A stretch of 64,000 nucleotides of DNA. It comes from Candidatus Tayloriibacteriota bacterium (GTDB lineage Bacteria > Patescibacteriota > Minisyncoccia > Phycocordibacterales > CAIRYW01). Shown in pieces: positions 1 to 64,000 of the stretch. The position numbers were made by a program, and so were the translations under genes. The stretch lies in the NCBI GenBank assembly GCA_028286725.1, contig JAQBQZ010000014.1, positions 5,051 to 69,050 on the forward strand. The letters are read 5' to 3'. The notes under the pieces were generated by a model, which ran no database searches, was not told the origin of the DNA, and saw only the letters and a program-made list of their open reading frames with translations. Within the stretch, counting starts at the first letter, position 1, and each line of letters starts with the position of its first letter.

Positions 1-150
1 ATAGGAACCAAGTTCAATATTGGCGGTAAAGAATTCAAATTCTATTTTACCGCTTTTTAGATCCTCTTTTCTGAACCGTGTAAGATTACTCTTTAGTTTT
101 TCAACAAGAGCTGATTCAAGAGGTATTAATAATTTGATAGTATCTATCAT
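1..150 (-). CDS. Partial hypothetical protein. The N-terminus is in the window and the gene continues past the window start.
   Basis: ATG at 150 on the minus strand with an open frame (MIDTIKLLIPLESALVEKL...) running to position 1. No recognisable motif. Confidence 0.25.
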   Translation of the reverse strand, partial: MIDTIKLLIPLESALVEKLKSNLTRFRKEDLKSGKIEFEFFTANIELGSY

Positions 151-589
151 GTTGCAAATTACAACGTTCCCAAGGTGTTACTAACACCTTGGTCACTATT
201 ACCACTTTTGGAACGCGAAGCGAGTCCGTCCGCCCCTAATGGGGCAGGACCGGACTCGCTATCCGCAAATGCCAAAAATAATCCTGAAAGACCATTCAGG
301 TATTCATTGGCTGTTTCTTCAGAAATGTCTAAACCATCCTCCTCTTTGAAGCATTTGATAGTTCGATCTATTAATTTTTTGCTGAATAAAAAAAGCACCT
401 ACTTTAAATAGGTACAGATTAAAGTCATAAAAAGACAAAACAGTGACTGATCAGGGTTTACTGATCGTTGCTTTGCTCTTTAGACTCTCTTAGATTTGTT
501 ATTCGGCAATGTTCGCCTTGAATTATATTAGGCGAGAGTGAGACTGTCTGTACTGCTATAAGTCTGTTCCATTTCAATAATTCTGTCAA

Positions 590-612
590 CTCATATCTTG
601 TGTTATAATTTT
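590..612 (+). promoter_or_regulatory. Candidate sigma70-like promoter with an extended -10 (TGtTATAAT)
   Basis: tgttataat at 601-609. Lies about 10 nt upstream of a run of hairpins that ends in a T-tract. Confidence 0.35.
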
Positions 613-615
613 GGC

Positions 616-766
616 ACAACCGAATAAGCGCCTAACCCGTTAGTTTTCTAACGGTATGGCAACAAGTCAGGACATGAATAAAGAACCCATCATAGGGGTC
701 GCATGTCCTGCCGTGTGGGGAAACCTGCACGAGTAGCTTCGGCTACTACCTTGTGGTGGGCTTTTT
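616..766 (+). ncRNA. Structured leader or small RNA candidate: three hairpins, the last capped with UUCG and followed by a T-run
   Basis: Hairpins ccgttag/ctaacgg (637-654), gtcaggacatg/catgtcctg (666-710) and cacgag-gtagc-UUCG-gctac-cuugug (728-755), then ttttt at 762-766. Sits directly upstream of the ORF starting at 770/794. Confidence 0.3.
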
Positions 767-769
767 GCG

Positions 770-1390
770 TTGTTTAATTTAATTCATACAATTATGAAAG
801 TAACAAAAGTTGAGGGGTTTCTCATCCTTTTAATGATCAGCATACCTTTATTTTTATTATACAAATCGTCACATTATTCTGGTCCAGGTAGTTTTTTAGA
901 AAATCTATATTCAAATATATTTGAAGGTAATTACAAACAAGTTTCTAATGATCTTTTTGATCAGAACAAAGGCTCATTTTCACAGGCACCTCATTATCCT
1001 GATACAGTAATAAAAAATGTAAAAGAAAAATTTACTCTCTGGGATATGGAATATGAAGTAACATCAGTAGAGATTTTTCATCCCGTCTATGACATTCAGA
1101 AGACGACAGGTAAATATATTGGCATAAAAATCAAAGTTACGAATGATGCGAAATCAGATGTTGGAGTAAGCAAAATTTATATTGAAGACAGTAAGGGTAG
1201 GCAATACCAACCAGCAATGATTGGCTATCAGCAGTTAGATGTTGAGGATTATGGCTGGAACAAGATTCAGTCCGGTTTTACAAAGACGCTAGGGGTTATA
1301 TTTGAAATTCCTAAAGATTCAGAGGGATTAAAGCTTGATTACCCAAGCGCGCAAGGTCCTGTAGTTGTAAGTGTAAAACTAGGTCTTTAA
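770..1390 (+). CDS. Membrane-anchored protein with a DUF4352-like beta-rich domain
   Basis: N-terminal TM helix, then a domain resembling DUF4352 lipoproteins (…GIKIKVTNDAKSDVGVSKIYIEDSKGRQYQP…FEIPKD…). Start may be TTG at 770 or ATG at 794. Confidence 0.45.
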   Translation: MFNLIHTIMKVTKVEGFLILLMISIPLFLLYKSSHYSGPGSFLENLYSNIFEGNYKQVSNDLFDQNKGSFSQAPHYPDTVIKNVKEKFTLWDMEYEVTSVEIFHPVYDIQKTTGKYIGIKIKVTNDAKSDVGVSKIYIEDSKGRQYQPAMIGYQQLDVEDYGWNKIQSGFTKTLGVIFEIPKDSEGLKLDYPSAQGPVVVSVKLGL

Positions 1391-1412
1391 TTTACTAAAT
1401 AATTTAAATTAT

Positions 1413-1562
1413 ATGTTTAATAATAACTTGGAAAATATATTACTGGTACTTTCTTTTATAATTTTTGGATTTCTCGCTTTGCGTGAAATTTTTACTTGGT
1501 ACTGGAAAATCAATAGAATTATTGAGCTTTTGGAGAAGATAGAAGAGAATACAAGGAAATAG
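1413..1562 (+). CDS. Small (49 aa) single-TM protein. It falls below the 60-aa cut-off of the supplied ORF track.
   Basis: ATG-to-stop frame MFNNNLENILLVLSFIIFGFLALREIFTWYWKINRIIELLEKIEENTRK with a hydrophobic core. Intergenic, no competing ORF. Confidence 0.3.
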   Translation: MFNNNLENILLVLSFIIFGFLALREIFTWYWKINRIIELLEKIEENTRK

Positions 1563-1787
1563 AAACGTATTCCACCATAAAATTACTTTTTTCTTCTCCA
1601 ATTCCACTTACGGTTTAAGCTCATCTTGACAGTTCACTTGTATTGGGTTTATTTTTGTGTCGGGGTAGGCTTTTTGTTGTATATACACTGTATTTTCGAG
1701 ATAAGTTAGAGGTATACTATCATTTAGTAGGGTTTGAAGATTGAAAAACCCACCATCAAGATGATGAATTTTTCGAGTATTTAAATC

Positions 1788-2096
1788 ATGGTATTAATAA
1801 ATTTAAACACAAATATGATAGATCCAAATAAGATAAACTTAAGTGAATTACCTAAGAAACTTTGTGACGGTGCCATTGGTGCTTTTGGTAAGGAGTATTT
1901 TTCTTTTGTGCTAACATCGGGTAATAATCTTGATTCTTATGCAGCCACACCAAAAATAATGAAAAGTGTATCTGTTTGGATGAGTGCACAAATCCAAAAT
2001 TATGAAAAACAATTTGGAGAAATTGATATGACACCATCGCCAATACAAAGTCCAATTCAAATGGCGGATTTAAAAAAACCTGAAGATAATAAATAG
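1788..2096 (+). CDS. Hypothetical protein
   Basis: ORF of 102 aa, first of three tightly packed same-strand ORFs. No motif recognised. Confidence 0.35.
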   Translation: MVLINLNTNMIDPNKINLSELPKKLCDGAIGAFGKEYFSFVLTSGNNLDSYAATPKIMKSVSVWMSAQIQNYEKQFGEIDMTPSPIQSPIQMADLKKPEDNK

Positions 2097-2100
2097 TATT

Positions 2101-2496
2101 ATGAGCATACAATTAAAGAATCTATATATCTGTGAAACTGCCGTAATTGCATTTAATGGACAATTAAGTGTCATAAACCTGACATCAGAAATAGTTTCTA
2201 GCTCGTTTCCTGCACTATGTCCAAAATTGAGTGTTGTGGTGAATGTTATCGGAGATATTTCGACTTATAGAGAAACTATTGAAATAGTGGACTTAAATAG
2301 TAGCGAAGTTATTGCAAAAATTGATGGTGAAACAGAAATAAAAAATGGGGGTGAGAATAATTTTGTTGGAAACTTTTTGAACACAGTTTTTCCAAGAGAG
2401 GGTAAATATTGGATAAAAGTTTCTATCAATCGGGATAATGTAATTACAGAGCAGATAAATCATAATCATTGTATAGAAGTTAAGAAGTCTAAATAA
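2101..2496 (+). CDS. Hypothetical protein
   Basis: 131-aa ORF starting 5 nt after the previous stop. No motif recognised. Confidence 0.4.
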   Translation: MSIQLKNLYICETAVIAFNGQLSVINLTSEIVSSSFPALCPKLSVVVNVIGDISTYRETIEIVDLNSSEVIAKIDGETEIKNGGENNFVGNFLNTVFPREGKYWIKVSINRDNVITEQINHNHCIEVKKSK

Positions 2497-2501
2497 TTTA
2501 T

Positions 2502-2915
2502 ATGGAAATAAGTAACGATCAACAATCAACATCCCCTCAACCAAGTCAGGCGTATTCCATTCCCGAATCAAGTGTAAGTTTTGATTTTTTACAAAGTGAA
2601 ATTAAGAAAATAGCAAAAGAGGCTAAGGATGCAGCCGACACAATTAAAACTGATTTTATAAATTTGGAAAGAAGACAGGACAGAGCTAATAATTTTATGA
2701 TGTGGATGACTGGTATAATCGCTGGTGTTTTTCTTGTGACTGGAGTCTTAATAATGATTGACTATGCATATCATAGAGGAGAGGAATACGATGCTTTCAA
2801 AGTTCAGATGGATTCCTTGAAGGGGGATTATTATAAAAAAGATGAAGTTGATAAATTATTTGAATCTTTTAAAAATTGTATCTGGTTTAATGGTTTGTCT
2901 CATTGCTTAAAATAG
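2502..2915 (+). CDS. Hypothetical protein with one TM helix
   Basis: 137-aa ORF starting 6 nt after the previous stop. Central hydrophobic helix MMWMTGIIAGVFLVTGVLIMI. Confidence 0.4.
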   Translation: MEISNDQQSTSPQPSQAYSIPESSVSFDFLQSEIKKIAKEAKDAADTIKTDFINLERRQDRANNFMMWMTGIIAGVFLVTGVLIMIDYAYHRGEEYDAFKVQMDSLKGDYYKKDEVDKLFESFKNCIWFNGLSHCLK

Positions 2916-2959
2916 TTCCCACTTCATCCCAGCACCTGCACAAATGATTTTGAATTAAA

Positions 2960-3457
2960 TTAATCGACAAAAACTTTCTTTTTTATTTCATAAAAAATAA
3001 TTGTTGTTATATAAAACAGAATATCTGTGGCGATTTTTCCTGCGATAAGTCCGAGTAAAAGATTTCCTAAAAGAATCGGCATAATATACATAAAAAATGG
3101 GCGGAGGAGTAAATTATCTAAACTTTCTGCTATACCAAATTCAAACACAATATCTCGTGCCGTTTTACATATTTCACCAAATGAAATTTTACCTTTTTTT
3201 GTTTTTAGTTCATGAATAATTACTGCTACATAGTAACCAATATTCTCTGACCATGCGGTAGTAAATGCAATAATGACAGGATTATTGGTTAGATAGTATG
3301 AAACTAGACCACCGACAATGGCTGTGATTGTAGCTACAATCTCAAGAGGTAAGTACCTTGATAACCATTCTTTAAGTTTTTTCTTCATTTTGTTAATTGT
3401 ATCATGGAGAATTAGTGCATGACTCAAAATCGTTCTAACTTCATCTCGATAGATCAT
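2960..3457 (-). CDS. Hypothetical polytopic membrane protein
   Basis: 165-aa ORF with several hydrophobic segments. Confidence 0.4.
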   Translation of the reverse strand: MIYRDEVRTILSHALILHDTINKMKKKLKEWLSRYLPLEIVATITAIVGGLVSYYLTNNPVIIAFTTAWSENIGYYVAVIIHELKTKKGKISFGEICKTARDIVFEFGIAESLDNLLLRPFFMYIMPILLGNLLLGLIAGKIATDILFYITTIIFYEIKKKVFVD

Positions 3458-3471
3458 GAACTTGCTTCTTA

Positions 3472-3741
3472 GTGGATATTTTTATCTTCCTAATTTATTC
3501 ATGTTATAATATCCTCATGCTCTCTATTGAGACTCTCCAAAACTTCAATATCTTCAAATACCTCTGGGTAGGGTTTGTTATCTTTTGGATATTTGCAGGC
3601 TGGATGACATTTGCTCTCTTTTATCACTGGATCAAATATTCTCAGCTCAACACGATTCTTTTCCGACTTTTCCAATTCATATTCATCGGTGGAATGGTAT
3701 TCCTTTTCTTCTTATCATTTTTCTTTTTTATTAAGATATAA
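3472..3741 (+). CDS. Small membrane protein (YdbS-like partner?)
   Basis: 89 aa, highly hydrophobic. Stop lies 9 nt before the bPH_2-type gene. Confidence 0.35.
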   Translation: MDIFIFLIYSCYNILMLSIETLQNFNIFKYLWVGFVIFWIFAGWMTFALFYHWIKYSQLNTILFRLFQFIFIGGMVFLFFLSFFFFIKI

Positions 3742-3749
3742 TTTCATAT

Positions 3750-4283
3750 ATGATACCTCTCGAACAAGGTGAATACATTGTCGCAACATTCCGCAAGCAT
3801 TGGTGGAAGATATTTACATGGGGGCTCAGCATGACGGTGCTCGCATTCATTCCTATTATATTTTTGTTTGTATTTATTTATGCTATCCCGCAGGCGAGTC
3901 TCGAGCATTGGACATATATACTCGGGCTTGGATACAGTGTCTGGCTCACAGTACTTTGGATAATGTTTTTTGTTGAATGGACGGACTTCTATCTCGATGT
4001 ATGGGTAGTTACCAATAAGAGAGTGGTTGATATCGATCATGAGGGACTCTTCTCAAGAGAAATATCCGCAGTTCGGCTTGAGGATATTGAAGATACAACG
4101 ACAGAGTCATACGGCATACTTGCAACATTTCTCAAATTTGGCAATGTGTTTATACAGACAGCAGGTTCTCGAAATGAATTCTATCTTCGTGAGGCAAACA
4201 ATCCAGACAAGATCAGACAGACCATCTCTAACCTCATTGATACAGCAAAAAAGTTAAACGAGCATAATCCTCATAACTCTTAA
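3750..4283 (+). CDS. Membrane protein with a bacterial PH (bPH_2 / YdbT-like) domain
   Basis: Two N-terminal TM helices, then FYLDVWVVTNKRVVDIDHEGLFSREISAVRLEDIED…FIQTAGSRNEFYLREANNP, which is typical of bPH_2. Confidence 0.55.
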   Translation: MIPLEQGEYIVATFRKHWWKIFTWGLSMTVLAFIPIIFLFVFIYAIPQASLEHWTYILGLGYSVWLTVLWIMFFVEWTDFYLDVWVVTNKRVVDIDHEGLFSREISAVRLEDIEDTTTESYGILATFLKFGNVFIQTAGSRNEFYLREANNPDKIRQTISNLIDTAKKLNEHNPHNS

Positions 4284-4304
4284 TAGTATTATTTTTCATA
4301 CAAA

Positions 4305-5042
4305 ATGAAATCATACACAATCACAGATTCATACAAATTCTTGGATGTTAGTCCATTATCAAAAAAATATGTTTTAACAATCCGCGATCTTCCAATTGAA
4401 GACAAGCCTCGAGAAAAGTTTTTGAAGTTAGGCGCGTCATCACTCTCGGCCCAGGAATTGCTTGCGATCATTTTGAATACTGGCACCAAAAAAGAGGGTG
4501 TGCTCGAGATGTCGGGAAGAGTCCTTAAAGAGTATGGAGAGAAAGCTCTCATTATGGGTAAAGTTGATGTGAAGAAATTTGCAACAGACCTCGGTATTCC
4601 TCTCATAAAGGCGACTCAGATCGCAGCCTCAATTGAGCTTGGAAGAAGGTTCTTTGAAAAGAAAAACGCCCAGATGCCAGTCATTCGTACTCCAAAGGAC
4701 ATTTATGAATACTTGGCAGATATGCGAAGCCTTCCAAAGGAACATCTTCGAGGTCTCTATCTCAACTCCCATTACAAACTCATTCATGATGAAGTTATCT
4801 CGATCGGTACGATAGATGCGAATATTATTCATCCGCGAGAAGTATTTCGACCAGCACTTGAATACAGTGCGGTGGCAGTAATACTTGCCCACAATCATCC
4901 AACGGGCAATCCAAAAGCGAGCGAGGCAGATATTGCAGTAACGGCTCAGATCATTGAAGCGGGGAAGATCATGGGCATCAAAGTTCTGGACCATGTTATT
5001 ATTTGTAAGGACAAGTTTGGGAGCGTGCCTGCGGATTATTAA
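4305..5042 (+). CDS. radC: RadC-family JAB/MPN domain protein
   Basis: N-terminal HhH region (SAQELLAIIL) and C-terminal HNHPTGNPKASEADIAVT…VLDHVII signature. Confidence 0.85.
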   Translation: MKSYTITDSYKFLDVSPLSKKYVLTIRDLPIEDKPREKFLKLGASSLSAQELLAIILNTGTKKEGVLEMSGRVLKEYGEKALIMGKVDVKKFATDLGIPLIKATQIAASIELGRRFFEKKNAQMPVIRTPKDIYEYLADMRSLPKEHLRGLYLNSHYKLIHDEVISIGTIDANIIHPREVFRPALEYSAVAVILAHNHPTGNPKASEADIAVTAQIIEAGKIMGIKVLDHVIICKDKFGSVPADY

Positions 5043-5059
5043 TTTATTTTAAATACAAC

Positions 5060-5362
5060 ATGAGAAAGAAAACAAAAAAATATCTTTTACTCCCTACAGA
5101 AATCATAATGTCAGAAAACGGAGTGTCTATGTACTCGCTTGTCCGAGAAGGGGATTTTTCTCGAGACCTCACTCAAAAATATCATAATGATGTCAAAGAC
5201 GTCTTGAATCTAAGACTTGAAAAAATGATGAAAGATCATAGCGTGCCTCTAACCGATATCAATAGAGTAAAGGAGCTCATAAGCGAGCTCGTACATACAA
5301 AAGAAATACTTGTTACCTATGATATGGAAAAACCGATGATCCAAAAGATCATGGACAAATAA
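5060..5362 (+). CDS. Hypothetical protein
   Basis: 100-aa ORF, no motif. Confidence 0.3.
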   Translation: MRKKTKKYLLLPTEIIMSENGVSMYSLVREGDFSRDLTQKYHNDVKDVLNLRLEKMMKDHSVPLTDINRVKELISELVHTKEILVTYDMEKPMIQKIMDK

Positions 5363-5473
5363 TACTTGTCCTGTTAGAAAAGCGAACCATTTACCAAACC
5401 TAAATCTGTCAAAACATATGAATGCTAAGTATAAAAATTTATTAGAAGCAATTGCTAATCTTTTGTAATTGGG

Positions 5474-6103
5474 ATGGCTATCATCTGGAACAAAGTCACT
5501 TGGTATTCGAAGTTGCTTGCTGTTATTCTCGCGATACTTATTTTTGGTGTCGGACTTTACTTTGGAAGCGAGTTTGAGAAGCTTTCTCTTATTGTTCCTA
5601 ATACTGTTCAACCAGTGATACAGAATGTTAAAACAGATACTTCAGATTGGAAGACATATCAAAATGATAAATACGGTTTCAAGATTAAATACCCAGCGAC
5701 CTATTTTATATTTCAAAGTGCAGATCAAGTAAAGGAAAGCGTGACACCTGTGAGCTCAGATAGTAAGCAAATTTATATAACAGGAAATAAAGATATGTTT
5801 TTTTGCTGCGAGCCCTCGTATGTACTTATTAAAATAGATCCTGAAACCAAAGATTTGGACGTGAGGCTTGAAGAAGAAAAAGCTAAATTAGAGTTAAGAT
5901 CTGTTGATGCTAATGGTATACAAGCGTTGTCTACGAATATTGCGGGTGTAAAAGCATTTAACCTAACAACGCAACCTGTGTATGGTGGAGAACTTCAAGA
6001 ACTTATTTTTGATAAGGGGGGTAATTCATATACCGTTATGACAAACTTTAACGAAAATGAATCATATAAGGAAATAATCAAGAGTCTCGAGCTCACAAAA
6101 TAA
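5474..6103 (+). CDS. Hypothetical secreted or membrane-anchored protein
   Basis: N-terminal signal/TM (LLAVILAILIFGVGLYF), then a hydrophilic domain. Confidence 0.35.
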   Translation: MAIIWNKVTWYSKLLAVILAILIFGVGLYFGSEFEKLSLIVPNTVQPVIQNVKTDTSDWKTYQNDKYGFKIKYPATYFIFQSADQVKESVTPVSSDSKQIYITGNKDMFFCCEPSYVLIKIDPETKDLDVRLEEEKAKLELRSVDANGIQALSTNIAGVKAFNLTTQPVYGGELQELIFDKGGNSYTVMTNFNENESYKEIIKSLELTK

Positions 6104-6777
6104 TGTCTCTCTACATCATCGCAACTCCAATAGGCAACCTTGAAGACATCACGCTTCGCGCTATTCGAATTCTTAAAGAAGTGGATTTGGTATTGTGCGA
6201 GGATACTCGTGAGACCCGAAAACTCCTCAATCACTATGAGATCAAAACAATGACACAGAGCTATCATGCGCAGAGCAAGCTCTCAAAGATAGACTCGATC
6301 ATTGCAATGCTTGCTGACGGACGAAATATTGCACTTGTCTCTGATGCGGGGACTCCTGCTGTTTCTGATCCAGGATCGCTTTTGGTCAAAAAAGTTCGTG
6401 AAGAATTGCCAGAGATGCCGATACTTTCTGTACCTGGTCCATCTGCACTTACTTCTGCATTTTCGACGAGCGGGATCGTGGGAGGAGAGTTTACTTTCTT
6501 GGGATTCTTGCCTCACAAAAAGGGAAGAGAGACTTTGTTTAAAGAGATCGCAGCTTCAGAGCGGCCATATATCTTTTATGAATCCCCTCACCGGATCATG
6601 AAGACTCTTGAATCTCTTGTGAAATTTGCGCCAGCACGACAAGTACAGGTAGCAAAAGAGATCACGAAAATATTTGAGCAATATGTGCTTGGTACTCCTG
6701 CAGAAGTTTTGGAGTATTTTACAAAGAATAGTGACAGGGTGAGAGGGGAGTTTGTAGTCATTGTCTATAATAAGTAA
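6103..6777 (+). CDS. rsmI: 16S rRNA (cytidine1402-2'-O)-methyltransferase
   Basis: MSLYIIATPIGNLEDITLRAIRILKEVDLVLCEDTR…, the tetrapyrrole-methylase-like RsmI N-terminus. Length 224 aa. Confidence 0.8.
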   Translation: MSLYIIATPIGNLEDITLRAIRILKEVDLVLCEDTRETRKLLNHYEIKTMTQSYHAQSKLSKIDSIIAMLADGRNIALVSDAGTPAVSDPGSLLVKKVREELPEMPILSVPGPSALTSAFSTSGIVGGEFTFLGFLPHKKGRETLFKEIAASERPYIFYESPHRIMKTLESLVKFAPARQVQVAKEITKIFEQYVLGTPAEVLEYFTKNSDRVRGEFVVIVYNK

Positions 6778-6795
6778 GTATAAAGTATTATGTAT

Positions 6796-6832
6796 AAAAT
6801 GCACGGCGCCTAAAGGGCGCCGTGCATTTTGA
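6796..6832. terminator. GC-rich palindromic rho-independent terminator (bidirectional)
   Basis: aaaatGCACGGCGCCtaaaGGGCGCCGTGCatttt directly after the rsmI stop. Confidence 0.6.
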
Positions 6833-6864
6833 AATAGCCTTAAGAATAGGGTATAATTACCCTT

Positions 6865-7176
6865 ATGAAAATAAACAGACTTCACGCGATCATCGGGTTC
6901 CTTTTGGTCATAATCCCTTTTACTGGCTTTACCCGAGGCTTCAAATATGGTTTTAGTGCCCTTGCTGGAGCTACAATACTCTACTTTGCAATGCGATCTA
7001 TTCACGAAGAGATCATGAAAAAGCATCATCGGCACCGAAAGAATGATTCATTTGTAGAAAACAAGCCAAAAGATAGTCTTAAATCAGAAACAAAGTTTGA
7101 GAAAACTCATTCAGCAACTCCTGCTGAGTCAGATTCATCCCCGCAGAATTTATCTCATATAGCAGATAATAATTAG
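6865..7176 (+). CDS. Hypothetical small membrane protein
   Basis: 103 aa with two N-terminal hydrophobic helices and a Lys/His-rich tail. Confidence 0.35.
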   Translation: MKINRLHAIIGFLLVIIPFTGFTRGFKYGFSALAGATILYFAMRSIHEEIMKKHHRHRKNDSFVENKPKDSLKSETKFEKTHSATPAESDSSPQNLSHIADNN

Positions 7177-7243
7177 GTATCACGTTCCAGTTTTAGATAT
7201 ACATCGTGATTTTGTCACGGTGCCAAATCCTCTGCATTAAAAT

Positions 7244-9016
7244 GTGTTAAAATATATTCTTATGACAAACCAAAAACCAAAAACAGTATTTGGACACTAT
7301 AGAAAGGCGTTAGGGAACAAATATGTCCTCGCCTTGCTTTTTGAAGCTGTGATGTTTTCAATCCCTGTCTATATCAACAACATTCTTGCGCCAACTTACT
7401 ATCAGAGAATAGTAGATGCAATATTAAAGGGTGGGACCTACGATACTGTTGTTTATTTTATCTACCTTCTTTTGCTCTTGGGGATTGTCGCCACTATCTT
7501 CGATCGAACTTACGAATATTTTATTGATAAGATAATGACAAAGTCGATCATCAAGATCTCAGACTATTCAATGAATAATCTTACGCAGCATTCGTATCAG
7601 TTCTTTACGAACAATTTTGCAGGATCACTTGTTACAAAGCTCAAGAGATTCGTCTCTTCATTTGATCCGCTTGTTGGATTTATCATTAGTGAATTCTTGT
7701 TTGCGGCTGTGAGTGTTGTCGGGATCTTGTGGGTACTTTTTTTGAACTCACCAACATTGGCGTATACTGCGCTCGTTTGGTTTATTATTTTCTTTTATAC
7801 TCTTGTCTACTCAACAAGAAAACGAATCCCGCTTGAAAGAAAAAAGAGTGAAATGGAATCAAAAGTGACGGGAGTATTGTCAGATATCGTGAGTAATGTG
7901 TTGAATCTTAAGCTTTTCTCATCTCAAAAAGGCGAGAGAAATTATTTTTCTAATGTGTTAGAAGAAGAGGGCAAAGCAAGGTGGGCTTCTTGGTCATTTG
8001 CTAATAAATCATACACAGTACAGGTATTCATTACATTGTTTGCACGAACCTCTCTTATGTTTGTGAGTATTCTGCTCTGGAGTTATGGCGAAGTGTCAGC
8101 TGGAACCATTGTCTTGGTTATTTCTTATGGAGGCACACTCTTCAACAGATTGAGCGGACTTGGGAGTGCTATTAGGCGGTTCTCTGATTCATATGTAAAC
8201 TCAGCTGAATTCGTAGAGATCATAGATACACCAATTGAGATTGTCGATACCGAAAAACCTGAGACACTTCGAATGAAAGAAGGTGAAATTGTTTTTGATA
8301 AAGTTGGTTTCTCATACAAAAGCAGTGCAAAGATATTGAGTGATTTTAATTTAAAGATCAATGCAGGAGAAAGGGTGGGGGTGGTTGGTACATCAGGCGC
8401 AGGGAAGACAACACTCACTAAGATACTTCTTCGTTTCGCAGATGTGACAGAAGGTGCCATCAAGATCGACGGACAGGATATTCGAAATGTTACACAGGAT
8501 GATCTCCGTTCTGTTGTGTCATACGTCCCACAAGATCCAATACTCTTTCACCGATCGCTTGCAGAAAATATTGGATATGGAAGACCGGGCGTATCAGTGG
8601 ATGAAATTATCGATGCTTCAAAAAAGGCTCACGCACATGAATTTATCGAATCACTTTCACACGGCTACGATACGCTCGTCGGCGAGAGGGGTGTGAAGCT
8701 CTCGGGAGGTGAGAGACAGCGAGTGGCGATAGCGCGAGCCATACTCAAGAATGCTCCAATACTTATTCTCGATGAAGCCACAAGTGCGCTCGACTCAGTA
8801 TCAGAGACACATATCAAAGCTGCACTCGAAGTGCTCATGAAAGGAAAGACGACGATCGTTATTGCTCACCGACTTTCAACTATTGAAAAGATGGATCGAA
8901 TCATTGTTATGGAAAAGGGTGAGATTGTAGAAGAAGGAAGTCATAAAGAGCTTGTGGCAAAGAAAGGTGTCTATCAGAATTTCTGGGAGCATCAGTACGG
9001 TGGGTTTATAAAGTAG
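7244..9016 (+). CDS. ABC transporter, fused permease/ATPase (exporter type, MsbA-like)
   Basis: Six N-terminal TM helices; Walker A GTSGAGKTT, signature LSGGERQRVAIARA, Walker B ILILDEATSALD. Confidence 0.85.
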   Translation: MLKYILMTNQKPKTVFGHYRKALGNKYVLALLFEAVMFSIPVYINNILAPTYYQRIVDAILKGGTYDTVVYFIYLLLLLGIVATIFDRTYEYFIDKIMTKSIIKISDYSMNNLTQHSYQFFTNNFAGSLVTKLKRFVSSFDPLVGFIISEFLFAAVSVVGILWVLFLNSPTLAYTALVWFIIFFYTLVYSTRKRIPLERKKSEMESKVTGVLSDIVSNVLNLKLFSSQKGERNYFSNVLEEEGKARWASWSFANKSYTVQVFITLFARTSLMFVSILLWSYGEVSAGTIVLVISYGGTLFNRLSGLGSAIRRFSDSYVNSAEFVEIIDTPIEIVDTEKPETLRMKEGEIVFDKVGFSYKSSAKILSDFNLKINAGERVGVVGTSGAGKTTLTKILLRFADVTEGAIKIDGQDIRNVTQDDLRSVVSYVPQDPILFHRSLAENIGYGRPGVSVDEIIDASKKAHAHEFIESLSHGYDTLVGERGVKLSGGERQRVAIARAILKNAPILILDEATSALDSVSETHIKAALEVLMKGKTTIVIAHRLSTIEKMDRIIVMEKGEIVEEGSHKELVAKKGVYQNFWEHQYGGFIK

Positions 9017-9050
9017 CTTTATAAAGCAAGCTGTTAGTATCTAAAATACA

Positions 9051-9085
9051 AAACGCACGGCAGCATAGCTGCCGTGCGTTTTTAT
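9051..9085. terminator. GC-rich palindromic terminator
   Basis: aaaACGCACGGCAGCataGCTGCCGTGCGTtttt after the ABC transporter. Confidence 0.6.
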
Positions 9086-9111
9086 AGTAGATACTATATA
9101 CTATTTCCAAT

Positions 9112-9645
9112 ATGGCAAAAATCACTATATTTGGGCTCGCAGGGACGGGCAAAGGTACTGTTTGTAGGCTTCTCTGTGAGAAGCTTGGCTACCGATCTTT
9201 TTCGGGCGGAGACTTCGCCCGAGAGACTGCTCGCAAAATGGGTCTCACGATAAATGAGATCGATGAGCTTTCTCGATATGACAAAAGTGTTGATATTGAA
9301 AGAGATCGGGTGATCGAAGACTTTGGTAAAACCAATGACAATTTTGTCGTGGAGGCTCGACTTGGGTGGAAGTTTATTCCTGATTCATACAAGGTGAGCT
9401 TTGAGTGCGATTTTGAAGAGCGTACTCGTCGTGTAGCTCAGAGAGAGAAGAAAGATATCGTAACTGTACAAGCTGAAACTGTACAAAGGGAAAACGCGAT
9501 CTATGATAGATTTCTCAAATATTATGGAATCAAAAATGTTAATGATCCAAAACATTTCGATCTCATTATTGATACGACTCATATTACGCCAGAAGAGATT
9601 GCAGAGAAAATTATAAACGGACTCAAAGAGAATAATGTTTTTTAG
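9112..9645 (+). CDS. cmk: Cytidylate kinase, archaeal-type (Cytidylate_kin2 family)
   Basis: P-loop ITIFGLAGTGKGTV and overall similarity to archaeal CMP kinases. 177 aa. Confidence 0.6.
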   Translation: MAKITIFGLAGTGKGTVCRLLCEKLGYRSFSGGDFARETARKMGLTINEIDELSRYDKSVDIERDRVIEDFGKTNDNFVVEARLGWKFIPDSYKVSFECDFEERTRRVAQREKKDIVTVQAETVQRENAIYDRFLKYYGIKNVNDPKHFDLIIDTTHITPEEIAEKIINGLKENNVF

Positions 9646-9836
9646 AATCTAATTCAAAATTAATGAACTATACAAAACCCAAAATTTTGAAGGAAAAAAC
9701 AAAGGATGAGGAAGGAGGCCTAGCGGTGCTAAGCAGACTGACGAAACTTGGTTTTTTACCAAAATTTTGGGTTTTGGATGTTAAAGTTTTATTTTCTTGT
9801 ATTTATTATAAACGGTTAATTTTGAATTAGATTCTG
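9643..9836. mobile_element. MITE-like palindromic element, copy 1, with perfect 20-bp terminal inverted repeats
   Basis: TIR agaatctaattcaaaattaa (9644-9663) pairs with ttaattttgaattagattct (9816-9835). Nested 17-bp IR caaaacccaaaattttg/caaaattttgggttttg. Purine-rich core aaggatgaggaaggaggc. Left TIR overlaps the cmk stop codon. Confidence 0.5.
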
Positions 9837-9837
9837 T

Positions 9838-10248
9838 ATGAACTTTAAAAAATTCGCATACATATTTGGTGGATTTTATATTTTGTTAGCACTCGCTTCT
9901 GTCTACCCAAATGACATCATAGGACACAACGCATTTTTGTCGACTGACTTTCTGCATAATTTTATTCATCTACTTATTGGGTTTGTGCTTGTTGGCATTG
10001 CACTATGGGACAATGATGAACATTTCTCACTTCCTCGAGTGATTCGAACTATTGGAGGAGTGCTTATTGTACTTGCCGTATTCGGTGCATGGTTTACGGG
10101 GTTAGATATCGGCAAGATCATGGGACTCATCACGGTAAATGGGACAGCAAATATTTTGCATCTTATTACTGGAGTCTTGTGTATTGTGGTTGGAACTTCA
10201 CCGCTTCGAAATTATCGCAAAGGAGATGGTGTAATGCATTCACATTAA
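9838..10248 (+). CDS. Hypothetical integral membrane protein
   Basis: 136 aa with four hydrophobic helices. Confidence 0.4.
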   Translation: MNFKKFAYIFGGFYILLALASVYPNDIIGHNAFLSTDFLHNFIHLLIGFVLVGIALWDNDEHFSLPRVIRTIGGVLIVLAVFGAWFTGLDIGKIMGLITVNGTANILHLITGVLCIVVGTSPLRNYRKGDGVMHSH

Positions 10249-10267
10249 TTTTTTTTAAATTCAAAAA

Positions 10268-10834
10268 ATGAATAGACCAGTTCTTTATTTAATTATATCA
10301 ATCCTTATTTCATTTGGAGCATTTTATTATGTCTCCGGAGAAATAAAAGCATTTTCAAAAGAGATTGATGCTGTTGCTTCAAAACAAGAATACTACAATC
10401 CAAAGATAGTCAAAAATAAAGTAGTAATTTCAAATCCTCAACCAAATCTGGTCATTACAAACCCTCTCACTATCAAAGGTAATATTTTAGGTACTTGGTT
10501 TTTTGAAGGGGAGATCGTCTCAAAAATAATTGATACAAATGGGGTGGTGCTCGGGCAGGGGCCGCTTGTTGCAACTCAAGATTGGATGACGGTCAAAAAT
10601 GTCTCGTTCAGCGGGGTGATACCTTTTGTGGTATCGAGCGAGAAGGCCGGATTTCTTGTAATTGAGGCCCAAAATCAAGATAAAGCAGAGGATTCTTCTG
10701 CATTTAAGATCCCTATCCGATTTGGAGATATATCCGTAACGGCTTGTGTGGGAGACTCTTGTGGTGAATGTGCGCAGAAGACCATTGGCACCGATGGGGT
10801 CTGTATACATCAAGCCAATAATAAGACACTTTAA
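10268..10834 (+). CDS. Secreted protein with an Ig-like (Gmad2-type) domain
   Basis: N-terminal signal/TM, then NPQPNLVITNPLTIKGNILGTWFFEGEIVSKIIDTNGVVLGQGPLVATQDWMT…, resembling the Gmad2 Ig-like fold. Confidence 0.4.
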   Translation: MNRPVLYLIISILISFGAFYYVSGEIKAFSKEIDAVASKQEYYNPKIVKNKVVISNPQPNLVITNPLTIKGNILGTWFFEGEIVSKIIDTNGVVLGQGPLVATQDWMTVKNVSFSGVIPFVVSSEKAGFLVIEAQNQDKAEDSSAFKIPIRFGDISVTACVGDSCGECAQKTIGTDGVCIHQANNKTL

Positions 10835-10865
10835 GACTTCGGGGCAACTATGCTATAATTTATAT

Positions 10866-11141
10866 ATGGAAAATATTGCAAAGTCAGATATGTTTTTCTT
10901 TGTTACTACGATCGCAGTTATTATTGTGACGTTGGTACTTGTTGTCGCTCTCGCGTATGTTATTCGTATCGCATCAGATATCAAATACATTGCAAAGCGT
11001 GCCAAACAAGAAACAGATGAAATCGCAGATGACCTTAAGAATGCTCGAGAGACTTTGAAGTCTAAAGGCAAAACAATTGCAACTATCATTTCATCACTCT
11101 GGATGCTTCGAAGTAAAAGAAGATCAAAGAGTAAGGAATAG
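10866..11141 (+). CDS. Small single-TM protein
   Basis: Internal ATG of track ORF 10746..11141 gives MENIAKSDMFFFVTTIAVIIVTLVLVVALAYVI… without overlapping the previous gene. Confidence 0.4.
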   Translation: MENIAKSDMFFFVTTIAVIIVTLVLVVALAYVIRIASDIKYIAKRAKQETDEIADDLKNARETLKSKGKTIATIISSLWMLRSKRRSKSKE

Positions 11142-11162
11142 TTTAATAATAATTAATTTTTT

Positions 11163-11519
11163 ATGGCAAAATCAGAAAAAAGTGGAATGGGTGCAGGACT
11201 CGCGGTAGTGGCAACACTCGCGGCAGCAGCGGGAGCGTATTTTATTTATGGAACAAAGGAAGGTGCAAAGACAAAGAAGAAGATCAAGAGTTGGACACTC
11301 AAAGCTAAGGCAGAAGTACTAGAGAAGATTGAGAAGGCAAAAGATATTACAGAAGAATCTTACAACGATACTGTAGCTACTGTAATGCAGAAATATGAAA
11401 AGATGCGAGCAGAGCACGGAGACGAGATCGATGCTGTGACAAAGGAACTCAAAGGATACTGGAGTCACCTCAAGAAGCATTTGAACCCTGCAAAGAAAGT
11501 TGCACCAAAAAAGAAATAA
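11163..11519 (+). CDS. YtxH-like (DUF948) protein
   Basis: Gly/Ala-rich hydrophobic N-terminus (GMGAGLAVVATLAAAAGAYFIYGTKEGAKTKKKI), then a charged helical region. Confidence 0.4.
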   Translation: MAKSEKSGMGAGLAVVATLAAAAGAYFIYGTKEGAKTKKKIKSWTLKAKAEVLEKIEKAKDITEESYNDTVATVMQKYEKMRAEHGDEIDAVTKELKGYWSHLKKHLNPAKKVAPKKK

Positions 11520-11534
11520 ATCTGAAAAAATAAT

Positions 11535-11568
11535 AAAAAGCACCGCGGCGTAGCCGCGGTGCTTTTTA
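11535..11568. terminator. GC-rich palindromic terminator between convergent genes
   Basis: aaaaaGCACCGCGGCgtaGCCGCGGTGCttttt. Confidence 0.6.
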
Positions 11569-11576
11569 TCTTTGGA

Positions 11577-12752
11577 CTACTTTGTATTTTCAATTCTCAT
11601 TGCAGGAAGCATTGCTCCAAGAAGAACTACAGCGAGTATGGGGAAAATATATGCAAACGGTACGTAGAGAAGCATAACGCTTCCTACAAGCGGTCCTGCG
11701 ATATATGCGAGCGGCTGTGTCATACGAAAGACTTCGATGAGCTCGTCTTTACCTTCACTCTTTTTGAAAAAATAACTTTCAACCATTGTCTCCATTATTG
11801 AAGCACCGATTCTTCCCAAAAGTATGACGAGGGTCCAGAGCATAAATGCGCCTTTTGGCAAAGCCGGAAATAGAAGGCTCGCAATGATCATAAATATCAT
11901 TCCACCCAGAAGCATTTCTTTTTCTCCGAGTACATTGTCTGCAAGCTCGCCTGCAGGAATCTCAAGAATGACAAATGGAAGGAGAGTAATACTTATGATA
12001 ATACCGATATCTTCCCAGCTGAATCCCATTTTGGTTGAAAGATAAATCGGAATATAGATAACAAGCCAAGAAAAGAAAAACTGAAGTGCGAAGTTTATGA
12101 TCCCGATCCTTCGAATATTTGGTATCGACAAGAATTCTTTTATTGAATCAAATCCTTTGATGGTTGTGAGTTTTGCTTTGGTGAATTGATCCCGGTTTAT
12201 AATGATAACAAGTAAAAATATACACAAGAAAAACAGTGAGAAGAGATAGACTTGCTTGAATCCGTTTTCTGCAACCATGCCGCCTATAGCAAGAGGAGAG
12301 AGTACTGATGCGGTAGCAAGTACTGTGAGAAATATTCCGCGGGTCTTGCCCATGGTGAAAGCTTCGGCAGTGTCCTCGATTGCAGTATCAAGGCAGACGA
12401 TCATGAGTACTGGTAGTGAAAGGTATACAAGGAACGCGGGGATTATAAAATTAACATTGTCGGTGATTACGATTACACTGAGTGATGCAATATCTACAAG
12501 AGAGAGGGTGATAAAAGTCTTCAAGATTCCGATTCGTTCGATTATTCGAGAGAGTTTGTAAAGTATTAGAATAGTAAGTGCTGATGCGACTGCGTAAAGT
12601 ATTCCGATCATTGAGCGGGGCATGATCATCTCAAGGTATGAAGAGTTGATGTAGAGAATAAAATAATAATGAAAGGCGTAAAATATTGATGCAGAAAATA
12701 TATGAAGACAAGAATGGCTCGCATTCTTTGATTTGGTGAGAAGTTTTAACAT
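11577..12752 (-). CDS. MFS-type transporter
   Basis: 391 aa with about 12 hydrophobic helices and a central loop. Confidence 0.6.
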   Translation of the reverse strand: MLKLLTKSKNASHSCLHIFSASIFYAFHYYFILYINSSYLEMIMPRSMIGILYAVASALTILILYKLSRIIERIGILKTFITLSLVDIASLSVIVITDNVNFIIPAFLVYLSLPVLMIVCLDTAIEDTAEAFTMGKTRGIFLTVLATASVLSPLAIGGMVAENGFKQVYLFSLFFLCIFLLVIIINRDQFTKAKLTTIKGFDSIKEFLSIPNIRRIGIINFALQFFFSWLVIYIPIYLSTKMGFSWEDIGIIISITLLPFVILEIPAGELADNVLGEKEMLLGGMIFMIIASLLFPALPKGAFMLWTLVILLGRIGASIMETMVESYFFKKSEGKDELIEVFRMTQPLAYIAGPLVGSVMLLYVPFAYIFPILAVVLLGAMLPAMRIENTK

Positions 12753-13010
12753 TTATCCTAGAAAATTTTATCTATTAAAAAAGTTGATTGTGCTTACAGT
12801 ATATCCCATAACCTATCTAGTAGAAAGAATAATTTATTGAGTTATTTTACTACCAATCAACTTTTTCTTGTTATGCAATATTGATTGCTTTGGTTTTTTA
12901 TATAAATAGCGTTTAAATATTAATTTGGCACATATTATGTAATATGGGCTTTTTGCATAACGATAGATAAAACTTTAGAGGATGAATTATAATCTATAAA
13001 AACAAAAAAT

Positions 13011-13049
13011 AAAAATGCACCGCGCCCGAAGGGCGCGGTGCATTTTTGA
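13011..13049. terminator. GC-rich palindromic terminator downstream of RNase J
   Basis: aaaaATGCACCGCGCCCgaaGGGCGCGGTGCATtttt. Confidence 0.6.
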
Positions 13050-13063
13050 TTCCTGATCTATCT

Positions 13064-14992
13064 TTAAACTCCAAGTATCACCGGGATCACGATTGGTCTC
13101 TTTGCAGTTTTCTGGAAGAGGAATCGAGCGATGTTGTCGGTCACTACATCTTTGATGAAATCAAAGTTGATAGGATTCATTCCGACAGCATTGTCTTCAA
13201 TTGTTTTCTTGATGATGATTCTTGCTTGTCTTAGAAGCTCCTGGTTTTCACGAAGATATACGAATCCTCGAGAAATAATATCAGGAGATTTTCGAAGCTT
13301 TCCATTCACCGTATTTACGCTTGCGATGATGACGAACATTCCGTCTTGTGAAAGCATCTGTCGATCTCGAAGCACCACTTCCTGCATATCTCCGATTGCA
13401 AATCCATCTACCATGACAGCACTTGATGGTACTTTTTCTTTTAGCTTAACGATCTTCTCACCGTTGTCTGTGATATCAACGATACTTCCATTGTCAGCAA
13501 TCACAACTTCGTCTTCTTTCATTCCAAGTCCGTATGCAAGCTCTGCGTGAAGTCGGAGCATGTAGTGGCTTCCGTGAATAGGGATGAAGAACTTAGGCTT
13601 CAGCTTTTTGTGGAGCCATTCGATCTCACCTCTGTTTCCGTGTCCTGTAGAGTGAATAAATACTTCTGATGTTCGGTAGTGAACGATCTTCGCGCCTGTT
13701 CTTGCAATATTATCCTTCATTGCCTGCACAGATTTTTCGTTACCAGGAATGATAGATGAAGAGAGGACCACTGTGTCATTCTTTGTGAGAGTGATCACTT
13801 TGTGACTCTTGTTCGCAAGTCGTGAGAGTGCTGCGAATTCATCTCCCTGTGCACCAGTTGCCAAGATCACGATTCGATCTGGAGCATAGTTTTGAATCTC
13901 TGAAGACTGAATGATCGTATCTTTCTTGAGCTCGATGATCTTCGCTTCTTTACAGATATCCACGTTGTTCTTCATACTTCGTCCTTCTATCACCACTTTC
14001 TTGTTGTTCTTTTCACACGCTTCGATGATCTTTGCGATACGAGTCACATGAGAAGAGAACATACTGATGATTAGTCGTCCTTTTGTTTCTTTGATGATAT
14101 TTGCGAGGTTTTCATGCACCAATACTTCTGGAGTTGAGAATCCTGGGTTTTCAATGTTTGTTGAGTCAGTGAGGAGGAGGAGAGTTTTTTCTTTTGCGAG
14201 ATCTCCGTATACTTTTTCTTCACCATCACTTGGTACTCCGTCCATGTGCTCGAGTTTGTAGTCTCCAGGGTTAATGATGTTTCCCCAAGGTGTTCGAATG
14301 CATACACCGAGACAGTCGGGAATAGAGTGAGTCACTCCAAAGAATTTGATCTTCATTTCTCCAAGTGTCACAGTCTCATCTGTGTCCACGATCTTGAAAT
14401 CAATCATTGGGAGATGAGGGAATTCACTCTGTCTTTTCTTGATCATGAGACCTGTGAGGTTTCGAGTATAAAGAGGTGGGTTACCGATTCGATCCATGAT
14501 GTAAGGAATTCCTCCGACGTGGTCCAAGTGTCCGTGAGTGATGATCACTGCTCGAATTCGAGATTTGTTCTCTTCGAGATATTTTGTGTTAGGAAGAATA
14601 TAGTCGATTCCAGGAGTGTCCTGATCTTTGAATTTGAATCCCATATCGATGACAATGATATCGTTTTTGTATTCGATCACTGTCATGTTCATACCCACCT
14701 CTTCAACACCTCCAAGTGGAATGATTCGAACATTTTCACCAATTGGTGGAATGTTCAAAGGTCGCTCAGCTCGCTGTGGTGAACTGTTGTCTCGTTCTCG
14801 TGCTCTTTCTGGAGAGAAAGGCATAGAGTGTCTCTGTGGTCGTCGATTGTCTCGTCCGCCACCTATGTGTGGAGCGTGATGAGGTCGAGGTGCTCCTCCT
14901 GCGGGCGCACTTTGAGGTGCCCTGTGCACCGGTCGAGCTTCTGGAGCTCGAAGTATTGGTCGTCTGTCGTTACTGTTGTTTTGTCTATCCAT
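13064..14992 (-). CDS. rnj: Ribonuclease J (beta-CASP metallo-beta-lactamase RNase) with an Arg/Pro-rich N-terminal extension
   Basis: AVIITHGHLDHVGGIPYIM motif, beta-CASP region, KFFIPIHGSHYMLRLH. The first ~90 aa are low-complexity and R/P/G-rich. Confidence 0.85.
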   Translation of the reverse strand: MDRQNNSNDRRPILRAPEARPVHRAPQSAPAGGAPRPHHAPHIGGGRDNRRPQRHSMPFSPERARERDNSSPQRAERPLNIPPIGENVRIIPLGGVEEVGMNMTVIEYKNDIIVIDMGFKFKDQDTPGIDYILPNTKYLEENKSRIRAVIITHGHLDHVGGIPYIMDRIGNPPLYTRNLTGLMIKKRQSEFPHLPMIDFKIVDTDETVTLGEMKIKFFGVTHSIPDCLGVCIRTPWGNIINPGDYKLEHMDGVPSDGEEKVYGDLAKEKTLLLLTDSTNIENPGFSTPEVLVHENLANIIKETKGRLIISMFSSHVTRIAKIIEACEKNNKKVVIEGRSMKNNVDICKEAKIIELKKDTIIQSSEIQNYAPDRIVILATGAQGDEFAALSRLANKSHKVITLTKNDTVVLSSSIIPGNEKSVQAMKDNIARTGAKIVHYRTSEVFIHSTGHGNRGEIEWLHKKLKPKFFIPIHGSHYMLRLHAELAYGLGMKEDEVVIADNGSIVDITDNGEKIVKLKEKVPSSAVMVDGFAIGDMQEVVLRDRQMLSQDGMFVIIASVNTVNGKLRKSPDIISRGFVYLRENQELLRQARIIIKKTIEDNAVGMNPINFDFIKDVVTDNIARFLFQKTAKRPIVIPVILGV

Positions 14993-15212
14993 AATAATTG
15001 TTTATATTTTTTGAATCTGTTTTTTAAGATTCAAATGTTTTTAATAATTCTAATAATTTTTTCAAACCAAGTTCTTTTTCAAGGCTCATTTGAGGTGCAA
15101 GTTGTCTATGTAATATATGACGAAGAAGTTGTCTTATATTTACGAAACTTGTACCAAAATAAAAGCCTTGAAAGATTTTGATGTTTTTGTACGACTGATT
15201 GTAAAAGAAATC

Positions 15213-16985
15213 TTAATTAAACCAAGGTATATTCCACACCTTCTCTGTCTCTTTGTACCATTTGTTGATCGTAGCAAATCTCTCTGAAGATCCGGCAATA
15301 TTTTGCAACGATATTCCTTTGAGATCACTTGGCACAACATATACAAGGTCAGGAGAATAAAGGAATACTGCGGGATTATCTTTGTATATTTCTTTTTCAA
15401 AATTCTGATAGAGAGTTATTCTCTTATCCGTATCGCTTGTTGTTCTGATGTCTTGAAGTATCTTATCTGCTTTGCTATTTGTGTAGTTTGCAATATTGAG
15501 TCCTGGGTGATTTCTTTCGCTTGAATGCCAGAACGCATAAAGGTCAGCATTTCGCCCGATCGATTCACCAAAGAGAAGTGCGTCGTATCTTCGAGGCACG
15601 ATCACTTTCTGTTGAAGATCACCACTATCAAATACTTTGACTTCAACTGATGCACCGATCTTTTCCCAAGAAGTTTTCAAAAGATTGGCAATAGCTTTGA
15701 GCTCTGGAACATTCGATGTCGAGATCGAAAATGTGAGCGAGAGATTATCTGTCTTATTTTTCTTTCCTAATATTCCGTTTGCATCTTTGATCCATCCAGC
15801 TTTTGCAAGGAGAGCTTGCGCTTGTTCTACACCATCATTGTCAGTAATAGTTCGAGGTTCCAATATTGAAATGTTTTTTGGTATCGGTCCTTCGATAGGG
15901 GTACCGAAGCCAAGGAGAACATCTTTGATGATTTTGTCTTCTGGTGTTGCAAGTCCTAATGCTTTCCGCACGTCACTGTCGGCGAATACTTTAGCTTCAT
16001 TTTGATTGAAGAATACGCCATAGATTCGAGGAAGGGGAGACTTTAAGATCTCCGATCGTCCTGTATCTACGGATTTGATATTGTCAGGCGAGATCGAATT
16101 CATGCTATCGATAGTTCCGTTTTGATACGCTTCGATAAGCTTGTCTTCGCTTGTATAAAAGTAGATATACACATCTTGAATGTACGCTTCTCCTCCTGCA
16201 TATTTTTCAAATGGGGCAAGATGATAATACTCCGGAAGTCCAGATGCATTTCTCTTGATATCTTTGATCTTGTAAGGACCAGAACCTACGGGCTCAAAAT
16301 TGAACTGACTAAAGAGGAATGCATCAGAATCAATATCTTTCCAGATATGCATTGGAAGGATTCCGAGTGTGAGATTTTCGATGAACGGCGCGTAAGGTTT
16401 CTTTAGTGTAAATTCAATCGTCTTCTCGTCGATCACATGGACCACGACACCTTCCCAGTTGGCAGCCTTTGGACTTTTAATGATAGGGTCTGTTGCCTTT
16501 TTGATCGTGAATTCAACATCGTATGCAGTGACAGGAACATCATCTTGGAAAAATATATTATCTTTAAGTGTCACTGTATATGTGAGTCCGTCATCTGATA
16601 CTTTGTAATCCTTTGCAAGATCGGTCACAAGTCCATTCTCGCCATCAAGTTTCATAAGTCCTCCGAATACGAGGGTAGTGAGATCACGTCCAGAATCAGT
16701 TACAGGAAGAAGAGGGTTTACATATCGAGGATATCCGACGACACCTTCATTTAGTGTCCCGCCGAGTACCGGCACCTCAACACTGAGGCCATCAGAGGCC
16801 TTCTTGAGAAGAAGAAGTGCACTTGCAGCTAGAAGAAATGCAAAAATAAAGAAAATGATCTTTTCAATGAATCCCATTTTTTCAAATACAAAAAGAAGAT
16901 TTCTTCTTTTTTCGAGACTGAAGATAGATTTTATTCTACGAAAGAGAGTTGGTTTTTGCACAATAATATATAGATTAGAGAACAA
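15213..16985 (-). CDS. ABC transporter substrate-binding protein, family 5 (OppA/DppA-like), membrane anchored
   Basis: N-terminal TM anchor, then family-5 SBP-like architecture (…GTLNEGVVGYPRYVNPLL…). Alternative start at the internal Met near 16880. Confidence 0.65.
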   Translation of the reverse strand: MFSNLYIIVQKPTLFRRIKSIFSLEKRRNLLFVFEKMGFIEKIIFFIFAFLLAASALLLLKKASDGLSVEVPVLGGTLNEGVVGYPRYVNPLLPVTDSGRDLTTLVFGGLMKLDGENGLVTDLAKDYKVSDDGLTYTVTLKDNIFFQDDVPVTAYDVEFTIKKATDPIIKSPKAANWEGVVVHVIDEKTIEFTLKKPYAPFIENLTLGILPMHIWKDIDSDAFLFSQFNFEPVGSGPYKIKDIKRNASGLPEYYHLAPFEKYAGGEAYIQDVYIYFYTSEDKLIEAYQNGTIDSMNSISPDNIKSVDTGRSEILKSPLPRIYGVFFNQNEAKVFADSDVRKALGLATPEDKIIKDVLLGFGTPIEGPIPKNISILEPRTITDNDGVEQAQALLAKAGWIKDANGILGKKNKTDNLSLTFSISTSNVPELKAIANLLKTSWEKIGASVEVKVFDSGDLQQKVIVPRRYDALLFGESIGRNADLYAFWHSSERNHPGLNIANYTNSKADKILQDIRTTSDTDKRITLYQNFEKEIYKDNPAVFLYSPDLVYVVPSDLKGISLQNIAGSSERFATINKWYKETEKVWNIPWFN

Positions 16986-17018
16986 TACAAGCCTTTAGTG
17001 GCTTAAAATGCTCGAAGA

Positions 17019-17246
17019 CTATTTGATGAAGAATGCAGCGAATGCAGAAAGGGCAAAGAGTATTGCTACGATGATTGTTAATATAAAGATAAATTTTTCT
17101 GGTCCTCGTCGTGTGTGACCTCCGCCTCCGAGACTGTCTCCACCGAATGCAGCGCCTGCGCTTGCATCAGAATGCTGAAGTAGAATAAGACCAATAAGAA
17201 GCACTGCGAGGATTACTTGAATGTATGGTAGGTAAGTAGCGATCAT
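17019..17246 (-). CDS. secG: Preprotein translocase subunit SecG
   Basis: 75 aa with two TM helices flanking a Gly-rich loop (GAAFGGDSLGGGG), typical of SecG. Confidence 0.7.
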   Translation of the reverse strand: MIATYLPYIQVILAVLLIGLILLQHSDASAGAAFGGDSLGGGGHTRRGPEKFIFILTIIVAILFALSAFAAFFIK

Positions 17247-17570
17247 AATATAGATTATTTTAGTGTAAATTTGTTAATGACTGAGGGGTAACTTCCTTTT
17301 GAAATACACCTTTGTGGCGTTTAATGAGGAGAATTACGATACATAGTATAGTAGCACAGATGGGTAAATGGAGCAAATTTTTAGGGGAGTATATCTATTC
17401 GTTTTTGGTATATTATAAAGCTTTTAGTTGTTAGCTGTCAGCTGTTAGGGAAATGCAAACTAGAGCTTAATACATGGTTTTTTCTGGTCAGAAGCTAAAA
17501 GCTAGTTGCTAACAGCTAACACCTACTTCAGACTTGCAAAACTATATTTTTAAGCTATAATAGCCAAATC

Positions 17571-17834
17571 ATGAAAAAAGAAATCCATCCAGACAATTTT
17601 AGACCAGTTGTATTCGAGGACACTACTACAGGTGCCAAATTCCTCATTTCTTCTGCAGTTGTCACAAAAGAGACTACAAATTTTGAAGGCAAGGAATATC
17701 CACTCTATCACGTGGAAATCTCTAGTGCTTCACACCCTTTCTATACAAATACAGAAACTCTCATCGACTCAGCCGGACGAGTTGAGAAGTTCAAGAACCG
17801 AGCGTTGAAGTCAGGTGCAACAAAAGCTAAATAA
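17571..17834 (+). CDS. rpmE: 50S ribosomal protein L31 (type B, no zinc ribbon)
   Basis: [28 protein letters not shown]…HPFYTN… pattern. 87 aa, no CxxC motif. Confidence 0.8.
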
Positions 17835-17843
17835 CTACTTATA

Positions 17844-17878
17844 AAAAACAAAGCTTCTTTAAGAAGCTTTGTTTTTTA
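17844..17878. terminator. Palindromic terminator after rpmE
   Basis: aaaaCAAAGCTTCTTtaAGAAGCTTTGtttttt. Confidence 0.55.
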
Positions 17879-17931
17879 TTTTCTCCCATCCTTTATACTA
17901 GATACCAAATACTATATACTAAGCATTAATT

Positions 17932-18915
17932 ATGACCGATATCACCAAATACAAAAGCAACAACAAGACCCGCTTTCTCGCGGAGGATTTTGAGCGACTT
18001 CAAAGAGAAGAGGATGAGATCAAGGAGCTTGCCGAAAGCGATCCAACAATGAAAGAACTCGGAGATGAGGATATTGCTCGGATCGAATCACAAAAAGTGG
18101 AACTCATTCGACAGATGGATGAGATCTTGAAAGTGGACGAAGCGGAGGATGAATATCCAAACGAGATCATTATGGAAGTGCGTGCTGGTGCCGGAGGAGA
18201 TGAGGCTGCGCTTTTTGCTCATGAACTCGCAACTATGTACAAAGGTTATGCGGTAAAGGAAGGCTGGGGTTGGAATACTGTGCATGAAGCAGAGACTGAT
18301 GGTGGCGGATACAAAGAAGCGTCTTTTGAAATAAGAGGGCGGGATGTATACAAGAAAATGCGATTTGAAACAGGTATTCACAGAGTCCAAAGAGTTCCTG
18401 CTACAGAAAAGAACGGACGAGTGCATACATCAACTGCGTCTGTAGCGGTTCTTCCAATTCGAAAACATTCTAAAGTAGAAGTAAAAGAAAGTGATTTGCT
18501 CATTGAGACATCACGATCAGGTGGAGCAGGAGGGCAGAACGTGAACAAAGTTGAAACTGCGGTTCGAATGGTACACAAGCCTACGGGTATCGATGTGCGA
18601 TGTACTTCAGAGAGAAGCCAGCTCAAGAACAAGGAAAAAGCTCTCTCAATTCTTACTGCAAAGATCGAAGAAAAACAAAGAGAAGAAGAATCGGCAAAAT
18701 ATGCCGATGATCGAAAGGGGCAGATCGGAACAGGTAATCGTTCAGAAAAGATCCGTACCTACAATATTCTTCAGGATCGAATCACGGATCACCGTATCAA
18801 AGAATCATGGCACAATCTTCCGAACATAATGCTCGGGAACATTGATGAGATCATCGACACACTCCAAGAAAAATCAAAAACAGGATTTGAATCAAGCGGA
18901 GAGGACGAAGACTAA
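17932..18915 (+). CDS. prfA: Peptide chain release factor 1
   Basis: GGQ motif ([17 protein letters not shown]) and PAT tripeptide ([17 protein letters not shown]), which is RF1-type not RF2 SPF. Confidence 0.8.
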
Positions 18916-18937
18916 AAGCAAGCTTTTAGGAAATAAA

Positions 18938-20002
18938 ATGAATAAAAATATCTCAGAAATTTTAAAAAAGGACTGGATTAAAAATTGGTCAGGCAATTGG
19001 AGCCTGTTGTTCGCATCTTTCTATGGAGATAACTATTCGAAGGGTTTAAAAACGCTTGTCGGTAAAGGTTTTGATAATAACTTAATTACTTCCGAGAATG
19101 GTGTCAGGTCAAATTATTTGCCACAAAACGAACTTGATAATCTGGGGCAACTATTTGCCGAACAAATTGCAAAAGAAGGTGTTGCAGAAGAATGGGCGAG
19201 ACTCGTTTTTGAAAGAACTGACAAAGTCATGGCACTTATTTCAAAAATGGATAAAAAGGATATTTTCGATAAAGAAGATTACTCTCTACTTCGAGACGCA
19301 TACGAAGAACACGTTCCACCGAATTTTGCTATTAAAAAAGTAGCCGACTATCTCTCGGCAGATTTGATGGAAAAGTACATGGAGCTTTTCAGTAAAGTCA
19401 GAGTATACACAGAGCCTGTGTATGGTGAGATCAGTCGAATGCTTGCGAAGGTAGTAGGATCTTTAACAAATATTTCTCCAGAACTAGTTTCGTTTATAAC
19501 AAAAAAAGAAATAGAAAAATTCCTGGATAAGGGTAAAATAATTTCGATTAAAGACCTGGAAGAAAGAAAAAAAGGCTGTGCTTTTTTATTTGATTCTAAC
19601 GGAGAAGTAACCTATTTGTCGCAAAGTGACTTGATAGAAATTAATGATACTCTGATCGGAAAGCGTGATGTGTTGGAAATAAAAGGCCAGATTGCTTATA
19701 AGGGTGTTGCAAAAGGAGTCGTAAGAATTATCTCTGATCCATTTAATTACAAAATCTTTAATGAAGGGGATGTGCTCGTCACAGGTATGACAAGACCTGA
19801 ATATTTGGCACTTATGCAAAAGTCTGGAGCTTTTGTTACAGATGCTGGAGGATTACTTTCTCATGCTGCAATTGTTGCTCGTGAACTCAAAAAACCTTGC
19901 ATAATTGGAACTAAAATTGCAACGAAAGTGTTGAAGGATGGTGACTTGGTGGAGGTTGATGCGGAGAAGGGGATTGTAACAATACTAAAGAAAGTAAAAT
20001 AA
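18938..20002 (+). CDS. Protein with a C-terminal PEP-utilising-enzyme mobile (phosphohistidine) domain and an N-terminus of unknown function
   Basis: C-terminal GDVLVTGMTRPEYLALMQKSGAFVTDAGGLLSHAAIVARELKKPCIIGT. ATG at 18938 avoids overlap with prfA. Confidence 0.5.
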   Translation: MNKNISEILKKDWIKNWSGNWSLLFASFYGDNYSKGLKTLVGKGFDNNLITSENGVRSNYLPQNELDNLGQLFAEQIAKEGVAEEWARLVFERTDKVMALISKMDKKDIFDKEDYSLLRDAYEEHVPPNFAIKKVADYLSADLMEKYMELFSKVRVYTEPVYGEISRMLAKVVGSLTNISPELVSFITKKEIEKFLDKGKIISIKDLEERKKGCAFLFDSNGEVTYLSQSDLIEINDTLIGKRDVLEIKGQIAYKGVAKGVVRIISDPFNYKIFNEGDVLVTGMTRPEYLALMQKSGAFVTDAGGLLSHAAIVARELKKPCIIGTKIATKVLKDGDLVEVDAEKGIVTILKKVK

Positions 20003-20008
20003 GACAGT

Positions 20009-20503
20009 TTGTTTGTATTTCATTTGGTGCTTCTGTATACTGTCTTTATGACTTTTAAATCATTTGATATCGAACTTTTGCATATATGCCGAAGAGTTTC
20101 TGTGCCCCTTGCACGATTTGGACTTTTTGTTGTTTTTTTCTGGTTCGGGTTTTTGAAATTGTTTGGCCTCAGTCCTGCAAATCCTCTTGTTGAAGCCCTC
20201 TTGAATTCAGTGATGCCTTTTATGTCATTCGGTACGTTCATCATTTTCTTTGGAATGTTTGAATGTATTATTGGCATCCTTTTTCTTATCAAAGGATTGG
20301 AGCGAGTGGCGATTCTTATGCTTTTTGTTCACATGATAACGACTCTCATGCCTCTTTTTCTCTTGCCGCAGATCGCATGGAGCGGATTTATGATCCCGAC
20401 TCTCGAAGGTCAATACATGATCAAAAATATTCTGATCATTGCAGCAGGAATTGGTATTGCTGCGCATCTACATCCATTAAAAAAAGGTCACCACATTTGT
20501 TAA
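20009..20503 (+). CDS. Integral membrane protein (DoxX-like?)
   Basis: 164 aa with four hydrophobic helices. Confidence 0.35.
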   Translation: MFVFHLVLLYTVFMTFKSFDIELLHICRRVSVPLARFGLFVVFFWFGFLKLFGLSPANPLVEALLNSVMPFMSFGTFIIFFGMFECIIGILFLIKGLERVAILMLFVHMITTLMPLFLLPQIAWSGFMIPTLEGQYMIKNILIIAAGIGIAAHLHPLKKGHHIC

Positions 20504-20522
20504 TTAAAATTTAAAATAAATA

Positions 20523-21143
20523 ATGCGAAAAACACTTATCATTACTGCCCATCCGAGTTCAAAAGGATTTACTCACTTGATCGCGGGTGTACTCAAAGAT
20601 GCTCGAACAGAGAAAGGTGGAACTGTGGAAATATTTGATCTCTACAAGACAGATCTCAAGCAGGATTTTCTCAAGTTTGAAGATCCGCGAGAGATGAAGA
20701 ATCCTGATCCCGTTCGAGATGCTATACAAGCCAAAATGGCATGGGCAGATGAGCTCATATTCATTCATCCTCTTTGGTGGCTCACAATGCCCGCTATTAT
20801 GAAGAATTTTTTGGATCATAATATCGCTTCACCTTTTGCTTTTCATTATGATAATGGCAAGAGAATTCCAGGACTTTGTGGCAGATCAGCACGTCTTTAT
20901 ATCACTTGCGACGGTCCGATACTCCTCTATATTTGTTTGGGATTACCGTTTATAATTAACTGGGTTATTGGAATATTCACTTTTTGTGGAATTTCGACCG
21001 ATTATTTCAAGATCATTCGAATGCTGCCAATGCGAGGGGATGATGTCAAAAGAAAGAAGGTGCTTGAGAAGATAAAAAAGAATTCATTTCGAAGATCTTT
21101 TTCACTCAAGGGACTTAATTTCTTGGGGAATATGTTTCAGTAG
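20523..21143 (+). CDS. Flavodoxin-like fold NAD(P)H dehydrogenase (quinone) family protein
   Basis: MRKTLIITAHPSSKGFTHLIAG…ADELIFIHPLWW…MPAIMKNFLD, typical of Flavodoxin_2 / MdaB / KefF-like proteins. Confidence 0.5.
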   Translation: MRKTLIITAHPSSKGFTHLIAGVLKDARTEKGGTVEIFDLYKTDLKQDFLKFEDPREMKNPDPVRDAIQAKMAWADELIFIHPLWWLTMPAIMKNFLDHNIASPFAFHYDNGKRIPGLCGRSARLYITCDGPILLYICLGLPFIINWVIGIFTFCGISTDYFKIIRMLPMRGDDVKRKKVLEKIKKNSFRRSFSLKGLNFLGNMFQ

Positions 21144-21169
21144 AGAACTAATAAATAATAATAAATCAT

Positions 21170-21937
21170 ATGCTTAAAGGTTTTGAAATGGCACAAACGG
21201 AAAAAGGTCTCACTGATATGTTGAAAGACTATGATGAGGCTTTGGGTAATTTGCCAAATGAGGTGGATGCTGAATTAGCTGCGAGTGGTAGTGAAAATTG
21301 GCTTGGTTTATGGACAGAAAAATATCAGGCATTCTCGCTTCCGCTATCGACTTGGAATAAAGACTATCCAGGCCGGCTAAGTCAAGAAACGCTCAATAAT
21401 GTAACAGTGTTCAATGATGTAATCATGGCGGCTTTACGCAATGCTAACGAAAATAGCGATCGTGATTTGCTTGAAAGGGAGGTTAAAACTATGATTGGTT
21501 TGATACAAGGCGCTTTGCAGAAAGAAATTAGTAAAAGTGCGGAAGCGGAAAGTGTTGAAACGTTGCCAGCAAAAGAAAAGATTACTTTACCTGGAAATGG
21601 AATGGAAATAATTGCTAGTACCCGAAAGGCCATATCTGATTTTGAAAAAAGAGTAGAGGAAAAAAGACAATTGCATGAAAGTAAATATGCTCATTTATCT
21701 GCCGCTGAGAAAAGTGGAGATATGAAAAATAATATTTTTATGCCAATAACAGAAGGTTTGAATTTGATTTTACTTCTTTATAAAAATAATATTCCTGATG
21801 AAGTTGTCAAAAAAATACAACAGATGAAAGCGGACTTGGGGGCAAAAATTGCAGACTCTCGATCGTTTGATGAGTTAGAGCCAGAGTTAAAGCAGGAGCT
21901 TCAAAAGATCGAAACAGAATTGTCAGAAATATTCTAA
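21170..21937 (+). CDS. Hypothetical protein (helical, possibly coiled-coil)
   Basis: 255-aa ORF, no motif recognised. Confidence 0.35.
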   Translation: MLKGFEMAQTEKGLTDMLKDYDEALGNLPNEVDAELAASGSENWLGLWTEKYQAFSLPLSTWNKDYPGRLSQETLNNVTVFNDVIMAALRNANENSDRDLLEREVKTMIGLIQGALQKEISKSAEAESVETLPAKEKITLPGNGMEIIASTRKAISDFEKRVEEKRQLHESKYAHLSAAEKSGDMKNNIFMPITEGLNLILLLYKNNIPDEVVKKIQQMKADLGAKIADSRSFDELEPELKQELQKIETELSEIF

Positions 21938-21942
21938 TAAAT

Positions 21943-22323
21943 ATGAAATCCGACGACGAAATCAAAAAAGAAAATCCTGAGCTATACAAAGTTGCGCGAG
22001 AAGGTGGAACTGAAGCGCCTTTTACGAGCGAACTTCTCAAAGTCAAAGATGATGGGAGTTTTGCATGTGCTGTTTGTGGACAGAAGCTTTTTATGTCTGA
22101 TGCCAAATTTGATTCTGGTACTGGCTGGCCGTCATTTGATAAAGCGATCGAGGGCAGTGTAAAAGAAATAATTGATGATTCTTTTGGCATGCATCGTACA
22201 GAAACTGTCTGCTCAAACTGCGGTTCCCACTTAGGTCATGTCTTTAATGATGGGCCGACCAATACTGGCAAAAGATACTGCATGAATGGAGTATGTCTTG
22301 AATTCAATAAAGAAGATAAATAA
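21943..22323 (+). CDS. msrB: Peptide-methionine (R)-S-oxide reductase MsrB
   Basis: CAVCGQKLF…GWPSF…CSNCGSHLGHVFNDGP with two CxxC pairs and the catalytic Cys region. Confidence 0.85.
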   Translation: MKSDDEIKKENPELYKVAREGGTEAPFTSELLKVKDDGSFACAVCGQKLFMSDAKFDSGTGWPSFDKAIEGSVKEIIDDSFGMHRTETVCSNCGSHLGHVFNDGPTNTGKRYCMNGVCLEFNKEDK

Positions 22324-22325
22324 CA

Positions 22326-22663
22326 TGCTTACAATTCCTACAAAGGTTCCAGAGAATGGATTTTATTATCACTACAAGCATAATCCAGAAGGTGTCATAA
22401 ATGATTATGTTTATGAGGTGGTTGGAATTGGTCATCATACTGAAGATGATTGCAGACCAGAGGACACGCTCATGGTCGTCTATAGACCGATATATGAATC
22501 GACTGTCTATACAGCCGGTAAGCTTTTTGATCTTTGGCCACTCGAAATATGGATGGAAGATGTGACCAAAGACGGAAAAACTTTTCCTCGGTATCAAAAG
22601 ATAACGGATCCGAATACCATTCAAGAATTGAAATTGATTAGAGATAAAATGTATAATTCGTAA
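22326..22663 (+). CDS. DUF1653-like protein
   Basis: GFYYHYKHNPEGVINDYVYEVVGIGHHTEDD…LMVVYRPIY…LWPLEIW pattern. Start moved to the first ATG after the msrB stop. Confidence 0.45.
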
Positions 22664-22664
22664 T

Positions 22665-23309
22665 ATGAAAATCACTAAATATGGACATTGCTGTCTGCTC
22701 GTAGAAGAAAAAGGAGTGAGGGTACTCACAGATCCTGGAAGCTATACGACTACTCAAAATGAGGTCAAGAATATTGATGTTGTGCTTATTACTCACGAGC
22801 ACGGAGATCATTTCCATATTGAATCAGTCAAAGAGATTCTGAAGAGCAATCCTGAGACTTTGATTGTGACTAATAATGCAGTCAACGAACTTCTAAAAAA
22901 AGAAAATATTTTAAATACAAAGATCGTGGAAGATGGAGAAAGTTTTGAATATAAAGGAATAAAGCTAAGTGGATATGGTAAGACTCATGCAATTATCTAT
23001 CAAGAATTCGGAAGTGTAGAAAATACTGGGTATATGATCGGAGAAAGACTCTACTATCCAGCTGATGCTTTTCATAATCCTCAGGTGCCAGTAGAAATCT
23101 TGGCATTACCTGTTGCTGGTCCTTGGATGAAGATATCTGAGGCGATTGATTTTGCACTCGAGATCAAGCCAAAAAAATACTTCGCAGTACATGATGGGGG
23201 ATTGAATGAAAGCGGGAGAGGGGTTGGAAATAGAGTTGTGCCTTCAATCTTGCAAAAACATGATATTGAATTTGTAAATCTTGAAATAAATACAGAAACA
23301 GAATTCTAA
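22665..23309 (+). CDS. MBL-fold metallo-hydrolase
   Basis: VLITHEHGDHFH motif (HxHxDH). Confidence 0.6.
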   Translation: MKITKYGHCCLLVEEKGVRVLTDPGSYTTTQNEVKNIDVVLITHEHGDHFHIESVKEILKSNPETLIVTNNAVNELLKKENILNTKIVEDGESFEYKGIKLSGYGKTHAIIYQEFGSVENTGYMIGERLYYPADAFHNPQVPVEILALPVAGPWMKISEAIDFALEIKPKKYFAVHDGGLNESGRGVGNRVVPSILQKHDIEFVNLEINTETEF

Positions 23310-23310
23310 T

Positions 23311-24117
23311 ATGTCTCGCATTGGTATCTTCGACTCAGGATTCGGAGGGCTTTCAATTCTAAAAGAAATTGTGAGAGTGCTTCCTGAGTATAGCTATATC
23401 TATCTCGGTGACACAGCTCGTGCACCATATGGGAATAGAAGCCAGGAAATAATCTACGAATTCACAAAAGAAGGAATCGAATTCCTTTTTCGAAACGGTT
23501 GTGATCTTGTGATCCTGGCTTGTAATACTGCATCTAGTGAAGCCCTTCGAAAGATTCAGCAAGAATTCCTGCCTAAGAAATATCCATACAAAAAAGTGCT
23601 CGGGGTTATAATCCCTGGTGCTGAGGAAGCGGTTTTGAAAACAAAGAACAAAAAGATCGGAGTACTCGCAACAGAGGCAACTGTTTCATCGGGCGCATTC
23701 AAAAGAGAAATACAAAAATTGAATAAAAGTATAAAAGTGTTTGAGGTAGCAGCACCGATGCTCGTACCACTTGTTGAAGCGGGGGAGGACAAAAGTGAGA
23801 GTGCAAAAATACTTATTAGACAATATGTAATTGATGTGTGTCGACATAGTATCGATACGCTTGTCCTCGGCTGTACGCATTATGGAATACTTGAAAGTGA
23901 AATTAAAAAAACTTCGAAAGGTATAACTATTTTGTCAGAAGGAAAGATCGTCGCAAAGAAACTCAAAGAGTATCTGGAACGACATGATGAAATAAAGAAA
24001 AAACTCACAAAGAAAAAAAGTATTCAGTTCTACACGACGGATTCAAAAGATAAATTTGATCGATTAGGAAGTCGATTCTTTGGGGAGAAAATAAGTTCTA
24101 AAAAAGTAGATTTATAA
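23311..24117 (+). CDS. murI: Glutamate racemase
   Basis: IGIFDSGFGGLSILKEI…YIYLGDTARAPYGNRS…ILACNTAS…GCTHYG. Confidence 0.85.
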   Translation: MSRIGIFDSGFGGLSILKEIVRVLPEYSYIYLGDTARAPYGNRSQEIIYEFTKEGIEFLFRNGCDLVILACNTASSEALRKIQQEFLPKKYPYKKVLGVIIPGAEEAVLKTKNKKIGVLATEATVSSGAFKREIQKLNKSIKVFEVAAPMLVPLVEAGEDKSESAKILIRQYVIDVCRHSIDTLVLGCTHYGILESEIKKTSKGITILSEGKIVAKKLKEYLERHDEIKKKLTKKKSIQFYTTDSKDKFDRLGSRFFGEKISSKKVDL

Positions 24118-24122
24118 GGAAT

Positions 24123-24162
24123 GGATTCATTTCTGACGGCCGTCAGAAATGAATCCATTTAT
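24123..24162. repeat. Perfect 40-bp palindrome (20+20, no loop) between murI and rnpB
   Basis: aatggattcatttctgacgg|ccgtcagaaatgaatccatt. Not followed by a T-tract. Confidence 0.5.
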
Positions 24163-24227
24163 CAGATCGGTAAGAAAACATTGGACCATATTGAATCGTT
24201 GAATTAATCCAATTTTTGTGGTATAAA

Positions 24228-24840
24228 TTGGCAGCGCTGGATAGCTACTGTATATGTAAATATATAGAGGAAAGTCCGAACACGGGCTGAGTATCACACT
24301 CTGTGTGATACGTATTTAAACATTTAAATATTTAAATTCGTATCGCGCGCAGCGTGATACTCGGGCGGGTAGTGGGTAATTCCCATCATTAGGAGGTATC
24401 CTATAGAGGTGCGAGCAGAGACGCTCAAAGCGAAATGCTGAGAGTGCCCTGGAAGAGTTCATTCATAATCTAATGTCGAGATAGAATTCCAAAATTTTGT
24501 GCGAAAACCAGGAATTTAGACGAATCATATCGGTGATATGGTAAGGAGAAATTACTGAGTTTGCAGCCAAAATTTTGGAATTCTATACGGCAAGCATTGT
24601 TTTGAATTTAAGTTTGCGTTTAGATTATGAATGAACTCTTTAGGGTAAGTTTTGTGGCAACACAAAAGTGAAACGGCAAAACCCTTACTTCCGTGCAAGA
24701 CCGTACCCGTGCATCGCACTTCGTGCGATGCACGGGGGTGTCGCTTGATTCGTTTGGTAACAAACAGAACAGATAAATTGCTATCGTTGCCGCAAGGCAG
24801 GCACAGAATTCGGCTTATAGGCGCTATACAAAACACTTCA
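24228..24840 (+). ncRNA. rnpB: RNase P RNA (bacterial type A core) with large insertions
   Basis: P4 strands GAGGAAAGTCCGAAC (about 24266-24280) and ACAGAATTCGGCTTATAG (about 24803-24820). Ends are approximate; about 610 nt versus the usual 350-400. Confidence 0.8.
24482..24585. mobile_element. Short palindromic MITE-like element (copy 3, deletion derivative) apparently inserted inside rnpB
   Basis: 17/18-bp IR tagaattccaaaattttg … caaaattttggaattcta. Shares the tagaat terminus, the ccaaaattttg inner-repeat motif and a purine-rich ggtaaggagaaa core with the 9643 and 39375 elements. Confidence 0.35.
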
Positions 24841-24858
24841 GGCAACTGAGGTGTTTTT

Positions 24859-24905
24859 TTAATCCCGCACTCAATTTTCCAAAGAAAAAATGAGTGCGGG
24901 ATTTG
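24859..24905. terminator. Hairpin plus T-tract downstream of rnpB
   Basis: aatcccgcactca …17-nt loop… tgagtgcgggatt, then ttgtttttg. Confidence 0.5.
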
Positions 24906-24938
24906 TTTTTGTTGTGATATAATTAGTTCAAATTTAAT

Positions 24939-27128
24939 TTGCGCGAAGAATTTCTTTACAAAATATTTTTAATAATTTATATGGCAGAAAAAATAAAATC
25001 AATAAAAGTGCATGCGGTCGAAAAGGTAGAAGAGGAAACGGTGATTCCACAGGTGAAAGAAAAAAAGAAATTTAATTTTGAGAATCTTTCGTTTTGGACG
25101 ATTGGAGCTGTGGTATTTTTGATGCCGATTTTTTTTCTCCCTGTCTCAATAATAGGATCTTCTCAGGCAAAGCTTACACTCCTTGCACTAGGCACGCTTT
25201 TGGCATTTTGCTTTTTGCTTATAGACAGAATGAAGAAAGGGGTTGTGACTTTAACTCTCAATCCTATTTATATTACAGCAAGCATACTTTCTGTTGTTTA
25301 TTTTGTTTCTAGCTGGGTGGGCATTTCTCAATATAAATCTCTCATTGGCAGTATGACGGAACAAGATACATTCATTACGATATTTATTGGATTTCTTTTT
25401 ATGTTTCTTTTGTCTCGCCTCGCTAAGACTTCAAAGAAGATATTTACAATCCTCTCTCTTCTTTTTGGTTCTATTGTGGTTGCGATGTTTTTCCAGATTG
25501 CTCGAATTATTGTTGGCAATCCTCTGTCGCTTAGCGTTCTTACTTCGCCATCAATAACTCTCGTAGGAAGCTGGGGTGATATTACAATACTCTCACTTTT
25601 ACTCCTCGCATCACTGGTGATTATTCTTGAAACAGTCAAACTCAAAAGATGGGTTGCATTGTCTTTAGGACTGCTTCTCATTGTTCCGTTTTTGTTTGTA
25701 GTGCTTTCTGGACTTTCTTTTGACTTTTATTTCTTCGGCATCGGCTTACTTCTTCTTATTGCTATTGCATCTATTGTTATCTTTGCGTATCTTTTCTCTC
25801 TCAGACGCAGTCATAAGGCTATCGAGAATGCAGAGGAGGTTGTCATAAAAAAGAAATCAAAAGTATCCGCATCACTTGTTCTGCTCCTCATTTCTATTTT
25901 GCTTGTACTCTTTGGTACGCAGGTTAATTCGTATCTTTCAAAGATTACCGGTGTGACATATGTAGAAGGACGACCAAATTGGCAGGCAACACTTGATGTA
26001 TCATCAAAAGTTCTCGCACAAAAGCCATTCTTTGGATCAGGGCCGAATACATTTGATGTTGAGTGGGATCTCAATCGCGCTCAAGAAGTCAACAATTATA
26101 TTTTCTGGAATAACGAATATAACTTCGGTGTAGGATTTGTACCGACATCACTTACGACCGTGGGAATTGTGGGATTCCTTTTCTGGCTTCTGTTTTATAT
26201 TTTTGTTTTGATCTTGGCATCGAAGACATTGTTCGGACTTGGCAAAAGAGAAGAGGGGACAATCATGAGTATTATCATTTCTGTAGGTGCTATATTGTCA
26301 TCTCTTGTTCTCATGTTCTACGCGCCAGGAATAGTCGTCGTGTTTGTAAACGGCGTATTAATCGCACTTCTTGTAGCACTCAATGCAGGAAGCTTCAAAG
26401 TTCGGAATATTAATTTCCACGGAAAACAGTGGCACAATTTTGTTTCAACTATCGGATTCGTGATTCTTCTTATTGTCACTATTTATGTTATGTATATTGT
26501 GGCATTCAAGGCTCTTGCGAATGCGTACTACAGAGCTGCAATCCTCAGCAGTGATGTTGACTCAGCGCTTGGACTTATTCAGAAATCTGTAATTTTGGAT
26601 CCGACACAGTCTCTCTATTACCAGACAGAAGCTCAAGTGTATGCGGCAAAAGTTTCTTCGGCTCTATCCCTTTCTGATGCTGACCTTGCAAACAAAAAAG
26701 ATGAGATCAACAAGAGTATCGTAAGCGCGGTAAACGCTTCTGTTTATGCAGAAGGGGTTAATCCTACGGACTACAAAGCAAAGGTGATGACTGGAAAGAT
26801 TCTTGAATTCTTTGGGTCTATTGGGCTCAAGGATGCAAGTCAGGGTGCGATTCAGAAATATATTGCAGCAAGTGCTCAGGCTCCGACAAATCCACTCCCA
26901 CTTTTGTTTGCTGCTAATGTCGCACTCAATATAAATAACAAGCCTCTCGCTAAAGATTATTTAACTCGAGCTATCACACTCAAGTCTGATTACACTGATG
27001 TTCCAGAATTAGGTAAGGAAATCCAAGGTCTCGTGGATCAGCTCAATAAAGCGTCTGCTCCTGTAGTAGTTCCTGCGGCAACAAGTACATCCGCGATCAA
27101 AGAAAAGGTGAAGGAGAAAGCTAAATAA
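24939..27128 (+). CDS. Large polytopic membrane protein, O-antigen-ligase (Wzy_C)-like core, with a C-terminal soluble TPR-like region
   Basis: About 12-14 hydrophobic helices over residues 50-520, then a helical hydrophilic C-terminus. Family assignment is tentative. Confidence 0.35.
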   Translation: MREEFLYKIFLIIYMAEKIKSIKVHAVEKVEEETVIPQVKEKKKFNFENLSFWTIGAVVFLMPIFFLPVSIIGSSQAKLTLLALGTLLAFCFLLIDRMKKGVVTLTLNPIYITASILSVVYFVSSWVGISQYKSLIGSMTEQDTFITIFIGFLFMFLLSRLAKTSKKIFTILSLLFGSIVVAMFFQIARIIVGNPLSLSVLTSPSITLVGSWGDITILSLLLLASLVIILETVKLKRWVALSLGLLLIVPFLFVVLSGLSFDFYFFGIGLLLLIAIASIVIFAYLFSLRRSHKAIENAEEVVIKKKSKVSASLVLLLISILLVLFGTQVNSYLSKITGVTYVEGRPNWQATLDVSSKVLAQKPFFGSGPNTFDVEWDLNRAQEVNNYIFWNNEYNFGVGFVPTSLTTVGIVGFLFWLLFYIFVLILASKTLFGLGKREEGTIMSIIISVGAILSSLVLMFYAPGIVVVFVNGVLIALLVALNAGSFKVRNINFHGKQWHNFVSTIGFVILLIVTIYVMYIVAFKALANAYYRAAILSSDVDSALGLIQKSVILDPTQSLYYQTEAQVYAAKVSSALSLSDADLANKKDEINKSIVSAVNASVYAEGVNPTDYKAKVMTGKILEFFGSIGLKDASQGAIQKYIAASAQAPTNPLPLLFAANVALNINNKPLAKDYLTRAITLKSDYTDVPELGKEIQGLVDQLNKASAPVVVPAATSTSAIKEKVKEKAK

Positions 27129-27142
27129 AAGCCTTAAGAAAA

Positions 27143-28819
27143 ATGGTAAAAAAACTTTTCAAGGTATTTGGCGGAGCAACCGATAGTATTCATGAAGCCG
27201 CATACCTTTTGGGTTTTTTTGCGCTCCTTTCACAATTTTTAGGACTTTTCCGAGACAGACTCTTGGCCCACTATTTTGGTGCGGGAGCAATGCTTGATGT
27301 GTATTATGCATCATTTCGTATTCCAGATCTTATATTTGCAACTGTCGCATCGCTCGTTTCTGCGTCGGTTATTATTCCGTTCCTTCAAGAAAAGATGAAT
27401 GAGGGAGAAGGAAAGGCGAAGCAATTCATTGATGAAATGTGGAGCGCATTTTTTGTACTCATAATGGCTGTATCTGTTATTGCATTCTTCGCGATGCCTA
27501 TGCTTGTAAAGCTACTCTTTAGTACAATGCCTCTCGGGTCACAATTAAATGTCATCGCTCTTTCTCGAATCTTGCTTCTGTCACCAATATTCCTTGGGCT
27601 TTCAAATTTTCTTTCAAGTATTGTTCAGTCTCACAAAAGATTTGCGCTCTATGCACTTTCTCCAGTTCTCTATAACGTTGCGATCATTCTGGGACTTATT
27701 GTTCTCTTTCCTATTTTTGGTATTGAAGGTGTTGTAGTGGGGGTAGTGCTTGGATCAATTCTCCATGCGCTGATTCAGATTCCATTTGCACGTTCGGTAC
27801 TTTTATTTCCAGATCTTATTTTTCCAATTGTCTGGTCTCGTTTAAAATCTGTTGCGGTGATTTCGCTTCCACGAACGCTCACTTTGGCGTTTGTAAACAT
27901 TGTGCTCATTATCCTTGTATCGCTCGCATCTCGAATGGCCGAAGGGTCTATTTCAATATTTACCTTTGCATACAATCTCCAGTCGGTGCCAATGACTATT
28001 ATTGGAGTCAGTTATTCAATGGCGGCATTTCCGACGCTTTCAAAACTTTTTGTGAGTGGTGATAAGAAAGAATTCGTTCGTCATGTGTCTGTTGCTTTAC
28101 GACATATTATATTTCTTTCGCTTCCGATAATGGCGCTCTTTATTATCGTACGTGCGCAGATTGTCCGAACTATATTTGGTACAGGTGCATTCTCGTGGAG
28201 TGATACGCGCCTCACCGCTGCATGCTTTGCACTCTTTTCTATTTCAGCTGTTGCGCAGAGCGCAAACCTGCTTTTTGTTCGCGCCTACTATGCATCGGGA
28301 AAAACGAAGATTCCACTCATTATTTCTGGCGTTTCATCTCTTCTGACAGTTGTTGCTTCTTATTCTGTTTATAAATTATTTTTTGCCTGGCCATATCTTA
28401 AAGATATTATAACGATTGTATTTAAAGTGAGTGATGTTCCAGGAACAGAGATCTTGGCGCTACCTATTGGATTTACAATTGGAAGTCTGATCGGGCTTAT
28501 TCTTTTTGTAATTTATTTTGACCGACACTATAAGGGTTTTATTTTAAGTATTAAAGAAACATTTTTTCAAAGTGCTGTTGCGTCGATACTCCTTGGCATC
28601 TCAGCATACTTTGTTCTTGGCGGATCTTCATATGTGCTCGAGACTAAAACTTTGGCTGGAATCTTTAGTCAGGGATTTGTTGCTGGAATGGTAGGACTCA
28701 TTGTGTGGTTCATTACACTCAAACTCTTGGGCAATAAAGAAATAGATGAAATGGTTAAAAGTATAAAAGGCAAGGTGTGGAAGGTTGCAGTTGTAGCTCC
28801 AGAGAAGGAGGAAATATAA
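27143..28819 (+). CDS. murJ: Lipid II flippase MurJ (MviN family)
   Basis: N-terminal …LLGFFALLSQFLGLFRDRLLAHYFGAGAMLDVYYASFRIPDLIF… and about 14 TM helices. Confidence 0.7.
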   Translation: MVKKLFKVFGGATDSIHEAAYLLGFFALLSQFLGLFRDRLLAHYFGAGAMLDVYYASFRIPDLIFATVASLVSASVIIPFLQEKMNEGEGKAKQFIDEMWSAFFVLIMAVSVIAFFAMPMLVKLLFSTMPLGSQLNVIALSRILLLSPIFLGLSNFLSSIVQSHKRFALYALSPVLYNVAIILGLIVLFPIFGIEGVVVGVVLGSILHALIQIPFARSVLLFPDLIFPIVWSRLKSVAVISLPRTLTLAFVNIVLIILVSLASRMAEGSISIFTFAYNLQSVPMTIIGVSYSMAAFPTLSKLFVSGDKKEFVRHVSVALRHIIFLSLPIMALFIIVRAQIVRTIFGTGAFSWSDTRLTAACFALFSISAVAQSANLLFVRAYYASGKTKIPLIISGVSSLLTVVASYSVYKLFFAWPYLKDIITIVFKVSDVPGTEILALPIGFTIGSLIGLILFVIYFDRHYKGFILSIKETFFQSAVASILLGISAYFVLGGSSYVLETKTLAGIFSQGFVAGMVGLIVWFITLKLLGNKEIDEMVKSIKGKVWKVAVVAPEKEEI

Positions 28820-28883
28820 AAGTATTCAAATTTAAATAAAAACACCCTGACTCGGAAGAGTAGGGGTGCGACGTGTGAAGCGA

Positions 28884-29189
28884 TCAAGGATTTTGCTGAG
28901 GTTTTTGCTTTCTGATTGTGAGAAACTTCCCAAGCTTATCCTCACGATATACTACTTTAATTTTCTCGTCTTCGGCCACTATATCGGTGCGACCATTCAT
29001 GTCTTCAAGGATGCTATACACAACAAAGTCTCCCGGACTTTTCTTTAGCTTCTGAATAAGCTCTATTTTTTGTTGAGCGGTGTAGGTGTGGGTGATATCA
29101 TCACCTTGATCCATGCAAGGACCAATAATGCAAAGGAAGGTTGCGGCGATTGAGGCAATAACGATTAGGAAAGTGCGATCAGGTTTCAT
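28884..29189 (-). CDS. Hypothetical secreted or lipoprotein-like protein
   Basis: Signal-like N-terminus ending in GPC (possible lipobox), then a small domain. Confidence 0.35.
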   Translation of the reverse strand: MKPDRTFLIVIASIAATFLCIIGPCMDQGDDITHTYTAQQKIELIQKLKKSPGDFVVYSILEDMNGRTDIVAEDEKIKVVYREDKLGKFLTIRKQKPQQNP

Positions 29190-29202
29190 GGGGTTTTGTT
29201 TG

Positions 29203-29243
29203 GTTATGGAATCAAGACAATAATTTATTTATGATCTAAATTC
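29203..29243. promoter_or_regulatory. 13-bp perfect inverted repeat in a divergent intergenic region (operator-like)
   Basis: ttggttatggaat …15 nt… attccataaccaa between the minus-strand gene at 28884-29189 and lepA. Confidence 0.3.
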
Positions 29244-29378
29244 CATAACCAATCCTTGATTTAAAAGAGCTGACAATTCGTTTATGATAATGCAACTTTT
29301 GTATCAAAAAGTCAATAATTACAGTTTATGTTCAGTAAACATCTTTATACTCTCCGCTTCTTCTGCTATACTCACTAA

Positions 29379-31181
29379 ATGTTAGAAAACATAAGAAATT
29401 TCTCGATTATTGCCCATATTGACCACGGAAAGTCGACTCTGGCTGACCGTATGCTTGAGATCACGGGGACTATCGAAAACCGCAAGATGCGGGATCAGGT
29501 ACTCGACAATATGGAACTCGAACGTGAAAAAGGTATCACTATCAAGATGCGGCCTGTTCGAATGTCCTACAAAATGGATGGTAAAGATTACATTCTAAAC
29601 CTGATTGATACTCCGGGGCATATCGATTTTTCATATGAAGTATCTCGCGCGCTCAAAGCAGTTGAAGGATCAATTCTCTTGGTGGATGCGACTCAGGGTG
29701 TGCAGGCGCAGACACTCACTACTCTTGAAATGGCAAAAAAGGCAGGGATCAGAATCATTCCAGTGCTTTCAAAGATCGATTCGCCGATTGCTCGGATCAA
29801 AGAAGTAAAAGAAGAAATAATGAAGCTTCTTGATTGTGAGGAATCTGATGTAATGGAGACATCGGGAAAGACTGGTGCAGGTGTTGATGCTTTGCTTCAA
29901 GAAATAATCAAAAAAGTTTCAGCGCCAAAAACAGAACTTGTAGGCACAAAAGGTCTTCGGGCTCTTATTTTTGATTTTCAATATTCAAATCACAAGGGGG
30001 TGATCGTGTATATACGTGTGATGGAAGGAAGCGTCAAAAAAGGGGACGAGCTTGTCTTTAAAGTTGCAGGTAAAAAATTCTTCGCACTCGAGACTGGTGT
30101 GTTTTATCCAGAAGAAACTCCAAAAGAAAATATTGGAGCAGGCGAGATCGGATATATCGTAACAGGGATCAAAGAACCTGGTATCGCATCTGTGGGAGAT
30201 ACGATCACTGGATTTAAAAATCAGCTTGAGCCTCTCATGGGATATATGAAACCAGCACCGGTTGTATGGGCATCGATCTATCCTGAAGACACAGATGACT
30301 TTGAACTCTTAAAGCAGGCGCTCGGCAGACTCTCGCTTTCTGATTCCTCTTTTTCTTATGAAGAAGAATCTTCAGGATCTCTTGGGCGAGGATATCGTTG
30401 TGGATTCCTGGGACTTCTTCATCTTGAAATTATTGCAGAGCGATTGAAGAGAGAATTTCAGCTCGAACTTGTTATTGCAACTCCATCTATTACTTATGAA
30501 GTGACTTTGAAAAATGGCAAAGTAGTCATGGTGTATTCTCCGTCTCTATTTCCTTCTCATGGAATGTACCAGTCAGTTCGAGAACCTTGGGTCAATGTTA
30601 CTATCATTACGCCTGCGCATTACACAGGACCAATTTACCAGCTTCTGTATGATCATGAAGCGGAGCTTGGTGAGGTATTAAGTTTTGGTGATGGGAGAAT
30701 GTCTCTATCTATCAAGATGCCTTTGCGAGAACTTATGCGAAATTTCTTTGATGAACTAAAAAGTGTGTCATCTGGATATGCATCACTTTCATATGAATTT
30801 GATGATATGAGGAGTGCTGAAGTGACGAGAATGGATATTCTTGTTGCGGGTGAGCCTGTTGAGGCATTCACGCGAGTAGTGGCACTTCGAAGAGTGGATG
30901 AAGATGCTAACAAAGCGGTAGAAAAACTAGAAAAGATTTTGCCAAGACAAATGTTTGTGACCAAGATCCAGGCAGAAGCGAATGGACGGATTATTGCATC
31001 TCGAACACTTTCGGCGATGCGAAAGGATGTGACAGGATATTTGTATGGAGGTGACGTGTCACGAAAGAATAAATTGCTCGACAAGCAAAAAAAAGGAAAA
31101 GCAAAAATGAAGGAGAGAGGTCAGGGGAATGTGAACATCTCACATGATGTGTTTATGAAGATGATGAAAGGAGGAGAATAA
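29379..31181 (+). CDS. lepA: Elongation factor 4 (LepA)
   Basis: IRNFSIIAHIDHGKSTLADR…DTPGHIDF…LSKID G-domain motifs and a LepA-specific C-terminus. Confidence 0.9.
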   Translation: MLENIRNFSIIAHIDHGKSTLADRMLEITGTIENRKMRDQVLDNMELEREKGITIKMRPVRMSYKMDGKDYILNLIDTPGHIDFSYEVSRALKAVEGSILLVDATQGVQAQTLTTLEMAKKAGIRIIPVLSKIDSPIARIKEVKEEIMKLLDCEESDVMETSGKTGAGVDALLQEIIKKVSAPKTELVGTKGLRALIFDFQYSNHKGVIVYIRVMEGSVKKGDELVFKVAGKKFFALETGVFYPEETPKENIGAGEIGYIVTGIKEPGIASVGDTITGFKNQLEPLMGYMKPAPVVWASIYPEDTDDFELLKQALGRLSLSDSSFSYEEESSGSLGRGYRCGFLGLLHLEIIAERLKREFQLELVIATPSITYEVTLKNGKVVMVYSPSLFPSHGMYQSVREPWVNVTIITPAHYTGPIYQLLYDHEAELGEVLSFGDGRMSLSIKMPLRELMRNFFDELKSVSSGYASLSYEFDDMRSAEVTRMDILVAGEPVEAFTRVVALRRVDEDANKAVEKLEKILPRQMFVTKIQAEANGRIIASRTLSAMRKDVTGYLYGGDVSRKNKLLDKQKKGKAKMKERGQGNVNISHDVFMKMMKGGE

Positions 31182-31189
31182 AAAAGTTA

Positions 31190-31228
31190 ATAAATAGCAC
31201 GGCACCGTAGGTGCCGTGCTATTTATAT
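31190..31228. terminator. GC-rich palindromic terminator between convergent genes
   Basis: taaatAGCACGGCACCgtaGGTGCCGTGCTattta. Confidence 0.6.
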
Positions 31229-31278
31229 TTAAAATAAAAAAAAGCGCCACGAACTTGATGAGTTGTGACGCCGGGGGA

Positions 31279-31686
31279 TCAAGGATTTTTCGCGACAGCC
31301 TTTTTAATTTCTTTTGGGTTGCCGGAAATACATTCTGAAATTTTGCGAAGGGCGACTTGATAAGTTCGATCAAGATTCGAGTTTCCTGTCTTTCCTTTAA
31401 TTCCAGGATCTTTGTGAATAACTCCCTCGCTTATGATTGTCAGTATGGGAGGTTCGTCAAAGACCTGAGACCAAGTCAGATTATACTCAATGTTCTCGAT
31501 CGTGACTTTGGCGGTCACCATCTTGAGAGCACCAATTTGAAGCTCGTTTTTTTCTTTGAGAACTTTTTGGTTCTTGGTTCGCAAATTTGACGCGATGATT
31601 TTCGCCATCTCTTTCGCATCTTTTTCCAGTGCTTTGGACACGGTTGTGAATACGAGGAGGGTGAGGAGGACGATTGCAGTCTTCAT
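31279..31686 (-). CDS. Hypothetical secreted protein
   Basis: Signal peptide MKTAIVLLTLLVFTTVSKA, then a 115-aa domain. Confidence 0.35.
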   Translation of the reverse strand: MKTAIVLLTLLVFTTVSKALEKDAKEMAKIIASNLRTKNQKVLKEKNELQIGALKMVTAKVTIENIEYNLTWSQVFDEPPILTIISEGVIHKDPGIKGKTGNSNLDRTYQVALRKISECISGNPKEIKKAVAKNP

Positions 31687-31933
31687 GTGTATTGGGGGTA
31701 GGTGAGGAGAATGTCTGGCTCTTTTGTAGAGTTGCAGAATGCAAATTACATAAGTATGTATATAATCTATATTCTAAAACCTTCTATCTCTGAAACCCAT
31801 TCATCCTTTGGCCTTATCCTTGATTTGAATGTACTGAACTGCTTATATAATGACATCATTTAATTCTAAAGTCAATTACCAAAACGAACTGTACCTTTAG
31901 GTGCAGTTCGTCTGGTTTTACTGTAGATACCAA

Positions 31934-32047
31934 TTATTTATACAATGCTGGCATGTAGAGGAGTATCATACTAATGATGATAAGTACTCCGAATACAGAG
32001 AATATGACTTTAATGTATTTCTTTGCTCGTGTTCCGAATAAAAACAT
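31934..32047 (-). CDS. Small (37 aa) hydrophobic peptide, below the ORF-track threshold
   Basis: MFLFGTRAKKYIKVIFSVFGVLIIISMILLYMPALYK, followed on the minus strand by a hairpin (cgaactgtacc/ggtgcagttcg) plus T-run at about 31885-31925. Confidence 0.25.
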   Translation of the reverse strand: MFLFGTRAKKYIKVIFSVFGVLIIISMILLYMPALYK

Positions 32048-32116
32048 GTTTTTTCTTTAAACTGATAGTGAATAGAGTATAACATAGCTTTAGGTTGTGA
32101 TAAAATGAGCTAAATC

Positions 32117-32485
32117 ATGAGAAAATTCGAAGCTCAAAAACAAATCAAAAGCAGGGTGTATTCAAGAGGTGTTCTCATTGCTCTTTTGATTGTTATTATT
32201 TTTACTGCAAAGGGGGTATTTAACATTTATCTTCGTAACAAAGAGAGTGCTACGGCTCGTGATGAGACGGCAATGAAGCTTAAAGATTTGAATGATCGTA
32301 AGGATCTTTTGAATACCGAAATATCCAAGCTCAATCAGGATGATGGTGTTGACCAGGAGATCAGAGAAAAGTTCAATGTGATTAAACCTGGAGAGAACGT
32401 GGTGATCATTGTGCCAGAAGAAGTTGCGACAACAACAGAGGAAAAACCAAGTGCTTTGAGCAAGTTTTGGCACTGGCTTTGGTAG
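32117..32485 (+). CDS. Septum-formation-initiator (FtsL/DivIC-like) protein
   Basis: Short cytoplasmic N-terminus, one TM helix (VLIALLIVIIFTAKGVF), then a coiled-coil (…LKDLNDRKDLLNTEISKLNQDD…). Confidence 0.4.
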   Translation: MRKFEAQKQIKSRVYSRGVLIALLIVIIFTAKGVFNIYLRNKESATARDETAMKLKDLNDRKDLLNTEISKLNQDDGVDQEIREKFNVIKPGENVVIIVPEEVATTTEEKPSALSKFWHWLW

Positions 32486-32527
32486 GTGATATAATAACCA
32501 CCCTTTTACTAATTAATTTAAATACTT

Positions 32528-32764
32528 ATGGCAAATAAAGTAATCATTTACAGTACACCGACTTGTACATACTGCAAGCATGTTAAAGAATTTTTCAAAG
32601 AGCATAATGTAGCTTATGAAGAATTTGATGTTGCGGCAGACAAGGATAAGAGAGCTGAGATGGTAGATAAGAGCGGGCAGCTTGGAGTACCAGTGACAGA
32701 TATTGATGGACAGATTGTTGTTGGATACGATGAGGCGACACTTAAACAGCTTCTCGCAATATAA
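32528..32764 (+). CDS. Glutaredoxin-like protein (NrdH/Grx family)
   Basis: VIIYSTPTCTYCKHVKEFF… CxxC thioredoxin-fold motif. 78 aa. Confidence 0.7.
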   Translation: MANKVIIYSTPTCTYCKHVKEFFKEHNVAYEEFDVAADKDKRAEMVDKSGQLGVPVTDIDGQIVVGYDEATLKQLLAI

Positions 32765-32772
32765 ACAAATAA

Positions 32773-32800
32773 AAAGCACTCGCTCTGGCGAGTGTTTTTT
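32773..32800. terminator. Hairpin plus T-tract after the glutaredoxin gene
   Basis: aaaaagCACTCGCtctgGCGAGTGtttttt. Confidence 0.5.
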
Positions 32801-32816
32801 GTTATAGTGCAAATAC

Positions 32817-32890
32817 GCCCTTGTAGTTCAATGGATAGAACAGTCCCGTCCTAAGGGATAGATGCACGTTCGATTCGTACCAGGGGCACA
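32817..32890 (+). tRNA. tRNA-Arg (anticodon CCT)
   Basis: Hand-folded cloverleaf: acceptor GCCCTTG/CAGGGGC, D-arm GTTC-AATGGATA-GAAC, anticodon stem GTCCC/GGGAT with loop gTCCTaa, T-loop TTCGATT (one C-A mismatch in the T-stem). CCA not encoded. Confidence 0.7.
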
Positions 32891-32937
32891 GCGAACGAAG
32901 TGAGGTGTGACGGTGAGGAAGCCTGGGAGGCTTCCGT

Positions 32938-33034
32938 GTACGAATCGAAAACCTTTTGAGCCTAAAATGAGTTTACGAAATTTTAGCCAAAAGGTGTACT
33001 GAACCTGTAAGGTTCGATTCGTACCAGGGGCACA
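32938..33034. repeat. Inverted and direct partial copies of the tRNA-Arg T-arm and 3' acceptor end
   Basis: gtacgaatcgaa (32940-32951) is the reverse complement of ttcgattcgtac (32864-32875). gttcgattcgtaccaggggcaca is repeated directly at about 33012-33034. Structured spacer hairpins gaagcct-ggg-aggcttc and ctaaaat…attttag. Confidence 0.5.
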
Positions 33035-33061
33035 ATGTTATTTTTTTGATATACTTTATTT

Positions 33062-34318
33062 ATGAAAATCTTAGTCATTGGAAGCGGGGGAAGAGAAAAT
33101 GCACTCGCATGGAAACTCAAACAGTCACCAAAAGTAACTGGTCTTTTTGCTGCACCTGGAAATCCTGGTACAAAAGATATTGCGACAAATGTACCACTTA
33201 ATTCACAAAGAGAAATCATTGAATGGCTCAAACAAAATCGAATGGATCTTGTGGTTGTGGGTCCTGACAATTATCTCGCAGATGGAATTGTAGATGAAAT
33301 ACAAAATTTGGGTATCAAAGTATTTGGTCCAACCAAACTTGCGTCAGAGATCGAATGGTCAAAATCATACGCAAAAGATTTGATGAAAGAGATAGGAATT
33401 CCAACCGCATCTTTTGAAACGTTTACTGATTTTGAAAAAGCTTTGGAATATGTAAAACAAAATAAATTCCCGACCGTCATAAAAGCGAGCGGACTCGCAC
33501 TTGGTAAAGGGGTTATCATTGCAGAAAATTTTGATGAAGCCGAAAAGGCACTTAGAGAAATAATGACTGACAAAGTATTTGGCGAGGCGGGAGATGAGGT
33601 GGTGATCGAGGAATATCTCATGGGTCGTGAGATATCAACTCATGCATTTTGTGATGGTGAGACCGTTGTGATGTTTCCATCTTCACAAGATCATAAAAGG
33701 ATCTTTGAAGGGGATCAGGGTCCAAATACAGGAGGAATGGGAACGATTGCGCCTGTGCCATGGGTGACAGAGCAACATATCGAAGATATAAAAATACAAA
33801 TAGTGATTCCACTTATTCAGGCTTTGAAAAAAAGAGGGCGAGAATTCAAAGGTCTTTTGTTCCCGGGAATTATGATCACAGAGACCGGTCCAAAGGTGAT
33901 TGAATTCAATGCACGATTCGGAGATCCAGAAACTGAAAGTTATATGAGAATTCTTGAGGGTGATTTGGTAGATATTCTTTTGTCTTGTGTTGATGGAACT
34001 TTGAAAGATACAGCAATCAATTGGTCAAAACAATCCGCTGCCACAGTAATATGCGCATCAGGAGGATATCCTGGAAGTTATGAAAAGGGAAAAGAGATAA
34101 TAGGACTTGATAAAATAACCGATAATGATGTTGTTGTATTCCACTGCGGCACTAAACTTATTCAAGATAAGCTTGTTACAAACGGTGGGCGAGTGCTTGC
34201 GGTTACAGCTGTAGGAGATACAGTGTCAGATGCTCTGGCAAAATCCTATAAAGCAATAGAAGGAATTACTTTTGAAGGAATGCAATACAGAAAAGATATA
34301 GGGCAGAAATCTATTTAA
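33062..34318 (+). CDS. purD: Phosphoribosylamine--glycine ligase
   Basis: MKILVIGSGGRENALAWKL… ATP-grasp architecture; 418 aa. Confidence 0.9.
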   Translation: MKILVIGSGGRENALAWKLKQSPKVTGLFAAPGNPGTKDIATNVPLNSQREIIEWLKQNRMDLVVVGPDNYLADGIVDEIQNLGIKVFGPTKLASEIEWSKSYAKDLMKEIGIPTASFETFTDFEKALEYVKQNKFPTVIKASGLALGKGVIIAENFDEAEKALREIMTDKVFGEAGDEVVIEEYLMGREISTHAFCDGETVVMFPSSQDHKRIFEGDQGPNTGGMGTIAPVPWVTEQHIEDIKIQIVIPLIQALKKRGREFKGLLFPGIMITETGPKVIEFNARFGDPETESYMRILEGDLVDILLSCVDGTLKDTAINWSKQSAATVICASGGYPGSYEKGKEIIGLDKITDNDVVVFHCGTKLIQDKLVTNGGRVLAVTAVGDTVSDALAKSYKAIEGITFEGMQYRKDIGQKSI

Positions 34319-34877
34319 CACTCTCTAGTTTTTGTAGTAACTTTCTCATAAATCTATGAGTATTTTTGTTGAATTTTGAAATATCTGTATTTAGTATTTC
34401 TTTAAAATCAAACCATTTATATCCATTAAATTCTCCAGGGTCAAAAATAATCTTATTTTTTGAATCTCCATTTAATATGTACCATAAACTTACATCAGTA
34501 TGTCCGGCAGTTTTGCCGACGGTTATGTCTTCTGTGAGAAAAAGAGGCTCAGGATTTATAAAATTAGCCGCAATATTTAATTCCTCTTTGATTTCTCGCT
34601 CAACCGTAGTTTTAGGATGCTCATCTTTTTCTATGTGACCGCCAGCAGGCAACCATAATTCTGCTTTGATATGATCCATGAATAGTATTTTCCTTTCATT
34701 TAAATCAATGAGAGTAAAAAAGGAGACGAGATGTTTTGGTGGTATAGCCGGCTTTTTAATTCGAAATATCTCTTCGCCACTATTTATCCACTCAATCGTA
34801 TTGTTGATCTGCAAAGCTTCCAGATCATCATACGGTTCTATCGATTCAATTATTTTTCTTATTTCGTCTCGCATGTT
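34311..34877 (-). CDS. NUDIX hydrolase
   Basis: Nudix box AGGHIEKDEHPKTTVEREIKEELNI. Start trimmed to the internal Met (track ORF runs to 34925) so it does not overlap the purN 3' end. Confidence 0.65.
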   Translation of the reverse strand, partial: NMRDEIRKIIESIEPYDDLEALQINNTIEWINSGEEIFRIKKPAIPPKHLVSFFTLIDLNERKILFMDHIKAELWLPAGGHIEKDEHPKTTVEREIKEELNIAANFINPEPLFLTEDITVGKTAGHTDVSLWYILNGDSKNKIIFDPGEFNGYKWFDFKEILNTDISKFNKNTHRFMRKLLQKLESVK

Positions 34878-34878
34878 T

Positions 34879-35523
34879 TTATTTCTCAATATCCGCACCG
34901 CGCATTGATTCTGGATTCTTCCCATCCCAACTTATTTCTCCATTTACTATTCGATTAGTAATAATTGGCTGCCATTTGTGTTCAAGCGCATTCACTCGAG
35001 CGAACAATGTTTCTGCTGTGTCATCAGGAAGTATCTCGACTTTTCGTCGGAAAAAGATTGCGTTCGGATCATCGTAGGTGTCAGTTACAAAATGCATTGT
35101 GACACCTGTGTATGTGAGCTCTCCTTTTTTGTATGCATCAATCACAGCTTCATGAATGTGATGTCCGTAAAATCCAGTACCTCCAAATTGAGAGGGAAGG
35201 AATGCGGGATGAATATTAAAAGTTTTTTCAGGAGGCAATCCTTCAACAAACCCAAGCCAACCTGAGAGGGCTACGAAGTCTGCTCCGGTCTCTTTATAGA
35301 TTCTTTTGTAGTCTTCCGCAGCTCTGCCTTTTGGAGAATATATAAAAGGGATGTTGAATTTGGCGGCTTTTGCTTTCACTCCGCCGTTTTCGTGATTTGA
35401 TACGACACCGACGATCTCAGCACTTAAAACCCCATTTTGACTTGCTTCACAGAGTTTTTGGAAGCCTGAGCCTCCTCCATCTTTGGATCCTGAAGCGAAT
35501 ATGAGAAGTTTTGGCTTGCGCAT
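34879..35523 (-). CDS. purN: Phosphoribosylglycinamide formyltransferase
   Basis: LLIFASGSKDGGGSGF…NIHPAFLPSQFGG…HHIHEAVI. 214 aa. Confidence 0.8.
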   Translation of the reverse strand: MRKPKLLIFASGSKDGGGSGFQKLCEASQNGVLSAEIVGVVSNHENGGVKAKAAKFNIPFIYSPKGRAAEDYKRIYKETGADFVALSGWLGFVEGLPPEKTFNIHPAFLPSQFGGTGFYGHHIHEAVIDAYKKGELTYTGVTMHFVTDTYDDPNAIFFRRKVEILPDDTAETLFARVNALEHKWQPIITNRIVNGEISWDGKNPESMRGADIEK

Positions 35524-35621
35524 GGATTTAACTATAGCATATTCTGTGTTGTAATTACTCCATTGTTGTGCCTGCCTTTATGCTCGGGTATACTAAATGG
35601 TATAAACTAAATACTAATAAA

Positions 35622-38591
35622 ATGGCTTCACGGATCATTATTTCTCAAAAAGTTAGAGATGCCAGAGCAGAAACTAAAAAGATTCAGTTCAATTCTTTGA
35701 ATCTAAAAGGAAAGATAAATGATGTACTCGTTCTCGATTCATATACAATAGATACAAATATAAAAAGCGATGCTCTTACAAAAATTGCATCTGCACTCAC
35801 AAACAAAATTCTTGAGGATGGAACAATAGGAAAGCTTGATCTCAAGAATGCATTTGATTGGATTCTTGAGATTGGATTTTTGCCTGGTGTTACTGACAAT
35901 ATTGGAACAACAACAAAAGAAACAATTGAAGATCTTCTAAAATTTAAATTCTCCGAATCTGTGTATTTTTCACAGATTTTTATTTTGTCTGGAAATATTT
36001 CAAGACAAGAAGTTGAAACTATAGGGCTAACATTGCACAACCCGCTCATTCAAAGAATTCGAATCAAAAGCTATGCTGAATTTGTAAAAGAAAAAGATCT
36101 TGAAATTTTGGTTCCAAAAGTAAATCTCAAATCTGAAGACGCTGTGATCGAAGTCAATTTGAATGTGACAGATGAAGAACTCATAAAGATCGGTAAGGGA
36201 GGGGTTGTAGATAAAAATGGGATCTCACGAGGACCGCTCGCACTCGATTTGGCGTATATGAAAGCGATTCAGGAATATTTTAGATCAAAGAAAAGAAATC
36301 CGACAGATATTGAGCTTGAATCAATTGCGCAGACTTGGTCTGAGCATTGTAAGCATACGATCTTTGCAGATAAGCTCGACGAGATAGATAAGGGTCTTTA
36401 CAAAACATATATCAAAGAGGCTACTAATATCATTAGAAAAAAGAAAGGCAAACGCGATATTTGCGTTTCTGTTTTTTCCGATAATGCTGGAGCGATCGCA
36501 TTTGATGATAAATATTTAGTAACTCACAAAGTTGAAACTCATAACAGTCCATCAGCTCTTGATCCATTTGGAGGATCTATCACGGGTATTGTAGGGGTAA
36601 ACCGCGATACGATTGGATTTGGTCTTGGTGCAAAACCTGTTGCAAATATGTACGGATTTTGTCTTGCGGATCCATCTGACACTCGTGCGCTTTTCCGAGA
36701 CAAAAATCTGACACAAAAGATGCTTTCTCCAAGGCGAATTATGGATGGAGTGATTGCTGGAGTGAATGTGGGTGGAAACTGTTCTGGTATTCCAACTCCG
36801 CACGGCTTTGTATATTTTGATGAACGATTCAGAGGCAAGCCGCTCGTGTTCGTGGGAACTGTTGGCATCATTCCAAGAAAGATCGGCAAGAACTTTTCTA
36901 CTGAAAAGGAAGCAAAGAAAGGAGATTGTATTGTTGTGATTGGTGGTAAGGTGGGACAAGATGGAATCCATGGTGCCACATTCTCATCTGAAGTGATGGA
37001 TGGTGCGAGTCCTGCGACCGCTGTACAGATCGGCGATCCCATCACTCAGAAAAAACTTTCTGATGCGATTGTCAAAGAAGCAAGAGATTTAAATTTGTAT
37101 TCAAGTATTACTGACAACGGTGCAGGAGGAATCTCTTGTTCGATCGCTGAGATGGCAAAGGAGTGCAATGGATGTAAGGTAGAGCTTGAGAAAGTTCCGC
37201 TCAAATATCCAGGCCTCACTCCTTGGAAAATATGGATATCAGAATCACAAGAGAGAATGACGCTTGCAGTGCCAAAATCAAAGTGGAAGGCATTTAAAAA
37301 ACTTATGGATATGCGAGGTGTTGGCGCAGATGTTGTTGGAGAATTCACCAACTCTGGCAAATGTGTTGTGACATACCACGGCAAGAAAATCGTTGATATG
37401 GATCTCGAGTTTCTTCATAACGGATTACCTTCAAGAAATCTTGTATCAAAAGATGAAAAGATAACTTACCTTGAAGCACCAAAGCAAACATCGAAAGACC
37501 TGACAAAGATTGTGAAAGATATGCTTAAGAGACTGAATATCACAAGCTTTGAATTTATCTCAAAGCAATATGACCACGAGGTGCAGGCGAATTCAATTTT
37601 GAAACCTCTTCAGGGGCGAGGGCAAGTGAATGCAGATGTTGCTGTGATTCGTCCGGTGCTCGATTCCAAAAAAGGGGTGCTTCTCTCATCGACTTTAAAT
37701 CCAAGTTATTCAGAAATAGATAGCTACAAGATGGCTGCATCTTCAATTGATGGTGCAATACGTAGTGTCATTGCGGCAGGAGGAGATATTGAAAACCTCG
37801 CAATTCTCGACAATTTCTGCTGGTGCAGTTCAACGGATCCTGTAAGATTGGGACAGCTGAAGTCTGCTGTAAAGGCGTGTTTTGATTATGCTGTTGCATT
37901 TGGTACGCCATTTATTTCTGGCAAAGACAGTATGTTCAATGACTTTAAAGGATATGATGAAAAGGGGAATCTCATAAACATTTCTATTCCACCCACACTT
38001 CTCATTTCGTCTATAGGGGTAATGAATGATGCCGAAAAGGCGATCTCGCTTGACTTTAAATTCGAAGGAGATCTTGTGTATGTATTGGGGGGTACTTTAG
38101 AGGAACTTGGAGGATCAGAATATTTTAAATATGTAAGTGAAAAGACAAAGAAAGAATTTATTGGCAACATTGTGCCAAGTGTGGATGCGGTTAAAAATAT
38201 GAAACTTTACAAAGCGTTTACAAAATGTGCAAACAAAGAATTAGTAGCAAGCTCAATAAGTATCGGAAGAGGAGGGCTTGCTGTCGCTTTAGCTAAGTCT
38301 AGTATAGGTGGAAAGCTTGGGGCAGAAATAGAGCTAAAGAAAATCTCAAAGAAAACTTCGGGCGATGATAGGGCACTCTTTTCTGAAAGTCAGGGGCGAA
38401 TACTTGTAAGTATAAATCCAAAGAACAAAAAAACTTTTGAGGATATAATGAAAGGCAATAGCTTTACGCAGATCGGTAAAGTATCAAAAGATTCGAAGTT
38501 TATAATCAAAGGACGGGATGGAAACGAAATTGTAAACGCTGGTATTGATGCCTTACTGACAGATTATAAATCTACTTTTAAAAACTTCTAA
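35622..38591 (+). CDS. purL: Phosphoribosylformylglycinamidine synthase, PurS-like N-terminal region fused to PurL (PurSL)
   Basis: PurL synthetase core from about residue 210 (GPLALDLAYMKAIQEYF…SEHCKHTIF…) preceded by about 210 aa. Start set to ATG 35622 downstream of a TATACT -10 box; track ORF begins at 35568. Confidence 0.8.
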   Translation: MASRIIISQKVRDARAETKKIQFNSLNLKGKINDVLVLDSYTIDTNIKSDALTKIASALTNKILEDGTIGKLDLKNAFDWILEIGFLPGVTDNIGTTTKETIEDLLKFKFSESVYFSQIFILSGNISRQEVETIGLTLHNPLIQRIRIKSYAEFVKEKDLEILVPKVNLKSEDAVIEVNLNVTDEELIKIGKGGVVDKNGISRGPLALDLAYMKAIQEYFRSKKRNPTDIELESIAQTWSEHCKHTIFADKLDEIDKGLYKTYIKEATNIIRKKKGKRDICVSVFSDNAGAIAFDDKYLVTHKVETHNSPSALDPFGGSITGIVGVNRDTIGFGLGAKPVANMYGFCLADPSDTRALFRDKNLTQKMLSPRRIMDGVIAGVNVGGNCSGIPTPHGFVYFDERFRGKPLVFVGTVGIIPRKIGKNFSTEKEAKKGDCIVVIGGKVGQDGIHGATFSSEVMDGASPATAVQIGDPITQKKLSDAIVKEARDLNLYSSITDNGAGGISCSIAEMAKECNGCKVELEKVPLKYPGLTPWKIWISESQERMTLAVPKSKWKAFKKLMDMRGVGADVVGEFTNSGKCVVTYHGKKIVDMDLEFLHNGLPSRNLVSKDEKITYLEAPKQTSKDLTKIVKDMLKRLNITSFEFISKQYDHEVQANSILKPLQGRGQVNADVAVIRPVLDSKKGVLLSSTLNPSYSEIDSYKMAASSIDGAIRSVIAAGGDIENLAILDNFCWCSSTDPVRLGQLKSAVKACFDYAVAFGTPFISGKDSMFNDFKGYDEKGNLINISIPPTLLISSIGVMNDAEKAISLDFKFEGDLVYVLGGTLEELGGSEYFKYVSEKTKKEFIGNIVPSVDAVKNMKLYKAFTKCANKELVASSISIGRGGLAVALAKSSIGGKLGAEIELKKISKKTSGDDRALFSESQGRILVSINPKNKKTFEDIMKGNSFTQIGKVSKDSKFIIKGRDGNEIVNAGIDALLTDYKSTFKNF

Positions 38592-38592
38592 C

Positions 38593-39393
38593 ATGGCAAA
38601 CAAAAAAGTTAAAGTATTGGTGTTTTCGGGATATGGGCTCAACTGCGAAGAAGAGACCAAATATGCTTTTGAATTGGCGGGAGGTGATGCCGATATTGTG
38701 CATATCAATGACCTCATCGCAGGTATAAAGAAGATCAAAAATTATGACATCCTTGCTTTCCCCGGAGGGTTTTCTTTTGGTGATGATACAGGAAGTGGGA
38801 AGGCGTACGCAAACAAGGTTCGAAATCACTTATGGAAAGATATCGAAGAATTCATTGCCAAAGACAAGCTTATTATTGGAATTTGTAATGGATTTCAGAT
38901 TCTTACAAATCTAGGTATTCTTCCAGGAGCTTTGATGTGGAATGATAGCGCTCGATATATCGACCGATGGGTTGATATCAAGATAGAAGGCAAGAGTCCG
39001 TGGCTTACAGGTATCGACACGATCTCACTCCCGATCGCACACGGCGAAGGAAAATTCTATACAGATACTGAGACATTGAAGAAAATCAAAAATGAGAATG
39101 CGATTGTTGCTCGATATGTCAAAGGCGAGACTTGTGAAATGACAGGACTATCCTCGAATCCTAATGGAGCTCTTGAAGATATTGCTGGCGTACTAGGCAA
39201 TAATGGAAATATCATCGGTATGATGCCACATCCAGAAAGAGGATTGTTTGTATCTCAATTACCAAACTTTCCATATCTAAAAGAAAAAAGTAGAAGAGAC
39301 GGAAAGAAGCTCCCTAAATATGGTCCTGGTTTTCAGATATTTAAAAACGCAGTGGAATATTGTGCTAGAACCCGTCTCAAAATTAACCGTTAA
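38593..39393 (+). CDS. purQ: Phosphoribosylformylglycinamidine synthase glutaminase subunit
   Basis: KVLVFSGYGLNCEEETKYAFELAG…GICNGFQIL…MMPHPER class-I glutamine amidotransferase triad. Confidence 0.85.
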   Translation: MANKKVKVLVFSGYGLNCEEETKYAFELAGGDADIVHINDLIAGIKKIKNYDILAFPGGFSFGDDTGSGKAYANKVRNHLWKDIEEFIAKDKLIIGICNGFQILTNLGILPGALMWNDSARYIDRWVDIKIEGKSPWLTGIDTISLPIAHGEGKFYTDTETLKKIKNENAIVARYVKGETCEMTGLSSNPNGALEDIAGVLGNNGNIIGMMPHPERGLFVSQLPNFPYLKEKSRRDGKKLPKYGPGFQIFKNAVEYCARTRLKINR

Positions 39394-39552
39394 TTAAATT
39401 CAGATGCAACTTGAATATTCAAAAGCTAAAATTTCGGTAAAAAATAAAGTTTCGTCAGTCAACATAACGCAGTTATGCCTCCTTCCTCATCCTTCATTTT
39501 TTTCTCGAAATTTTAGCTTTTCTATTATTCATTAATTTTGAGATGGATTCTA
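39375..39552. mobile_element. MITE-like palindromic element, copy 2 (inverted relative to copy 1, diverged)
   Basis: Reverse complement aligns to the 9643-9836 element: tagaatc…caaaattaatgaa…aaggatgaggaaggaggc…gactgacgaaact…ttttttacc…aacggttaatttt. Its own inner 16-bp IR aaaagctaaaatttcg/cgaaattttagctttt shows compensatory changes. One end overlaps the purQ stop. Confidence 0.45.
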
Positions 39553-39563
39553 AAAAATAATTT

Positions 39564-39995
39564 ATGGATTCAGTAAATAATAGACCAACAGTTGGAATGG
39601 GTGTGGTTATTTTTAAAGGAAATAAGATACTTTTGGGTAAAAGAAAAAGCTCAATTGCTGGAGGATTGTATGCAAGTCCCGGTGGCCATGTCGAGTACAT
39701 GGAAACATTTGAGGAGTGCGCTATACGAGAAACTCGTGAGGAGTGTGGTATTGAAATTCAAAATGTTCGATTTCAAAGATTGGCAAATGTAATGGCTTTC
39801 AAGCCGAAACATTTTGTTGATATTTCTCTTATTGCAGATTGGAAATCTGGAGAACCTCAAAATTTAGAACCAGATAAAAATGAAGGATGGGATTGGTATG
39901 ATTTAGATAATTTACCCACAAACCTTATGGCGACTACGAAACTCACTCTTGAAAGTTGTAAAACTGGCCAGATGTATTTTCCTTTAATTGATTAA
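39564..39995 (+). CDS. NUDIX hydrolase
   Basis: Nudix box GGHVEYMETFEECAIRETREECGIEI. Confidence 0.7.
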   Translation: MDSVNNRPTVGMGVVIFKGNKILLGKRKSSIAGGLYASPGGHVEYMETFEECAIRETREECGIEIQNVRFQRLANVMAFKPKHFVDISLIADWKSGEPQNLEPDKNEGWDWYDLDNLPTNLMATTKLTLESCKTGQMYFPLID

Positions 39996-40001
39996 TAATA
40001 T

Positions 40002-41126
40002 ATGCAAAAAATTGGAATTATCGGTGGAGGGCAGCTCGGGAGAATGCTTGTAGAGGCGGCTAAGAATCTTGGGTTCTATACTGTGGTTCTCGATCCAACT
40101 CCAAATGGGCCTGCAGCACAAGTGGCAGACAAAGAGATTATCGGTGATTTTAAAGATGCATCAAAAATAAAAGAAGTTGCAGATCAGGTAGATTTTGTGA
40201 CATTTGAGATCGAGTCTGCGAATGCAGATGCATTGAATGATCTCGTGGGAGAAGGAAAAGACATCAATCCTCATCCAAAGATCTTGGAAACAATAAAAGA
40301 TAAATATCTTCAGAAAAAGTTTTTGGAAAAAAACGGAATCCCGGTCGCTGATTCGGTTGAAGTAAGTGATGAGGAAGAAATAAAAAAAGCAGGAACTGTA
40401 TTTGGATATCCATTTCTTCTTAAAGCACGAAAAGATGCATACGACGGGAGAGGAAATGCTTTAATAAAAAATGAAATTGATATAAAAGATGGAATAGTAA
40501 AGCTTAAAGATCGAACACTCTATGTAGAGAAATTTGTTCCATTTGTGAAAGAACTTGCTGTGGTCGTGGGACGATCAAAGAATGGAGAGGTCAAAGTATT
40601 TCCAGCTGTTGAAACGATTCACAAAAATAATATCTGCCATATTGTCATTTCTCCTGCACCTGTTAAAAAAGATATTACACAAAAAGCAGAAGAACTCGCG
40701 ACAAAAATAATAGCTGACTTTAAAGGTGTAGGAGTATTTGCTGTTGAAATGTTTTTGACAGAGAAAAATGAACTTGTAATAAATGAGATCGCACCTCGAG
40801 TACATAATTCTGGACATCATACAATTGAAGGCAACAAGACTTCGCAATTCGAACAGCATATTCGAGCAATTACGGGGATGCCTTTGGGAGACACTGGCCA
40901 CACAGCCCCGTTTTCAGTAATGATAAATATCTTGGGTGAAAGAAGTGGAGAGGTAAAACTCGAGGGTGAAGAAAAGTTGAATGAAATTAAGGGTGCGACC
41001 ATGCATATATACGGTAAGTCCGAGACTCGTCCAGAGCGAAAAATGGGGCACATCACGGTTGTGGGTGATGATCTTATAGAGGTCTTGGAAAAAGCGAGAC
41101 TCGCTCGGTCAATTATTTCAATTTAA
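40002..41126 (+). CDS. purK: N5-carboxyaminoimidazole ribonucleotide synthase (ATP-grasp)
   Basis: MQKIGIIGGGQLGRML… and an ATP-grasp C-terminus. 374 aa. Confidence 0.8.
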   Translation: MQKIGIIGGGQLGRMLVEAAKNLGFYTVVLDPTPNGPAAQVADKEIIGDFKDASKIKEVADQVDFVTFEIESANADALNDLVGEGKDINPHPKILETIKDKYLQKKFLEKNGIPVADSVEVSDEEEIKKAGTVFGYPFLLKARKDAYDGRGNALIKNEIDIKDGIVKLKDRTLYVEKFVPFVKELAVVVGRSKNGEVKVFPAVETIHKNNICHIVISPAPVKKDITQKAEELATKIIADFKGVGVFAVEMFLTEKNELVINEIAPRVHNSGHHTIEGNKTSQFEQHIRAITGMPLGDTGHTAPFSVMINILGERSGEVKLEGEEKLNEIKGATMHIYGKSETRPERKMGHITVVGDDLIEVLEKARLARSIISI

Positions 41127-41128
41127 TT

Positions 41129-41989
41129 TTGAATCTTCTTATGTCTGACTTGATCAAAATAGTAGAAGACAGTCGAGATAGAGCCACACAAGTGGCTTTA
41201 GATTCAATATCAGATTTGATAGGTTCTTCTGAAATTGAAGTGCGAGACAGGATCCTCTCAAAGATTGCAGAACAAAAAATATTCTTCCCCTTAGGATGGT
41301 ATGATCCACCGTTCGGGGGAGTGGCTGTGCTTTTTGGAAATGATCCGTATGACAGACTAAAATTTGAAACTCTTCGAGATCCACTTTTCTCTCCAAGTGA
41401 ATCAGATTTTTATAATAAAGAGAGCGTCGGCATCGTCTATTTGTCTCCTATTGAAAAAGAAACAGGGATGATCGGGGACATTGGATTCACGATCTATAAT
41501 GGTAGAGATGAGAAAATAAAAACTCATATTCGAGATTGTTATAATTTGTTAATCGAGGTTGCAAACTTTGCAGAAGTTGGGCAGTCATTTGGTGATCTAT
41601 ATACTTATGCAATGGATGTATTTGTAAACAAGGGGCAAAAAAGAATTGGCTGGATGTCTACCAATATCTGGAAAGCAACAAATGATGATAAGAGAAAAAT
41701 AAATTTTGGACACACGATTCCTGGGTCTTTTGATAATTTGAATCTTGGAAACTCTTTTGATGAAATAAAGGAAAATATTAGAACAAAAAGAATTTTTATT
41801 GAAGAAATTGAAACATTTAAAATTCCAGATACCTGTGCGTTTACACTCGAAGCCAGATTGACAGACAGGGATCATATTTTACCGAACACATTCTTTCATT
41901 TTGTGGTTGTTTTTAATGATGGTAAAAAGAAAATATTGGCTAATTTTAGCGAAATTTTTATAAAGACAGGTATGGATTATATGCTATAA
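41129..41989 (+). CDS. Uncharacterised 286-aa protein embedded in the pur operon between purK and purE
   Basis: Starts 3 nt after the purK stop and ends 8 nt before purE. No recognisable motif. Confidence 0.4.
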
Positions 41990-41996
41990 TCGATTT

Positions 41997-42512
41997 ATGG
42001 AAAAACCACTAATAGGCATAATTATGGGCTCGGATTCTGATCTTGCGGTAATGCACGAAGCGGCAAAGATCATTGAAGAATTCGGTGTAGAATTCGAGAT
42101 AACTATTGTCTCAGCGCACAGAACTCCTGACAGGCTTGTAGAATATGCAAAAGGGGCAGAGAAAAGGGGGCTTAAGGTCATTATTGCGGGTGCTGGAGGC
42201 GCAGCACACCTTCCTGGAATGACAGCAAGTATGACAGTGCTTCCGGTGATTGGAGTGCCTGTGAAGGGTAAGAATCTTGAAGGGATGGATTCACTACTTT
42301 CGATCGTTCAAATGCCCGGAGGAATACCTGTTGCAACGGTGGCTATAAATGGCGCAAAGAATGCCGGACTTTTAGCGCTTCGAATTCTTGGCACTTCAAA
42401 TAAAACCCTTCAAGAAAAATTGGCCTTGTATGCAAAAAAAATGGAATCAGATGTAAAAGAAAAGGCAGAAAAATTAGAAAAGAATGGGTATGTTAATTAT
42501 TTAGGACTATAA
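41997..42512 (+). CDS. purE: N5-CAIR mutase
   Basis: [13 protein letters not shown]…[14 protein letters not shown]…. Confidence 0.9.
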
Positions 42513-42518
42513 AATTTT

Positions 42519-43673
42519 ATGAGCGATCAAAAACAAAAGAGTTTGTATTCAGGTGATGGGGTTGATATTCACGACGAAGCAGATTTCAGTAAATACGCAG
42601 GCTCTATTTGTAAGCAAAGTTATAACAACTCAAACTTTGTGGACGTGCACGATCTCTCGGAGGGTCAGTTCCGCGGACCTCGACCTTTTACATTCAAGAA
42701 TCTCCCAGAGGGCTTTCTCATTGAAGCCTCAACTGATGGGATAGGAACTAAAGGTATTATAATCGATGCTGCAAAGACTCATGCTGATGCTGCATATGAC
42801 ATCATTGCAATGACCTCAAGTGATATTACTCGATATGGAGGATTGCCGCTCGTTTTCATTAACGTGCTCGATACTGTTTCTGTTGGAATTGTTGGAAGCG
42901 AAGCGAGAAATGCATACAAGTCTCTTATGGATGGATTGGGTAAGGTTGCAAAAGATGAAGGTCTTGTAGTGCTCAAAGGTGAGACGGCACAAATGGGTGT
43001 GTGTCTTGGTTCTGAAATTGCTGATTCGAAAACAAAACTCAATTGGTCTGGAATGATGATTGGAGCGTATCATAAAGACAAGATGATCACGGGCAACACG
43101 ATCAAAGAAGGTCAGGTGATTATTGCTCTTAAGGAAAATGGTTTTCGAAGCAATGGGATCAGTTCTGTCCGAAAAGCGCTCGTAATGAAATATGGGCAGG
43201 AATGGTGGAAGAATATTGAAGCAAAAGATGATATCAAAAAAGCTGCAGAAAAGTCGGTGCTTTATGACAAGTTTATAAATACACTTCATGGCTGGTATGA
43301 TAAAGAATTTAAAGCAGAAATAGAGATTCATTCTGTTGTACATCTTTCAGGTGGAGCAATGAGGGAAAAGCTCGCTCATGATATTTTGTTCACAAAGGGA
43401 CTCGGGGCAAATATTACAGACCTATGGGAACCTGCAGAGATAATGGCAAACTGTGCAAAGTGGCGAGAAATGTCAGACGATGAATTTTATGAGACTTGGC
43501 ACGGGGGACAAGGAATGCTTTTGGTAATAAATAAAGAGGATGTGGAGCATTGCTTGAAGCGGGCAGAAGACTTTGGCATCAAGGCAAAACTTGCGGGCGT
43601 CATCACAAAGACAGAAAAGCCTACAATAAAAATAATTTCAAAATTAAATGGCAAAGAGGTTATTTATCAATAA
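42519..43673 (+). CDS. purM: Phosphoribosylformylglycinamidine cyclo-ligase (AIR synthetase) with an N-terminal extension
   Basis: ASTDGIGTKGIII motif (DGVGTK-like) and PurM-type N- and C-domains. 384 aa. Confidence 0.75.
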   Translation: MSDQKQKSLYSGDGVDIHDEADFSKYAGSICKQSYNNSNFVDVHDLSEGQFRGPRPFTFKNLPEGFLIEASTDGIGTKGIIIDAAKTHADAAYDIIAMTSSDITRYGGLPLVFINVLDTVSVGIVGSEARNAYKSLMDGLGKVAKDEGLVVLKGETAQMGVCLGSEIADSKTKLNWSGMMIGAYHKDKMITGNTIKEGQVIIALKENGFRSNGISSVRKALVMKYGQEWWKNIEAKDDIKKAAEKSVLYDKFINTLHGWYDKEFKAEIEIHSVVHLSGGAMREKLAHDILFTKGLGANITDLWEPAEIMANCAKWREMSDDEFYETWHGGQGMLLVINKEDVEHCLKRAEDFGIKAKLAGVITKTEKPTIKIISKLNGKEVIYQ

Positions 43674-43685
43674 TAATTAAATATT

Positions 43686-44624
43686 ATGAACCTACTCAGG
43701 GAGACTCACTTTAATAATCTTGGAGAACAAAAAATAGGTAAGGTTCGAGATATTTATATTCAACCCGACAAAATAATTCTTGTTTCAACTGATAGGCATT
43801 CTTCTTTTGATCGGATCATAGCTCACATACCTCACAAGGGACAGCTTTTAAATCAAATAAGCGCATTCTGGTTTGATGCGACAAAGGATATTATTTCAAA
43901 TCATTTTCTTGAGGTTCCTGATCCAAATGTATTGGTGGCAAAGAAATGCACTCCGCTTCCAATTGAAATGGTGGTTCGTGGATATATGACAGGAGTTACT
44001 GGCACATCACTCTGGGTTAATTATTCTAAAGGTCAGAGAGATTTTGGTAACTTCACGCTTCCAGATGGAATGGTCAAGAATCAAAAACTTGAGATCCCAG
44101 TCATAAATCCCACAACAAAATCAGATGAGCATGATCAACCTATTACCCCAAAAGAAATCCTCGAACAAAATCTTGTTTCAAAAGAAGTCTGGGATGAGGT
44201 GGCAGACAAATCTATTAAACTTTTTATAAGAGGACGAGAGATTGCTGAGAAAGCAGGATTTATTCTCGTGGATACAAAATATGAATTTGGAATAGACGAA
44301 AGTGGAAGGGTGGTACTCATCGATGAGATTCATACTCCTGATTCATCACGATTCTGGCAGAAAGCGGTATATGAAGAACGATTCGCAAAAGGGGAAGAGC
44401 CGGAATATTTTGATAAGGAATTTCTAAGGCTTTGGTTTAAGGATAATTGTGATCCATATAATGATCCGGTACTTCCTGAAGCTCCGAAGGAGATGGTAGA
44501 GGAGTTATCAAAAAGATACATTATGATCTATGAGGGAATTACTGGAAACAAATTTATTGGAGCAGGGGAGAATGAAAATATTATTGACAGAATTGAAAAT
44601 AATTTAAAAAAGTTTAATGTCTAA
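43686..44624 (+). CDS. purC: SAICAR synthetase (long form)
   Basis: GKVRDIY…LVSTDRHSSFDRI motif. Confidence 0.75.
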   Translation: MNLLRETHFNNLGEQKIGKVRDIYIQPDKIILVSTDRHSSFDRIIAHIPHKGQLLNQISAFWFDATKDIISNHFLEVPDPNVLVAKKCTPLPIEMVVRGYMTGVTGTSLWVNYSKGQRDFGNFTLPDGMVKNQKLEIPVINPTTKSDEHDQPITPKEILEQNLVSKEVWDEVADKSIKLFIRGREIAEKAGFILVDTKYEFGIDESGRVVLIDEIHTPDSSRFWQKAVYEERFAKGEEPEYFDKEFLRLWFKDNCDPYNDPVLPEAPKEMVEELSKRYIMIYEGITGNKFIGAGENENIIDRIENNLKKFNV

Positions 44625-46005
44625 TCTTAAAGCAATAAGTCCGATAGATGGAAGATATGCGAAAACAAGCGAACCACTTATAGACATTTTTAGTGAGAAG
44701 GGTCTGATGAGATACCGGATCATTGTAGAGGGCGAGTATCTTATTGCACTGTCAAAACTTAATTTGAAACTTCGGAAGATCACCGAAAAAGAACAGAAAT
44801 TAATTCGTTCGCTTTATGATCTTTCAGATACTGATGCACAAATCATAAGTGATATTGAATGGAGGGGGTATAAAAATATCAAAGCGACAGATCACGATGT
44901 GAAGGCTGTGGAATATTATTTGAAAGATAGACTTGGCAACACGTCGCTTAAAGATGTTTTGGAGTGGATCCACTTTGGACTAACGAGTGAAGACACAAAC
45001 AATCTTTCTTATGCTTTGATGATCCAAGACGGGGTAGAAGTGATTTTAAATAAACTCAATGAAGTGCAAAAGGAGATAGATCTTTTGGTCAAAGCAAATG
45101 CAAAGCTTCCAATGCTTGCGCGAACTCATGGACAGAGTGCATCGCCGACGACCTTTGGAAAAGAGTTTAAAGTGTTTCATGCTCGAATCGATAGACAGAT
45201 GAAAGAGCTCCGATCAAAACATATTCTTGCAAAACTTAATGGTGCAACAGGGAATTATAATGCGCATATTTCCGCATACCCGAAGACAGATTGGGTCAAA
45301 TTCACAAAAGCATTTGTTGCTGACTTGAATAAATTAAATCCAAAGACAATAAAACTTGAAGCAAATCTCTTTACTACCCAGATCGAATCTCACGATTCAA
45401 ATATAGAGATCTTTGATTGTGTAAGACGAATCAATACTATTCTCATCGACTTTGATCAGGATATGTGGAGATACATTAGTGATGAATGGATCGTTCAAAA
45501 ACAAGTTGAAGGTGCGGTAGGAAGTTCAACAATGCCACACAAAACAAATCCTATTAAGTTCGAAAACAGTGAAGGAAATCTAGGTCTTGCAAACTCTCTC
45601 TTTGAATTCTTTGCTCGAAAACTTCCGATCTCAAGACTTCAAAGAGATCTCACAGACTCAACAGTACAGAGAAATTATGGTACTGCTTTTGCTCACTCAT
45701 TCATTGCCTATGAATATCTTCTCAAGGGATTGAGTAGAATAAGTGTAAATGGCACCAAGGTTGTAGAAGTGTTGAATAGTCATCCTGAGGTCATTGCAGA
45801 GGCAATACAGACAGTTTTGCGTCGAGAAGGGGCACCGATGCCATATGAACAGTTGAAGGCTCTCACAAAGGGGAGAAAGGTTACTCTCAAGGATTTTGAA
45901 GAGTTTATCGATGGGCTCAAGGTAAGCGATATGGTCAAAAAAGAACTCAAAAAATTCACGCCTGAAAACTATATTGGGATCGCGGATAAATTAGCAGGAA
46001 AATAA
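44617..46005 (+). CDS. purB: Adenylosuccinate lyase
   Basis: SPIDGRYAKTSEPLIDIFSEKGLMRYRIIVEGEYLIALS… and fumarate-lyase-fold length (462 aa). Confidence 0.85.
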   Translation: MSNLKAISPIDGRYAKTSEPLIDIFSEKGLMRYRIIVEGEYLIALSKLNLKLRKITEKEQKLIRSLYDLSDTDAQIISDIEWRGYKNIKATDHDVKAVEYYLKDRLGNTSLKDVLEWIHFGLTSEDTNNLSYALMIQDGVEVILNKLNEVQKEIDLLVKANAKLPMLARTHGQSASPTTFGKEFKVFHARIDRQMKELRSKHILAKLNGATGNYNAHISAYPKTDWVKFTKAFVADLNKLNPKTIKLEANLFTTQIESHDSNIEIFDCVRRINTILIDFDQDMWRYISDEWIVQKQVEGAVGSSTMPHKTNPIKFENSEGNLGLANSLFEFFARKLPISRLQRDLTDSTVQRNYGTAFAHSFIAYEYLLKGLSRISVNGTKVVEVLNSHPEVIAEAIQTVLRREGAPMPYEQLKALTKGRKVTLKDFEEFIDGLKVSDMVKKELKKFTPENYIGIADKLAGK

Positions 46006-47019
46006 TTATTTGCCCATGTTCTTTAATACCTCAAGATACAGTTTCTCAACTATCTTTTCTTGTTTCGCGCCGGATGTTACATAATGGTCAAGTCCTGGAG
46101 CAGCATTGATCTCGATGATCCAATAGTTATTGAGTTTGTCTTCTATATTTCCATCGATCATAATATCAACTCCACAAAGTCGAAGTCCCATATCTTTGGT
46201 CAATTTTACAGCAAGTTTTTTCACACTTTCATGCATTGTGTCTGTAACATCGACTGAATCACCGCCGGTCGAGAGGTTTGCGTTATCAAGAAGAAATATT
46301 TTCTCTTCTTGTTTTAGGATCGAATGCATTGTGAATCCTTGGTGGAGTAACTTGTCAGCTATTCGAGGATCCTTTGTCTTAATTTTTGTGTCACGTCCTT
46401 TAATTATAAATTCCTTTTGTTTCGCTTTGAGGAGTTGAATGATCGTTGATTTGCCGTCCCCGGTAATACTTAGTGGAATTCTTTTGTATGCTGATATTAC
46501 TTTTTTATCTAAAACTACAATTCGATAATCTGTCCCCACAACGAGCGATTGAACGAGCGCGATCCTGTCGTATTTAAAAATAGCCTTCATTCCTTTGTAG
46601 AATTCTTTTTTGTTGTGAACGAGACTCACGTGCGAACCTTGGGTGCCACTATTTGGTTTTATGATAACAGGGAATTCTAATTGTTCCGCGTATGTAAACC
46701 CGTCATCAATAGTTCGATGTTTTGCACCTATAGCTTTGTGCCATCGTGGAGAATAAAATGATTTGCCGAGGATCGTGTTGTACCCAAGATTTTTCATGAA
46801 GAAAGTTGAATAGTCTTTATCAACCGCGATTTCAGTGGATCCTAATGTGTTTAAATCCATTCGTCCATCACGAAAATATTTGATATTTCCATTCTTAAAT
46901 AGTATTTGACCTACAACACCCCACTCCGGTTCCATAATAACTTTGGCACCGATTTTCGGCGCTAGTCTTTGGAGCATTGGGCCTAAGAAGGGGATGAATT
47001 TTCGTTTTTTCTTCGGCAT
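46006..47019 (-). CDS. ATP-grasp domain protein (RimK / alpha-L-glutamate-ligase-like), function unknown
   Basis: …PVIIKPNSGTQGSHVSLV… and …WIIEINAAPGLDHY ATP-grasp C-terminal motif. Stop abuts the purB stop tail-to-tail. Confidence 0.5.
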   Translation of the reverse strand: MPKKKRKFIPFLGPMLQRLAPKIGAKVIMEPEWGVVGQILFKNGNIKYFRDGRMDLNTLGSTEIAVDKDYSTFFMKNLGYNTILGKSFYSPRWHKAIGAKHRTIDDGFTYAEQLEFPVIIKPNSGTQGSHVSLVHNKKEFYKGMKAIFKYDRIALVQSLVVGTDYRIVVLDKKVISAYKRIPLSITGDGKSTIIQLLKAKQKEFIIKGRDTKIKTKDPRIADKLLHQGFTMHSILKQEEKIFLLDNANLSTGGDSVDVTDTMHESVKKLAVKLTKDMGLRLCGVDIMIDGNIEDKLNNYWIIEINAAPGLDHYVTSGAKQEKIVEKLYLEVLKNMGK

Positions 47020-47115
47020 ATTGTTTGGTTACTCTACCAGAAAATTGCTATTTGTATAGAGGTGGATAATGTTGTTTGTAAGACTTAAATTGGGATATAA
47101 TATGTTTCTAATTAT

Positions 47116-48675
47116 ATGAAAAAAATAGGCGAAAAATGTGCAGTATTTGGAGTCTATGGAAAAGGTATGGATGTAGCCCGTCTTGCCTTTTTTGGTTTAT
47201 TTGCGCTCCAGCATCGAGGACAAGAAGGTTCAGGCATTGCTGTTACTGATGGAAAGAAAATTTCTTGCCATAAAAGAGAAGGACTCATGGCTCAAGTCTT
47301 CAATGAAGACATCATCAAAAATCTTGGCGGATCAATTGATGTGCCTTCATTCGCTGCCATAGGACACAATCGATATTCAACATCTGCTGGAGGAGGTGCT
47401 CACTATGTACAGCCAGTTATTGCAGGAGGAGTTGCAACTTGTAAGGTAACAATCGGAAGTGATAATTGTACGGAACATGCGATCTCTGAATATTTTGATA
47501 ATGATGGTGTGAAACAAACTATTGCTTTAGTACACAATGGGAACATTCCATCTGTCACAGCGCTCACAGATTTTCTCAAAGAAAAGAATGTTGATCTTTG
47601 TAATTGTGCTCCTGATCCTTGTATTGAAAAGACTGCGCACAATCACAAGATAGTAGAAGGTGTGTGTATTACGCCATCCGATTCGACACTCATTACAGAA
47701 GCGCTCGCATGGTATGTAGGACAAGGGCTTGATATTGAGGATGCAGTGAAGAAAGTTTTTCCACTCATGACAGGCACATTCTCAATACTTGTTATGACAA
47801 AAAATAAAATGATTGCAATAAGGGATGCACATGGAGTGCGTCCTTTTTCTGTTGCAAAGCTAAATGGAGGATTCGTTTTCTCTTCTGAGACCTGTGCGTT
47901 TATCCCAATCGGTGCGACACATCTCCGTGATGTAGAACCGGGTGAGATGATTGTTGTTGATGATGAAGGAATGCGAAGTGAAACTTTAGCTCCAGCAAAC
48001 CAAAAACTTGATATATTTGAATTCGTTTATTTCTCGCGACCAGATAGTATTCTTTTGGGACAATCGATCTATGGAGTTCGAAAAAGATTTGGCGAGATAC
48101 TTGCAAGAGAAACAAAGATCGAAGCTGATGTCGTGATCCCCGTACCCGAAACTGCAATGGCAGTAGGTATTGGATTTGCGAATGCGTCTGGCATTCCTTT
48201 TGAAATGGGGCTGGTAAAAAGTCGGTATATCAATAGAACTTTCATTCAGCCAGAACAGCATATTCGCGATCAGGGAGTAAAGCTCAAGCTATCACCCTTA
48301 AAAGAGGTTATAGATGGAAAAAGAGTTGTTGTGATCGATGATTCGCTTGTACGTGGGACTACCTCAAGACAAATTGTAAAAATGCTTTTTGAAGCGGGGG
48401 CAAAAGAGGTTCATTATATGCTTGGTTCTGCTCCGATCAAGTATCCTGATTTTTATGGAATCGATATCCCAAAGCAAAAGGATCTTTTGGCATCATCAAG
48501 GACGATCGAAGAGATGAATACATACCTCGGATCAACATCGCTTCACTTTTTGTCATTTGAAGGTATGATAGAGGCCACTGGGATAGATGGATCGAAATTC
48601 TGCACTTCTTGCTTTACAGGTGAGTATCCAATTGATATAAAGGAGCGCATATTAGAAGTAGATTTCACAAAATGA
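47116..48675 (+). CDS. purF: Amidophosphoribosyltransferase
   Basis: Propeptide MKKIGEK, then N-terminal nucleophile Cys (CAVFGVYG). PRTase motif VVVIDDSLVRGTT. Carries a Cys-rich insertion. Confidence 0.85.
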   Translation: MKKIGEKCAVFGVYGKGMDVARLAFFGLFALQHRGQEGSGIAVTDGKKISCHKREGLMAQVFNEDIIKNLGGSIDVPSFAAIGHNRYSTSAGGGAHYVQPVIAGGVATCKVTIGSDNCTEHAISEYFDNDGVKQTIALVHNGNIPSVTALTDFLKEKNVDLCNCAPDPCIEKTAHNHKIVEGVCITPSDSTLITEALAWYVGQGLDIEDAVKKVFPLMTGTFSILVMTKNKMIAIRDAHGVRPFSVAKLNGGFVFSSETCAFIPIGATHLRDVEPGEMIVVDDEGMRSETLAPANQKLDIFEFVYFSRPDSILLGQSIYGVRKRFGEILARETKIEADVVIPVPETAMAVGIGFANASGIPFEMGLVKSRYINRTFIQPEQHIRDQGVKLKLSPLKEVIDGKRVVVIDDSLVRGTTSRQIVKMLFEAGAKEVHYMLGSAPIKYPDFYGIDIPKQKDLLASSRTIEEMNTYLGSTSLHFLSFEGMIEATGIDGSKFCTSCFTGEYPIDIKERILEVDFTK

Positions 48676-49547
48676 TTGATATAACAAAACAACAAAAAGA
48701 ATACGAACTCCTGGATTCAGGAGATGGAGAAAAGCTCGAAAGATTCGGAACTTTTGTTCTTCGGCGCCCTGATCCTCAGGCACTTTGGCCAAAGATGCTC
48801 ACTCCAAAAGAATGGGCAGATGCGAGTGCGAGTTTTCTTCGTGCGGGAAATGCTGGTAAATGGCAGTTCAAGGAAGGGGTACCAAAAGAATGGGAAATAA
48901 AATATGGGGGACTTAAATTAAACATTTCTCCAACACCTTTTAAACACACCGGAGTTTTTCCAGAGCAGATCGTGAATTGGGCTTGGAGTCAGGAAAAGGT
49001 TACAGCTTATAAATCAAAAAATAAAGAAAGGGAAATCACAGCTTTGAATCTCTTTGGGTATACAGGAGGGGCAACACTCGCTCTTGCAAAGGCTGGGGCT
49101 CAGGTGTGTCATGTAGATGCATCAAAGACTTCTATCACTTGGGCACGTGAGAATGCAGAAAGCTCAGGGCTTAAAGATGCTCCGATCCGATGGATACTTG
49201 ATGATGCATATGAGTTTGTTAAAAAAGAAATAAAGAGGGGAAAGAAATATGACTGTATCATCATGGATCCTCCTGCATTCGGACATGGACCAAATGGTGA
49301 GGTGTGGAAGATCGAAGAGCAGTTTATAAGATTTCTTGAAGACACCAAAAAACTTTTATCTGATGACCCGATACTTTTCTTGGTCAATGGGTATGCTTCA
49401 GGATATTCATCAATTGCATACAAACAAAATTTGACAGACTTAATCGAAAAACATGGAGGCACGATCGAAGATGGGGAGCTTGCAATAGAAGAAAAAGATG
49501 GAGGTCGACTTCTGCCATCTGGAATATTTGCAAGGTGGAGTAAGTAA
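48672..49547 (+). CDS. Class I SAM-dependent methyltransferase, RlmI/RlmK-like
   Basis: NLFGYTGGATLALAKAG (motif I) and IIMDPPAFGHG (DPPxF motif IV). Confidence 0.6.
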   Translation: MIDITKQQKEYELLDSGDGEKLERFGTFVLRRPDPQALWPKMLTPKEWADASASFLRAGNAGKWQFKEGVPKEWEIKYGGLKLNISPTPFKHTGVFPEQIVNWAWSQEKVTAYKSKNKEREITALNLFGYTGGATLALAKAGAQVCHVDASKTSITWARENAESSGLKDAPIRWILDDAYEFVKKEIKRGKKYDCIIMDPPAFGHGPNGEVWKIEEQFIRFLEDTKKLLSDDPILFLVNGYASGYSSIAYKQNLTDLIEKHGGTIEDGELAIEEKDGGRLLPSGIFARWSK

Positions 49548-49560
49548 GATTTATACAAAC

Positions 49561-49597
49561 AAATGAAACGCATCCTACGGATGCGTTTCATTTGTTT
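49561..49597. terminator. Palindromic terminator
   Basis: aaATGAAACGCATCCtacGGATGCGTTTCATttgtttt. Confidence 0.5.
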
Positions 49598-49627
49598 TGA
49601 AGGCTATTTTTTGGTATTATTATCTTT

Positions 49628-49912
49628 ATGGAAGACAATGAACTCCGAAAGATGGTAGAAGAAACGATGGAATTATCTAAGGATAATAATCGAATTCTTC
49701 ACTCTATTCAAAGAAGGGAAAGAATGACTCAGGTGTTTAGAGTTGTTTATTGGCTTATTCTCCTTGGAGCTGGTGCCGGACTCTATTACTATATTCAGCC
49801 CTATATAGATGAGCTTGTAAAAGCTTATGGCAATATTGTTGATACTCAGCATAAAGTTGCTGATATATCGGGCAAATTTAGTCTTGATAGTATAAAAAAT
49901 TACTTTAAATAA
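49628..49912 (+). CDS. Hypothetical small membrane protein
   Basis: 94 aa with one hydrophobic helix (VVYWLILLGAGAGLYYYI). Confidence 0.3.
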   Translation: MEDNELRKMVEETMELSKDNNRILHSIQRRERMTQVFRVVYWLILLGAGAGLYYYIQPYIDELVKAYGNIVDTQHKVADISGKFSLDSIKNYFK

Positions 49913-50014
49913 CTCCGTTCTTACTTCGATCCAGATTTCGGTCACGGGTTGTTAAGTCTGCTTATGTGATAATGAGAGCCAGAATTTCTCCTCCGACCTT
50001 TTCCTCGTCGTCTC

Positions 50015-50090
50015 TCGGAAAGGTCTAGGCGCCAGCTCGCTTGTTTCTGAAGCTTCAGAAACATAGCGGCGCTGTTCGAATCTGGACGCA
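50015..50090 (+). other. Degenerate inverted tRNA-Phe-like fragment (pseudo-tRNA remnant) containing a perfect 18-bp palindrome
   Basis: Shares ctgaag and the 12-mer gttcgaatctgg with tRNA-Phe in the opposite orientation. Does not fold into a cloverleaf. Palindrome tttctgaagcttcagaaa. Confidence 0.3.
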
Positions 50091-50114
50091 ATCAAAATTA
50101 TTTGATTGCTCTCT

Positions 50115-50169
50115 CGGCACAAAATACAAAAAACCACACAGAATCTGTGTGGTTTTTTGTATTTTGTGC
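50115..50169. terminator. Perfect 26-bp-arm palindrome directly downstream of tRNA-Phe
   Basis: ggcacaaaatacaaaaaaccacacag-aat-ctgtgtggttttttgtattttgtgcc. The inner ccacacag/ctgtgtgg stem plus tttttt acts as a terminator on either strand. The symmetry extends into the tRNA 3' end (gctctctcggca versus tgccgagagcc). Confidence 0.5.
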
Positions 50170-50239
50170 CGAGAGCCAGATTCGAACTGGCGACCCCTTC
50201 CTCTTCAGGGAAATGCTCTACCAACTGAGCTATCTCGGC
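50167..50239 (-). tRNA. tRNA-Phe (anticodon GAA)
   Basis: Minus-strand cloverleaf GCCGAGATAGCTCAGTTGGTAGAGCATTTCCCTGAAGAGGAAGGGGTCGCCAGTTCGAATCTGGCTCTCGGCA. All four stems pair and the T-loop is TTCGAAT. Confidence 0.85.
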
Positions 50240-50317
50240 ATGGCCTGTTTTATAAGGTTACAGAGCCATATTACACGATTTAAGGCATATTATCAACAGA
50301 GGGCGGTTTCCATTTTC

Positions 50318-50348
50318 CAACCAAAACAAAACCGCCCTTTCGGGCGGG
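50318..50348. terminator. Hairpin plus T-run downstream of the minus-strand gene 50356..50793
   Basis: aaaccgccc-tttc-gggcgggttt; on the minus strand it is followed by ttttgttttgg. Confidence 0.45.
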
Positions 50349-50355
50349 TTTCAAT

Positions 50356-50793
50356 CTATTGTTTAAATATCTTTCTTGCTGCCACTACTCCAGCTCCCAA
50401 GAAGAGCATGAGAAGTGATTGGCTAATATCGTTGATCTTTGCCTTGTCTCTTGATTCTTTAACTCCATCAAGACAGTTTTGTTTTTGAATGTCGAGATTC
50501 TTCTGCGCCTCTGCCTTTTCTGCTTCTGTTTGAACTACCGGTCTGCCACTTGCATCATATGTTGGATAAACGATACTGTTGTTTGCTATACAGTCACCTT
50601 CACGTCCATAATATGGTGTTGGTGCGTACACTGGCTGTTGGAAGAAAGGAAGTGCAGGGTAGACGCCTTCTTGTGGATATTTATCAAATGCCAATACATT
50701 AATACTTGTTCGCGCAACACCATAAATCCCTGCGAGGATCAGTATAACTCCGATAAATGTTAACCACTGATTCTGCTTTTTATTTTGATCCAT
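50356..50793 (-). CDS. Hypothetical membrane protein (N- and C-terminal TM helices)
   Basis: 145-aa ORF. Confidence 0.4.
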   Translation of the reverse strand: MDQNKKQNQWLTFIGVILILAGIYGVARTSINVLAFDKYPQEGVYPALPFFQQPVYAPTPYYGREGDCIANNSIVYPTYDASGRPVVQTEAEKAEAQKNLDIQKQNCLDGVKESRDKAKINDISQSLLMLFLGAGVVAARKIFKQ

Positions 50794-50812
50794 ATTTATA
50801 AATTATTATTAA

Positions 50813-51274
50813 TTATATTGATTTAACTCGTATCTTCGCCTGTCTACCTTTATCTATCTTTGGAAGCTTGAGTGTTAACATTCCTTTGTCTTCAAATGCG
50901 TCAGCTTTTTCAATGTCTACTTCTTGAGGAAGAAGGATAGTTCGTGCGAATCCTCCCCAGTATAGCTCTTTGTGGAAGTAATCTCCGTCATCAATATTGC
51001 TTTCTGATACTCGGCTGCCCTTGATTGATACTATGTCTCGAGAAAGTGAGATATCAAGATCTTCTTTTTTGACTCCAGCAATGATCGCCTTAATGATGAT
51101 GTTAGTTGCAGTTTCGTAGACATCAACAGAGAGCTCGCCCTCAACATCATCGTCATCTTTCCAGCTAGGTTTTGAGCTCACAACTTCTTCGTCGGAATCA
51201 AAAAGTTCCATCTCTTTGTCTTCTGGAGAAAGTGCGCCTTTCAGTCGTTTGAAAAATCCTTTTTCTTTACTCAT
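50813..51274 (-). CDS. Hsp20 / alpha-crystallin family small heat-shock protein
   Basis: Alpha-crystallin domain (…VDVYETATNIIIKAIIAGVKKEDLDISL…GMLTLKLPK). Confidence 0.8.
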   Translation of the reverse strand: MSKEKGFFKRLKGALSPEDKEMELFDSDEEVVSSKPSWKDDDDVEGELSVDVYETATNIIIKAIIAGVKKEDLDISLSRDIVSIKGSRVSESNIDDGDYFHKELYWGGFARTILLPQEVDIEKADAFEDKGMLTLKLPKIDKGRQAKIRVKSI

Positions 51275-51278
51275 TTGA

Positions 51279-51962
51279 TTATATTTTTATCTTTTTAATG
51301 TTCTTAATTTTCTCGAGTATGAATATTACTCCAATAAGTCCGATCCACAATGCACAAAACACCCAGATCGTATGCTGTTCGCCTAATATTATAAAACTAT
51401 TGAATGCAGTATGCAATATTGTTGCGAATATGATTCCTCCAAATACCGCGAGTTGTTGAAGTGTTTTTGATTTATAAAAAACAAATCCCATTGCGATACC
51501 GATAGTTCCTGATGCAATTATATGAAGAAGAGTAGCGCCGACAAATCTGAAGGAAAGAGTCATGATACCTTTCTCAATCTCGCCATTTGCAAGCGGTTCA
51601 AAAAGAAACAGAATATTTTCTGCAGCAGCAAATCCGAGTGCGCTTGTGATCATGTAGATTGTTGGATCAATTGCTTCATCTACAAATCTTGTTTTGAGGG
51701 CAACGATATTGGCCGCGAGGAATTTGAGGAGTTCTTCGATAAATGCCCAAATGAAAAAGGAGAAGGTTGTGTATTCGAGGATATAAATACTGACACTCTT
51801 TTCGAGAAATCCTGCTACAAGGACCGAAAGCATACCTAAGGCAAAGGTACCCACAATAAGTCGGCGAGGCTCTCTGTGTTTGGCTTCACGAAGCCAGAAT
51901 TGAAGCCAGAGGACAGCTGGGATTATACCACCGATGAAACTGAGTAGAACTGCGTATTTCAT
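51279..51962 (-). CDS. PrsW-family intramembrane protease
   Basis: Polytopic; conserved EELLK, FAAAENILF and HTAFN motifs of the PrsW family. Confidence 0.55.
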   Translation of the reverse strand: MKYAVLLSFIGGIIPAVLWLQFWLREAKHREPRRLIVGTFALGMLSVLVAGFLEKSVSIYILEYTTFSFFIWAFIEELLKFLAANIVALKTRFVDEAIDPTIYMITSALGFAAAENILFLFEPLANGEIEKGIMTLSFRFVGATLLHIIASGTIGIAMGFVFYKSKTLQQLAVFGGIIFATILHTAFNSFIILGEQHTIWVFCALWIGLIGVIFILEKIKNIKKIKI

Positions 51963-52011
51963 AAAGATAGTATAGCAAAAAAAGCATTAAGTATCAGGTA
52001 TAAGTTAAAGC

Positions 52012-52046
52012 AAAATGCACGGCACCCCTCGGGTGCCGTGCATTTC
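52012..52046. terminator. GC-rich palindromic terminator downstream of valS
   Basis: aaaATGCACGGCACCCctcGGGTGCCGTGCATtt. Confidence 0.55.
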
Positions 52047-52057
52047 TGTGTGATATT

Positions 52058-54220
52058 TTATACCTTTGGATTTCCAGGCCATTTTTCTACCATGAGCATT
52101 GAATCGTCGGTATGAATTGTCTGCCAAATCTCTTCGGTTACAAACGGCATAAAAGGATGGAGAACTTTGAGCATGTTCTCAAGTGTGTGAAGAAGAAATT
52201 GGATTCGCGATGTCTTTTCTTCCTCTGTCCCGTCTTTAAATATTGTTTTACTTTCTTCAAGTATCACATCTGCGAGATTACTCCAGATATAGTGATAGAT
52301 CTTTTCTGCAACGATGTGGATCTTGTATTCCTCGAGCTCCGCTGTAATTGTTTTTATGAATTCCTGCTGTGCTTTGATAAGTTCAAGATCTTTAGGTGTT
52401 GGTGCACAGAATTTGTAATCGATCTCAGTCTTCAGCTCGTCTTTAGAAGTCAAAATAAATCGAGTAATGTTCCAGAGCTTGTTTCCAAAGTTTCTGTAAC
52501 CCTTGATCTTGTCATCTGAAAGAGAAAGATCGGTTCCTGGAGTATTACCCACCACAAGTCCAATACGGACTGCATCTGCACTATATTTTTCAATAAGTTC
52601 AACAGGACTTATAACATTGCCTTTTGATTTAGACATTTTCTGACCTTTGGCATCATTCACCATTCCATGAAGATACACTTTTTCAAACGGCACTTGGTTT
52701 TTGAGATAGAGTGAAAAGATAACCATTCGTGGGATCCATTTGAATATCAAATCTCGCCCTGTTTCCATCACCTGTGTTGGATGATATACATCGAGATCTT
52801 TGGTTTCTGGATATCCGAGTGCTAAAAGCGGCCACTGACCAGAAGAGAACCATGTGTCGAATGTGTCAGTATCAGTAACAAGGCTTGTCTTACAATCTGG
52901 ACACTCTGTTACATTGTCAGTATCGAGAAATCCTTTGTTACATTTGTCACAAACTTTAGCAGGTATAGGAATACCCCAAACGATCTGGCGAGAGATGTTC
53001 CAGTCGATAGTATTCTCCATCCAGTAAGTAAAGATCTTCTCAAAGTTCTCAGGCATAAAAGAGATCTGTTTTTTTTCGATTGCGGTGAGTGCGAGCTTGC
53101 CGAGTGGCGCCATTTTGACGAACCACTGATCTTTTACTTGAGGCTCGATCTGAGTCTCACATTTGTAGCAGCATTTTAAGTTGTGAACATAATTCTCATC
53201 AACTTTATCTAGGAGACCTTTTGATTTTAGTTTTTCGACAATGAGCGGTCGAGCTTTACTGATATGGAGTCCGGCGAATTCACCTGCGATAGGGAGGAGC
53301 TTTCCTTTCCAGTCGATCACTTGCTCCATGTCGAGGTTGTGTCGTTTTGCGATCTCGAAGTCTACTGCATCGTGCCATGGAGTGATGGTCATTACACCAG
53401 TACCGAATTCCATATCAACAGATTCATCTTTGATGACAGTTGCAGTGATTGGTCCATTGATCCATTCAAGATCAATTTTTTGTCCATGTTTGTATTCGCT
53501 GTATCGAACATCTTTTGGATGCATTACCACATATTTGTCTCCAAATTTTGTCTCTGGTCGAGAAGTGGCGATCGTGAATGGTCCATATTTGAAGTAATAA
53601 AAAGGCTCTTTCTTTTCTTTAAATTCTGTTTCAACTTCTGAAAGGGAAGTCTGGTGCTTTGCGCACCAGTTTACAATTCGCTTACCGCGGTAGATGAGAT
53701 CATCTTTGAACATCTTTCGAAATGTCTCTTGAACGGTCTTTACAACATCTGCATCAAGCGTAAATTTTTCTCGCGACCAATCACAAGATGCACCAATTCG
53801 GCGAACATCGTCTTCCATGAACTTTTTGTTTTCGATCGTGAAATCAAAAATTTCTTTGTAGAGATCCTCGCTCTTCATTTCAAATCTAGAGCGGCCTTCT
53901 TTCTCAAGTTTCTTTTCGTATACGATCTGTGTTTCAAATCCTGCATGGTCAGCACCTGGAACCCAAAGTGTTCTTTTGCCCTGCATACGAGCAAAACGGA
54001 TGAATATATCCTGAAGAGTGATAGTGAGTCCGTGACCTGCGTGAAGGCGACCGTTGGCGTTTGGTGGAGGCATGATGATTGTATAGGGTTTTGCATCTTT
54101 GTCAGTCGCGCCCTTTTCGATACATATATCAGGATTGAAAAAGCCACTCTCTTCCCAGAGTTTATAGATCCGACCCTCTGTCTCAGCAGGGTTATATGGC
54201 TTTAAGAATTTGTCGTTCAT
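52058..54220 (-). CDS. valS: Valine--tRNA ligase (short form, no C-terminal coiled-coil)
   Basis: PPPNANGRLHAGHGL (HIGH region with the ValRS-type PPPN prefix) and KMSKSKGN. Start set to MNDKFLKPY…; track ORF extends to 54298. Confidence 0.75.
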   Translation of the reverse strand: MNDKFLKPYNPAETEGRIYKLWEESGFFNPDICIEKGATDKDAKPYTIIMPPPNANGRLHAGHGLTITLQDIFIRFARMQGKRTLWVPGADHAGFETQIVYEKKLEKEGRSRFEMKSEDLYKEIFDFTIENKKFMEDDVRRIGASCDWSREKFTLDADVVKTVQETFRKMFKDDLIYRGKRIVNWCAKHQTSLSEVETEFKEKKEPFYYFKYGPFTIATSRPETKFGDKYVVMHPKDVRYSEYKHGQKIDLEWINGPITATVIKDESVDMEFGTGVMTITPWHDAVDFEIAKRHNLDMEQVIDWKGKLLPIAGEFAGLHISKARPLIVEKLKSKGLLDKVDENYVHNLKCCYKCETQIEPQVKDQWFVKMAPLGKLALTAIEKKQISFMPENFEKIFTYWMENTIDWNISRQIVWGIPIPAKVCDKCNKGFLDTDNVTECPDCKTSLVTDTDTFDTWFSSGQWPLLALGYPETKDLDVYHPTQVMETGRDLIFKWIPRMVIFSLYLKNQVPFEKVYLHGMVNDAKGQKMSKSKGNVISPVELIEKYSADAVRIGLVVGNTPGTDLSLSDDKIKGYRNFGNKLWNITRFILTSKDELKTEIDYKFCAPTPKDLELIKAQQEFIKTITAELEEYKIHIVAEKIYHYIWSNLADVILEESKTIFKDGTEEEKTSRIQFLLHTLENMLKVLHPFMPFVTEEIWQTIHTDDSMLMVEKWPGNPKV

Positions 54221-54600
54221 ACGAGAAATACTAGCATTTTTATTGATTTTTTTCAAAAAAATGGATATAAAGAGTATATGAACATTTGTCCGTACCATCC
54301 AGTTAAAACGTTAAAAATGTCAGAATTGGAGCTGGGCGATATATTTTGTTTTACGGCAGCTTCCGCAAAATACTATTGTGAGCAGCACAAGGGTGTGGCT
54401 GTCGAAAGATTTAATTTTCGCTTTTACAGGCTTAGATGTTTTGTTCTTTACAACTTCCAAACCCTTGATAGGGATATTGAAAGAATCGCCTATGTTGGCG
54501 AGGGAATGGAACGTGATTATGAGGTGTTGTTACTATTACGAGGTGACTCTTAGCTTTTGGCGGGGTCACTTTTTTATTTATGATATAATTTCTTTTACTT

Positions 54601-55464
54601 ATGAAAGTGCTCAAAAAGATTTTAAAGATTTTGGGATACATTATTCTCTCAGCGGTTCTCATTATTGCTCTTGCACTCTTTATCGTATCTTTTAAAAAAC
54701 CTTCAAATGACAAGGTGTGGGATAGTGCGGTCAAAGTTCTACCCGAGATCTCTTTTGATAAAAACAAAGTAACCATAAAGAATCTCCGAGATTTTTCTTA
54801 TTCTGCTAAAGATAAAATAAATAAAGAAGAATACTATAAGGATGTATTTGATACCGAAAAAATCAAAGACGTGTATTTTCTCGTAAATCCATTCGATGGT
54901 CATCCATCTTTTGCTCACACTTTCTTTTCTTTTGTTTTCAGTGATGGCAAGACTGTCTCGGTATCAATTGAAGCTCGAAAGGAGGTGGGTGAGTCATACT
55001 CATCAATAAAGGGAATTCTCAATGACTACGAACTCTCGATTCTGTGGGGAAGTGAAAAAGATTTTCTTTCTCGAAGGGCTGTCTATTTCGATGAAGATCT
55101 CTATCGCTACAAACTTCAAGTGGGCAGTACTACGGCGAAGTCTCTTTTTATGGATATGCTGGACCAAACAATAAAAACAGAGTCACAACCAAGGTTTTAT
55201 AATACGATCACTGACAACTGCACCAATCTTCTTGCTGATAGTGCAAACAGGGTAAATCCAGGAAGTGTGCCATGGACATGGGCTCGAATATTTACTGGAC
55301 GGTCTCCGGAAGTTCTTTATGATTTGAAGCTTATTGAGAATGATCCAAAAGGATTTGAATATGTAGAACAACAATCAGATATAAGTCCTTTGATTAGAAA
55401 GATAATAAGTGGAAATCCAGGGCTAACAAAATTTGGGTTTTCAAATATTCCGGGCATACATTAA
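54601..55464 (+). CDS. DUF4105 domain protein (Lnb-like N-terminal domain), membrane anchored
   Basis: N-terminal TM, then …YNTITDNCTNLLAD… characteristic of DUF4105. Confidence 0.5.
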   Translation: MKVLKKILKILGYIILSAVLIIALALFIVSFKKPSNDKVWDSAVKVLPEISFDKNKVTIKNLRDFSYSAKDKINKEEYYKDVFDTEKIKDVYFLVNPFDGHPSFAHTFFSFVFSDGKTVSVSIEARKEVGESYSSIKGILNDYELSILWGSEKDFLSRRAVYFDEDLYRYKLQVGSTTAKSLFMDMLDQTIKTESQPRFYNTITDNCTNLLADSANRVNPGSVPWTWARIFTGRSPEVLYDLKLIENDPKGFEYVEQQSDISPLIRKIISGNPGLTKFGFSNIPGIH

Positions 55465-55465
55465 A

Positions 55466-55497
55466 AAACAAGCAGCCAATAAAGCTGCTTGTTTTTT
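55466..55497. terminator. Bidirectional hairpin terminator between convergent genes
   Basis: aaaaaaCAAGCAGCcaataaaGCTGCTTGtttttt. Confidence 0.5.
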
Positions 55498-55512
55498 ATA
55501 GAAGAGAATTTT

Positions 55513-56154
55513 CTATTTCTTTGTCATGATAACGACTCCGTCTTTATCTTTCGAGAACTCATAGTAAGTTACTCCATTTTTGTCTTCGCTTTTAAGGATC
55601 AGATTTCCTGAACTTTTCTCTACGCTAAGTTCAACGGATGTTTGAGGATCATTATCATCTTCTGCATCCACAACTACATCAATAATTTTACCTTCCTTTT
55701 CCAGAGATAAATTTGCTGAAAGCTTAAGGATCTTTCGACCATCTTGAGGAGTGTAACTGAACCAGTGTATACCAAGCTCTTTTGCTCGTTCTTTAGCGCC
55801 TTCACCTATTGTAAGCTCCTTTTTTGGTTCTATGATTTCGACTTTTGAGTCGTATTGAATCTTCTTGTTATCGAGTATTGCCTTTACTCCATTCTTGAAA
55901 TCAGGTTCTGTAAAGTCTTTTTTTTCTGAGTGCAAACTTCCAACATGTTCATCTTTATAATAAATTCCGATTTTCTCACCCATGCCACGACTAAATATTC
56001 CTTGAGGCTCACCAATTTTTAGGTCGCTATTACCAAATTCTTTCAACCAAGCTGCAGCATTTTGGTGTCTTTGTTCAAATGTGAGTACTTGTTCAGGGGC
56101 TTTCGGTGGGTGTTGAGTTTCCACAATAGCACCTTCTGATTTCTGTGCTGGCAT
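55513..56154 (-). CDS. Hypothetical exported protein, annotated from ATG 56154, with an out-of-frame Tat-like signal upstream
   Basis: 213-aa ORF. Immediately upstream in the same frame is KIRRLFNSALAVAAFAGA with no start codon, and a 38-aa ORF in another frame. Confidence 0.4.
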   Translation of the reverse strand: MPAQKSEGAIVETQHPPKAPEQVLTFEQRHQNAAAWLKEFGNSDLKIGEPQGIFSRGMGEKIGIYYKDEHVGSLHSEKKDFTEPDFKNGVKAILDNKKIQYDSKVEIIEPKKELTIGEGAKERAKELGIHWFSYTPQDGRKILKLSANLSLEKEGKIIDVVVDAEDDNDPQTSVELSVEKSSGNLILKSEDKNGVTYYEFSKDKDGVVIMTKK

Positions 56155-56401
56155 GGCACCAGCAAATGCTGCAACTGCGAGTGCAGAATTGAAAAGACGT
56201 CTTATTTTCCGCTTCCGCTTTTCCGTTCAGTAACTGGATCAGGTGCCACATCTAATGCCGGTGCTTCTTCATGAGTAATATGAGACTGATCTTCGGGCTG
56301 TGGATTATATGATTCCATAAATGATTAGCTATTAGCTATTAGATAATGGATAAATTATAGCACCTTATCTAAAGAGGAAACAAATGGTGTATACAGGTAA
56401 A

Positions 56402-57574
56402 TTAAAATTTTAGATGTCCCTCAGCTTTAATATTCCTTTGATTTATAATCTTTTTCTTTTTGTACACATTTAGATATCCTGCGATAGCAATCATGATTGC
56501 ATTGTCTGTTGAGAGTGCTTTGTCAGGGATATGAAGATTAATGTTTAGTTCATTCACCATTGCCTGAAGATTGTTTCTTAAATGTTTGTTTGCACTTACA
56601 CCACCCCCAACAATAAGAGTTTTGACTTTGAAATGTTCTATAGCTTTCTTGGTTTTGTGAATGAGCACATCAACAGCTGCATCTTCAAATTCTTTGGCGA
56701 TCTCTGTTTTGATTTGTTCTGTAATTTGAGGAATATCTCGAACCGTATAAAGTACTGCGGTTTTGAGACCGGAGAATGAGAAGTCAAAATCCTTTGTATA
56801 CATCATTGGACGAGGTAGTTTTATATCTGAAGTTTGATTTTCTTTATTTCGAATTGTTTCGGCAAGAGTTGAGATCTGTGGTCCGCCAGGGTACGGGAGT
56901 CCCAATATCCGTGCTGCCTTGTCGAATGCTTCGCCAACCGCATCATCTTTTGTTTGCCCAATGACTTTGTATTTACCCCAGTCTTTGACGAGTACCAATT
57001 CTGTGTGACCTCCGCTTACAAGAAGTGAGAGTGCAGGGAACTGTTTTTTATTGGAAATATTAAATTCCGATTTGGAAATTTGCTTTTTGTTCATGAGTAC
57101 TGAAGCAATGTGTCCCTCCATGTGATTCACACCGATCATTGGAATATCCCAAAGTTCGCTTAAAGCTTTTGCAAAACTTATTCCTACCCATAAAGCAGGT
57201 TCAAGTCCCGGACCTTTTGTAACAGCGATCAGGTCTATTTTTGGAGCTTTAATATTGAGAATATGATTTGTGATATGTTCAAGGAGTTCCGGCTCGCGGA
57301 TAAGAATTGTTTTGAGTTTATTTATTTTTTTATCATCAATTTTTGACTTTAAATATGTGAGATTTTTTGAATCTTTGAGAACTTTAATGAGAAGTGGTAT
57401 TGAATTCTTTTGGTGCTCTCTTCGAGCGAGGTTAGGGAAGACACCTCCATATTGTTCATGTAGTTTTGCTTGTGATGCCAGTGCGTCTCCTAATACTTCT
57501 ATTTTATTTTTTGAAATAGAAAGAAGGGAAATGGCTGTTTCGTCGCAAGAGGTTTCTATAGATAATATCTTCAT
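56402..57574 (-). CDS. tsaD: tRNA N6-adenosine threonylcarbamoyltransferase
   Basis: MKILSIETSCDETAISLL… Kae1/TsaD fold with metal-binding His motifs. 390 aa with insertions. Confidence 0.85.
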   Translation of the reverse strand: MKILSIETSCDETAISLLSISKNKIEVLGDALASQAKLHEQYGGVFPNLARREHQKNSIPLLIKVLKDSKNLTYLKSKIDDKKINKLKTILIREPELLEHITNHILNIKAPKIDLIAVTKGPGLEPALWVGISFAKALSELWDIPMIGVNHMEGHIASVLMNKKQISKSEFNISNKKQFPALSLLVSGGHTELVLVKDWGKYKVIGQTKDDAVGEAFDKAARILGLPYPGGPQISTLAETIRNKENQTSDIKLPRPMMYTKDFDFSFSGLKTAVLYTVRDIPQITEQIKTEIAKEFEDAAVDVLIHKTKKAIEHFKVKTLIVGGGVSANKHLRNNLQAMVNELNINLHIPDKALSTDNAIMIAIAGYLNVYKKKKIINQRNIKAEGHLKF

Positions 57575-57599
57575 ATGATAGGTGAGTTATTAGAAAAGC

Positions 57600-57850
57600 A
57601 AAAGATTGGCACTTCGTGCCCCTGCAGATTTGTACTCAAATGTGCTTTGGGGTCGCACGAAGTTTCGATTGAGAGGATTTTCATATAAAAAGTGATGGTC
57701 TACGTGGAGATTCGAAACTTACAGTTTCAGTATACCTTTTGAGTCTACGGGGAGATTCGGTCACAGATAATTTTCTGGTGAAAATTTCTGCGACCCCGAC
57801 TCCTCCGCCTTCGCGGAGTCCGTCTTTCGACTCATTTTTTAAAGCAATCC
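57600..57850. other. GC-rich non-coding stretch with direct repeats and long-range complementarity (decayed mobile DNA or structured RNA)
   Basis: Two about 20-nt direct repeats gtctacgNggagattcg (about 57698 and 57751). ggggtcgca (about 57649-57657) is complementary to tgcgacccc (about 57790-57798). Small hairpins ggcac-ttc-gtgcc and ctccgc-cttc-gcggag. No ORF above 30 aa. Confidence 0.3.
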
Positions 57851-58048
57851 CATTGCTTTAAAAATTCAAAATATCTTCGATATTTATGAGCCCATTGTAC
57901 CTTGAATGGAACACAGTAGAAAGCACGGTTTTAGAGTGGAAACAGGCTTTTGAACTTATGGGACGACAATGGATCGTTGCCTGATTCCTTTAAAACAAAG
58001 CCATTTTTGCGATATGCCGACTCGGCATCATTACCTCTCTGGGTATAG

Positions 58049-58492
58049 AACTCTATCATTATCAATGTATGTAAGGAAGTAGAGCACGGCATCCGTTTTA
58101 TTTACGCAGACAGCGCCGGAAAGTTTGAAAACATCGCACTGCAGAATGCTCTCAGCTCTGCAAACGATGGCAGAGGCGTTCCTTGCAAAGTGATCGAGGT
58201 AGTTTTCTCAAAAGAGAAAGACGAAATGGTGGGCAATTTGCGAGCTCACTTCGAGCAAGGGAAGATAAAGCTACCAAAGAAATATCGCGATGCCTTCTAC
58301 CAGTTTAAAAACTATCGATACCAAGAGGGCACCGACAAGCCAGTGAAGAAAGACGACCACATCCCCGACTCGACAATGTGCGCACTCCAGCACTTCAAAC
58401 TCGGACAGGTGAAATTAATCAGAACAGTGATTCACTTTCACCATTGGAGTTTTTGTAGCTTTTTATTGATATATTCTTTATTTGCAAGGTAA
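58049..58492 (+). pseudogene. Remnant of a phage terminase large subunit (C-terminal nuclease domain only)
   Basis: Open frame after a stop at 58046-58048 reads …GIRFIYADSAGKFENIALQNA…VIEVVFSKEKDEMVGNLRAHFEQGKIKLPK…KDDHIPDSTMCALQHF. The N-terminal ATPase domain is absent. Visibly GC-richer than its surroundings. Confidence 0.5.
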
Positions 58493-58555
58493 AAAGGGTG
58501 TTTTGCCATCAAACCCTATGGTGATTAACCGTGATTTTAAAGGGTGTATGGCAGT

Positions 58556-59227
58556 TCAAAAACTATCTTGTATGTTGGCGATCGCTGTCCGTCTTACGAT
58601 ATCCCGGAGTTCTTCATAAGTAAGTGAAATATCTAGAGATATCCTTCTTTTCTTACCTTTCTTGCCAAGACTGCTCGATGTGATAAATCCCCAGTCTGTA
58701 TACCCAGCACGTTTAATTTTATCTGCCTCATTAGGCAGGGAAAAACTATAATAATCCTCGCCGTGGACCGCTTGATTTCTTATTTCATAGAGAATCCTTA
58801 AAATAGAGCTAAACCTGAGACTGTGGTGCTTTGGACTTAGCAGGGTTCTTGTAAATCCTAATAAGATTTTTTCTTTATCTTGCTCTGAGGTAAAGGCAAA
58901 GAATCTTTTTATTGCATCAAACGATCCGATCGCATTTCTTCCAGTTTTCATTTTTGTAACTGCTTCAGCCAAAGCAATTAGGAAAATTATTTTAAGTGCA
59001 GGTCTATTTTGTCTTACTAGTTCTTGATCGTCCGCAATATCCAAATACCACTGAGCACGCAAAAGCATACGCCGAGTTTTTAATTTTCTTAAACACTTTT
59101 TTATAAACTTTTTACGCTCCTCCTTATCTGCAAGCAGCGGTGTCAAAAACTGATGGAGCTCAGTGTCTTCAACAAGCGCTTGTCTGGTTGCGTCCTCAAC
59201 AGGTTTCCATATAGATGAAGTTGCCAT
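58556..59227 (-). CDS. HEPN-like (Rx4H) all-alpha protein, Abi_2 / Swt1 / DUF4145-like; candidate effector
   Basis: 223 aa with the motif LYEIRNQAVHGE (R-x4-H, with Asn after Arg) in a predicted helical context. Starts 14 nt downstream of the 697-aa gene on the same strand. Confidence 0.5.
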   Translation of the reverse strand: MATSSIWKPVEDATRQALVEDTELHQFLTPLLADKEERKKFIKKCLRKLKTRRMLLRAQWYLDIADDQELVRQNRPALKIIFLIALAEAVTKMKTGRNAIGSFDAIKRFFAFTSEQDKEKILLGFTRTLLSPKHHSLRFSSILRILYEIRNQAVHGEDYYSFSLPNEADKIKRAGYTDWGFITSSSLGKKGKKRRISLDISLTYEELRDIVRRTAIANIQDSF

Positions 59228-59241
59228 GTGTTTACAATAAA

Positions 59242-61335
59242 TTATTTATTCCAATCTACAGGCTGGATATGAATATTTACACTCCTCATCTCATCATAGA
59301 GTTTTTTTAGTTCTGTTTTGACTCTTTCTTTATCCTCTTCAGGAACCTGAGCGTAGCTTTCAAATATCTTAGGAATGTCCCCGATGTATGTTCCACCCAC
59401 AAGCCATATCTTTTTGAGATTATTTACAAGTTTCAGTAACCTATCAGGTTCATTTGTCAGGAGAGCAACAATTTCCTCTGTTCCATTTACCCACGCTTGG
59501 TGCCTCTCCTCCGGATGATCTTTAAGGCGTATTTTCAGAAGCTCAGCCATTTTCTCAAACAGGTCTTTTGCGTCTTCTGGAGCAATAATCGCTAATTGCT
59601 CAAAAACCAGTCCAAACATCGAGGCGATGTCAGAGTCATAGCCGTTCGCCCAAAACAACAAAACATACTCTCGTATCTGATCGTAGGGCAACATCTTTTC
59701 TTCTAGCATTTTCCAAAAATGCCACGTAAGCGAAGACTTCAGGGCTGGTTTCCCATTAGCTATTTGATCTTTTAATATAGCTTCAAAAACTCTTGGGTTA
59801 AAAGTTCCCATTCGGGGAAAGTCATTCTTTCGAAATAATGCGAAGTATGGAATAAGTGCAGCTAGATCGTGTAAGACATCATCATGCTCGGTAGCAATGC
59901 AGGCATGTAATACCTCTTCCGCTTCTGCTTCTGTTAAATCTCTGAACATAAGAAAAATATTCAACAGCGCTTCTATTACGCGCGGATACTGAGCATTGTC
60001 TCGTAACATTTTTAAAGGCATCTTTCTTACAAGATCACGCTCCTCCTGTTTCCAATCAAAAGGATTTCCGTCTTGATTTTTTATGGCATCTTTTCTTTTC
60101 ACAAGTTCTATAAGGGGGTAGGTTGCTTGAGCACGAATGTAAAGATTATCTTCCAATACATAGCGTTGAATGATCTCAATTATTTCTGTGTAGTATTCTG
60201 GTTTATTCTTGGCAACTATTCGCGACATAAGCCAGCATAGATTTCCGCGCACAGTAGTTATATTCCGCACGTCTTCATTTCTTAAAGCTCGAGCATGATA
60301 ATTGTGTTCTCCCTCAGGATCGTCTGGGTCATTTGCACCAGACGGATTAGGGTTGGGGTCATTTTGAAGCATTCTTACTACCCACATTGCATCATCAATG
60401 CGCTCGTCAGGAAACTCTTGCGCAAAACGGATTAGGTTTTCTTTTGCGCCATTATCAGATAGCCAATCAAGGTTGCCAGAAGCTGTACCTACAGTTTTTA
60501 CAAAGTCGAAAGCGTTTTCGCTTTTATCATCAAGTTGGCTCCTCAGGTATCCCATAAGAAGTTTAAGGGCGTCAGGATTTTCTACATTCGCTCTTGCTTT
60601 TATTGCATCAACAACAGAACGATCAAAGATAAGTGAAAAGTTATTTTGATTTTCCTCAAAATATATCTTGTCTATATTTTCAAACTTTTCAAAATCAAAA
60701 GAAGAGAGTGCTCGAATAGCGGCATGAGTATCAACAAAGAACGCCCAATTTACTACCAATAAAACTCTTTCGTGGTCTTCCACATCAACTTGCTTATTTT
60801 TTGTAGGCAATTTATCAATGAAACTTGTTGTTGCTGCGCCCCTACTATCTACTGATCTGACACCATCACTGTACGACAGAGAAATATTTTCTAAGGATTC
60901 TATTTTATGAAACTTAAATCCCTCATGATCAAACTTTTTCACAGTCGGGTTATCTTTTATTCCTTTTTCTATAACATCTGCCATTATCACAGAATTAGCC
61001 TGCATCTGATTTTTCTTAAAAGAAAATCTGGGAGTATAAACAAGATATCCCTTCAACCCTCTCTTTTTAATTTCTTCTCTGAGTAGTCCTGTAAATTGGT
61101 GCCAAAATTGGCTCCGAGCGAGATCTTCTTCATTTTCAACAAGACGAAAAATCTCTACCGCAACTTTTTCGTTGTTTTCATTTTGAAGTTGATAGTCAAA
61201 GTTTTTTCCTGACTTTACAACAACATCTCTGTTCGTAATACCGTAAGTGAGTTGTCGATTTTGACTCAGATATTCTCTAAATCTTTCTATCGCTTCCTCT
61301 TCCCATTGATCTTTTGCCATTCCTGCATTATGCAA
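59242..61335 (-). CDS. Large uncharacterised protein (697 aa), partner of the HEPN-like gene
   Basis: N-terminal about 330-aa mixed domain, a Pro/Asn/Asp-rich linker (PNPNPSGANDPDDPEGEH), and a C-terminal about 330-aa helical-repeat region. No Walker A or other known catalytic motif. Confidence 0.5.
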   Translation of the reverse strand: MHNAGMAKDQWEEEAIERFREYLSQNRQLTYGITNRDVVVKSGKNFDYQLQNENNEKVAVEIFRLVENEEDLARSQFWHQFTGLLREEIKKRGLKGYLVYTPRFSFKKNQMQANSVIMADVIEKGIKDNPTVKKFDHEGFKFHKIESLENISLSYSDGVRSVDSRGAATTSFIDKLPTKNKQVDVEDHERVLLVVNWAFFVDTHAAIRALSSFDFEKFENIDKIYFEENQNNFSLIFDRSVVDAIKARANVENPDALKLLMGYLRSQLDDKSENAFDFVKTVGTASGNLDWLSDNGAKENLIRFAQEFPDERIDDAMWVVRMLQNDPNPNPSGANDPDDPEGEHNYHARALRNEDVRNITTVRGNLCWLMSRIVAKNKPEYYTEIIEIIQRYVLEDNLYIRAQATYPLIELVKRKDAIKNQDGNPFDWKQEERDLVRKMPLKMLRDNAQYPRVIEALLNIFLMFRDLTEAEAEEVLHACIATEHDDVLHDLAALIPYFALFRKNDFPRMGTFNPRVFEAILKDQIANGKPALKSSLTWHFWKMLEEKMLPYDQIREYVLLFWANGYDSDIASMFGLVFEQLAIIAPEDAKDLFEKMAELLKIRLKDHPEERHQAWVNGTEEIVALLTNEPDRLLKLVNNLKKIWLVGGTYIGDIPKIFESYAQVPEEDKERVKTELKKLYDEMRSVNIHIQPVDWNK

Positions 61336-61428
61336 TAAATATCTTCATATTTCTAGGAGTCATCATAGGTCTCAGTAAATGCTTTGTTTACTTCGTAATT
61401 TTCAGTTAAAAGTGCTAAACTCTTATTT

Positions 61429-63801
61429 ATGAATGAGGCATATTCACGCGTCATTATCGATAAGAAACTCAGAGAAGCTGGGTGGGATATTGAGGATCCT
61501 GCCCAAGTCATTTTTGAAGATCACGGTGATGCAGGACGTGCCGACTATGTGCTCAAGGATTCCTCTGGACATGCTATCGCCCTCATTGAGGCAAAACGCC
61601 CAGACGTAGATCCGTACAGCGCCAAGAAGCAGGCGTTTGATTATATTCAAGCTCAATATCCAAAAGTTCGCTTCATTTATCTTGCTAACGATAAGTTGGT
61701 GTATTTATGGGACCTCGATGGAGGAGGAGATGCGCAGATCGTGCCAGCTTTTTTCTCTCGTGAGGACTTAGTGCGTCGTCAGAGCTCACGAGCAATGAAT
61801 CTTGCAAAGAAGTTTAGCGAGGAGAAAGTCACAGAAGGATATTTCAGCGACGTAGCAGACAATGTCACTCTCCGACCATATCAACTCGCAGCATGGGAAT
61901 CGATAGCCGAAAATTATGATAAAGGTAAGCATGCATTCTTGCTCGAGATGGCAACGGGTACTGGCAAGACGGTTTTAGCTTCACTTATCATCTCGCGTTT
62001 TTTGCGTACCAATAATGCTCAGAATGTTTTATTTTTGGTGGACCGCAAATCTCTCGCAATTCAAACTAAAAATACTTTTGAGAAATTGCTTCGAGGTGTT
62101 TCTGCTGTCGGCACATACTGGGGATCAAACAGAAAAAACCTCACAGGTGCAAATGTTGTTGTCGCTACAATTCAGTCTTTGATGCTCCACGGTACTCGGG
62201 ACTTTTCTCCCGGCTATTTTGATTTGATTATTCACGATGAGGCGCATAGAAGCATTTACTCGCCTGAGGCACGTGCAGCTGTAGATCATTTTGTCGGAGC
62301 TACAAAGATTGGACTTACAGCAACACCTCGAGATTTCTTAAAAAATATTAGCGTAGAGAAACTTTCAGAGAAGGACCCTCGTAAATTGGAGCGCCGTGTG
62401 CAACGAGATACGTATCGATACTTCGGCTGCGATGATGGAGTGGCAACTTACCGATACACAATCCAAGATGGAGTAGCTGAAAAGTTTTTGATCCCACCGA
62501 AGTATCACAAGATGAATACTTCGGTCACTCAGCAGGCACTTTCGGAAGAAGGAATAACTGAGCTGTCGGACGTAGAACTTGAGGAGGGAGAAAGCATCAA
62601 GATCCGTGACCTTGAAAAGAAAGTACACTTTCCAGTTCGCAATCGCCGCATGATGGAGGAGTTTCTTGAGCATGCTCTTCGCACACCCGATGGAGAGATT
62701 GGTAAGACTCTTGTTTTTGCAGTATCACAGGATCATGCGCTGGCACTTGAAAAGATTTTGAATGAACTGAAACCCGAATACGGCGGCAGATTCGCTATGA
62801 CCATTACTTCACGTGTACAAGGAGCACATGACATCGCTAAAGACTTTGCTCGAGACACAAACAAACTTCCACGTATCGGTGTGACAGTAGACATGCTTGC
62901 TACAGGTTTTGATTGTCCTGAGATCTTGAACATCCTCTTTGCTCGCCCTATTTTCGATCCAATCACATATCAGCAGATCAAGGGTCGTGGTACACGGCTT
63001 TGCCCAGCGATCGGCAAGAAAGAGTTTGTTGTTTTCGACTTTTGTGGAGTCGTAGCCTACTTTGACGAAAAGTACGACTGGGAAGCTCCGGCGAGATTGG
63101 CGCGTGAGGGAGGCTTTGCCACGGGGTTGGCTAATGGAGCGATTGAAGGAGGTTCAAGCAACGTGAGCGAAAATGAGGGCATTTCTGAGCCTCGTGTGTC
63201 CCAAACCCCTGACGTAGTTCTCACCCGAGACGTTATGACCCTGCCTGAGGGCGACACTGTCGACCGAAATATGTACCGTGACGAATGGACGAAAGCGGTC
63301 CAGAGCTTCATGAGCAACAAGACCAAAATGGTATCTGGTGCACTCGAAGATCCAGAGAAAGTCGAGGAGCTCATCGAGGAAATCAACACCACCCTCCTAA
63401 ACAAACCTAGACTTTATTTCAATGAAGAAAACTTGCAGGAGTCACATCGCATTGTTGCTGGTATTCGTGAGTTCTTTTTGTCAGCGATCGGTCGGCAGTC
63501 ACTCCCGACTCGTGATGAGCAGCTAGCTTCATTCAAAGAAGCTCTCATAAACAAGTTTGCTAAGACAGACAATCCCGAGAGCTCTTTCAAAAGAGCTGTG
63601 ATGGTGGAGTTTATCGCAGACCAAGCAATTTCAAACGACAAGTTTCGAACTACGGTCCAAGCAAATCCAACTCTCGACTTCCTGCGGTGGGATGAGTTCG
63701 CTCAGGCATACTCCGTTACAGAATGGCTTGACGTATTTTCAAAAGAGGAGCTAACTGAGCTCGTGTCGGATATTTCAAACGCAAAGATTTTGACACTATA
63801 A
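61429..63801 (+). CDS. hsdR: Type I restriction enzyme R subunit-like (HsdR_N nuclease plus DEAH helicase)
   Basis: N-terminus …IIDKKLREAGWDIED…GRADYVLKDSSGHAIALIEAKRP… (HSDR_N PD-(D/E)xK). Helicase motifs MATGTGKT, LFLVDRKSLAIQ, IIHDEAHRS, TATPRD. GC-richer than flanking host genes. Confidence 0.75.
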   Translation: MNEAYSRVIIDKKLREAGWDIEDPAQVIFEDHGDAGRADYVLKDSSGHAIALIEAKRPDVDPYSAKKQAFDYIQAQYPKVRFIYLANDKLVYLWDLDGGGDAQIVPAFFSREDLVRRQSSRAMNLAKKFSEEKVTEGYFSDVADNVTLRPYQLAAWESIAENYDKGKHAFLLEMATGTGKTVLASLIISRFLRTNNAQNVLFLVDRKSLAIQTKNTFEKLLRGVSAVGTYWGSNRKNLTGANVVVATIQSLMLHGTRDFSPGYFDLIIHDEAHRSIYSPEARAAVDHFVGATKIGLTATPRDFLKNISVEKLSEKDPRKLERRVQRDTYRYFGCDDGVATYRYTIQDGVAEKFLIPPKYHKMNTSVTQQALSEEGITELSDVELEEGESIKIRDLEKKVHFPVRNRRMMEEFLEHALRTPDGEIGKTLVFAVSQDHALALEKILNELKPEYGGRFAMTITSRVQGAHDIAKDFARDTNKLPRIGVTVDMLATGFDCPEILNILFARPIFDPITYQQIKGRGTRLCPAIGKKEFVVFDFCGVVAYFDEKYDWEAPARLAREGGFATGLANGAIEGGSSNVSENEGISEPRVSQTPDVVLTRDVMTLPEGDTVDRNMYRDEWTKAVQSFMSNKTKMVSGALEDPEKVEELIEEINTTLLNKPRLYFNEENLQESHRIVAGIREFFLSAIGRQSLPTRDEQLASFKEALINKFAKTDNPESSFKRAVMVEFIADQAISNDKFRTTVQANPTLDFLRWDEFAQAYSVTEWLDVFSKEELTELVSDISNAKILTL

Positions 63802-63804
63802 ATT

Positions 63805-64000
63805 ATGGATACAATTTCACTCTACAAAAGCAGAATCGATGGATTGATGGACATACTCTTCGGAGCAGGAGTATCAAATCCTCAGACAATCATCGAGCAA
63901 CTAAACTATTTACTTTTTTTACGAGCTCTTTCAATCAAAGATGATGAGGCTGAGCTACTTGGAATTACAGATGAATCAGAAAAGATTTTTTCAGGAGAGC
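63805..64000 (+). CDS. hsdM: Type I restriction-modification methyltransferase subunit, N-terminus only (runs off the window)
   Basis: MDTISLYKSRIDGLMDILFGAGVSNPQTIIEQLNYLLFLRALSIKDDEAE resembles the HsdM N-terminal domain. Starts 4 nt after the hsdR stop. Confidence 0.5.
   Translation, partial: MDTISLYKSRIDGLMDILFGAGVSNPQTIIEQLNYLLFLRALSIKDDEAELLGITDESEKIFSGE

Follow-up and report, generated by a model that had tools for sequence, protein, structure and literature searches.

The gap between a cytidylate kinase-like gene (cmk) and its downstream neighbor in this Candidatus Tayloriibacteriota genome is filled from end to end by a single palindrome, which raises the question of whether this sequence belongs to the locus, for instance as a structured terminator, or is a copy of a repeat that was inserted there. 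We addressed this using the whole 64,000-nucleotide stretch of DNA in which the locus lies (the window), together with scans of other genomes and metagenomes. An earlier note on this DNA had described a 194-bp MITE-like palindrome at 9643-9836, with perfect 20-bp terminal inverted repeats, a nested perfect 17-bp inverted repeat and a purine-rich core, and all these features were found where it had placed them; the element proper is refined here to 9645-9834. The layout of this copy (copy 1) is as follows.

9112-9645 (+): cmk-like ORF, Pfam Cytidylate_kin2; its TAG stop overlaps the left arm
9643-9644 (+): left flanking TA, the first two bases of the cmk TAG stop (9643-9645)
9645-9834 (+): copy 1, element proper, 190 nt, GAATC...GATTC; 199 bits against the family model
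9644-9663 (+): left terminal inverted repeat, 20 nt, perfect, AGAATCTAATTCAAAATTAA
9670-9689 (+): inner stem, 5' arm; pairs with 9760-9779, with covariation across the family
9702-9719 (+): core, 5' half, AAGGATGAGGAAGGAGGC, purine-rich
9720-9735 (+): apical hairpin; the sequence varies and the pairing is kept (helix 6, in which 5 of 7 pairs change on both sides)
9736-9745 (+): core, 3' half, GACTGACGAA
9760-9779 (+): inner stem, 3' arm; pairs with 9670-9689, with covariation across the family
9783-9812 (+): T-rich bulge of variable length, in the 3' arm only; unpaired in the consensus structure
9816-9835 (+): right terminal inverted repeat, 20 nt, perfect, reverse complement of AGAATCTAATTCAAAATTAA
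9835-9836 (+): right flank TG, the degenerate counterpart of the left TA
start 9838: next ORF, DUF4383-like, 2 nt past the right arm

The element is in sense orientation, reading in the same direction as both flanking genes, and the G of the cmk TAG stop is its first base. The nested repeat is perfect over 17 bp (9673-9689/9760-9776) and extends to 20 nt at 95% identity (9670-9689/9760-9779). A folding check, which had been proposed for this element, showed that copy 1 forms one long hairpin on either strand, far more stable than shuffled sequences with RNA parameters (z = -8.0 and -10.2 for the two strands), with a z of about -8 under DNA parameters. An independent short-read assembly of the same sequence (L016, Logan SRR13312974 contig) terminates inside copy 1, as is usual for assemblers at repeats.

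The earlier note had also held that homologous copies exist elsewhere in the window, and this is borne out. When as many as 3 mismatches are allowed, the terminal-arm pattern has three occurrences in the window against 0.08 expected from shuffles. The two further copies, with the RNA gene that harbors one of them, are:

24229-24830 (+): rnpB (RNase P RNA), RF00010, 72 bits, E 9e-22
24454-24639 (+): copy 3, a diverged member; 97 bits with the covariance model of the family
39366-39367 and 39551-39552: TA flanks of copy 2
39368-39550 (-): copy 2, element proper, lying antisense to its neighbors purQ and NUDIX; 190 bits

Copy 2 is 78% identical to copy 1 over 183 nt (39366-39552, minus strand, blastn against the window). 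The two share the core AAGGATGAGGAAGGAGGC, a 16-nt hairpin and GACTGACGAAACTT without any difference, and their stems change in a compensatory fashion (ccc/ggg to gct/agc; ctagc/gctag to cataac/gttatg). Copy 3 keeps the family scaffold and has a different apical core. A further, weaker match at 17794-17906 turned out to be a generic hairpin that does not belong to the family.

Outside the window about 25 copies were recovered from other genomes and metagenomes, so that the sequence is a repeat family, as had been proposed, and not a one-off terminator; empty sites are available for all three window copies (see below). A scan of one genome per species, using a core pattern that fixes 24 core positions, yielded 15 loci in Paceibacterota, Taylorbacteria, Saccharibacteria, other Patescibacteria, Selenomonas and Peptococcaceae. 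These are hairpins of 156-195 nt (156-221 nt over all copies), whose stems are unrelated between lineages and which have the common core in their center. One Paceibacterota metagenome-assembled genome (MAG; JBAYHV01) carries four copies, two Selenomonas MAGs (CAMVGU01 and JAGBLH01) carry near-identical copies, at least four in one and two in the other, and the family is also present in one Peptococcaceae MAG. A metagenome scan that constrained only the 5' half of the core gave 85 matches, many of them near-duplicates, of which about 16 are true family members. The 5' half AAGGATGAGGAAGGAGGC is the same, letter for letter, in copies 1 and 2 of the window and in every copy that came from Patescibacteria, Selenomonas and Peptococcaceae, with the invariance of the 24 core positions among L001-L015 being partly built in by the search pattern. 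The 3' half GACTGACGAA was left unconstrained in the metagenome scan, yet it is kept in about 14 of the 16 members. The exceptions are L080, with one substitution, and the CPR-type copy L027:2307-2527, in which a 30-nt GC-rich hairpin (CCTGTCTGCCGAAGCCTCGGCGTAGGCAGG) lies between GACTGAC and GAAAC and turns the internal loop into a three-way junction. The termini are also conserved across copies, being GAAYC...GRTTC in Patescibacteria and GGAAC...GTTCC in Selenomonas; the longer terminus strings are GGAACTGTAG...CTACAGTTCC and GAAYCYATYTC...GRTTC. Three rumen copies show a 27-nt expansion of the apical loop. At two Selenomonas loci this expansion is present in some samples (L041, L082, L110) and absent in others (L011, L102), reflecting either homogenization between copies or an assembly artefact of collapsed repeats.

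The family matches no entry in Rfam and no phage or plasmid sequence, and our literature searches retrieved no paper containing the core or terminus strings and none on such repeats in CPR bacteria. We describe it as a new family of a known kind, closest in its behavior to the Correia, RUP, ERIC and RPE repeats, and with no detectable sequence relationship to any of them. Several known RNA classes were considered and rejected. The core GGAAGGAGGC...GCAGACUGACG resembles domain IV of 4.5S RNA, but no Rfam SRP model matches it even at E-values up to 10, and the element is multi-copy. A hammerhead reading of GAUGA...CUGA...GAAA fails on the order of the strands and on the hairpin that L027 carries between the stem and the GAAA, and a C/D-box K-turn reading fails on snoRNA matches of 15-18 bits against thresholds of 42-60. 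More generally, Rfam returns nothing at the element at gathering thresholds, and with permissive filters only noise of 20 bits or less against thresholds of 34-211. Elsewhere in the window there is a full-length match to the LOOT RNA motif at 629-747 (+) (RF03000, 81.7 bits, E 7e-14), an Rfam sRNA gene class, and two ordinary tRNA genes, tRNA-Arg(CCT) at 32817-32889 (+) and tRNA-Phe(GAA) at 50166-50239 (-).

Nor does the element code for a protein. The sole ORF of copy 1 (55 codons, 9663-9830) is interrupted after 12 codons in copy 2, and could thus not be upheld as a small protein gene; furthermore, the apical hairpin differs in length by non-multiples of 3. A reading of the terminal arm as a three-frame stop was likewise set aside, as its TAG, TAA and TGA all lie in one frame (checked by hand). 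An origin from phages or plasmids was rejected on the lack of any blastn match in either and of any core match in viral contigs. About ten hot-spring contigs (L028, L037, L042, L054, L065, L086, L098, L105, L108) contain the exact AAGGATGAGGAAGGAGGC within an IS110-type transposase ORF (...RMRKEANRYLKWAFIEAANA...). However, similarity to the element ends with this 18-mer, the 3' half of the core is absent and about 30 chance matches are expected, and judging from the sequences we take this co-occurrence to be probably a coincidence.

Comparison with orthologous loci indicates how the copies came to be where they are. The cmk/DUF4383 junction is empty in three relatives (L022, L024, L026), with gaps of 1-4 nt and no element, and the TAG stop of the window cmk occupies the same codon position as the TAA stops of these three. 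The orthologous loci of close relatives are empty for copies 2 and 3 as well, and the family model found no copy at those relatives' loci. All three copies are therefore recent insertions. The TA-type target duplication, which the earlier note had suggested looking for, is clearest at copy 2. In the element-free relative L017, whose PurQ is 91% identical, the gap between purQ and the NUDIX gene is 3 nt. Removal of the element and one TA from the copy 2 locus gives TGT GCT AAA AAA TAA TTT ATG (read by hand), which has the same length as the empty site of L017, TGT AAG AAA AAG TAA TCT ATG. The site thus reconstructs exactly and supports an insertion at a TA with duplication of the target, although the same sequence would result from AGAAC...GTTCT having been inserted between T and A with no duplication. 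This insertion also altered the protein: the purQ ORF, which ends at 39393, runs 26 nt into the terminal arm of copy 2, whereby the last nine codons and the stop are encoded by the element, giving PurQ the tail ARTRLKINR* where its homologs have K-rich or FK-type ends.

TA makes up 19 of the 30 dinucleotides that flank the 15 CPR-type copies, where the background frequency is 0.062 (P about 3e-16); as TA is itself a palindrome, a duplicated TA is not strictly separable from a longer inverted repeat. Copy 1 shows an imperfect duplication (TA/TG), and at copy 3 none is visible (AA/TT). Perfect 3-bp direct repeats are instead present at four of the seven Selenomonas or Firmicutes-type loci, with a sequence that varies from locus to locus (TAA, TAT, TAA, TTA), whereas none of the CPR-type copies has a 3-bp TAA/TTA duplication. 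A strict 2-bp TA is seen in the CPR type and in the Peptococcaceae copy L001, and the Firmicutes type is better described by a 3-bp TWA.

Copy 3 lies within an RNA gene. The 820-nt gap in which it lies is occupied by rnpB, which had been missed by the standard Rfam scan because its 72 bits fall below the gathering score of 100. In the Rfam alignment this rnpB has a 185-nt insertion in the loop of its GGugcgGUAAGAcgcaCC hairpin, and the insert is copy 3 in sense orientation. This hairpin would correspond to P12 of the E. coli M1 RNA. The relatives L111 and L113 have a short UUCG-capped hairpin at the position of copy 3 and lack the element. The flanks of copy 3 pair with each other, and given its sense orientation it would extend the rnpB helix coaxially. 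A second insertion in the window rnpB, about 96 nt long, lies near the 5' part of the gene (about 24275-24375). The element-free rnpB genes of L111 (3308-4076) and L113 (3314-4168) have other long insertions, which contain sequence repeated within them (e.g. ...GGAATAATCAATAA(C/T)CAAAC...AATAATCAAACAAAATGCATTCGCAT...) in two parts of the gene. Hairpin insertions may therefore land repeatedly in the RNase P RNA genes of CPR bacteria. Lui et al. 2021 (PMC8172020) reported that many of the RNase P RNAs in CPR bacteria score under model thresholds and have large helix extensions, and copy 3 represents one concrete origin of the "large extensions of helices" in these RNAs.

Inverted-repeat termini, a 2-3-bp duplication, the lack of coding capacity, the presence of multiple copies and insertion polymorphism together lead us to the interpretation that this is a non-autonomous MITE-like element of about 190 nt, encoding no protein, which targets TA in CPR bacteria or T-W-A in Firmicutes, duplicates the target and is mobilized in trans. 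We consider this the probable explanation. As in MITEs, the copies are short (less than about 300 bp) and non-coding, have terminal inverted repeats and a target duplication, and are dispersed and polymorphic. A 2-3-bp TA/TWA duplication next to inverted repeats that reach the junction is what DDE cut-and-paste transposition classically leaves behind, and the mobilizing enzyme would accordingly be predicted to be a DDE-type transposase that makes such duplications, either IS630/Tc1-mariner-like or IS5/PIF-Harbinger-like. Elements of the IS200/IS605 type have neither terminal inverted repeats up to the junction nor a target duplication; they possess subterminal hairpins and insert 3' of a fixed tetra- or pentanucleotide. 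The present family does not conform to such IS200/IS605-derived elements (PATEs), since its inverted repeats extend to the very junction and are accompanied by a duplication. Copy 1 would have landed on the TA of the cmk stop codon, with its first G restoring the TAG, and because these genomes are so compact, surviving insertions would be expected to sit at the extreme ends of genes or in tolerant loops of RNA genes. The fit is weak in one respect, in that no single transposase family neatly accounts for both the 2 bp of the CPR type and the 3 bp of the Firmicutes type. The cognate transposase gene with matching termini for which the earlier note had proposed a search was not found: about 670 kb of fetched loci contained no autonomous parent and no solo or distant matching termini. 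Candidate termini at L078:7828 proved to be coding sequence.

Several known families behave in a comparable way. The Correia elements of Neisseria (CREE/NEMIS) are non-coding, multi-copy elements of 100-155 bp with terminal inverted repeats and TA insertion with duplication, which lie next to or between genes in either orientation and form a long hairpin when transcribed. The cmk family is likewise small (about 190 bp), non-coding and multi-copy, with terminal inverted repeats, a TA duplication, placement beside or between genes, occurrence in either orientation and a long hairpin. It differs from Correia elements in having no Rfam or BLAST similarity to them, in its host phyla and in the lack of a detectable IHF site or promoter within the element, and the conserved non-palindromic G/A-rich apical core and the covariation along the whole length are features of its own. 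RUP and other IS630-derived MITEs (e.g. in Streptococcus pneumoniae) are about 100-200 bp long, have terminal inverted repeats and a TA duplication and depend on a DDE transposase in trans. The cmk family has the same type of duplication and termini, a comparable length and a probable mobilization in trans; in contrast to RUP, no IS630 parent with matching termini was found in the fetched loci and the Firmicutes-type copies appear to have 3-bp duplications. ERIC/IRU and RPE repeats are imperfect palindromes of about 100-150 bp with compensatory changes, and RPEs insert in genes and add residues to proteins. This is paralleled by the nine residues that copy 2 adds to PurQ, by the location of copy 3 inside rnpB and by the maintenance of the hairpin through compensation. 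ERIC/IRU and RPE repeats, however, have no defined TA duplication, occur in other taxa with other sequences and lack a cross-phylum core. REPINs are doublets of REP units of about 25 nt with a conserved GTAG and no target duplication. The REPIN/REP system with its RAYT (Y1 HUH) enzyme resembles the cmk family in its long single-stranded hairpins, intergenic location and multiple copies, and by analogy the latter could be mobilized by a single-copy domesticated enzyme. Mobilization of the RAYT type would fit the strand asymmetry described below, but the cmk family is not a doublet of short units and has TA/TWA duplications.

A transposase that recognizes only the termini leaves three features unexplained, namely the pairing along the whole length, the strand bias and the core common to different phyla. 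In the 15 CPR-type sequences, 96.2% of the cells of a 63-pair consensus are paired and 39 of the 63 pairs change on both sides; none of 500 shuffles reaches the observed value and slid registers give 30-53%. Pairing is kept along the whole 85-bp hairpin. The hairpin is therefore selected, and since palindromic DNA covaries too, this covariation by itself does not specify the level at which selection acts. Copies 1 and 2 differ by 22% yet keep the structure and the core even though their insertions are recent, which indicates constraint on the source elements. A single-stranded form of the sense strand is suggested by three asymmetries. Firstly, the sense strand is more stable than its complement in all 15 members, by about 12 kcal/mol on average. 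Secondly, G.U cells outnumber A.C cells by 43 to 13, or 22 to 13 when two recurrent positions are left out. Thirdly, 14 of the 15 members retain a U.G wobble next to a bulge. The non-palindromic core is common to phyla whose stems keep no similarity. It may be read as 5'-GA-G-GA-AG-GA-3' opposite 5'-GA-CU-GA-C-GA-3', which would form three tandem G.A/A.G mismatches with Watson-Crick pairs between them; on the complementary strand, pyrimidine mismatches would stand in their place.

These features are what would be expected under the best-placed alternative, in which the element is mobile via a single-stranded intermediate, either ssDNA with an HUH/Y1-type enzyme or RNA with a reverse transcriptase, and must fold as the sense hairpin with the core serving as a recognition module. 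The greater stability of the sense strand in every member and the excess of G.U over A.C speak for it, as do covariation extending well beyond the termini and the retention of an asymmetric core and of the U.G wobble on unrelated stems. Moreover, the core tolerates the addition of peripheral hairpins (L027, L041, L082, L110) in the manner of structured nucleic acids, and the structure kept in recent copies 22% apart would reflect selection on the source elements. We nevertheless regard this alternative as unlikely: the termini and the TA/TWA duplications match DDE cut-and-paste, no gene for an HUH enzyme, a reverse transcriptase or another candidate adjoins any copy examined, and the G.U excess becomes modest once the two recurrent positions are discounted. 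Under the preferred reading, that of a non-autonomous element mobilized in trans, the whole-length hairpin with its G/A-rich apical core would be needed as a single strand, whether to propagate or to coexist with host transcripts without harm.

A yet less probable explanation, which we would rate as very unlikely, is that the element is primarily a structured RNA beneficial to the host (e.g. an RNase III site, a stabilizer of mRNA 3' ends or a protein decoy that exposes GGAGG), with mobility being secondary. Its long perfect stems (17-22 bp), the placement of the rnpB copy in sense as a coaxial helix extension and the analogy with Correia and ERIC hairpins, which are processed in mRNA, would agree with such a role. 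About 14-15 of 20-21 copies are co-oriented with their neighbors, so that the sense hairpin would be transcribed in most cases, but with six antisense copies (copy 2 and five others) this excess does not reach significance (binomial P about 0.1). Close relatives that lack all of the window copies do well, Rfam gives no match at any threshold, and neither a promoter nor a terminator signal in the element rises above chance, the TTCAAG in the 3' arm being separated from a TATAAA-like box by a spacer that varies from 13 to 20 nt. Finally, a structured terminator or attenuator that is peculiar to the junction of cmk with its downstream neighbor, as might be surmised from the way the very stable fold fills the whole intergenic space, is almost certainly wrong, given the copies at unrelated loci and in other phyla, the same junction being empty in three relatives, and the lack of a T-run or of any terminator-like site (GC-rich stem followed by a T-run) in 9450-10000.

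Descriptions of small mobile repeats are scarce for Patescibacteria (CPR), whose genomes are ultra-small and gene-dense, and this family shows that such genomes still acquire selfish DNA, which lodges on stop codons, at the C-termini of proteins and in a helix of RNase P RNA. A practical consequence is that the repeat fragments short-read assemblies of CPR genomes and yields spurious small ORFs and extended gene calls. A core held in common with rumen Firmicutes on unrelated stems, along with a strand-specific hairpin, is unusual for a MITE, and on these grounds the family is worth considering as a source of either a new transposase-substrate pair or a structured RNA or DNA motif that is transferable. 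We tentatively raise the possibility that it is a mobile structured nucleic-acid module, whose sense hairpin and core, with three tandem G.A mismatches and an exposed GGAGG, might be read in single-stranded form by a putative dedicated protein. If this were true, a module recognized as a single strand would explain the persistence of the core in Patescibacteria and Firmicutes on unrelated stems, and likewise how copies come to be taken up as extensions of helices in essential RNAs such as RNase P RNA.

Follow-up and report, generated by a model that had tools for sequence, protein, structure and literature searches.

Intervening sequences (IVSs) of bacterial 23S rRNA lie at helix tips and are removed by RNase III cleavage, and fragmentation in this style is not, to our knowledge, known from any bacterial RNase P RNA. 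For the RNase P RNA of heterocyst-forming cyanobacteria, Vioque is said to have described in 1997 the STRR repeats, tandem heptamers located in helix P12. This helix has been called dispensable in cyanobacteria (PMC2858038). Among CPR bacteria, the available text of Lui et al. 2021 (PMC8172020) describes class A RNase P RNAs that score under Rfam thresholds, have missing helices and carry 'large extensions of helices' (e.g. P15). Outside RNase P, one of the 526 RPEs of R. bellii lies in the tmRNA gene (PMC1458961), showing that small palindromes can insert into a structured RNA gene.

The window, by which we mean the whole 64,000-nt stretch of DNA analysed here, contains an RNase P RNA gene (rnpB) in which a 188-nt hairpin takes the place of the apical loop of helix P13. 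As with the cyanobacterial STRR, a genome-wide repeat appears to lie in a peripheral helix of the specificity domain of rnpB, which it lengthens and where it seems to be tolerated; the STRR are tandem heptamers in P12, whereas the window holds a single 188-nt imperfect palindrome in P13 with no tandem array. Rickettsia palindromic elements, Neisseria Correia elements and MITEs resemble the family to which we assign this hairpin in being 100–200 nt long, in their terminal inverted repeats and long hairpins, and in occurring in many copies and in either orientation. They are also squeezed between or into genes and co-transcribed with them, and two intergenic members in the window, elements A and B, overlap stop codons. 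Unlike in a typical MITE, the internal single-stranded loops of the family are strongly conserved. The likeness to the IVSs of 23S and 16S rRNA consists in a hairpin of ~100–200 nt standing in for the apical loop of a conserved helix in an essential structured RNA, with sporadic occurrence among relatives; here, however, the host is RNase P RNA, and RNase III excision is what defines an IVS. Like the CPR RNase P RNAs in the available text of PMC8172020, the window gene scores below threshold (72 bits against a cutoff of 100), but in those passages the extensions are not tied to repeats or mobile elements, and neither a binary pattern over several helix tips nor a P13 insertion is described.

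The rnpB gene and the host helix

The gene matched the class A model RF00010 over model positions 1-367 with 72.2 bits (E 7.7e-22). This falls short of the RF00010 gathering score of 100 bits, and the match surfaced in E-value mode; the default Rfam scan of the window with gathering thresholds returned LOOT RNA and two tRNAs, and rnpB was not reported. The score is low because the Infernal alignment requires two large insertions, one of 96 nt and one of 185 nt, and the rnpB of an insert-free relative (locus L011) reaches 99.9 bits. Many CPR rnpB genes escape standard annotation because helix-tip inserts of 60–190 nt pull their Rfam score under threshold. The features of the gene outside the P13 insert were as follows.

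24217–24228, + strand: extended -10-like box TGTGGTATAAAT, a putative promoter just 5' of the RNA start; read from the sequence and identical upstream of rnpB in L003 and L004
24229–24830, + strand: rnpB, class A, 602 nt; full-length RF00010 match and synteny with relatives' rnpB
24267–24283, + strand: 5' strand of P4 and start of P5 (GAGGAAAGTCCGAACAC); RF00010 alignment and comparison with relatives
24283–24368, + strand: expanded clade-specific P5/P7 hairpin, 86 nt between anchors against a baseline of ~24; inverted repeat I2, fold of -43 kcal/mol
24424–24442, + strand: short P12 hairpin (CUCAAAGCGAAAUGCUGAG); a small hairpin with a (C/U)GAAA-type loop occurs in 8 of 9 folded rnpB genes
24445–24450, + strand: 5' strand of P13, UGCCCU, pairing with 24642–24647; covaries (CACCC/GGGUG, AAUCC/GGAUU, UAUCCU/GGGAUA) and is labelled P13 by Infernal
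24642–24647, + strand: 3' strand of P13, AGGGUA; alignment with relatives and folding
24648–24669, + strand: P14 with an uninterrupted GCAA (GNRA-type) tetraloop; RF00010 alignment, relatives and folding
24803–24817, + strand: 3' strand of P4 (ACAGAATTCGGCTTA); RF00010 alignment
24830–24863, + strand: hairpin and T-run 3' of rnpB, a putative terminator; inverted repeat I6, read from the sequence

The initial annotation had described rnpB as over-long, with its P4 strands unusually far apart, and this was borne out: the strands are separated by 536 nt, compared with a median of 309 nt in 105 clade rnpB genes, 10 of which have at least 450 nt and 6 at least 535 nt between them. Alignment to the Rfam class A model, which the same annotation had proposed as a check, upheld the P4 assignment and placed the extra sequence in the two insertions named above. 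Both universally conserved P4 strands, GAGGAAAGUCCG and ACAGAAUUCGGCUUA, are present, and the gene has the class A helix order P1-P5, P7-P14, P15, P18, with helices that align and covary with those of relatives. In the window and in relatives alike, rnpB lies between murI and the gene for a 715-aa membrane protein. An independent assembly (Logan, run SRR13312974) contains the entire gene with both inserts, identical base for base, and the 64 kb of the window showed no further rnpB. Taken together, the P4 spacing, the full RF00010 match, the synteny and the matching independent assembly lead us to regard the over-long gene as real, and as judged from its sequence it probably yields a functional RNase P RNA in a bacterium of the Paceibacterota (CPR). 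For the protein encoded directly downstream of rnpB, all named homologs belong to MAGs labelled Patescibacteria or Paceibacterota. The P16/P17/P6 region of the window gene consists of a simple hairpin only. Simple scans for sigma-70 promoters and for terminators made no calls around rnpB.

The larger insertion lies in P13. In the window, UGCCCU-GG-(188 nt)-U-AGGGUA aligns with CACCC-UUCG-GGGUG in L003 and L009, while the corresponding P13 loops read AAUCC-UUCG-GGAUU in L004, CACCC-GUUA-GGGUG in L010 and CACCC-CAAGUG-GGUG in L186. Because the stem covaries across relatives, the helix is real and the element stands in for its loop. Infernal labelled the host helix P13 in the window and in L003, and put the homologous hairpin of L011 inside P12. 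In 8 of 9 folded clade members, the segment runs from a short hairpin with a (C/U)GAAA-type loop through a variable hairpin to a hairpin with a GNRA or similar tetraloop; this order corresponds to P12, P13 and P14, and thus the host of the insert is P13. The placement in P12 suggested by L011 was ruled out by the separate short P12 hairpin in 8 of the 9 folded sequences. The initial annotation had anticipated a tolerant peripheral helix such as P12 or P3; the peripheral helix stands, but the Infernal label, covariation and folding all give P13. The P14 and P18 tetraloops, which probably make tertiary contacts, are uninterrupted in every aligned relative, and in the window both tetraloops and the conserved core are unaffected by the insert.

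The smaller insertion forms a hairpin between P5 and P7, with arms at 24289-24325 and 24326-24362 and an AT-rich apex at 24300-24340. The AT-rich palindrome noted earlier at 24300-24330 is indeed present and is the apex of this separate hairpin, whose arms span 24289-24362. TRF detected a short 8-mer array (three copies) within it at 24313-24337. The corresponding hairpin in L011, of 17 nt, was handled by Infernal as an insertion that follows P5. Its placement of the 86-nt hairpin of the window in P8, with P7 = GAGUA, was rejected, as L011 and other relatives give a P5/P7 hairpin with P7 = GGUAG.

The P13 insert and the intergenic palindrome family

The insert is the entire 188-nt hairpin on the + strand, organised as follows.

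24453–24640, + strand: inserted palindromic element, a candidate full-length sense member of the family in place of the P13 apical loop; model R1, 91.7 bits, E 7e-19
24453–24473, + strand: 5' arm of the outer stem, pairing over a perfect 21 bp with 24620-24640; inverted repeat and fold
24481–24586, + strand: inner stem-loop holding the 104-bp piece 24482-24585; inverted repeat and fold, aligning to R1 from 28 to ~137
24587–24619, + strand: 33-nt 3' spacer with a small side hairpin, corresponding to the 33–35-nt 3' spacer of the family

The outer stem runs on from the P13 stem. Nested within it is the 18-nt inverted repeat TAGAATTCCAAAATTTTG, exact at 24482-24499 and 24568-24585 and found at no other site in the window. 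The initial annotation had taken the piece bounded by this repeat to be the element; the repeat is exact, as it had stated, but the 104 bp represent only the inner stem-loop of the family. This inner part comprises a perfect 19-bp stem (24481-24499 / 24568-24586), an internal loop (AGACGA/AAGGAG) and an apical hairpin (24524-24542). The folding energy of 24453-24640 was -85 kcal/mol (z = -12.2), compared with only -70.7 kcal/mol for the antisense strand. TRF found no tandem repeats in the insert, a metagenome scan with its core GACGAATCATATCGGTGATATGG gave no matches, and two viral-contig scans gave none.

Intergenic palindromes of one family, and one of their empty sites, were located elsewhere in the window.

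9643–9836, + strand: element A, an intergenic family member whose first three bases are the TAG stop of the ORF 9112-9645; family alignment and R1
32483–32527, no strand: empty site of 45 bp between two genes; in L061 a family member of 191 nt lies between the orthologs of these genes; ortholog comparison
39366–39552, - strand: element B, an intergenic family member in the opposite orientation, which gives the last 28 nt, stop codon included, of the ORF 38593-39393; family alignment and R1

Elements A and B are 82% identical across 115 nt. A scan of a genome collection that does not include the window's own genome, with AAGGATGAGGAAGGAGGC as the query, yielded 54 matches, of which 5 were true family members and the rest mostly chance purine-rich sequence. 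The covariance model R1 was built from seven intergenic copies only (A, B and five in related MAGs), with the rnpB copy excluded. These seven copies have a mean column identity of 84% and 18 pairs with compensatory changes, and they share an architecture of a 20-bp outer stem, a 5' spacer, a 17-bp CCAAAAUUUUG stem, an A/U stem, an internal loop, an apical hairpin and a 33-nt 3' spacer. On the purine-rich strand of the intergenic copies, G-U pairs number 16 and A-C mismatches 5, a slight indication that folding takes place on that strand.

Applied unfiltered to the whole window, R1 aligned to 24453-24640 (+) over model positions 1-194 with 91.7 bits (E 7e-19, R1 E-values being rough), and the reverse strand scored 17.7 bits. 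The fit extends from end to end with four small gaps and takes in CAAGC and GCGTTTA, which are unpaired motifs of the 3' spacer. As controls, long hairpins in 97 kb of relatives' loci, other rnpB inserts included, scored at most 30 bits. The best non-family score in the window was 40.5 bits, at a tRNA-adjacent inverted repeat (50064-50196), and reverse strands of true members gave 33–46 bits. Across ~800 kb of clade loci, R1 found nothing beyond true members and a truncated copy in L007. A model-fitted alignment of all eight copies had standard pairs in 95.8% of pair cells, and the pairs with compensatory changes rose from 18 to 31 once the rnpB copy was added (+13).

At the level of primary sequence the rnpB copy is distant. 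It agrees with the intergenic copies at 64 of the 108 columns that are invariant among them, and structure-guided identity is 49–56% to these copies, compared with 73–83% among the intergenic copies themselves. A sequence-only nhmmer search of the insert with a profile of the intergenic copies (A1) was not significant (6.5 bits, E 0.21), and BLAST of the insert against the window recovered only the 12-mer CCAAAATTTTGG, common to element A. With at most one mismatch, CCAAAATTTTGG occurs four times in the window, in both arms of the rnpB insert and both arms of element A, against a chance expectation of 0.49; GGTAAGGAGAAA occurs once. The two most conserved single-stranded motifs, the loop sequences GAAGGATGAGGAAGGAGGC and GACTGACGAAACTT that are invariant among intergenic copies, are missing from the rnpB copy, which has CAGGAATTTAGACGAATC and GGTAAGGAGAAATTACTG instead. 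Given the non-significant nhmmer result and the missing loop motifs, the link to the family is based on architecture, on stems with compensated base pairs and on a few motifs. Because its loops are replaced, the rnpB copy is classed here as a divergent subtype and not as a typical member. We conclude that the whole 188 nt is a full-length, divergent member of the intergenic palindrome family.

A relation to this family had already been proposed, and the score of a model made from intergenic copies sustains it; the proposed member was a "short" one of 104 bp, while the unit is the 188 nt from 24453 to 24640. As to the motifs then listed as shared, the CCAAAATTTTG stems occupy homologous positions, but the tagaat terminus and the purine core are out of register: the counterpart of the family's outer terminus is AAGAGUUC at 24453, and the purine-rich loop of the family is on the hairpin strand opposite to the purine core of the insert.

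The family is mobile, at least as presence/absence polymorphism at orthologous sites. The L061 copy sits between orthologs of the window genes 32114-32482 and 32528-32761; the filled junctions read ...TGGTA|AGAATC...GATTCT|GTGATATAAT and the empty site in the window reads ...TGGTAG|GTGATATAAT. In this pair, the sole filled/empty pair compared, no target duplication of at least 2 bp was seen. Many family copies are flanked by TA..TA, inconsistently. There are at least four copies in one related MAG and two intergenic ones in the window, and the family has terminal inverted repeats, multiple copies per genome, both orientations relative to flanking genes and overlap with stop codons. No significant Rfam match to the family was found, and the literature on mobile or palindromic elements in CPR RNase P RNA yielded no description of it, only a general report of extended helices. 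A further palindrome in the window (12746-12992) was considered as a third member and set aside as unrelated to the family by BLAST and R1. A hammerhead or a kink-turn/box C/D-like reading of the intergenic loops (GAUGA...CUGA) was likewise rejected for its spacing, judged by eye.

Occupancy of rnpB helix tips among relatives

Homologs of the downstream protein led to the rnpB loci of relatives, and a single metagenome scan, queried with a 20-mer conserved in rnpB, added 120 loci of the clade. Comparison with the rnpB of relatives, again a check proposed at the outset, showed the P13 insert to be missing in five of them (L003, L004, L009, L010 and L186), which have a plain loop of 4–6 nt instead (6 nt in L186). 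The site is occupied in the window and in L188, which comes from a different sample and whose neighbour protein is 55% identical to that of the window. The orthologous P13 copy of L188 scores 92.9 bits with R1 and is 87% identical to the window copy; the outer stem is identical and the inner stem carries compensatory changes.

The same subtype is found at a second position in rnpB. L186 and L187 have a full-length copy (R1 88.7 bits) at the hairpin between the 3' strands of P2 and P4, and L007 has a truncated copy at this P2/P4 hairpin (R1 32.5 bits). This hairpin is presumably the one called P19 in some RNase P RNAs. The P2/P4-hairpin copies are 91.5% identical to each other and 70–74% identical to the P13 copies. 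In all, the rnpB subtype is present at five loci as four distinct copies, all within rnpB and at two helix tips (P13 and the P2/P4 hairpin). Occupancy does not follow neighbour-protein identity, since L188 (55%) has the P13 copy and L003 (70%) lacks it, and this patchy distribution requires several gains or losses.

Site lengths, measured in nt between conserved anchors, were as follows.

Approximate baseline: P3 21, P5/P7 hairpin 24, P12-P14 56, P15-17 33, P2/P4 hairpin 17
Window: P3 21, P5/P7 86, P12-P14 245, P15-17 34, P2/P4 17; rnpB 602 nt
L188: P3 23, P5/P7 24, P12-P14 245, P15-17 31, P2/P4 17; rnpB 537 nt
L003: P3 141, P5/P7 124, P12-P14 56, P15-17 34, P2/P4 19; rnpB 573 nt
L010: P3 151, P5/P7 124, P12-P14 55, P15-17 120, P2/P4 18; rnpB 668 nt
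L186: P3 151, P5/P7 123, P12-P14 57, P15-17 121, P2/P4 206; rnpB 855 nt
L011: P5/P7 26, P12-P14 74, P15-17 35, P2/P4 25; rnpB 381 nt

Among close relatives, these five helix tips (P3, P5/P7, P13, P15-17 and the P2/P4 hairpin) are binary, with either the baseline length or an additional ~60–190 nt and no intermediates, and hairpin inserts occupy up to four of the five tips in one gene. At 245 nt, the P12-P14 segment of the window is longer than any of the 115 from the metagenome survey, and only L188 matches it. The remaining rnpB inserts belong to other sequence families, which likewise recur at different tips: a ~120-nt family occurs at P5/P7 as well as at P15-17, and two of its copies, each of 119 nt, are 100% identical within the L010 gene; another family occupies P3 of L010 and P15-17 of L008. 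The clade thus offers a natural experiment on the tolerance of a ribozyme for large additions, in which five tips accept them while the P14/P18 tetraloops and the core are uninterrupted in the aligned relatives.

Origin and fate of the P13 insert

We think it probable that this rnpB is functional and that its P13 loop has been replaced by a complete sense copy of a mobile palindrome of ~190 nt, which is tolerated and retained as an extension of P13. The element would have arrived at P13 as DNA, and it could have survived there because an apical loop without a tertiary partner tolerates such an addition. It would then be transcribed and retained as a long, solvent-exposed extension stacked on P13, as selfish DNA that acts like an expansion segment. 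A small repeat family of very compact genomes could in this way colonise an essential ribozyme gene and afterwards remain there while its stems evolve by compensation. Should the inserts be retained, these RNAs (602 nt in the window, 855 nt in L186) would rank with the largest RNase P RNAs of bacteria.

It is possible, though not likely, that the element is instead transcribed and then excised, in the manner of an IVS, by an enzyme such as RNase III that cuts in its long perfect stems, so that the active RNA would consist of two pieces held together non-covalently. The perfect duplexes of 21 bp and 19 bp are long enough as RNase III substrates, and a hairpin at a helix tip with sporadic, binary occupancy among relatives is also the pattern of rRNA IVSs. 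Against excision, the window and L188 copies differ by compensatory changes that leave the internal stems paired well past any cleavage site, which fits retention and is no proof of it. Were the inserts excised, we would know of no earlier case in which a bacterial RNase P RNA is fragmented like an IVS-bearing rRNA. Such a fate concerns the RNA, and it is compatible with a mobile-element origin.

Quite unlikely, in our assessment, is an expansion in situ, in which palindrome extension or slippage within rnpB lengthened the P13 hairpin, and the hairpin came to resemble the intergenic palindromes by convergence. The lack of significant sequence-only similarity to the intergenic family (nhmmer E 0.21) and the presence of the subtype in rnpB only would agree with such growth, and large helix extensions of CPR RNase P RNAs are already reported in the available text of PMC8172020. 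Convergence is argued against by the end-to-end fit to a model made from intergenic copies only, down to the CAAGC and GCGTTTA spacer motifs, when generic long hairpins stay at or below 30 bits in relatives' loci and at 40.5 bits in the window. Growth in place is also at odds with one subtype at two different rnpB helix tips, and with sites that have either the baseline length or ~60–190 nt more and no intermediate lengths among close relatives.

We hold it to be very unlikely that the rnpB subtype has been co-opted as a functional module under selection, for instance an arm of the specificity domain that binds a protein or makes a tertiary contact. Conservation across the P13 and P2/P4 copies is highest in the apical core (GACGAA..CATATC..TGATATGG..GAGAAAT) while the outer stems change by compensation, the orthologous P13 copy has been kept in two lineages, and a dedicated RNase P module would also fit the confinement of all five subtype loci to rnpB. 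Yet most close relatives do without the insert and have a plain tetraloop, and the subtype is accommodated at two unrelated positions of the RNA. That the insert disrupts a pseudogene or reflects a chimeric join at a repeat is exceedingly improbable: the Rfam score is under threshold and relatives' contigs often break off at these repeats (the L007 contig begins within one, and in L004 one is followed by an N-run), but all conserved core strands are intact and near-identical to those of relatives, the locus is syntenic with no other rnpB in the 64 kb, and an independent assembler gave the identical sequence, with L188, from another sample, also carrying the insert at P13.

Beyond the tolerated mobile copy that we favour for the window, the hairpin inserts of the clade could, in a broader and unlikely reading, form a class of mobile elements that specialise in apical loops within genes for structured RNAs. 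If this were true, spread between tips by a hairpin-targeted or RNA-level mechanism might occur, and the class would be a bacterial counterpart of expansion segments, able to push an RNase P RNA to 855 nt. This broader reading leans on the presence of several families over five tips, the recurrence of the same family at different tips, the identical copies within one gene and the subtype seen only in rnpB.

Fit of the intergenic elements to genes and their conserved loops

Two intergenic members of the palindromic family, of about 190 nt, were examined together with the genes that adjoin them:
9643-9836 (+), element A
39366-39552 (-), element B

The TAG stop codon of the ORF at 9112-9645 is formed by the first three bases of element A (9643-9645), and the final 28 nt of the ORF at 38593-39393 (39366-39393), including its stop codon, come from element B. 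For both elements, the spacer to adjoining genes is nearly nil. Comparison of these two copies with those in the related loci L041, L043, L059 and L061 showed that the single-stranded motifs GAAGGATGAGGAAGGAGGC and GACTGACGAAACTT are invariant across species while the stems covary. This combination is unusual in a simple MITE. Within the divergent subtype found in rnpB, the RNase P RNA gene, motifs resembling the intergenic ones (AAGGAG, GACGAA) each sit on the other strand of the internal loop from that in the intergenic copies, so that the loop looks as if it were flipped.

In L061 the insertion point of the element falls precisely between a stop codon and a TG-extended -10-like box. Putative boxes of this type recur in the window upstream of rnpB and protein genes:
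24217-24228, 24915-24925 and 32487-32496, TG-extended -10-like boxes TGTGGTATAAAT, TGTGATATAAT and GTGATATAAT

Expanded helix tips in related rnpB genes

The rnpB of L186 (449-1303; likewise in L187) is 855 nt long, of which inserts account for about 500 nt. Hairpin inserts occupy four of its five sites (P3, the P5/P7 hairpin, P15-17 and the P2/P4 hairpin), leaving only P13 empty. The rnpB of L010 carries the 'AATAATCAATAACCAAAC...' hairpin element twice, in 119-nt copies that are 100% identical:
L010 2363-2481 and 2630-2748, at the P5/P7 hairpin and P15-17

Members of this hairpin family also occupy the P5/P7 hairpin, P15-17 or both in L003, L004, L009 and L186. By eye, the window P5/P7 hairpin (24283-24368) and the L003 P3 insert (2309-2448) have a common framework, GAGTATCACA..GTGAT ... 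ATCGCGC..GCGTGATRCTCGGG with two flanking mini-hairpins, around differing centres; BLAST gave no score for the likeness of these two intervals.

In further rnpB genes of Paceibacterota (clade loci L074, L103, L117, L120, L135 and L172) the two P4 strands lie 541-671 nt apart. Large expansions are located at the P5/P7 hairpin (L135 and L172, about 300 nt), at P15-17 (L074 and L079, about 285 nt) or at P13 (L105, L117 and L185).

Other repeats and RNA in the window

Three further repeats were noted:
24120-24159, perfect 40-bp palindrome (AATGGATTCATTTCTGACGG/CCGTCAGAAATGAATCCATT), directly past murI
50111-50175, perfect 32-bp inverted repeat, its right arm overlapping the 3' end of a tRNA gene (50167-50239, -)
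12746-12992, third intergenic imperfect inverted repeat, arms of 30 nt set 187 nt apart

Both Logan contigs of the locus, from an independent assembly, stop within or close to the palindrome, and similar palindromes (..TTTCTACGGCCGTAGAAA..) lie at the equivalent place in L004 and L188. With R1, a covariance model built from seven intergenic copies, the region of the 50111-50175 repeat scored 40.5 bits; neither BLAST nor R1 related the 12746-12992 repeat to the palindromic family. The window also contains the following RNA, which scored 81.7 bits, far above its gathering score:
629-747, LOOT RNA (RF03000)

Follow-up and report, generated by a model that had tools for sequence, protein, structure and literature searches.

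Directly behind a tRNA-Arg(CCT) gene of a Candidatus Tayloriibacteriota genome lies a 144-bp unit, made of 121 bp of unique, non-coding DNA and one 23-bp repeat of the tRNA 3' part. This block is a member of a recurrent, defined and structured family located at tRNA genes of CPR bacteria, and is not a random deletion remnant. It is best read as a miniature, non-coding and cargo-less integrative element, or a minimal scar, resulting from site-specific recombination that is likely of the serine-recombinase type, and we put the probability of this reading at about 0.6. The block has a fixed anatomy, recurs at other loci, is missing from empty sites in relatives, co-varies with its local tRNA and is co-located with serine-recombinase islands. 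The initial annotation of this locus had proposed the footprint of an integrase-mediated insertion with almost no cargo left. The footprint fits the data best, in view of the ends of the repeats, the empty sites, the homologous blocks and a motif at island borders. Near such sites only large serine recombinases were found, in place of classic tyrosine integrases, and none of them inside the block.

Anatomy of the block behind tRNA-Arg(CCT)

The window, i.e. the whole stretch of 64,000 nucleotides that was analysed, contains in this order a glutaredoxin gene (32528-32764), the glutaredoxin terminator, tRNA-Arg(CCT), the block and a purine-biosynthesis cluster. The following features were delineated.

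32817..32889 (+): tRNA-Arg(CCT), apparently intact, identified by ARAGORN; Rfam tRNA model, 55.2 bits at 32817-32888
32868..32890 (+): direct repeat DR1, GTTCGATTCGTACCAGGGGCACA, tRNA positions 53-73 plus CA, part of the functional tRNA
32891..32916 (+): linker of 26 nt, GCGAACGAAGTGAGGTGTGACGGTGA
32917..32935 (+): hairpin P0, GGAAGCCTGGGAGGCTTCC
32938..32949 (+): inverted copy (IR) of 12 nt, GTACGAATCGAA, antisense of tRNA positions 54-65
32951..32995 (+): long hairpin P2, ACCTTTTGAG...CAAAAGGT
32989..33011 (+): conserved arm, AAAAGGTGTACTGAACCTGTAAG, with 21/23 identity to a second copy in the window
33000..33016 (+): small dyad or hairpin P3, TGAACCT-GTA-AGGTTCG, whose 3' arm is formed by the first bases of DR2
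33012..33034 (+): direct repeat DR2, a perfect 23-nt copy; the purD start codon follows 27 nt further on
33062-48675: purine cluster with purD, purN-like, purL, purQ, purK, purE, purM-like, purC, purB and purF-like genes

The tRNA-Arg(CCT) and the 12-nt inverted and 23-nt direct copies of its 3' part, as first described, were confirmed by ARAGORN, Rfam and a repeat search; the repeats themselves stand, and their original positions were off by one base. The direct repeat extends from within the T-loop to 2 nt beyond the discriminator, and CCA is not encoded. An 18-mer of the repeat matches just 2 sites in the 64 kb with 3 mismatches allowed, and as 0.03 matches would be expected by chance, a chance origin of the direct repeat is ruled out. 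The IR covers the T-loop and the 3' strand of the T-stem, and is 100% complementary to TTCGATTCGTAC in both direct copies. The T-stem (GCACG/CGTAC) has a single mismatch, C50.A64, of which A64 is common to both direct repeats and is matched by the inverted copy. These positions 50/64 correspond to window positions 32866/32880, and in L127 positions 51/63 are A.C. Relatives show wobble pairs in the T-stem (U.G in L209; G.U in L128 and L077) that give way to C.A in the window and A.C in L127, and these two both carry the element.

The antisense of tRNA positions 52-65 is present as DNA, but is split by P2. It forms one arm of a split 14-nt perfect palindrome, which reads GTACGAATC-GAA, P2 plus GTACT, GAA-CC, TGTAA and the sense copy GGTTCGATTCGTAC. 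Parts of the insert are unique within the 64 kb; the arm motif has one further copy, also at a tRNA-like end. A 30-nt stretch of the arm, AAAAGGTGTACTGAACCTGTAAGGTTCGAT, is identical in the window and in L215. The hairpin-forming character attributed earlier to the spacer was corroborated by RNA folding, with z-scores of -5.1 for 32817-33060 and -3.4 for the trailer alone.

No recombinase or other ORF lies inside the 121-bp block. The possibility that the linker is a remnant of a recombinase C-terminus was discarded, as its antisense translations showed no similarity to that tail (...GTPKLS..FELSS..PDK). In Rfam 15, at the gathering threshold as well as at E <= 10, the tRNA model was the only match in the window region, the second copy, L127, L082 and L079. 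A degenerate second tRNA gene was rejected, the acceptor 5' strand, the D arm and the anticodon arm being absent, and so was an attenuator of purD or tsaD, because the downstream genes vary among loci.

The best genome matches to PurD are 67-70% identical and carry labels of Saccharibacteria, Patescibacteria and other CPR groups, as do many weaker matches. None of the 30 genome loci fetched for synteny has a tRNA upstream of purD. In L127 the region 3' of tRNA-Arg differs, with a small membrane protein gene and tRNA-Phe in place of the purine cluster. Logan contigs from the same sample (SRR13312974) break at 32852 in the anticodon region (end of L032) and at 32985 in P2 (start of L001), and the anticodon loop is likewise where L206, a related contig, stops; this may reflect strain heterogeneity at this locus. 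The two breaks are the one hint at an excised circle or a restored empty site in the same population. Elsewhere in the window, a LOOT RNA (Rfam RF03000) was recognized at 629-747 (+), with 81.7 bits against a gathering score of 46.4.

Recurrence at tRNA genes and empty sites in relatives

A metagenome scan was anchored on the non-repeated 5' half of the tRNA and yielded at least 120 tRNA-Arg(CCT) loci, downstream of which copies of the 3' part were then sought. A second scan covered 259 tRNAs. Among the matches listed, the family comprises about 10 members. Three further tRNA-Arg(CCT) sites are occupied: L127, with a 21-nt repeat and a 12-nt inverted copy, GCGGGAATCGAA, that matches its own T-stem; L082, with a 49-nt repeat; and L079, with a 24-nt repeat and a shifted inverted copy of 10 nt. 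The second scan added a tRNA-Glu(TTC) (L094), whose repeat measures 18 nt and whose inverted copy, CCGGGAGTCGGA, measures 12 nt, together with simpler, repeat-only cases at tRNA-Thr, tRNA-Lys and tRNA-Gly. All repeats start within tRNA positions 51-57 and, L082 excepted, end at positions 74-76. Across independent loci the elements measure 121-190 bp with a constant layout, and their orientation is always that of their tRNA.

A comparison of related genomes, suggested with the first description of the locus, revealed both occupied and empty sites. The tRNA-Arg(CCT) genes of L077, L207 and L209 lack the block, the next gene being 7-40 nt away, and that of L214 is also without it. The L077 tRNA shares its first 49 nt with that of the window, yet its site is empty. 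In L207 and L209 the glutaredoxin-tRNA synteny is kept, with upstream glutaredoxin genes 87% and 80% identical, respectively. The arrangement is thus patchy and does not behave as a conserved single RNA gene of these relatives, which the initial annotation had held out as the opposing outcome.

Some units lie in tandem. At L082 659-860 (-), the intact tRNA-Arg is preceded by a decayed one that has a hairpin in place of its anticodon arm. The T-loop of the decayed copy is broken exactly after G53 by an element that ends in GTACTGA and has no first repeat; the intact tRNA-Arg follows with an element of its own. Compared with L127, this tRNA segment is inverted relative to the flanking genes for glutaredoxin and a small membrane protein. 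Two other structures were observed in passing. In L089, within the 70 nt downstream of a tRNA-Lys (4932-5005, -), a second copy of the 3' part begins AAAGGTTCG, is interrupted in the T-loop by a 38-nt double hairpin and resumes with AGTCCTGCTGGGCGGACA; the 3' half is interrupted in the T-loop as in the window, but the insert is unrelated. In L127 (588-975), the element is followed by another structured repeat, twice in tandem (..CGGGGTCGCGAAAATT, hairpin, AATTATTTGTGACC) and with optional inserted hairpins, that resembles window ~57745-57800 (-), just upstream of the second motif copy.

The shared order of parts is tRNA (1-53), repeat 1, a linker of 6-40 nt, P0, the inverted T-arm copy, P2, (G)TACTGA, P3 and repeat 2. 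A hairpin occupies the position of P0 in every member, and in L127 it is a perfect bidirectional terminator. The closing stem of P2 is conserved and its apical part varies freely (45 to ~120 nt in relatives). At the four IR nucleotides that face the T-stem, the window, L127, L094 and L215 agree with their own tRNA and L212 nearly does; in element B of L082 the agreement is poor (2/5). Overall, the T-stem-facing bases fit the local T-stem in five of six tRNA contexts.

A motif search with TACTGA-N4-GTA-N4-TCGAWTC did not require the N4 blocks to be complementary. They were fully complementary in all five non-viral matches available at first (the window and L082 with two each, L127 with one), and later also in L212 and L215 (3 copies). 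Over nine sequences, the pairing in P3 amounts to 98.4%, all four variable pairs are compensatory, and none of 500 shuffles attained the observed score; the co-varying pairs include no G.U intermediates. RNAalifold predicted a three-way junction for five out of five modules, with the IR paired to repeat 2 in addition to P2 and P3, and with 13 pairs changed on both sides. Since the IR and the small dyad co-vary with the target tRNA, the structure matters, be it for DNA recombination or for an RNA. The IR may be an outer recombinase-binding motif, part of a folded att site or an RNA helix. In the attP of L079, rebuilt by hand, outer 10-bp inverted repeats surround a central region of ~21 bp.

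Part of the conservation of the motif may be coding. In antisense the arm reads ..GIE.Y.FSTP(F/I)G.., with the changes between members at the third codon position, and if the L212 island were excised as predicted, the ORF of its recombinase would continue across the module.

In viral contigs, the pattern of inverted copy and repeat had no match; the motif pattern gave 53 matches, none with a complete 6/6 hairpin, and these were judged to be due to chance. That the motif was not found in viral contigs counts against a mobile element. No description of the unit was found in the literature on CPR tRNA introns, Saccharibacteria integration, miniature integrative elements or serine recombinases at tRNA genes.

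Serine-recombinase islands and the position of the crossover

The second copy of the arm, which has no tRNA, lies between tsaD and a defence island, and an inverted copy was sought for it in the window without success. The features of this region are given below.

57697..57760 (-): second, tRNA-less arm copy, CCGAATCTCCCCGTAGAC, TCAAAAGGTATACTGAAACTGTAAG and TTTCGAATCTCCACGTAGACC, the tRNA-3'-half-like end
57886..64000: tsaD-adjacent island with defence-type genes
57886-57984 (+): pseudo-tRNA-half and short ORF
58190-58492: terminase-C fragment, weak match
58556-59227: Abi-like gene, weak match
within the island: ORF of 697 aa
61429-63801: HsdR-like helicase gene

Twelve nucleotides after the tRNA-like end of the second copy lies a 33-nt diverged duplicate of the tsaD 5' end (MKILSIETSCD; 57652-57684, -), 77 nt upstream of the real tsaD start (57574). 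In L212 the tRNA-like end is directly followed by tsaD, so that the tsaD locus of the window looks like a rearranged version.

An integrase elsewhere on the contig had been envisaged in the initial annotation. A Pfam scan of 57 of the 68 largest non-overlapping ORFs of the window, the other 11 of which include obvious housekeeping genes, detected neither an integrase nor a transposase, but a serine recombinase is encoded just past the window. On contig L210 (1-9262) the island continues with an HsdM/S fusion, a SHOCT protein and an ORF of 113 aa, and ends in a large serine recombinase. This enzyme has Resolvase and Recombinase domains, and its gene is cut by the contig end. At ~34 kb from the block it is the nearest recombinase, with 100% identity to a protein that NCBI lists for a 'Candidatus Taylorbacteria' metagenome-assembled genome.

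Homologues of this recombinase are abundant in the protein database at 47-64% identity, and the few with source names come from CPR groups; no PDB sequence matched. Resolvase and Recombinase domains were found in L210, L212 and L213, with a weak Zn_ribbon_recom match in L213. In all four homologues checked on long contigs, the 3' ends of the recombinase gene and of an oppositely oriented tRNA overlap, namely tRNA-His in L211 and tRNA-Glu in L212, L214 and L215; a fifth context, L213, has no tRNA. In L212, a 7-kb island separates tRNA-Glu from a further module, whose end matches the tRNA 3' part at 19/20 positions and stops 8 nt short of the tsaD start codon. In L215 (2500-3960, -), two almost identical ~200-nt segments, each starting at ..TCAC|AACGAAAAATTCC and each with a module, flank in tandem a 1.3-kb unit with two small membrane-anchored ORFs; inside each module the arm and the tRNA-like end are themselves duplicated in tandem. 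The recombinases beside the window and L215 loci are ~60% identical, though the 30-nt arm motif is identical. A distal repeat of the L211 island was not found in its 8-kb flank.

The L213 recombinase appears from its sequence to represent an uninterrupted, attP-like form. Its reading frame continues into a tail, ...PDKRQLV|THIIRDWKHLVEN..., whose antisense is a diverged tRNA 3' half ending in GGGTCACC. The same kind of pseudo-half is present at the far end of the islands of L212, L215 and the window, where it lies at 57912-57887 (-) and doubles as the start of a conserved ORF of 32-38 codons on the other strand. This island-edge ORF, (M/V)SP...(E/K)WNT(V/I)E..(V/I)L.WK, was observed at 57886-57984 (+) in the window, from 2649 in L212 and from 3954 in L215. 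As it resembles the C-terminal tail of the uninterrupted L213 recombinase, integration appears to split the recombinase tail. Comparison of L213 with L212 and L215 maps the island junction to ..TCAC| at the tRNA 3' end and, together with the window, suggests that the serine recombinases cross over at the extreme 3' end of the tRNA, with the module on the trailer side. The islands and mini-elements may therefore merely share a hot spot. The same comparison puts the module outside the island junction, and thereby weakens the idea that it forms the distal arm of the serine-recombinase islands.

The arms of the islands are diverged tRNA mimics, ~70% identical to the tRNA, and the repeats of the mini-elements are 100% identical. 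Large serine recombinases use attP and attB of about 40-50 bp that are symmetric about a 2-bp crossover. The P3 dyad has its centre at least 5 nt outside the repeat, and a simple palindromic attP was obtained from L079 alone. Two readings follow. The mini-elements may use serine-recombinase chemistry with repeat 2 as a tRNA-mimicking half-site, which explains why the repeats end at positions 74-76 and have about the length of one half-site (18-24 nt). Alternatively, they may derive from another system, with its crossover in the T-loop, and merely share the hot spot, which better explains the 100% identity of the repeats.

In the mechanism that we favour, site-specific recombination would have placed DNA behind tRNA-Arg(CCT), so that the complete tRNA would keep one copy of the sequence from T-loop to 3' end and a second copy would come to lie 144 bp downstream. 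The inserted DNA would have the layout of the CPR family, with linker, hairpin, inverted T-arm copy, long hairpin, AAAAGGTGTACTGAA arm and a dyad overlapping repeat 2. The enzyme is probably of the serine-recombinase type, and the most likely catalyst would be a large serine recombinase of the kind encoded ~34 kb further on in the same genome, acting in trans; the second repeat would then be a tRNA-mimicking half-site. We infer that the crossover would lie either in the T-loop or at the extreme 3' end. If the element is mobile at present, excision would join ...GATGCACGTTCGATTCGTACCAGGGGCACA directly to ATGTTATTTTTTTG, as in an empty site, and the circle junction would read ...CTGTAAG, the repeat and GCGAACGAAG.

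The suggested link between recombinase and mini-elements is positional. The second motif copy, which borders an island with Abi-like, restriction and terminase-fragment genes, and the recombinase homologues overlapping tRNA 3' ends (4/4) both speak for a mobile element. The lack of a recombinase inside or beside the block and the short common cores of characterised serine integrases argue against an element of the serine-recombinase type, and this model alone leaves unexplained why the island arms are only ~70% identical when the repeats of the mini-elements are perfect. Perfect repeats and co-varying helices could instead reflect selection on RNA or DNA structure, which also weighs against our preferred reading, as does the small number of members, about ten among the matches listed.

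In an alternative with a T-loop crossover, a tyrosine integrase or another recombinase would have integrated, at position 53/54, an element with a replacement tRNA 3' half that later lost its cargo and left a scar, the serine islands being unrelated neighbours at the same hot spot. All the repeat left ends lie in the T-loop, the 5' part of the decayed tRNA-Arg of L082 is broken right after G53 with the element directly adjoining, complete identity would be expected of a young attL/attR pair, and in L212 and L215 as well as in the window the module falls outside the junction of the serine recombinase. We nevertheless regard such a scar as unlikely. Neither the window nor the annotated island genes of L210 and L212 include a tyrosine recombinase, a full-length relative with a tyrosine integrase was not found, and random loss of cargo does not explain a constant architecture of 121-190 bp at independent loci.

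Other possible origins of the block and comparison with known systems

The block might also be a structured RNA of the host, co-transcribed with the tRNA and acting as an sRNA of the 3' trailer, as a device for processing or termination, or as a regulator directed against the T-arm, with the IR pairing to the T-arm and repeat 2 serving as a decoy. A structured tRNA-linked RNA had been named initially as the alternative to insertion, and the co-variation of IR and P3 with the target tRNA leaves it some standing, albeit as a rather improbable reading. Its fold is highly significant (z = -5.1), the three-way junction with its 13 doubly changed pairs and P3 are conserved through co-variation, the 30-nt motif does not differ between genomes with recombinases of only ~60% identity, and the orientation always follows the tRNA. 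An RNA gene of the host is difficult to reconcile with a patchy presence in close relatives, with tandem and decayed copies at island borders and with a copy that has no tRNA at all. In L127 the strong terminator separates the tRNA from the remainder, G.U intermediates are missing among the co-varying pairs of P3, and no Rfam family other than tRNA was matched.

A local duplication without recombinase, in which replication slippage or template switching at a T-arm quasi-palindrome made the direct and inverted copies, would automatically yield copies matching the local tRNA and would account for the antisense T-arm as an arm of the split 14-nt perfect palindrome. It is very improbable, as it explains neither the homology outside the tRNA (arm motif, closing stem of P2) across tRNAs and genomes nor the constant order of parts. 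A tRNA intron, i.e. an extended gene from 32817 to 33034 spliced in the T-loop, would agree with the minimum-free-energy fold of all five full-length units, in which the distal repeat is the partner of the 5' acceptor strand and the IR that of the proximal T-arm, but can practically be dismissed, since the first 73 nt already form a complete tRNA, relatives exist without the insert, no group I or II model of Rfam matched at E <= 10 and no bulge-helix-bulge geometry was seen by eye at the junctions. The 144-nt insert is also below the size of known self-splicing introns. Ribozymes and introns in general (hammerhead, group I/II, bulge-helix-bulge) were rejected for want of core motifs, by eye and in Rfam, and because the tRNA is complete unspliced.

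Returning to the integrative element, a bolder generalization would be that the tRNA genes of CPR bacteria are parasitised by a class of non-coding, 'attachment-site-only' units of ~150 bp, which resident large serine recombinases mobilise in trans. The arm of these units would fold as single-stranded DNA, cruciform or RNA, the antisense T-arm copy would rebuild the target duplex, and the target would be chosen by a complementarity that co-evolves with the tRNA and not by protein recognition alone. We hold this to be a speculation that is unlikely in its full extent. If mobile, the units would set the lower size limit among the site-specific integrative elements described, and would be non-autonomous partners of serine recombinases. 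With their tRNA 3' halves they would moreover provide a large uncharacterised clade of CPR recombinases with natural attP/attB pairs, of relevance to genome-engineering toolkits and to gene flow in very small genomes. The internal antisense copy that co-varies with the target tRNA could reveal a structural rule of target recognition. Even as mere scars, such tRNA-fragment blocks would mark mobile-element hot spots for the annotation of CPR genomes.

Among known systems, the integrative elements of tRNA genes with their attL and attR sites share with the block an intact tRNA followed by a direct repeat from the T-loop to the gene end, occupied and empty sites in relatives, and tandem accretion at one tRNA. 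The block differs by the absence of cargo and integrase and by its constant, structured layout of 121-190 bp, and the inverted T-arm copy is not a described feature of tRNA integration scars. SCC-like elements at rlmH that lack a recombinase are moved in trans by the CcrAB serine recombinases. In this system the 3' end of a housekeeping gene is targeted and restored, the direct repeats measure ~15-20 bp, and recombinase-less derivatives as well as tandem composite arrays exist. Here, by contrast, a tRNA 3' half serves as the target, the non-coding elements measure ~150 bp, and the link to a recombinase is positional only.

With the integrases of the phiC31, Bxb1 and A118 type the island protein shares the Resolvase and Recombinase domains and a weak zinc-ribbon match, and the repeat of the block is about as long as one half-site. 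In contrast to these, the four homologues of the island recombinase all abut tRNA genes, and the arm mimics ~25 nt of tRNA. The sites of characterised serine integrases mostly lie within protein genes and have short common cores (PMC10654092).

Cis-mobilisable or MITE-like elements are likewise small, non-coding and bounded by recombination-site sequence, with a candidate recombinase elsewhere in the genome. The block is not dispersed as a MITE would be, both copies in the 64 kb being tRNA-linked, and shows no target-site duplication of the transposase type. The 12-bp inverted pair at 32938-32949 and 33013-33024 could pass as terminal repeats, but copies the neighbouring tRNA. Finally, folded single-strand recombination sites are known from integron attC and CTXphi attP(+). 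The IR and the 5' arm of P3 can similarly be predicted to fold onto repeat 2, giving a duplex identical to the T-arm region of the target (positions 52-65) with a protruding hairpin; compared with the boxes of integron attC, the geometry is different and the folding is a prediction.

Follow-up and report, generated by a model that had tools for sequence, protein, structure and literature searches.

What lies between purQ and a NUDIX gene in a contig of a Candidatus Tayloriibacteriota bacterium, and why it resembles, in inverted and diverged form, the sequence downstream of cmk, was investigated in a window of 64,000 nucleotides, the whole stretch of DNA analysed here. The explanation favoured, and held with about even confidence, is that a non-autonomous mobile hairpin of Patescibacteria, MITE- or REPIN-like, was recently inserted beside purQ (copy B), and that its fold is selected, its presence in operons tolerated and its tip recognised.

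Copy B and its insertion into purQ

The reverse complement of 39365-39565 could be aligned end to end with 9630-9850, the region of the first element (copy A), and all blocks for which an earlier note on this DNA had claimed similarity were recovered. The mean column identity of both copies in this alignment is 85%; both are full-length (~80% identical) and were linked in a repeat search by inverted matches of 131 nt and 61 nt (I1, I2). The bounds of copy B, previously given as 39375-39552, are corrected in Table 1. On the minus strand, it reads 5'-AGAATCC...GGGTTCT-3' and has a terminal inverted repeat (I6) of 39 nt (77%) and an inner one (I17) of 24 nt (92% complementary). The inner repeat differs from that of copy A, and its arms have indeed changed jointly (aaaagctaaaatttcg / cgaaattttagctttt in copy B versus caaaacccaaaattttg / caaaattttgggttttg in copy A).

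The element had also been described as filling the gap between purQ and the NUDIX gene exactly, which does not apply, since purQ (38593-39393) enters copy B with its last 27 nt. The last nine codons and the stop of purQ are contributed by copy B, by which the KKK* ending of the closest relative's purQ is replaced with ARTRLKINR* in the window. The encoded PurQ is 266 aa long compared to 255-258 aa in most homologues. At the orthologous locus L056, where PurQ is 91% identical and the same NUDIX neighbour is present, the site is empty. The alignment with L056 matches the window to 39363 and resumes at 39552 with 3 nt in between, and window 39364-39551 has no counterpart at the purQ-NUDIX junction of L056. 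Removal of AGAACC...GGATTCT from the window leaves gcTAaaaaataattt (15 nt), the same length as the L056 spacer aagaaaaagtaatct.

Table 1. Positions of the hairpin element copies, their parts and the corresponding sites in the window.
Feature	Position	Strand	Remarks
Copy A	9644..9835	+	192 nt; alignment, fold, covariance model (CM); site empty in L071-L074
Copy C, diverged	~24453..24640	+	CM match 97 bits, E 8e-16; inverted repeats I4, I11
Empty site in window, full copy here in L034	32483..32495	+	between stop of 122-aa gene and extended -10 box
Copy B	39367..39551	-	185 nt; alignment to copy A, CM match 195 bits, orthologous junction empty
New purQ C-terminus and stop (ARTRLKINR*)	39364..39393	+	element-derived except first two bases
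Inner inverted-repeat arm	39421..39444	.	partner 39498-39521; helices 3-4
Tip module, 3' strand: GACTGACGAAACTT	39447..39460	-	same letters in copies A and B
Small apical hairpin ATAAC-TGC-GTTAT with closing and spacer bases	39461..39476	-	
Tip module, 5' strand: AAGGATGAGGAAGGAGGC	39477..39494	-	same letters in copies A and B
Inner inverted repeat, partner arm	39498..39521	.	inverted repeat I17

Copies in the window and in other genomes

Copy A separates cmk from the following gene, the ATG of which is at 9838. The cmk stop TAG (9643-9645) overlaps the first two bases (AG) of the element, which places the upstream stop at the 5' foot of the hairpin, and the downstream ATG follows 2 nt beyond the 3' foot. 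The 18-mer AAGGATGAGGAAGGAGGC is found in the window only at 9702-9719 (+) and 39477-39494 (-), with 0.01 matches expected from shuffles. The 14-mer GACTGACGAAACTT is also shared by copies A and B, and its one extra match in the window (two mismatches) is within chance. Copy B had been counted as the second copy; it is real, but the window holds three, the third (copy C) having been detected with the covariance model. In copy C the stems and the unpaired insert of the 3' arm are retained, and the tip module is decayed or altered. This copy is contained in an unusually long gene-free stretch of 820 bp (24118-24938), the remainder of which gave no match in an Rfam search.

Approximately 20 distinct full-length copies, all in Patescibacteria MAGs and metagenomes, were retrieved with a two-block pattern drawn from the tip. 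Their labels are Paceibacterota, Taylorbacteria and Saccharibacteria MAGs, two other MAGs and metagenome contigs. These relatives are 70-82% identical and score 141-212 bits against the covariance model; the element length ranges from 170 to 193 nt in the 20 aligned copies. The copy number is low, with 2-4 per genome or MAG seen (four in one MAG, three in the window). The concern that the alignment might be no better than that of shuffled AT-rich sequence, or that further copies might be lacking, was dispelled by the 18-mer, the fold controls given below and the ~20 relatives. The spacing of the two core blocks is either 16 or 17 nt, and because it varies by 1 nt among copies, no reading frame is kept; a coding function (mini-ORF MRKEA* or a frame through GACTGACGAA) was rejected for this reason.

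Another palindrome, at L071 13631-13757, was not accepted as a family member (CM 43 bits), since it is a different, longer AT-rich palindrome with a terminator at its centre that resembles family D1. The latter is a G+C-rich palindrome, AAAATGCACGGCGCC...GGCGCCGTGCATTTT, present in three copies in the window (6796-6829, 13012-13045 and 52012-52045), and looks like a bidirectional terminator.

Mobility and insertion junctions

At the level of sequence comparison, mobility of the hairpin element is proved by three orthologous filled/empty pairs, namely copy B versus L056, copy A versus L071-L074 and the L034 copy versus the window. Both window copies occupy junctions at which the genes of close relatives are just 1-3 nt apart, for copy A in four relatives (L071-L074; Cmk 87-90% identical). 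Without copy A, the window reads gtttttGTATGA, with overlapping stop and start (ATGA). L034 (~78% DNA identity) carries a copy between genes which are 42 nt apart in the window. This copy abuts an extended -10 box (TGATATAAT, window 32487-32495) that is conserved in L034 and located directly upstream of a glutaredoxin-like gene.

The inserted unit at the three junctions is AGAAYC...GRTTCT. No convincing target-site duplication was found at these three resolved junctions, a provisional result in view of n=3 and ambiguities of 1 nt. A model with duplication of TA was discarded, as it would leave cmk without a stop and misfits L034. Many or most copies are bordered by T...A. In two copies, A15/U212 at the end of the stem is exchanged for G/C by covariation, so that this pair is part of the hairpin and not a target-site duplication. 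The earlier designation as MITE-like holds with respect to small size, lack of coding capacity, terminal inverted repeats, multiple copies and insertion polymorphism, but not with respect to the target-site duplication; by its junctions, the element is provisionally not a textbook MITE. When the retrieved loci were searched for an autonomous partner, almost all matches were either complete or truncated by a contig end, and no mobilising enzyme was found among the neighbouring genes, which were screened against Pfam at a few loci.

The gene order in L034 also differs from that of the window. Homologues of window 48.7-53.8 kb directly adjoin those of window 32.9-29.6 kb, and the 15.7-kb segment with the pur genes and copy B (window ~32.9-48.7 kb) is elsewhere or absent in L034. 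One breakpoint corresponds to the tRNA at 32817-32888.

Genomic context and orientation

Copies are found within operons in both orientations. Among the copies with informative genes on either side, about eight run in the direction of these genes and three, including copy B, are antisense to them. Besides copy B, at least the copies in L034 and L053 are antisense to the flanking genes. Copies A and C, on the plus strand, and copy B, on the minus strand, all lie within one domain of positive GC skew in the window, which argues against a strict replication-strand rule (n = 3). The flanking genes are functionally unrelated, and no conserved gene neighbour was found. NUDIX genes are located beside two members of the family; an association was rejected, since the comparison with L056 identifies the window case as a recent accident.

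A scan of both copy regions gave no promoter-like or terminator-like site inside the element, and a G+C-rich stem followed by a U run, as in an intrinsic terminator, was not observed. The idea that the copies always sit at gene 3' ends as terminators is not supported, given this result and the occurrence of both orientations inside operons.

Covariation and strand preference of the hairpin

The predicted fold is a single long hairpin for copy A (-59.5 kcal/mol, z -7.2) as well as for copy B (-56.5 kcal/mol, z -7.9); none of 200 shuffles folded as well. The RNAalifold consensus of the 20 distinct copies is a single hairpin of 61 pairs, in which pairing spans from the very ends through to the tip. 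In this consensus, 95.5% of cells are paired and double (compensatory) changes are present in 38 of the 61 pairs. Helix 1 comprises 20 pairs (96% paired), and double changes are found in four of the six pairs of helix 6, the apical hairpin, which differs in sequence from copy to copy with its pairing retained. An insert of ~35 nt in the 3' arm is unpaired and has no partner in the 5' arm. Column shuffles gave 81.9% paired cells and 21.3 double-change pairs, and the observed values were attained in none of 500. When the 3' partners were slid by 1-3 columns, 32-52% of cells were paired, with 8-16 double-change pairs. The multi-copy covariation analysis, which had been proposed in the earlier note as a check, thus exceeds all shuffles and the slid-partner controls, and the suggestion made there of selection on a hairpin in which pairing is preserved despite divergence is borne out by the double changes. 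According to these alignments, the single-stranded fold of one strand appears to be kept by selection while the arm sequences drift.

The strand carrying GGAUGAGG folds more stably than its complement in all 20 copies, on average by 12.8 kcal/mol. The same preference for the forward strand was seen in 14 of 15 evaluable relatives from other phyla (see below). The consensus structure contains 38 G·U compared to 18 A·C, and L060, one of the relatives from other phyla, has six G·U on the folding strand and none on the opposite one. Such a strand-specific fold is more in line with a single-stranded form, either RNA or ssDNA, than with a feature of double-stranded DNA only. The sequence does not discriminate between RNA and ssDNA, since G·T pairs also occur in DNA; RNA is considered somewhat more probable as the folded form.

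The tip module and its occurrence in other phyla

The tip of the hairpin consists of GAGGAAGGAGGC, a small covarying hairpin and GACUGACGA. Copies A and B do not differ in it, although their stems diverge by 20-25%; the best-conserved part between these two independently found copies is the tip and not the termini. Among the CPR copies retrieved, GAGGAAGGAGG and CTGACGAAA are invariant in part because these bases formed the search pattern. Independent evidence is provided by the identity of copies A and B, by the bases flanking the pattern and by Streptomyces variants found with BLAST. In copy C, which was found with the covariance model instead of the pattern, the tip has decayed.

The same pattern was detected at six loci outside Patescibacteria. 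Four of them (L010, L011, L020 and L026) belong to Desulfobacterota-type MAGs or one further MAG with the same scaffold, and two (L004, L029) to Lachnospiraceae. At these loci, the tip caps different long hairpins beside unrelated housekeeping genes. A BLAST search with the Lachnospiraceae element led to Streptomyces megaplasmids, where a repeat bearing the tip occupies 64 places across 29 plasmid records, with 9-11 on each S. atratus plasmid; among the matches listed, all but one are outside annotated coding genes. The termini differ between the phyla with the tip being retained, and many termini of these relatives read TAG...CTA, those in Streptomyces among them. Across 26 sequences, three GA dinucleotides per strand are almost invariant, and the NN/NN between them is either AG/CU or GG/CC in all but two cases. 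Many different sequences are found in the apical stem of the tip. The tip core may therefore be read as a non-canonical purine-rich helix containing three G·A/A·G steps in tandem; this reading is beyond a covariation test because the positions are invariant.

No Rfam 15 family was matched at the gathering threshold by the window copies or by the Desulfobacterota-type, Lachnospiraceae and Streptomyces relatives, and at E<=10 only noise was obtained (miRNA hairpins and C/D snoRNAs). Several known motifs were compared individually. The sequence CUGACGA of the hammerhead ribozyme is present, but no stem II follows, the A15.1-U16.1/H17 context is missing and there is no Rfam match at E<=10. By sequence inspection, a kink-turn was dismissed for the CPR copies, where GAU precedes GA but two additional A are located opposite, and for the Lachnospiraceae and Streptomyces copies, where the 3-nt bulge lies 3' of GA. 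The defining features of a C/D box fail, and resemblance to ZTP, SRP and 6S RNA was rejected given the lack of a CM match and the unconserved gene context. A Shine-Dalgarno decoy, suggested by GGAGG-like runs in nearly all tips, is not favoured, as the tip lies ~85 bp from start codons and the sequence is GAGGACUGAGGC in one of the Streptomyces variants.

Searches of phages gave no match, and the single 26-nt match in a plasmid search (Arsenophonus) was regarded as chance. Two pattern matches in viral contigs were discarded, since they have neither the pattern spacing of the family (39-41 nt) nor a match to the element profile. On a 245.2-kb plasmid of Streptomyces sp. NBC_00984 (L069/L070), the apical hairpin of one copy is replaced by a longer insert of ~50 nt. 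Transposase genes of the IS5/IS1182-like and ISAs1 types adjoin this copy, and its end is overlapped by the stop codon of an ABC permease gene located upstream, which is also the situation in the window. The IS5/IS1182-like transposase of L069 was rejected as autonomous partner because its ends are unrelated.

With its conserved structured tip and varying ends, the element is unlike classic transposon biology, and the conservation pattern points to an unrecognised recognition module acting in RNA or ssDNA. As a tentative extension, which we consider rather less probable than the explanation given for copy B, the tip 5'-GAGGANNG(A/C)G(G/U)C, 4-5 bp hairpin, (G/A)ANNGACGA-3' might be an undescribed structured nucleic-acid module, common to mobile repeats with long hairpins from four or more phyla (Patescibacteria, Actinomycetota, Bacillota and Desulfobacterota-type), and the recognition or catalytic centre of a mobilisation or processing system that inserts free of duplication. 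If this is true, these repeats would form a new class of mobile structured elements and are not ordinary MITEs.

Proposed mechanism and alternative explanations

In the explanation favoured here, the unit AGAAYC...GRTTCT would insert bluntly and without detectable duplication into tiny spacers or gene 3' ends in operons, in either orientation. As a consequence of its position inside operons, the element would be carried on the operon transcript, in which one strand could form a near-perfect hairpin of ~85 bp. This fold may join both insertion flanks and, by bringing them together, might account for the toleration of the insertion inside an operon. The tip is probably a recognition module for a trans-acting factor, either an enzyme that mobilises the element or a protein that binds or processes RNA; this role would explain why the tip is conserved better than the termini. 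Speaking against this explanation, copy B and at least two other antisense copies (L034 and L053) would yield the weaker complementary fold on operon read-through.

The main rival, to which about half as much credence is given, is a hairpin that transposes as ssDNA in the manner of REPINs or IS200/IS605, with a HUH (Y1) enzyme supplied from elsewhere that recognises the folded top strand and perhaps the tip. Such an intermediate fits the three junctions without target-site duplication, the strand-specific fold tolerating G·T, the larger number of co-directional copies (~8 versus 3 antisense) and the covariation known from REPIN arms. It is less easily reconciled with copies on both strands in one GC-skew domain (n = 3), and neither a GTAG head of the REP type, nor small separate end hairpins, nor a RAYT or TnpA gene among the few Pfam-screened loci was found.

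A relic of a purely DNA-level transposon, in which the arms stay complementary through shared transposase binding or through mismatch repair of a hairpin or cruciform and no fold is selected, appears unlikely. In its favour, classic traits of MITEs are seen in the terminal inverted repeats, the presence of several copies and the insertion polymorphism, and the T...A flanks as well as the TAG...CTA ends in Streptomyces resemble those of TA/TNA-targeting DDE transposons. However, pairing is kept over the entire 85-bp arm instead of the ends alone, and the G·U excess and one-strand folding (20/20 CPR copies, 14/15 relatives) are unexpected for double-stranded DNA. Moreover, the termini vary across phyla while the tip stays, the three resolved junctions are without duplication and the covariation of A15/U212 places the end pair in the hairpin.

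Still less probable is a cis-acting RNA element of the host (terminator, mRNA stabiliser or processing site) that is kept for the benefit of the operon. The copies coincide exactly with gene junctions and are expected to be co-transcribed, and dsRNA stems of such length could plausibly be cut by RNase III, as reported for Correia elements (PMC10969869). Against this, both orientations occur, the sequence is not terminator-like, the neighbours are unrelated in function and the element is absent from the same junctions in close relatives (1-3 nt spacers), where it is therefore dispensable. Chance likeness of AT-rich intergenic DNA (the window has 34-42% GC) can be dismissed, with the 18-mer found twice versus 0.01 times expected, fold z-scores of -7.2 and -7.9 and relatives scoring 141-212 bits.

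Relation to known repeat families and significance

The element resembles the Correia/NEMIS elements of Neisseria in its size class (100-200 bp), in having terminal inverted repeats and T/A end bases, in lying between genes at their boundaries, and in its presumed co-transcription with the neighbours as a long foldback RNA. For Correia elements, RNase III cleavage and an internal protein-binding site for IHF were reported (PMC10969869). There is no sequence similarity between both families, and Correia elements duplicate TA, in contrast to the three junctions described here. Furthermore, the whole arm pairs and covaries in the element described here, its tip, rather than its ends, is conserved across phyla and the copy number is low. 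ERIC sequences of enterobacteria are imperfect palindromes of ~127 bp, transcribed with the flanking genes, which influence the fate of the mRNA via RNases (PMC10969869). They differ in sequence and host range and are without a cross-phylum core.

A palindromic repeat in a reduced genome with a translated insertion in a coding sequence is reminiscent of the Rickettsia palindromic elements (RPE). RPEs are usually in-frame within genes; no sequence relation to the element is known, and they are not known to have a conserved tip motif. REPINs are non-autonomous, intergenic hairpin repeats without target-site duplication and with compensatory evolution of the arms, features reportedly described by Bertels and Rainey in 2011. 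They are shorter (~100 nt) and have conserved arm ends (REP, GTAG head) and a variable tip, the opposite of the pattern observed here. REP heads, a variable tip and, among the neighbouring genes at the few Pfam-screened loci, a RAYT gene were not found in the present family, where the termini vary and the tip is kept across phyla.

A search of the literature by taxon, motif and literal sequence returned no description of the hairpin family, and Patescibacteria are not among the taxa listed with such repeats in a review of prokaryotic MITEs (PMC10969869). The family thus adds a new host group for MITE-like repeats. The genomes of Patescibacteria are thought to be streamlined; here, they harbor a recently active hairpin element that rewrites gene ends, as in purQ, and comes between genes that are otherwise tightly coupled. 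The system is accessible to experiments, given its roughly 20 natural covariation variants, the three filled/empty pairs and Streptomyces as a culturable host genus with multiple copies.

Two further structured sequences are present in the window. A perfect inverted repeat of 32 nt with a 1-nt gap (I3) is located at 50111-50175, and its right arm extends into a tRNA gene (50167-50239, minus strand) at the 3' end of the latter. At 629-747 (+), a LOOT RNA (RF03000) was identified with 81.7 bits (gathering score 46.4), a multi-hairpin RNA whose sequence is unrelated to the hairpin element.
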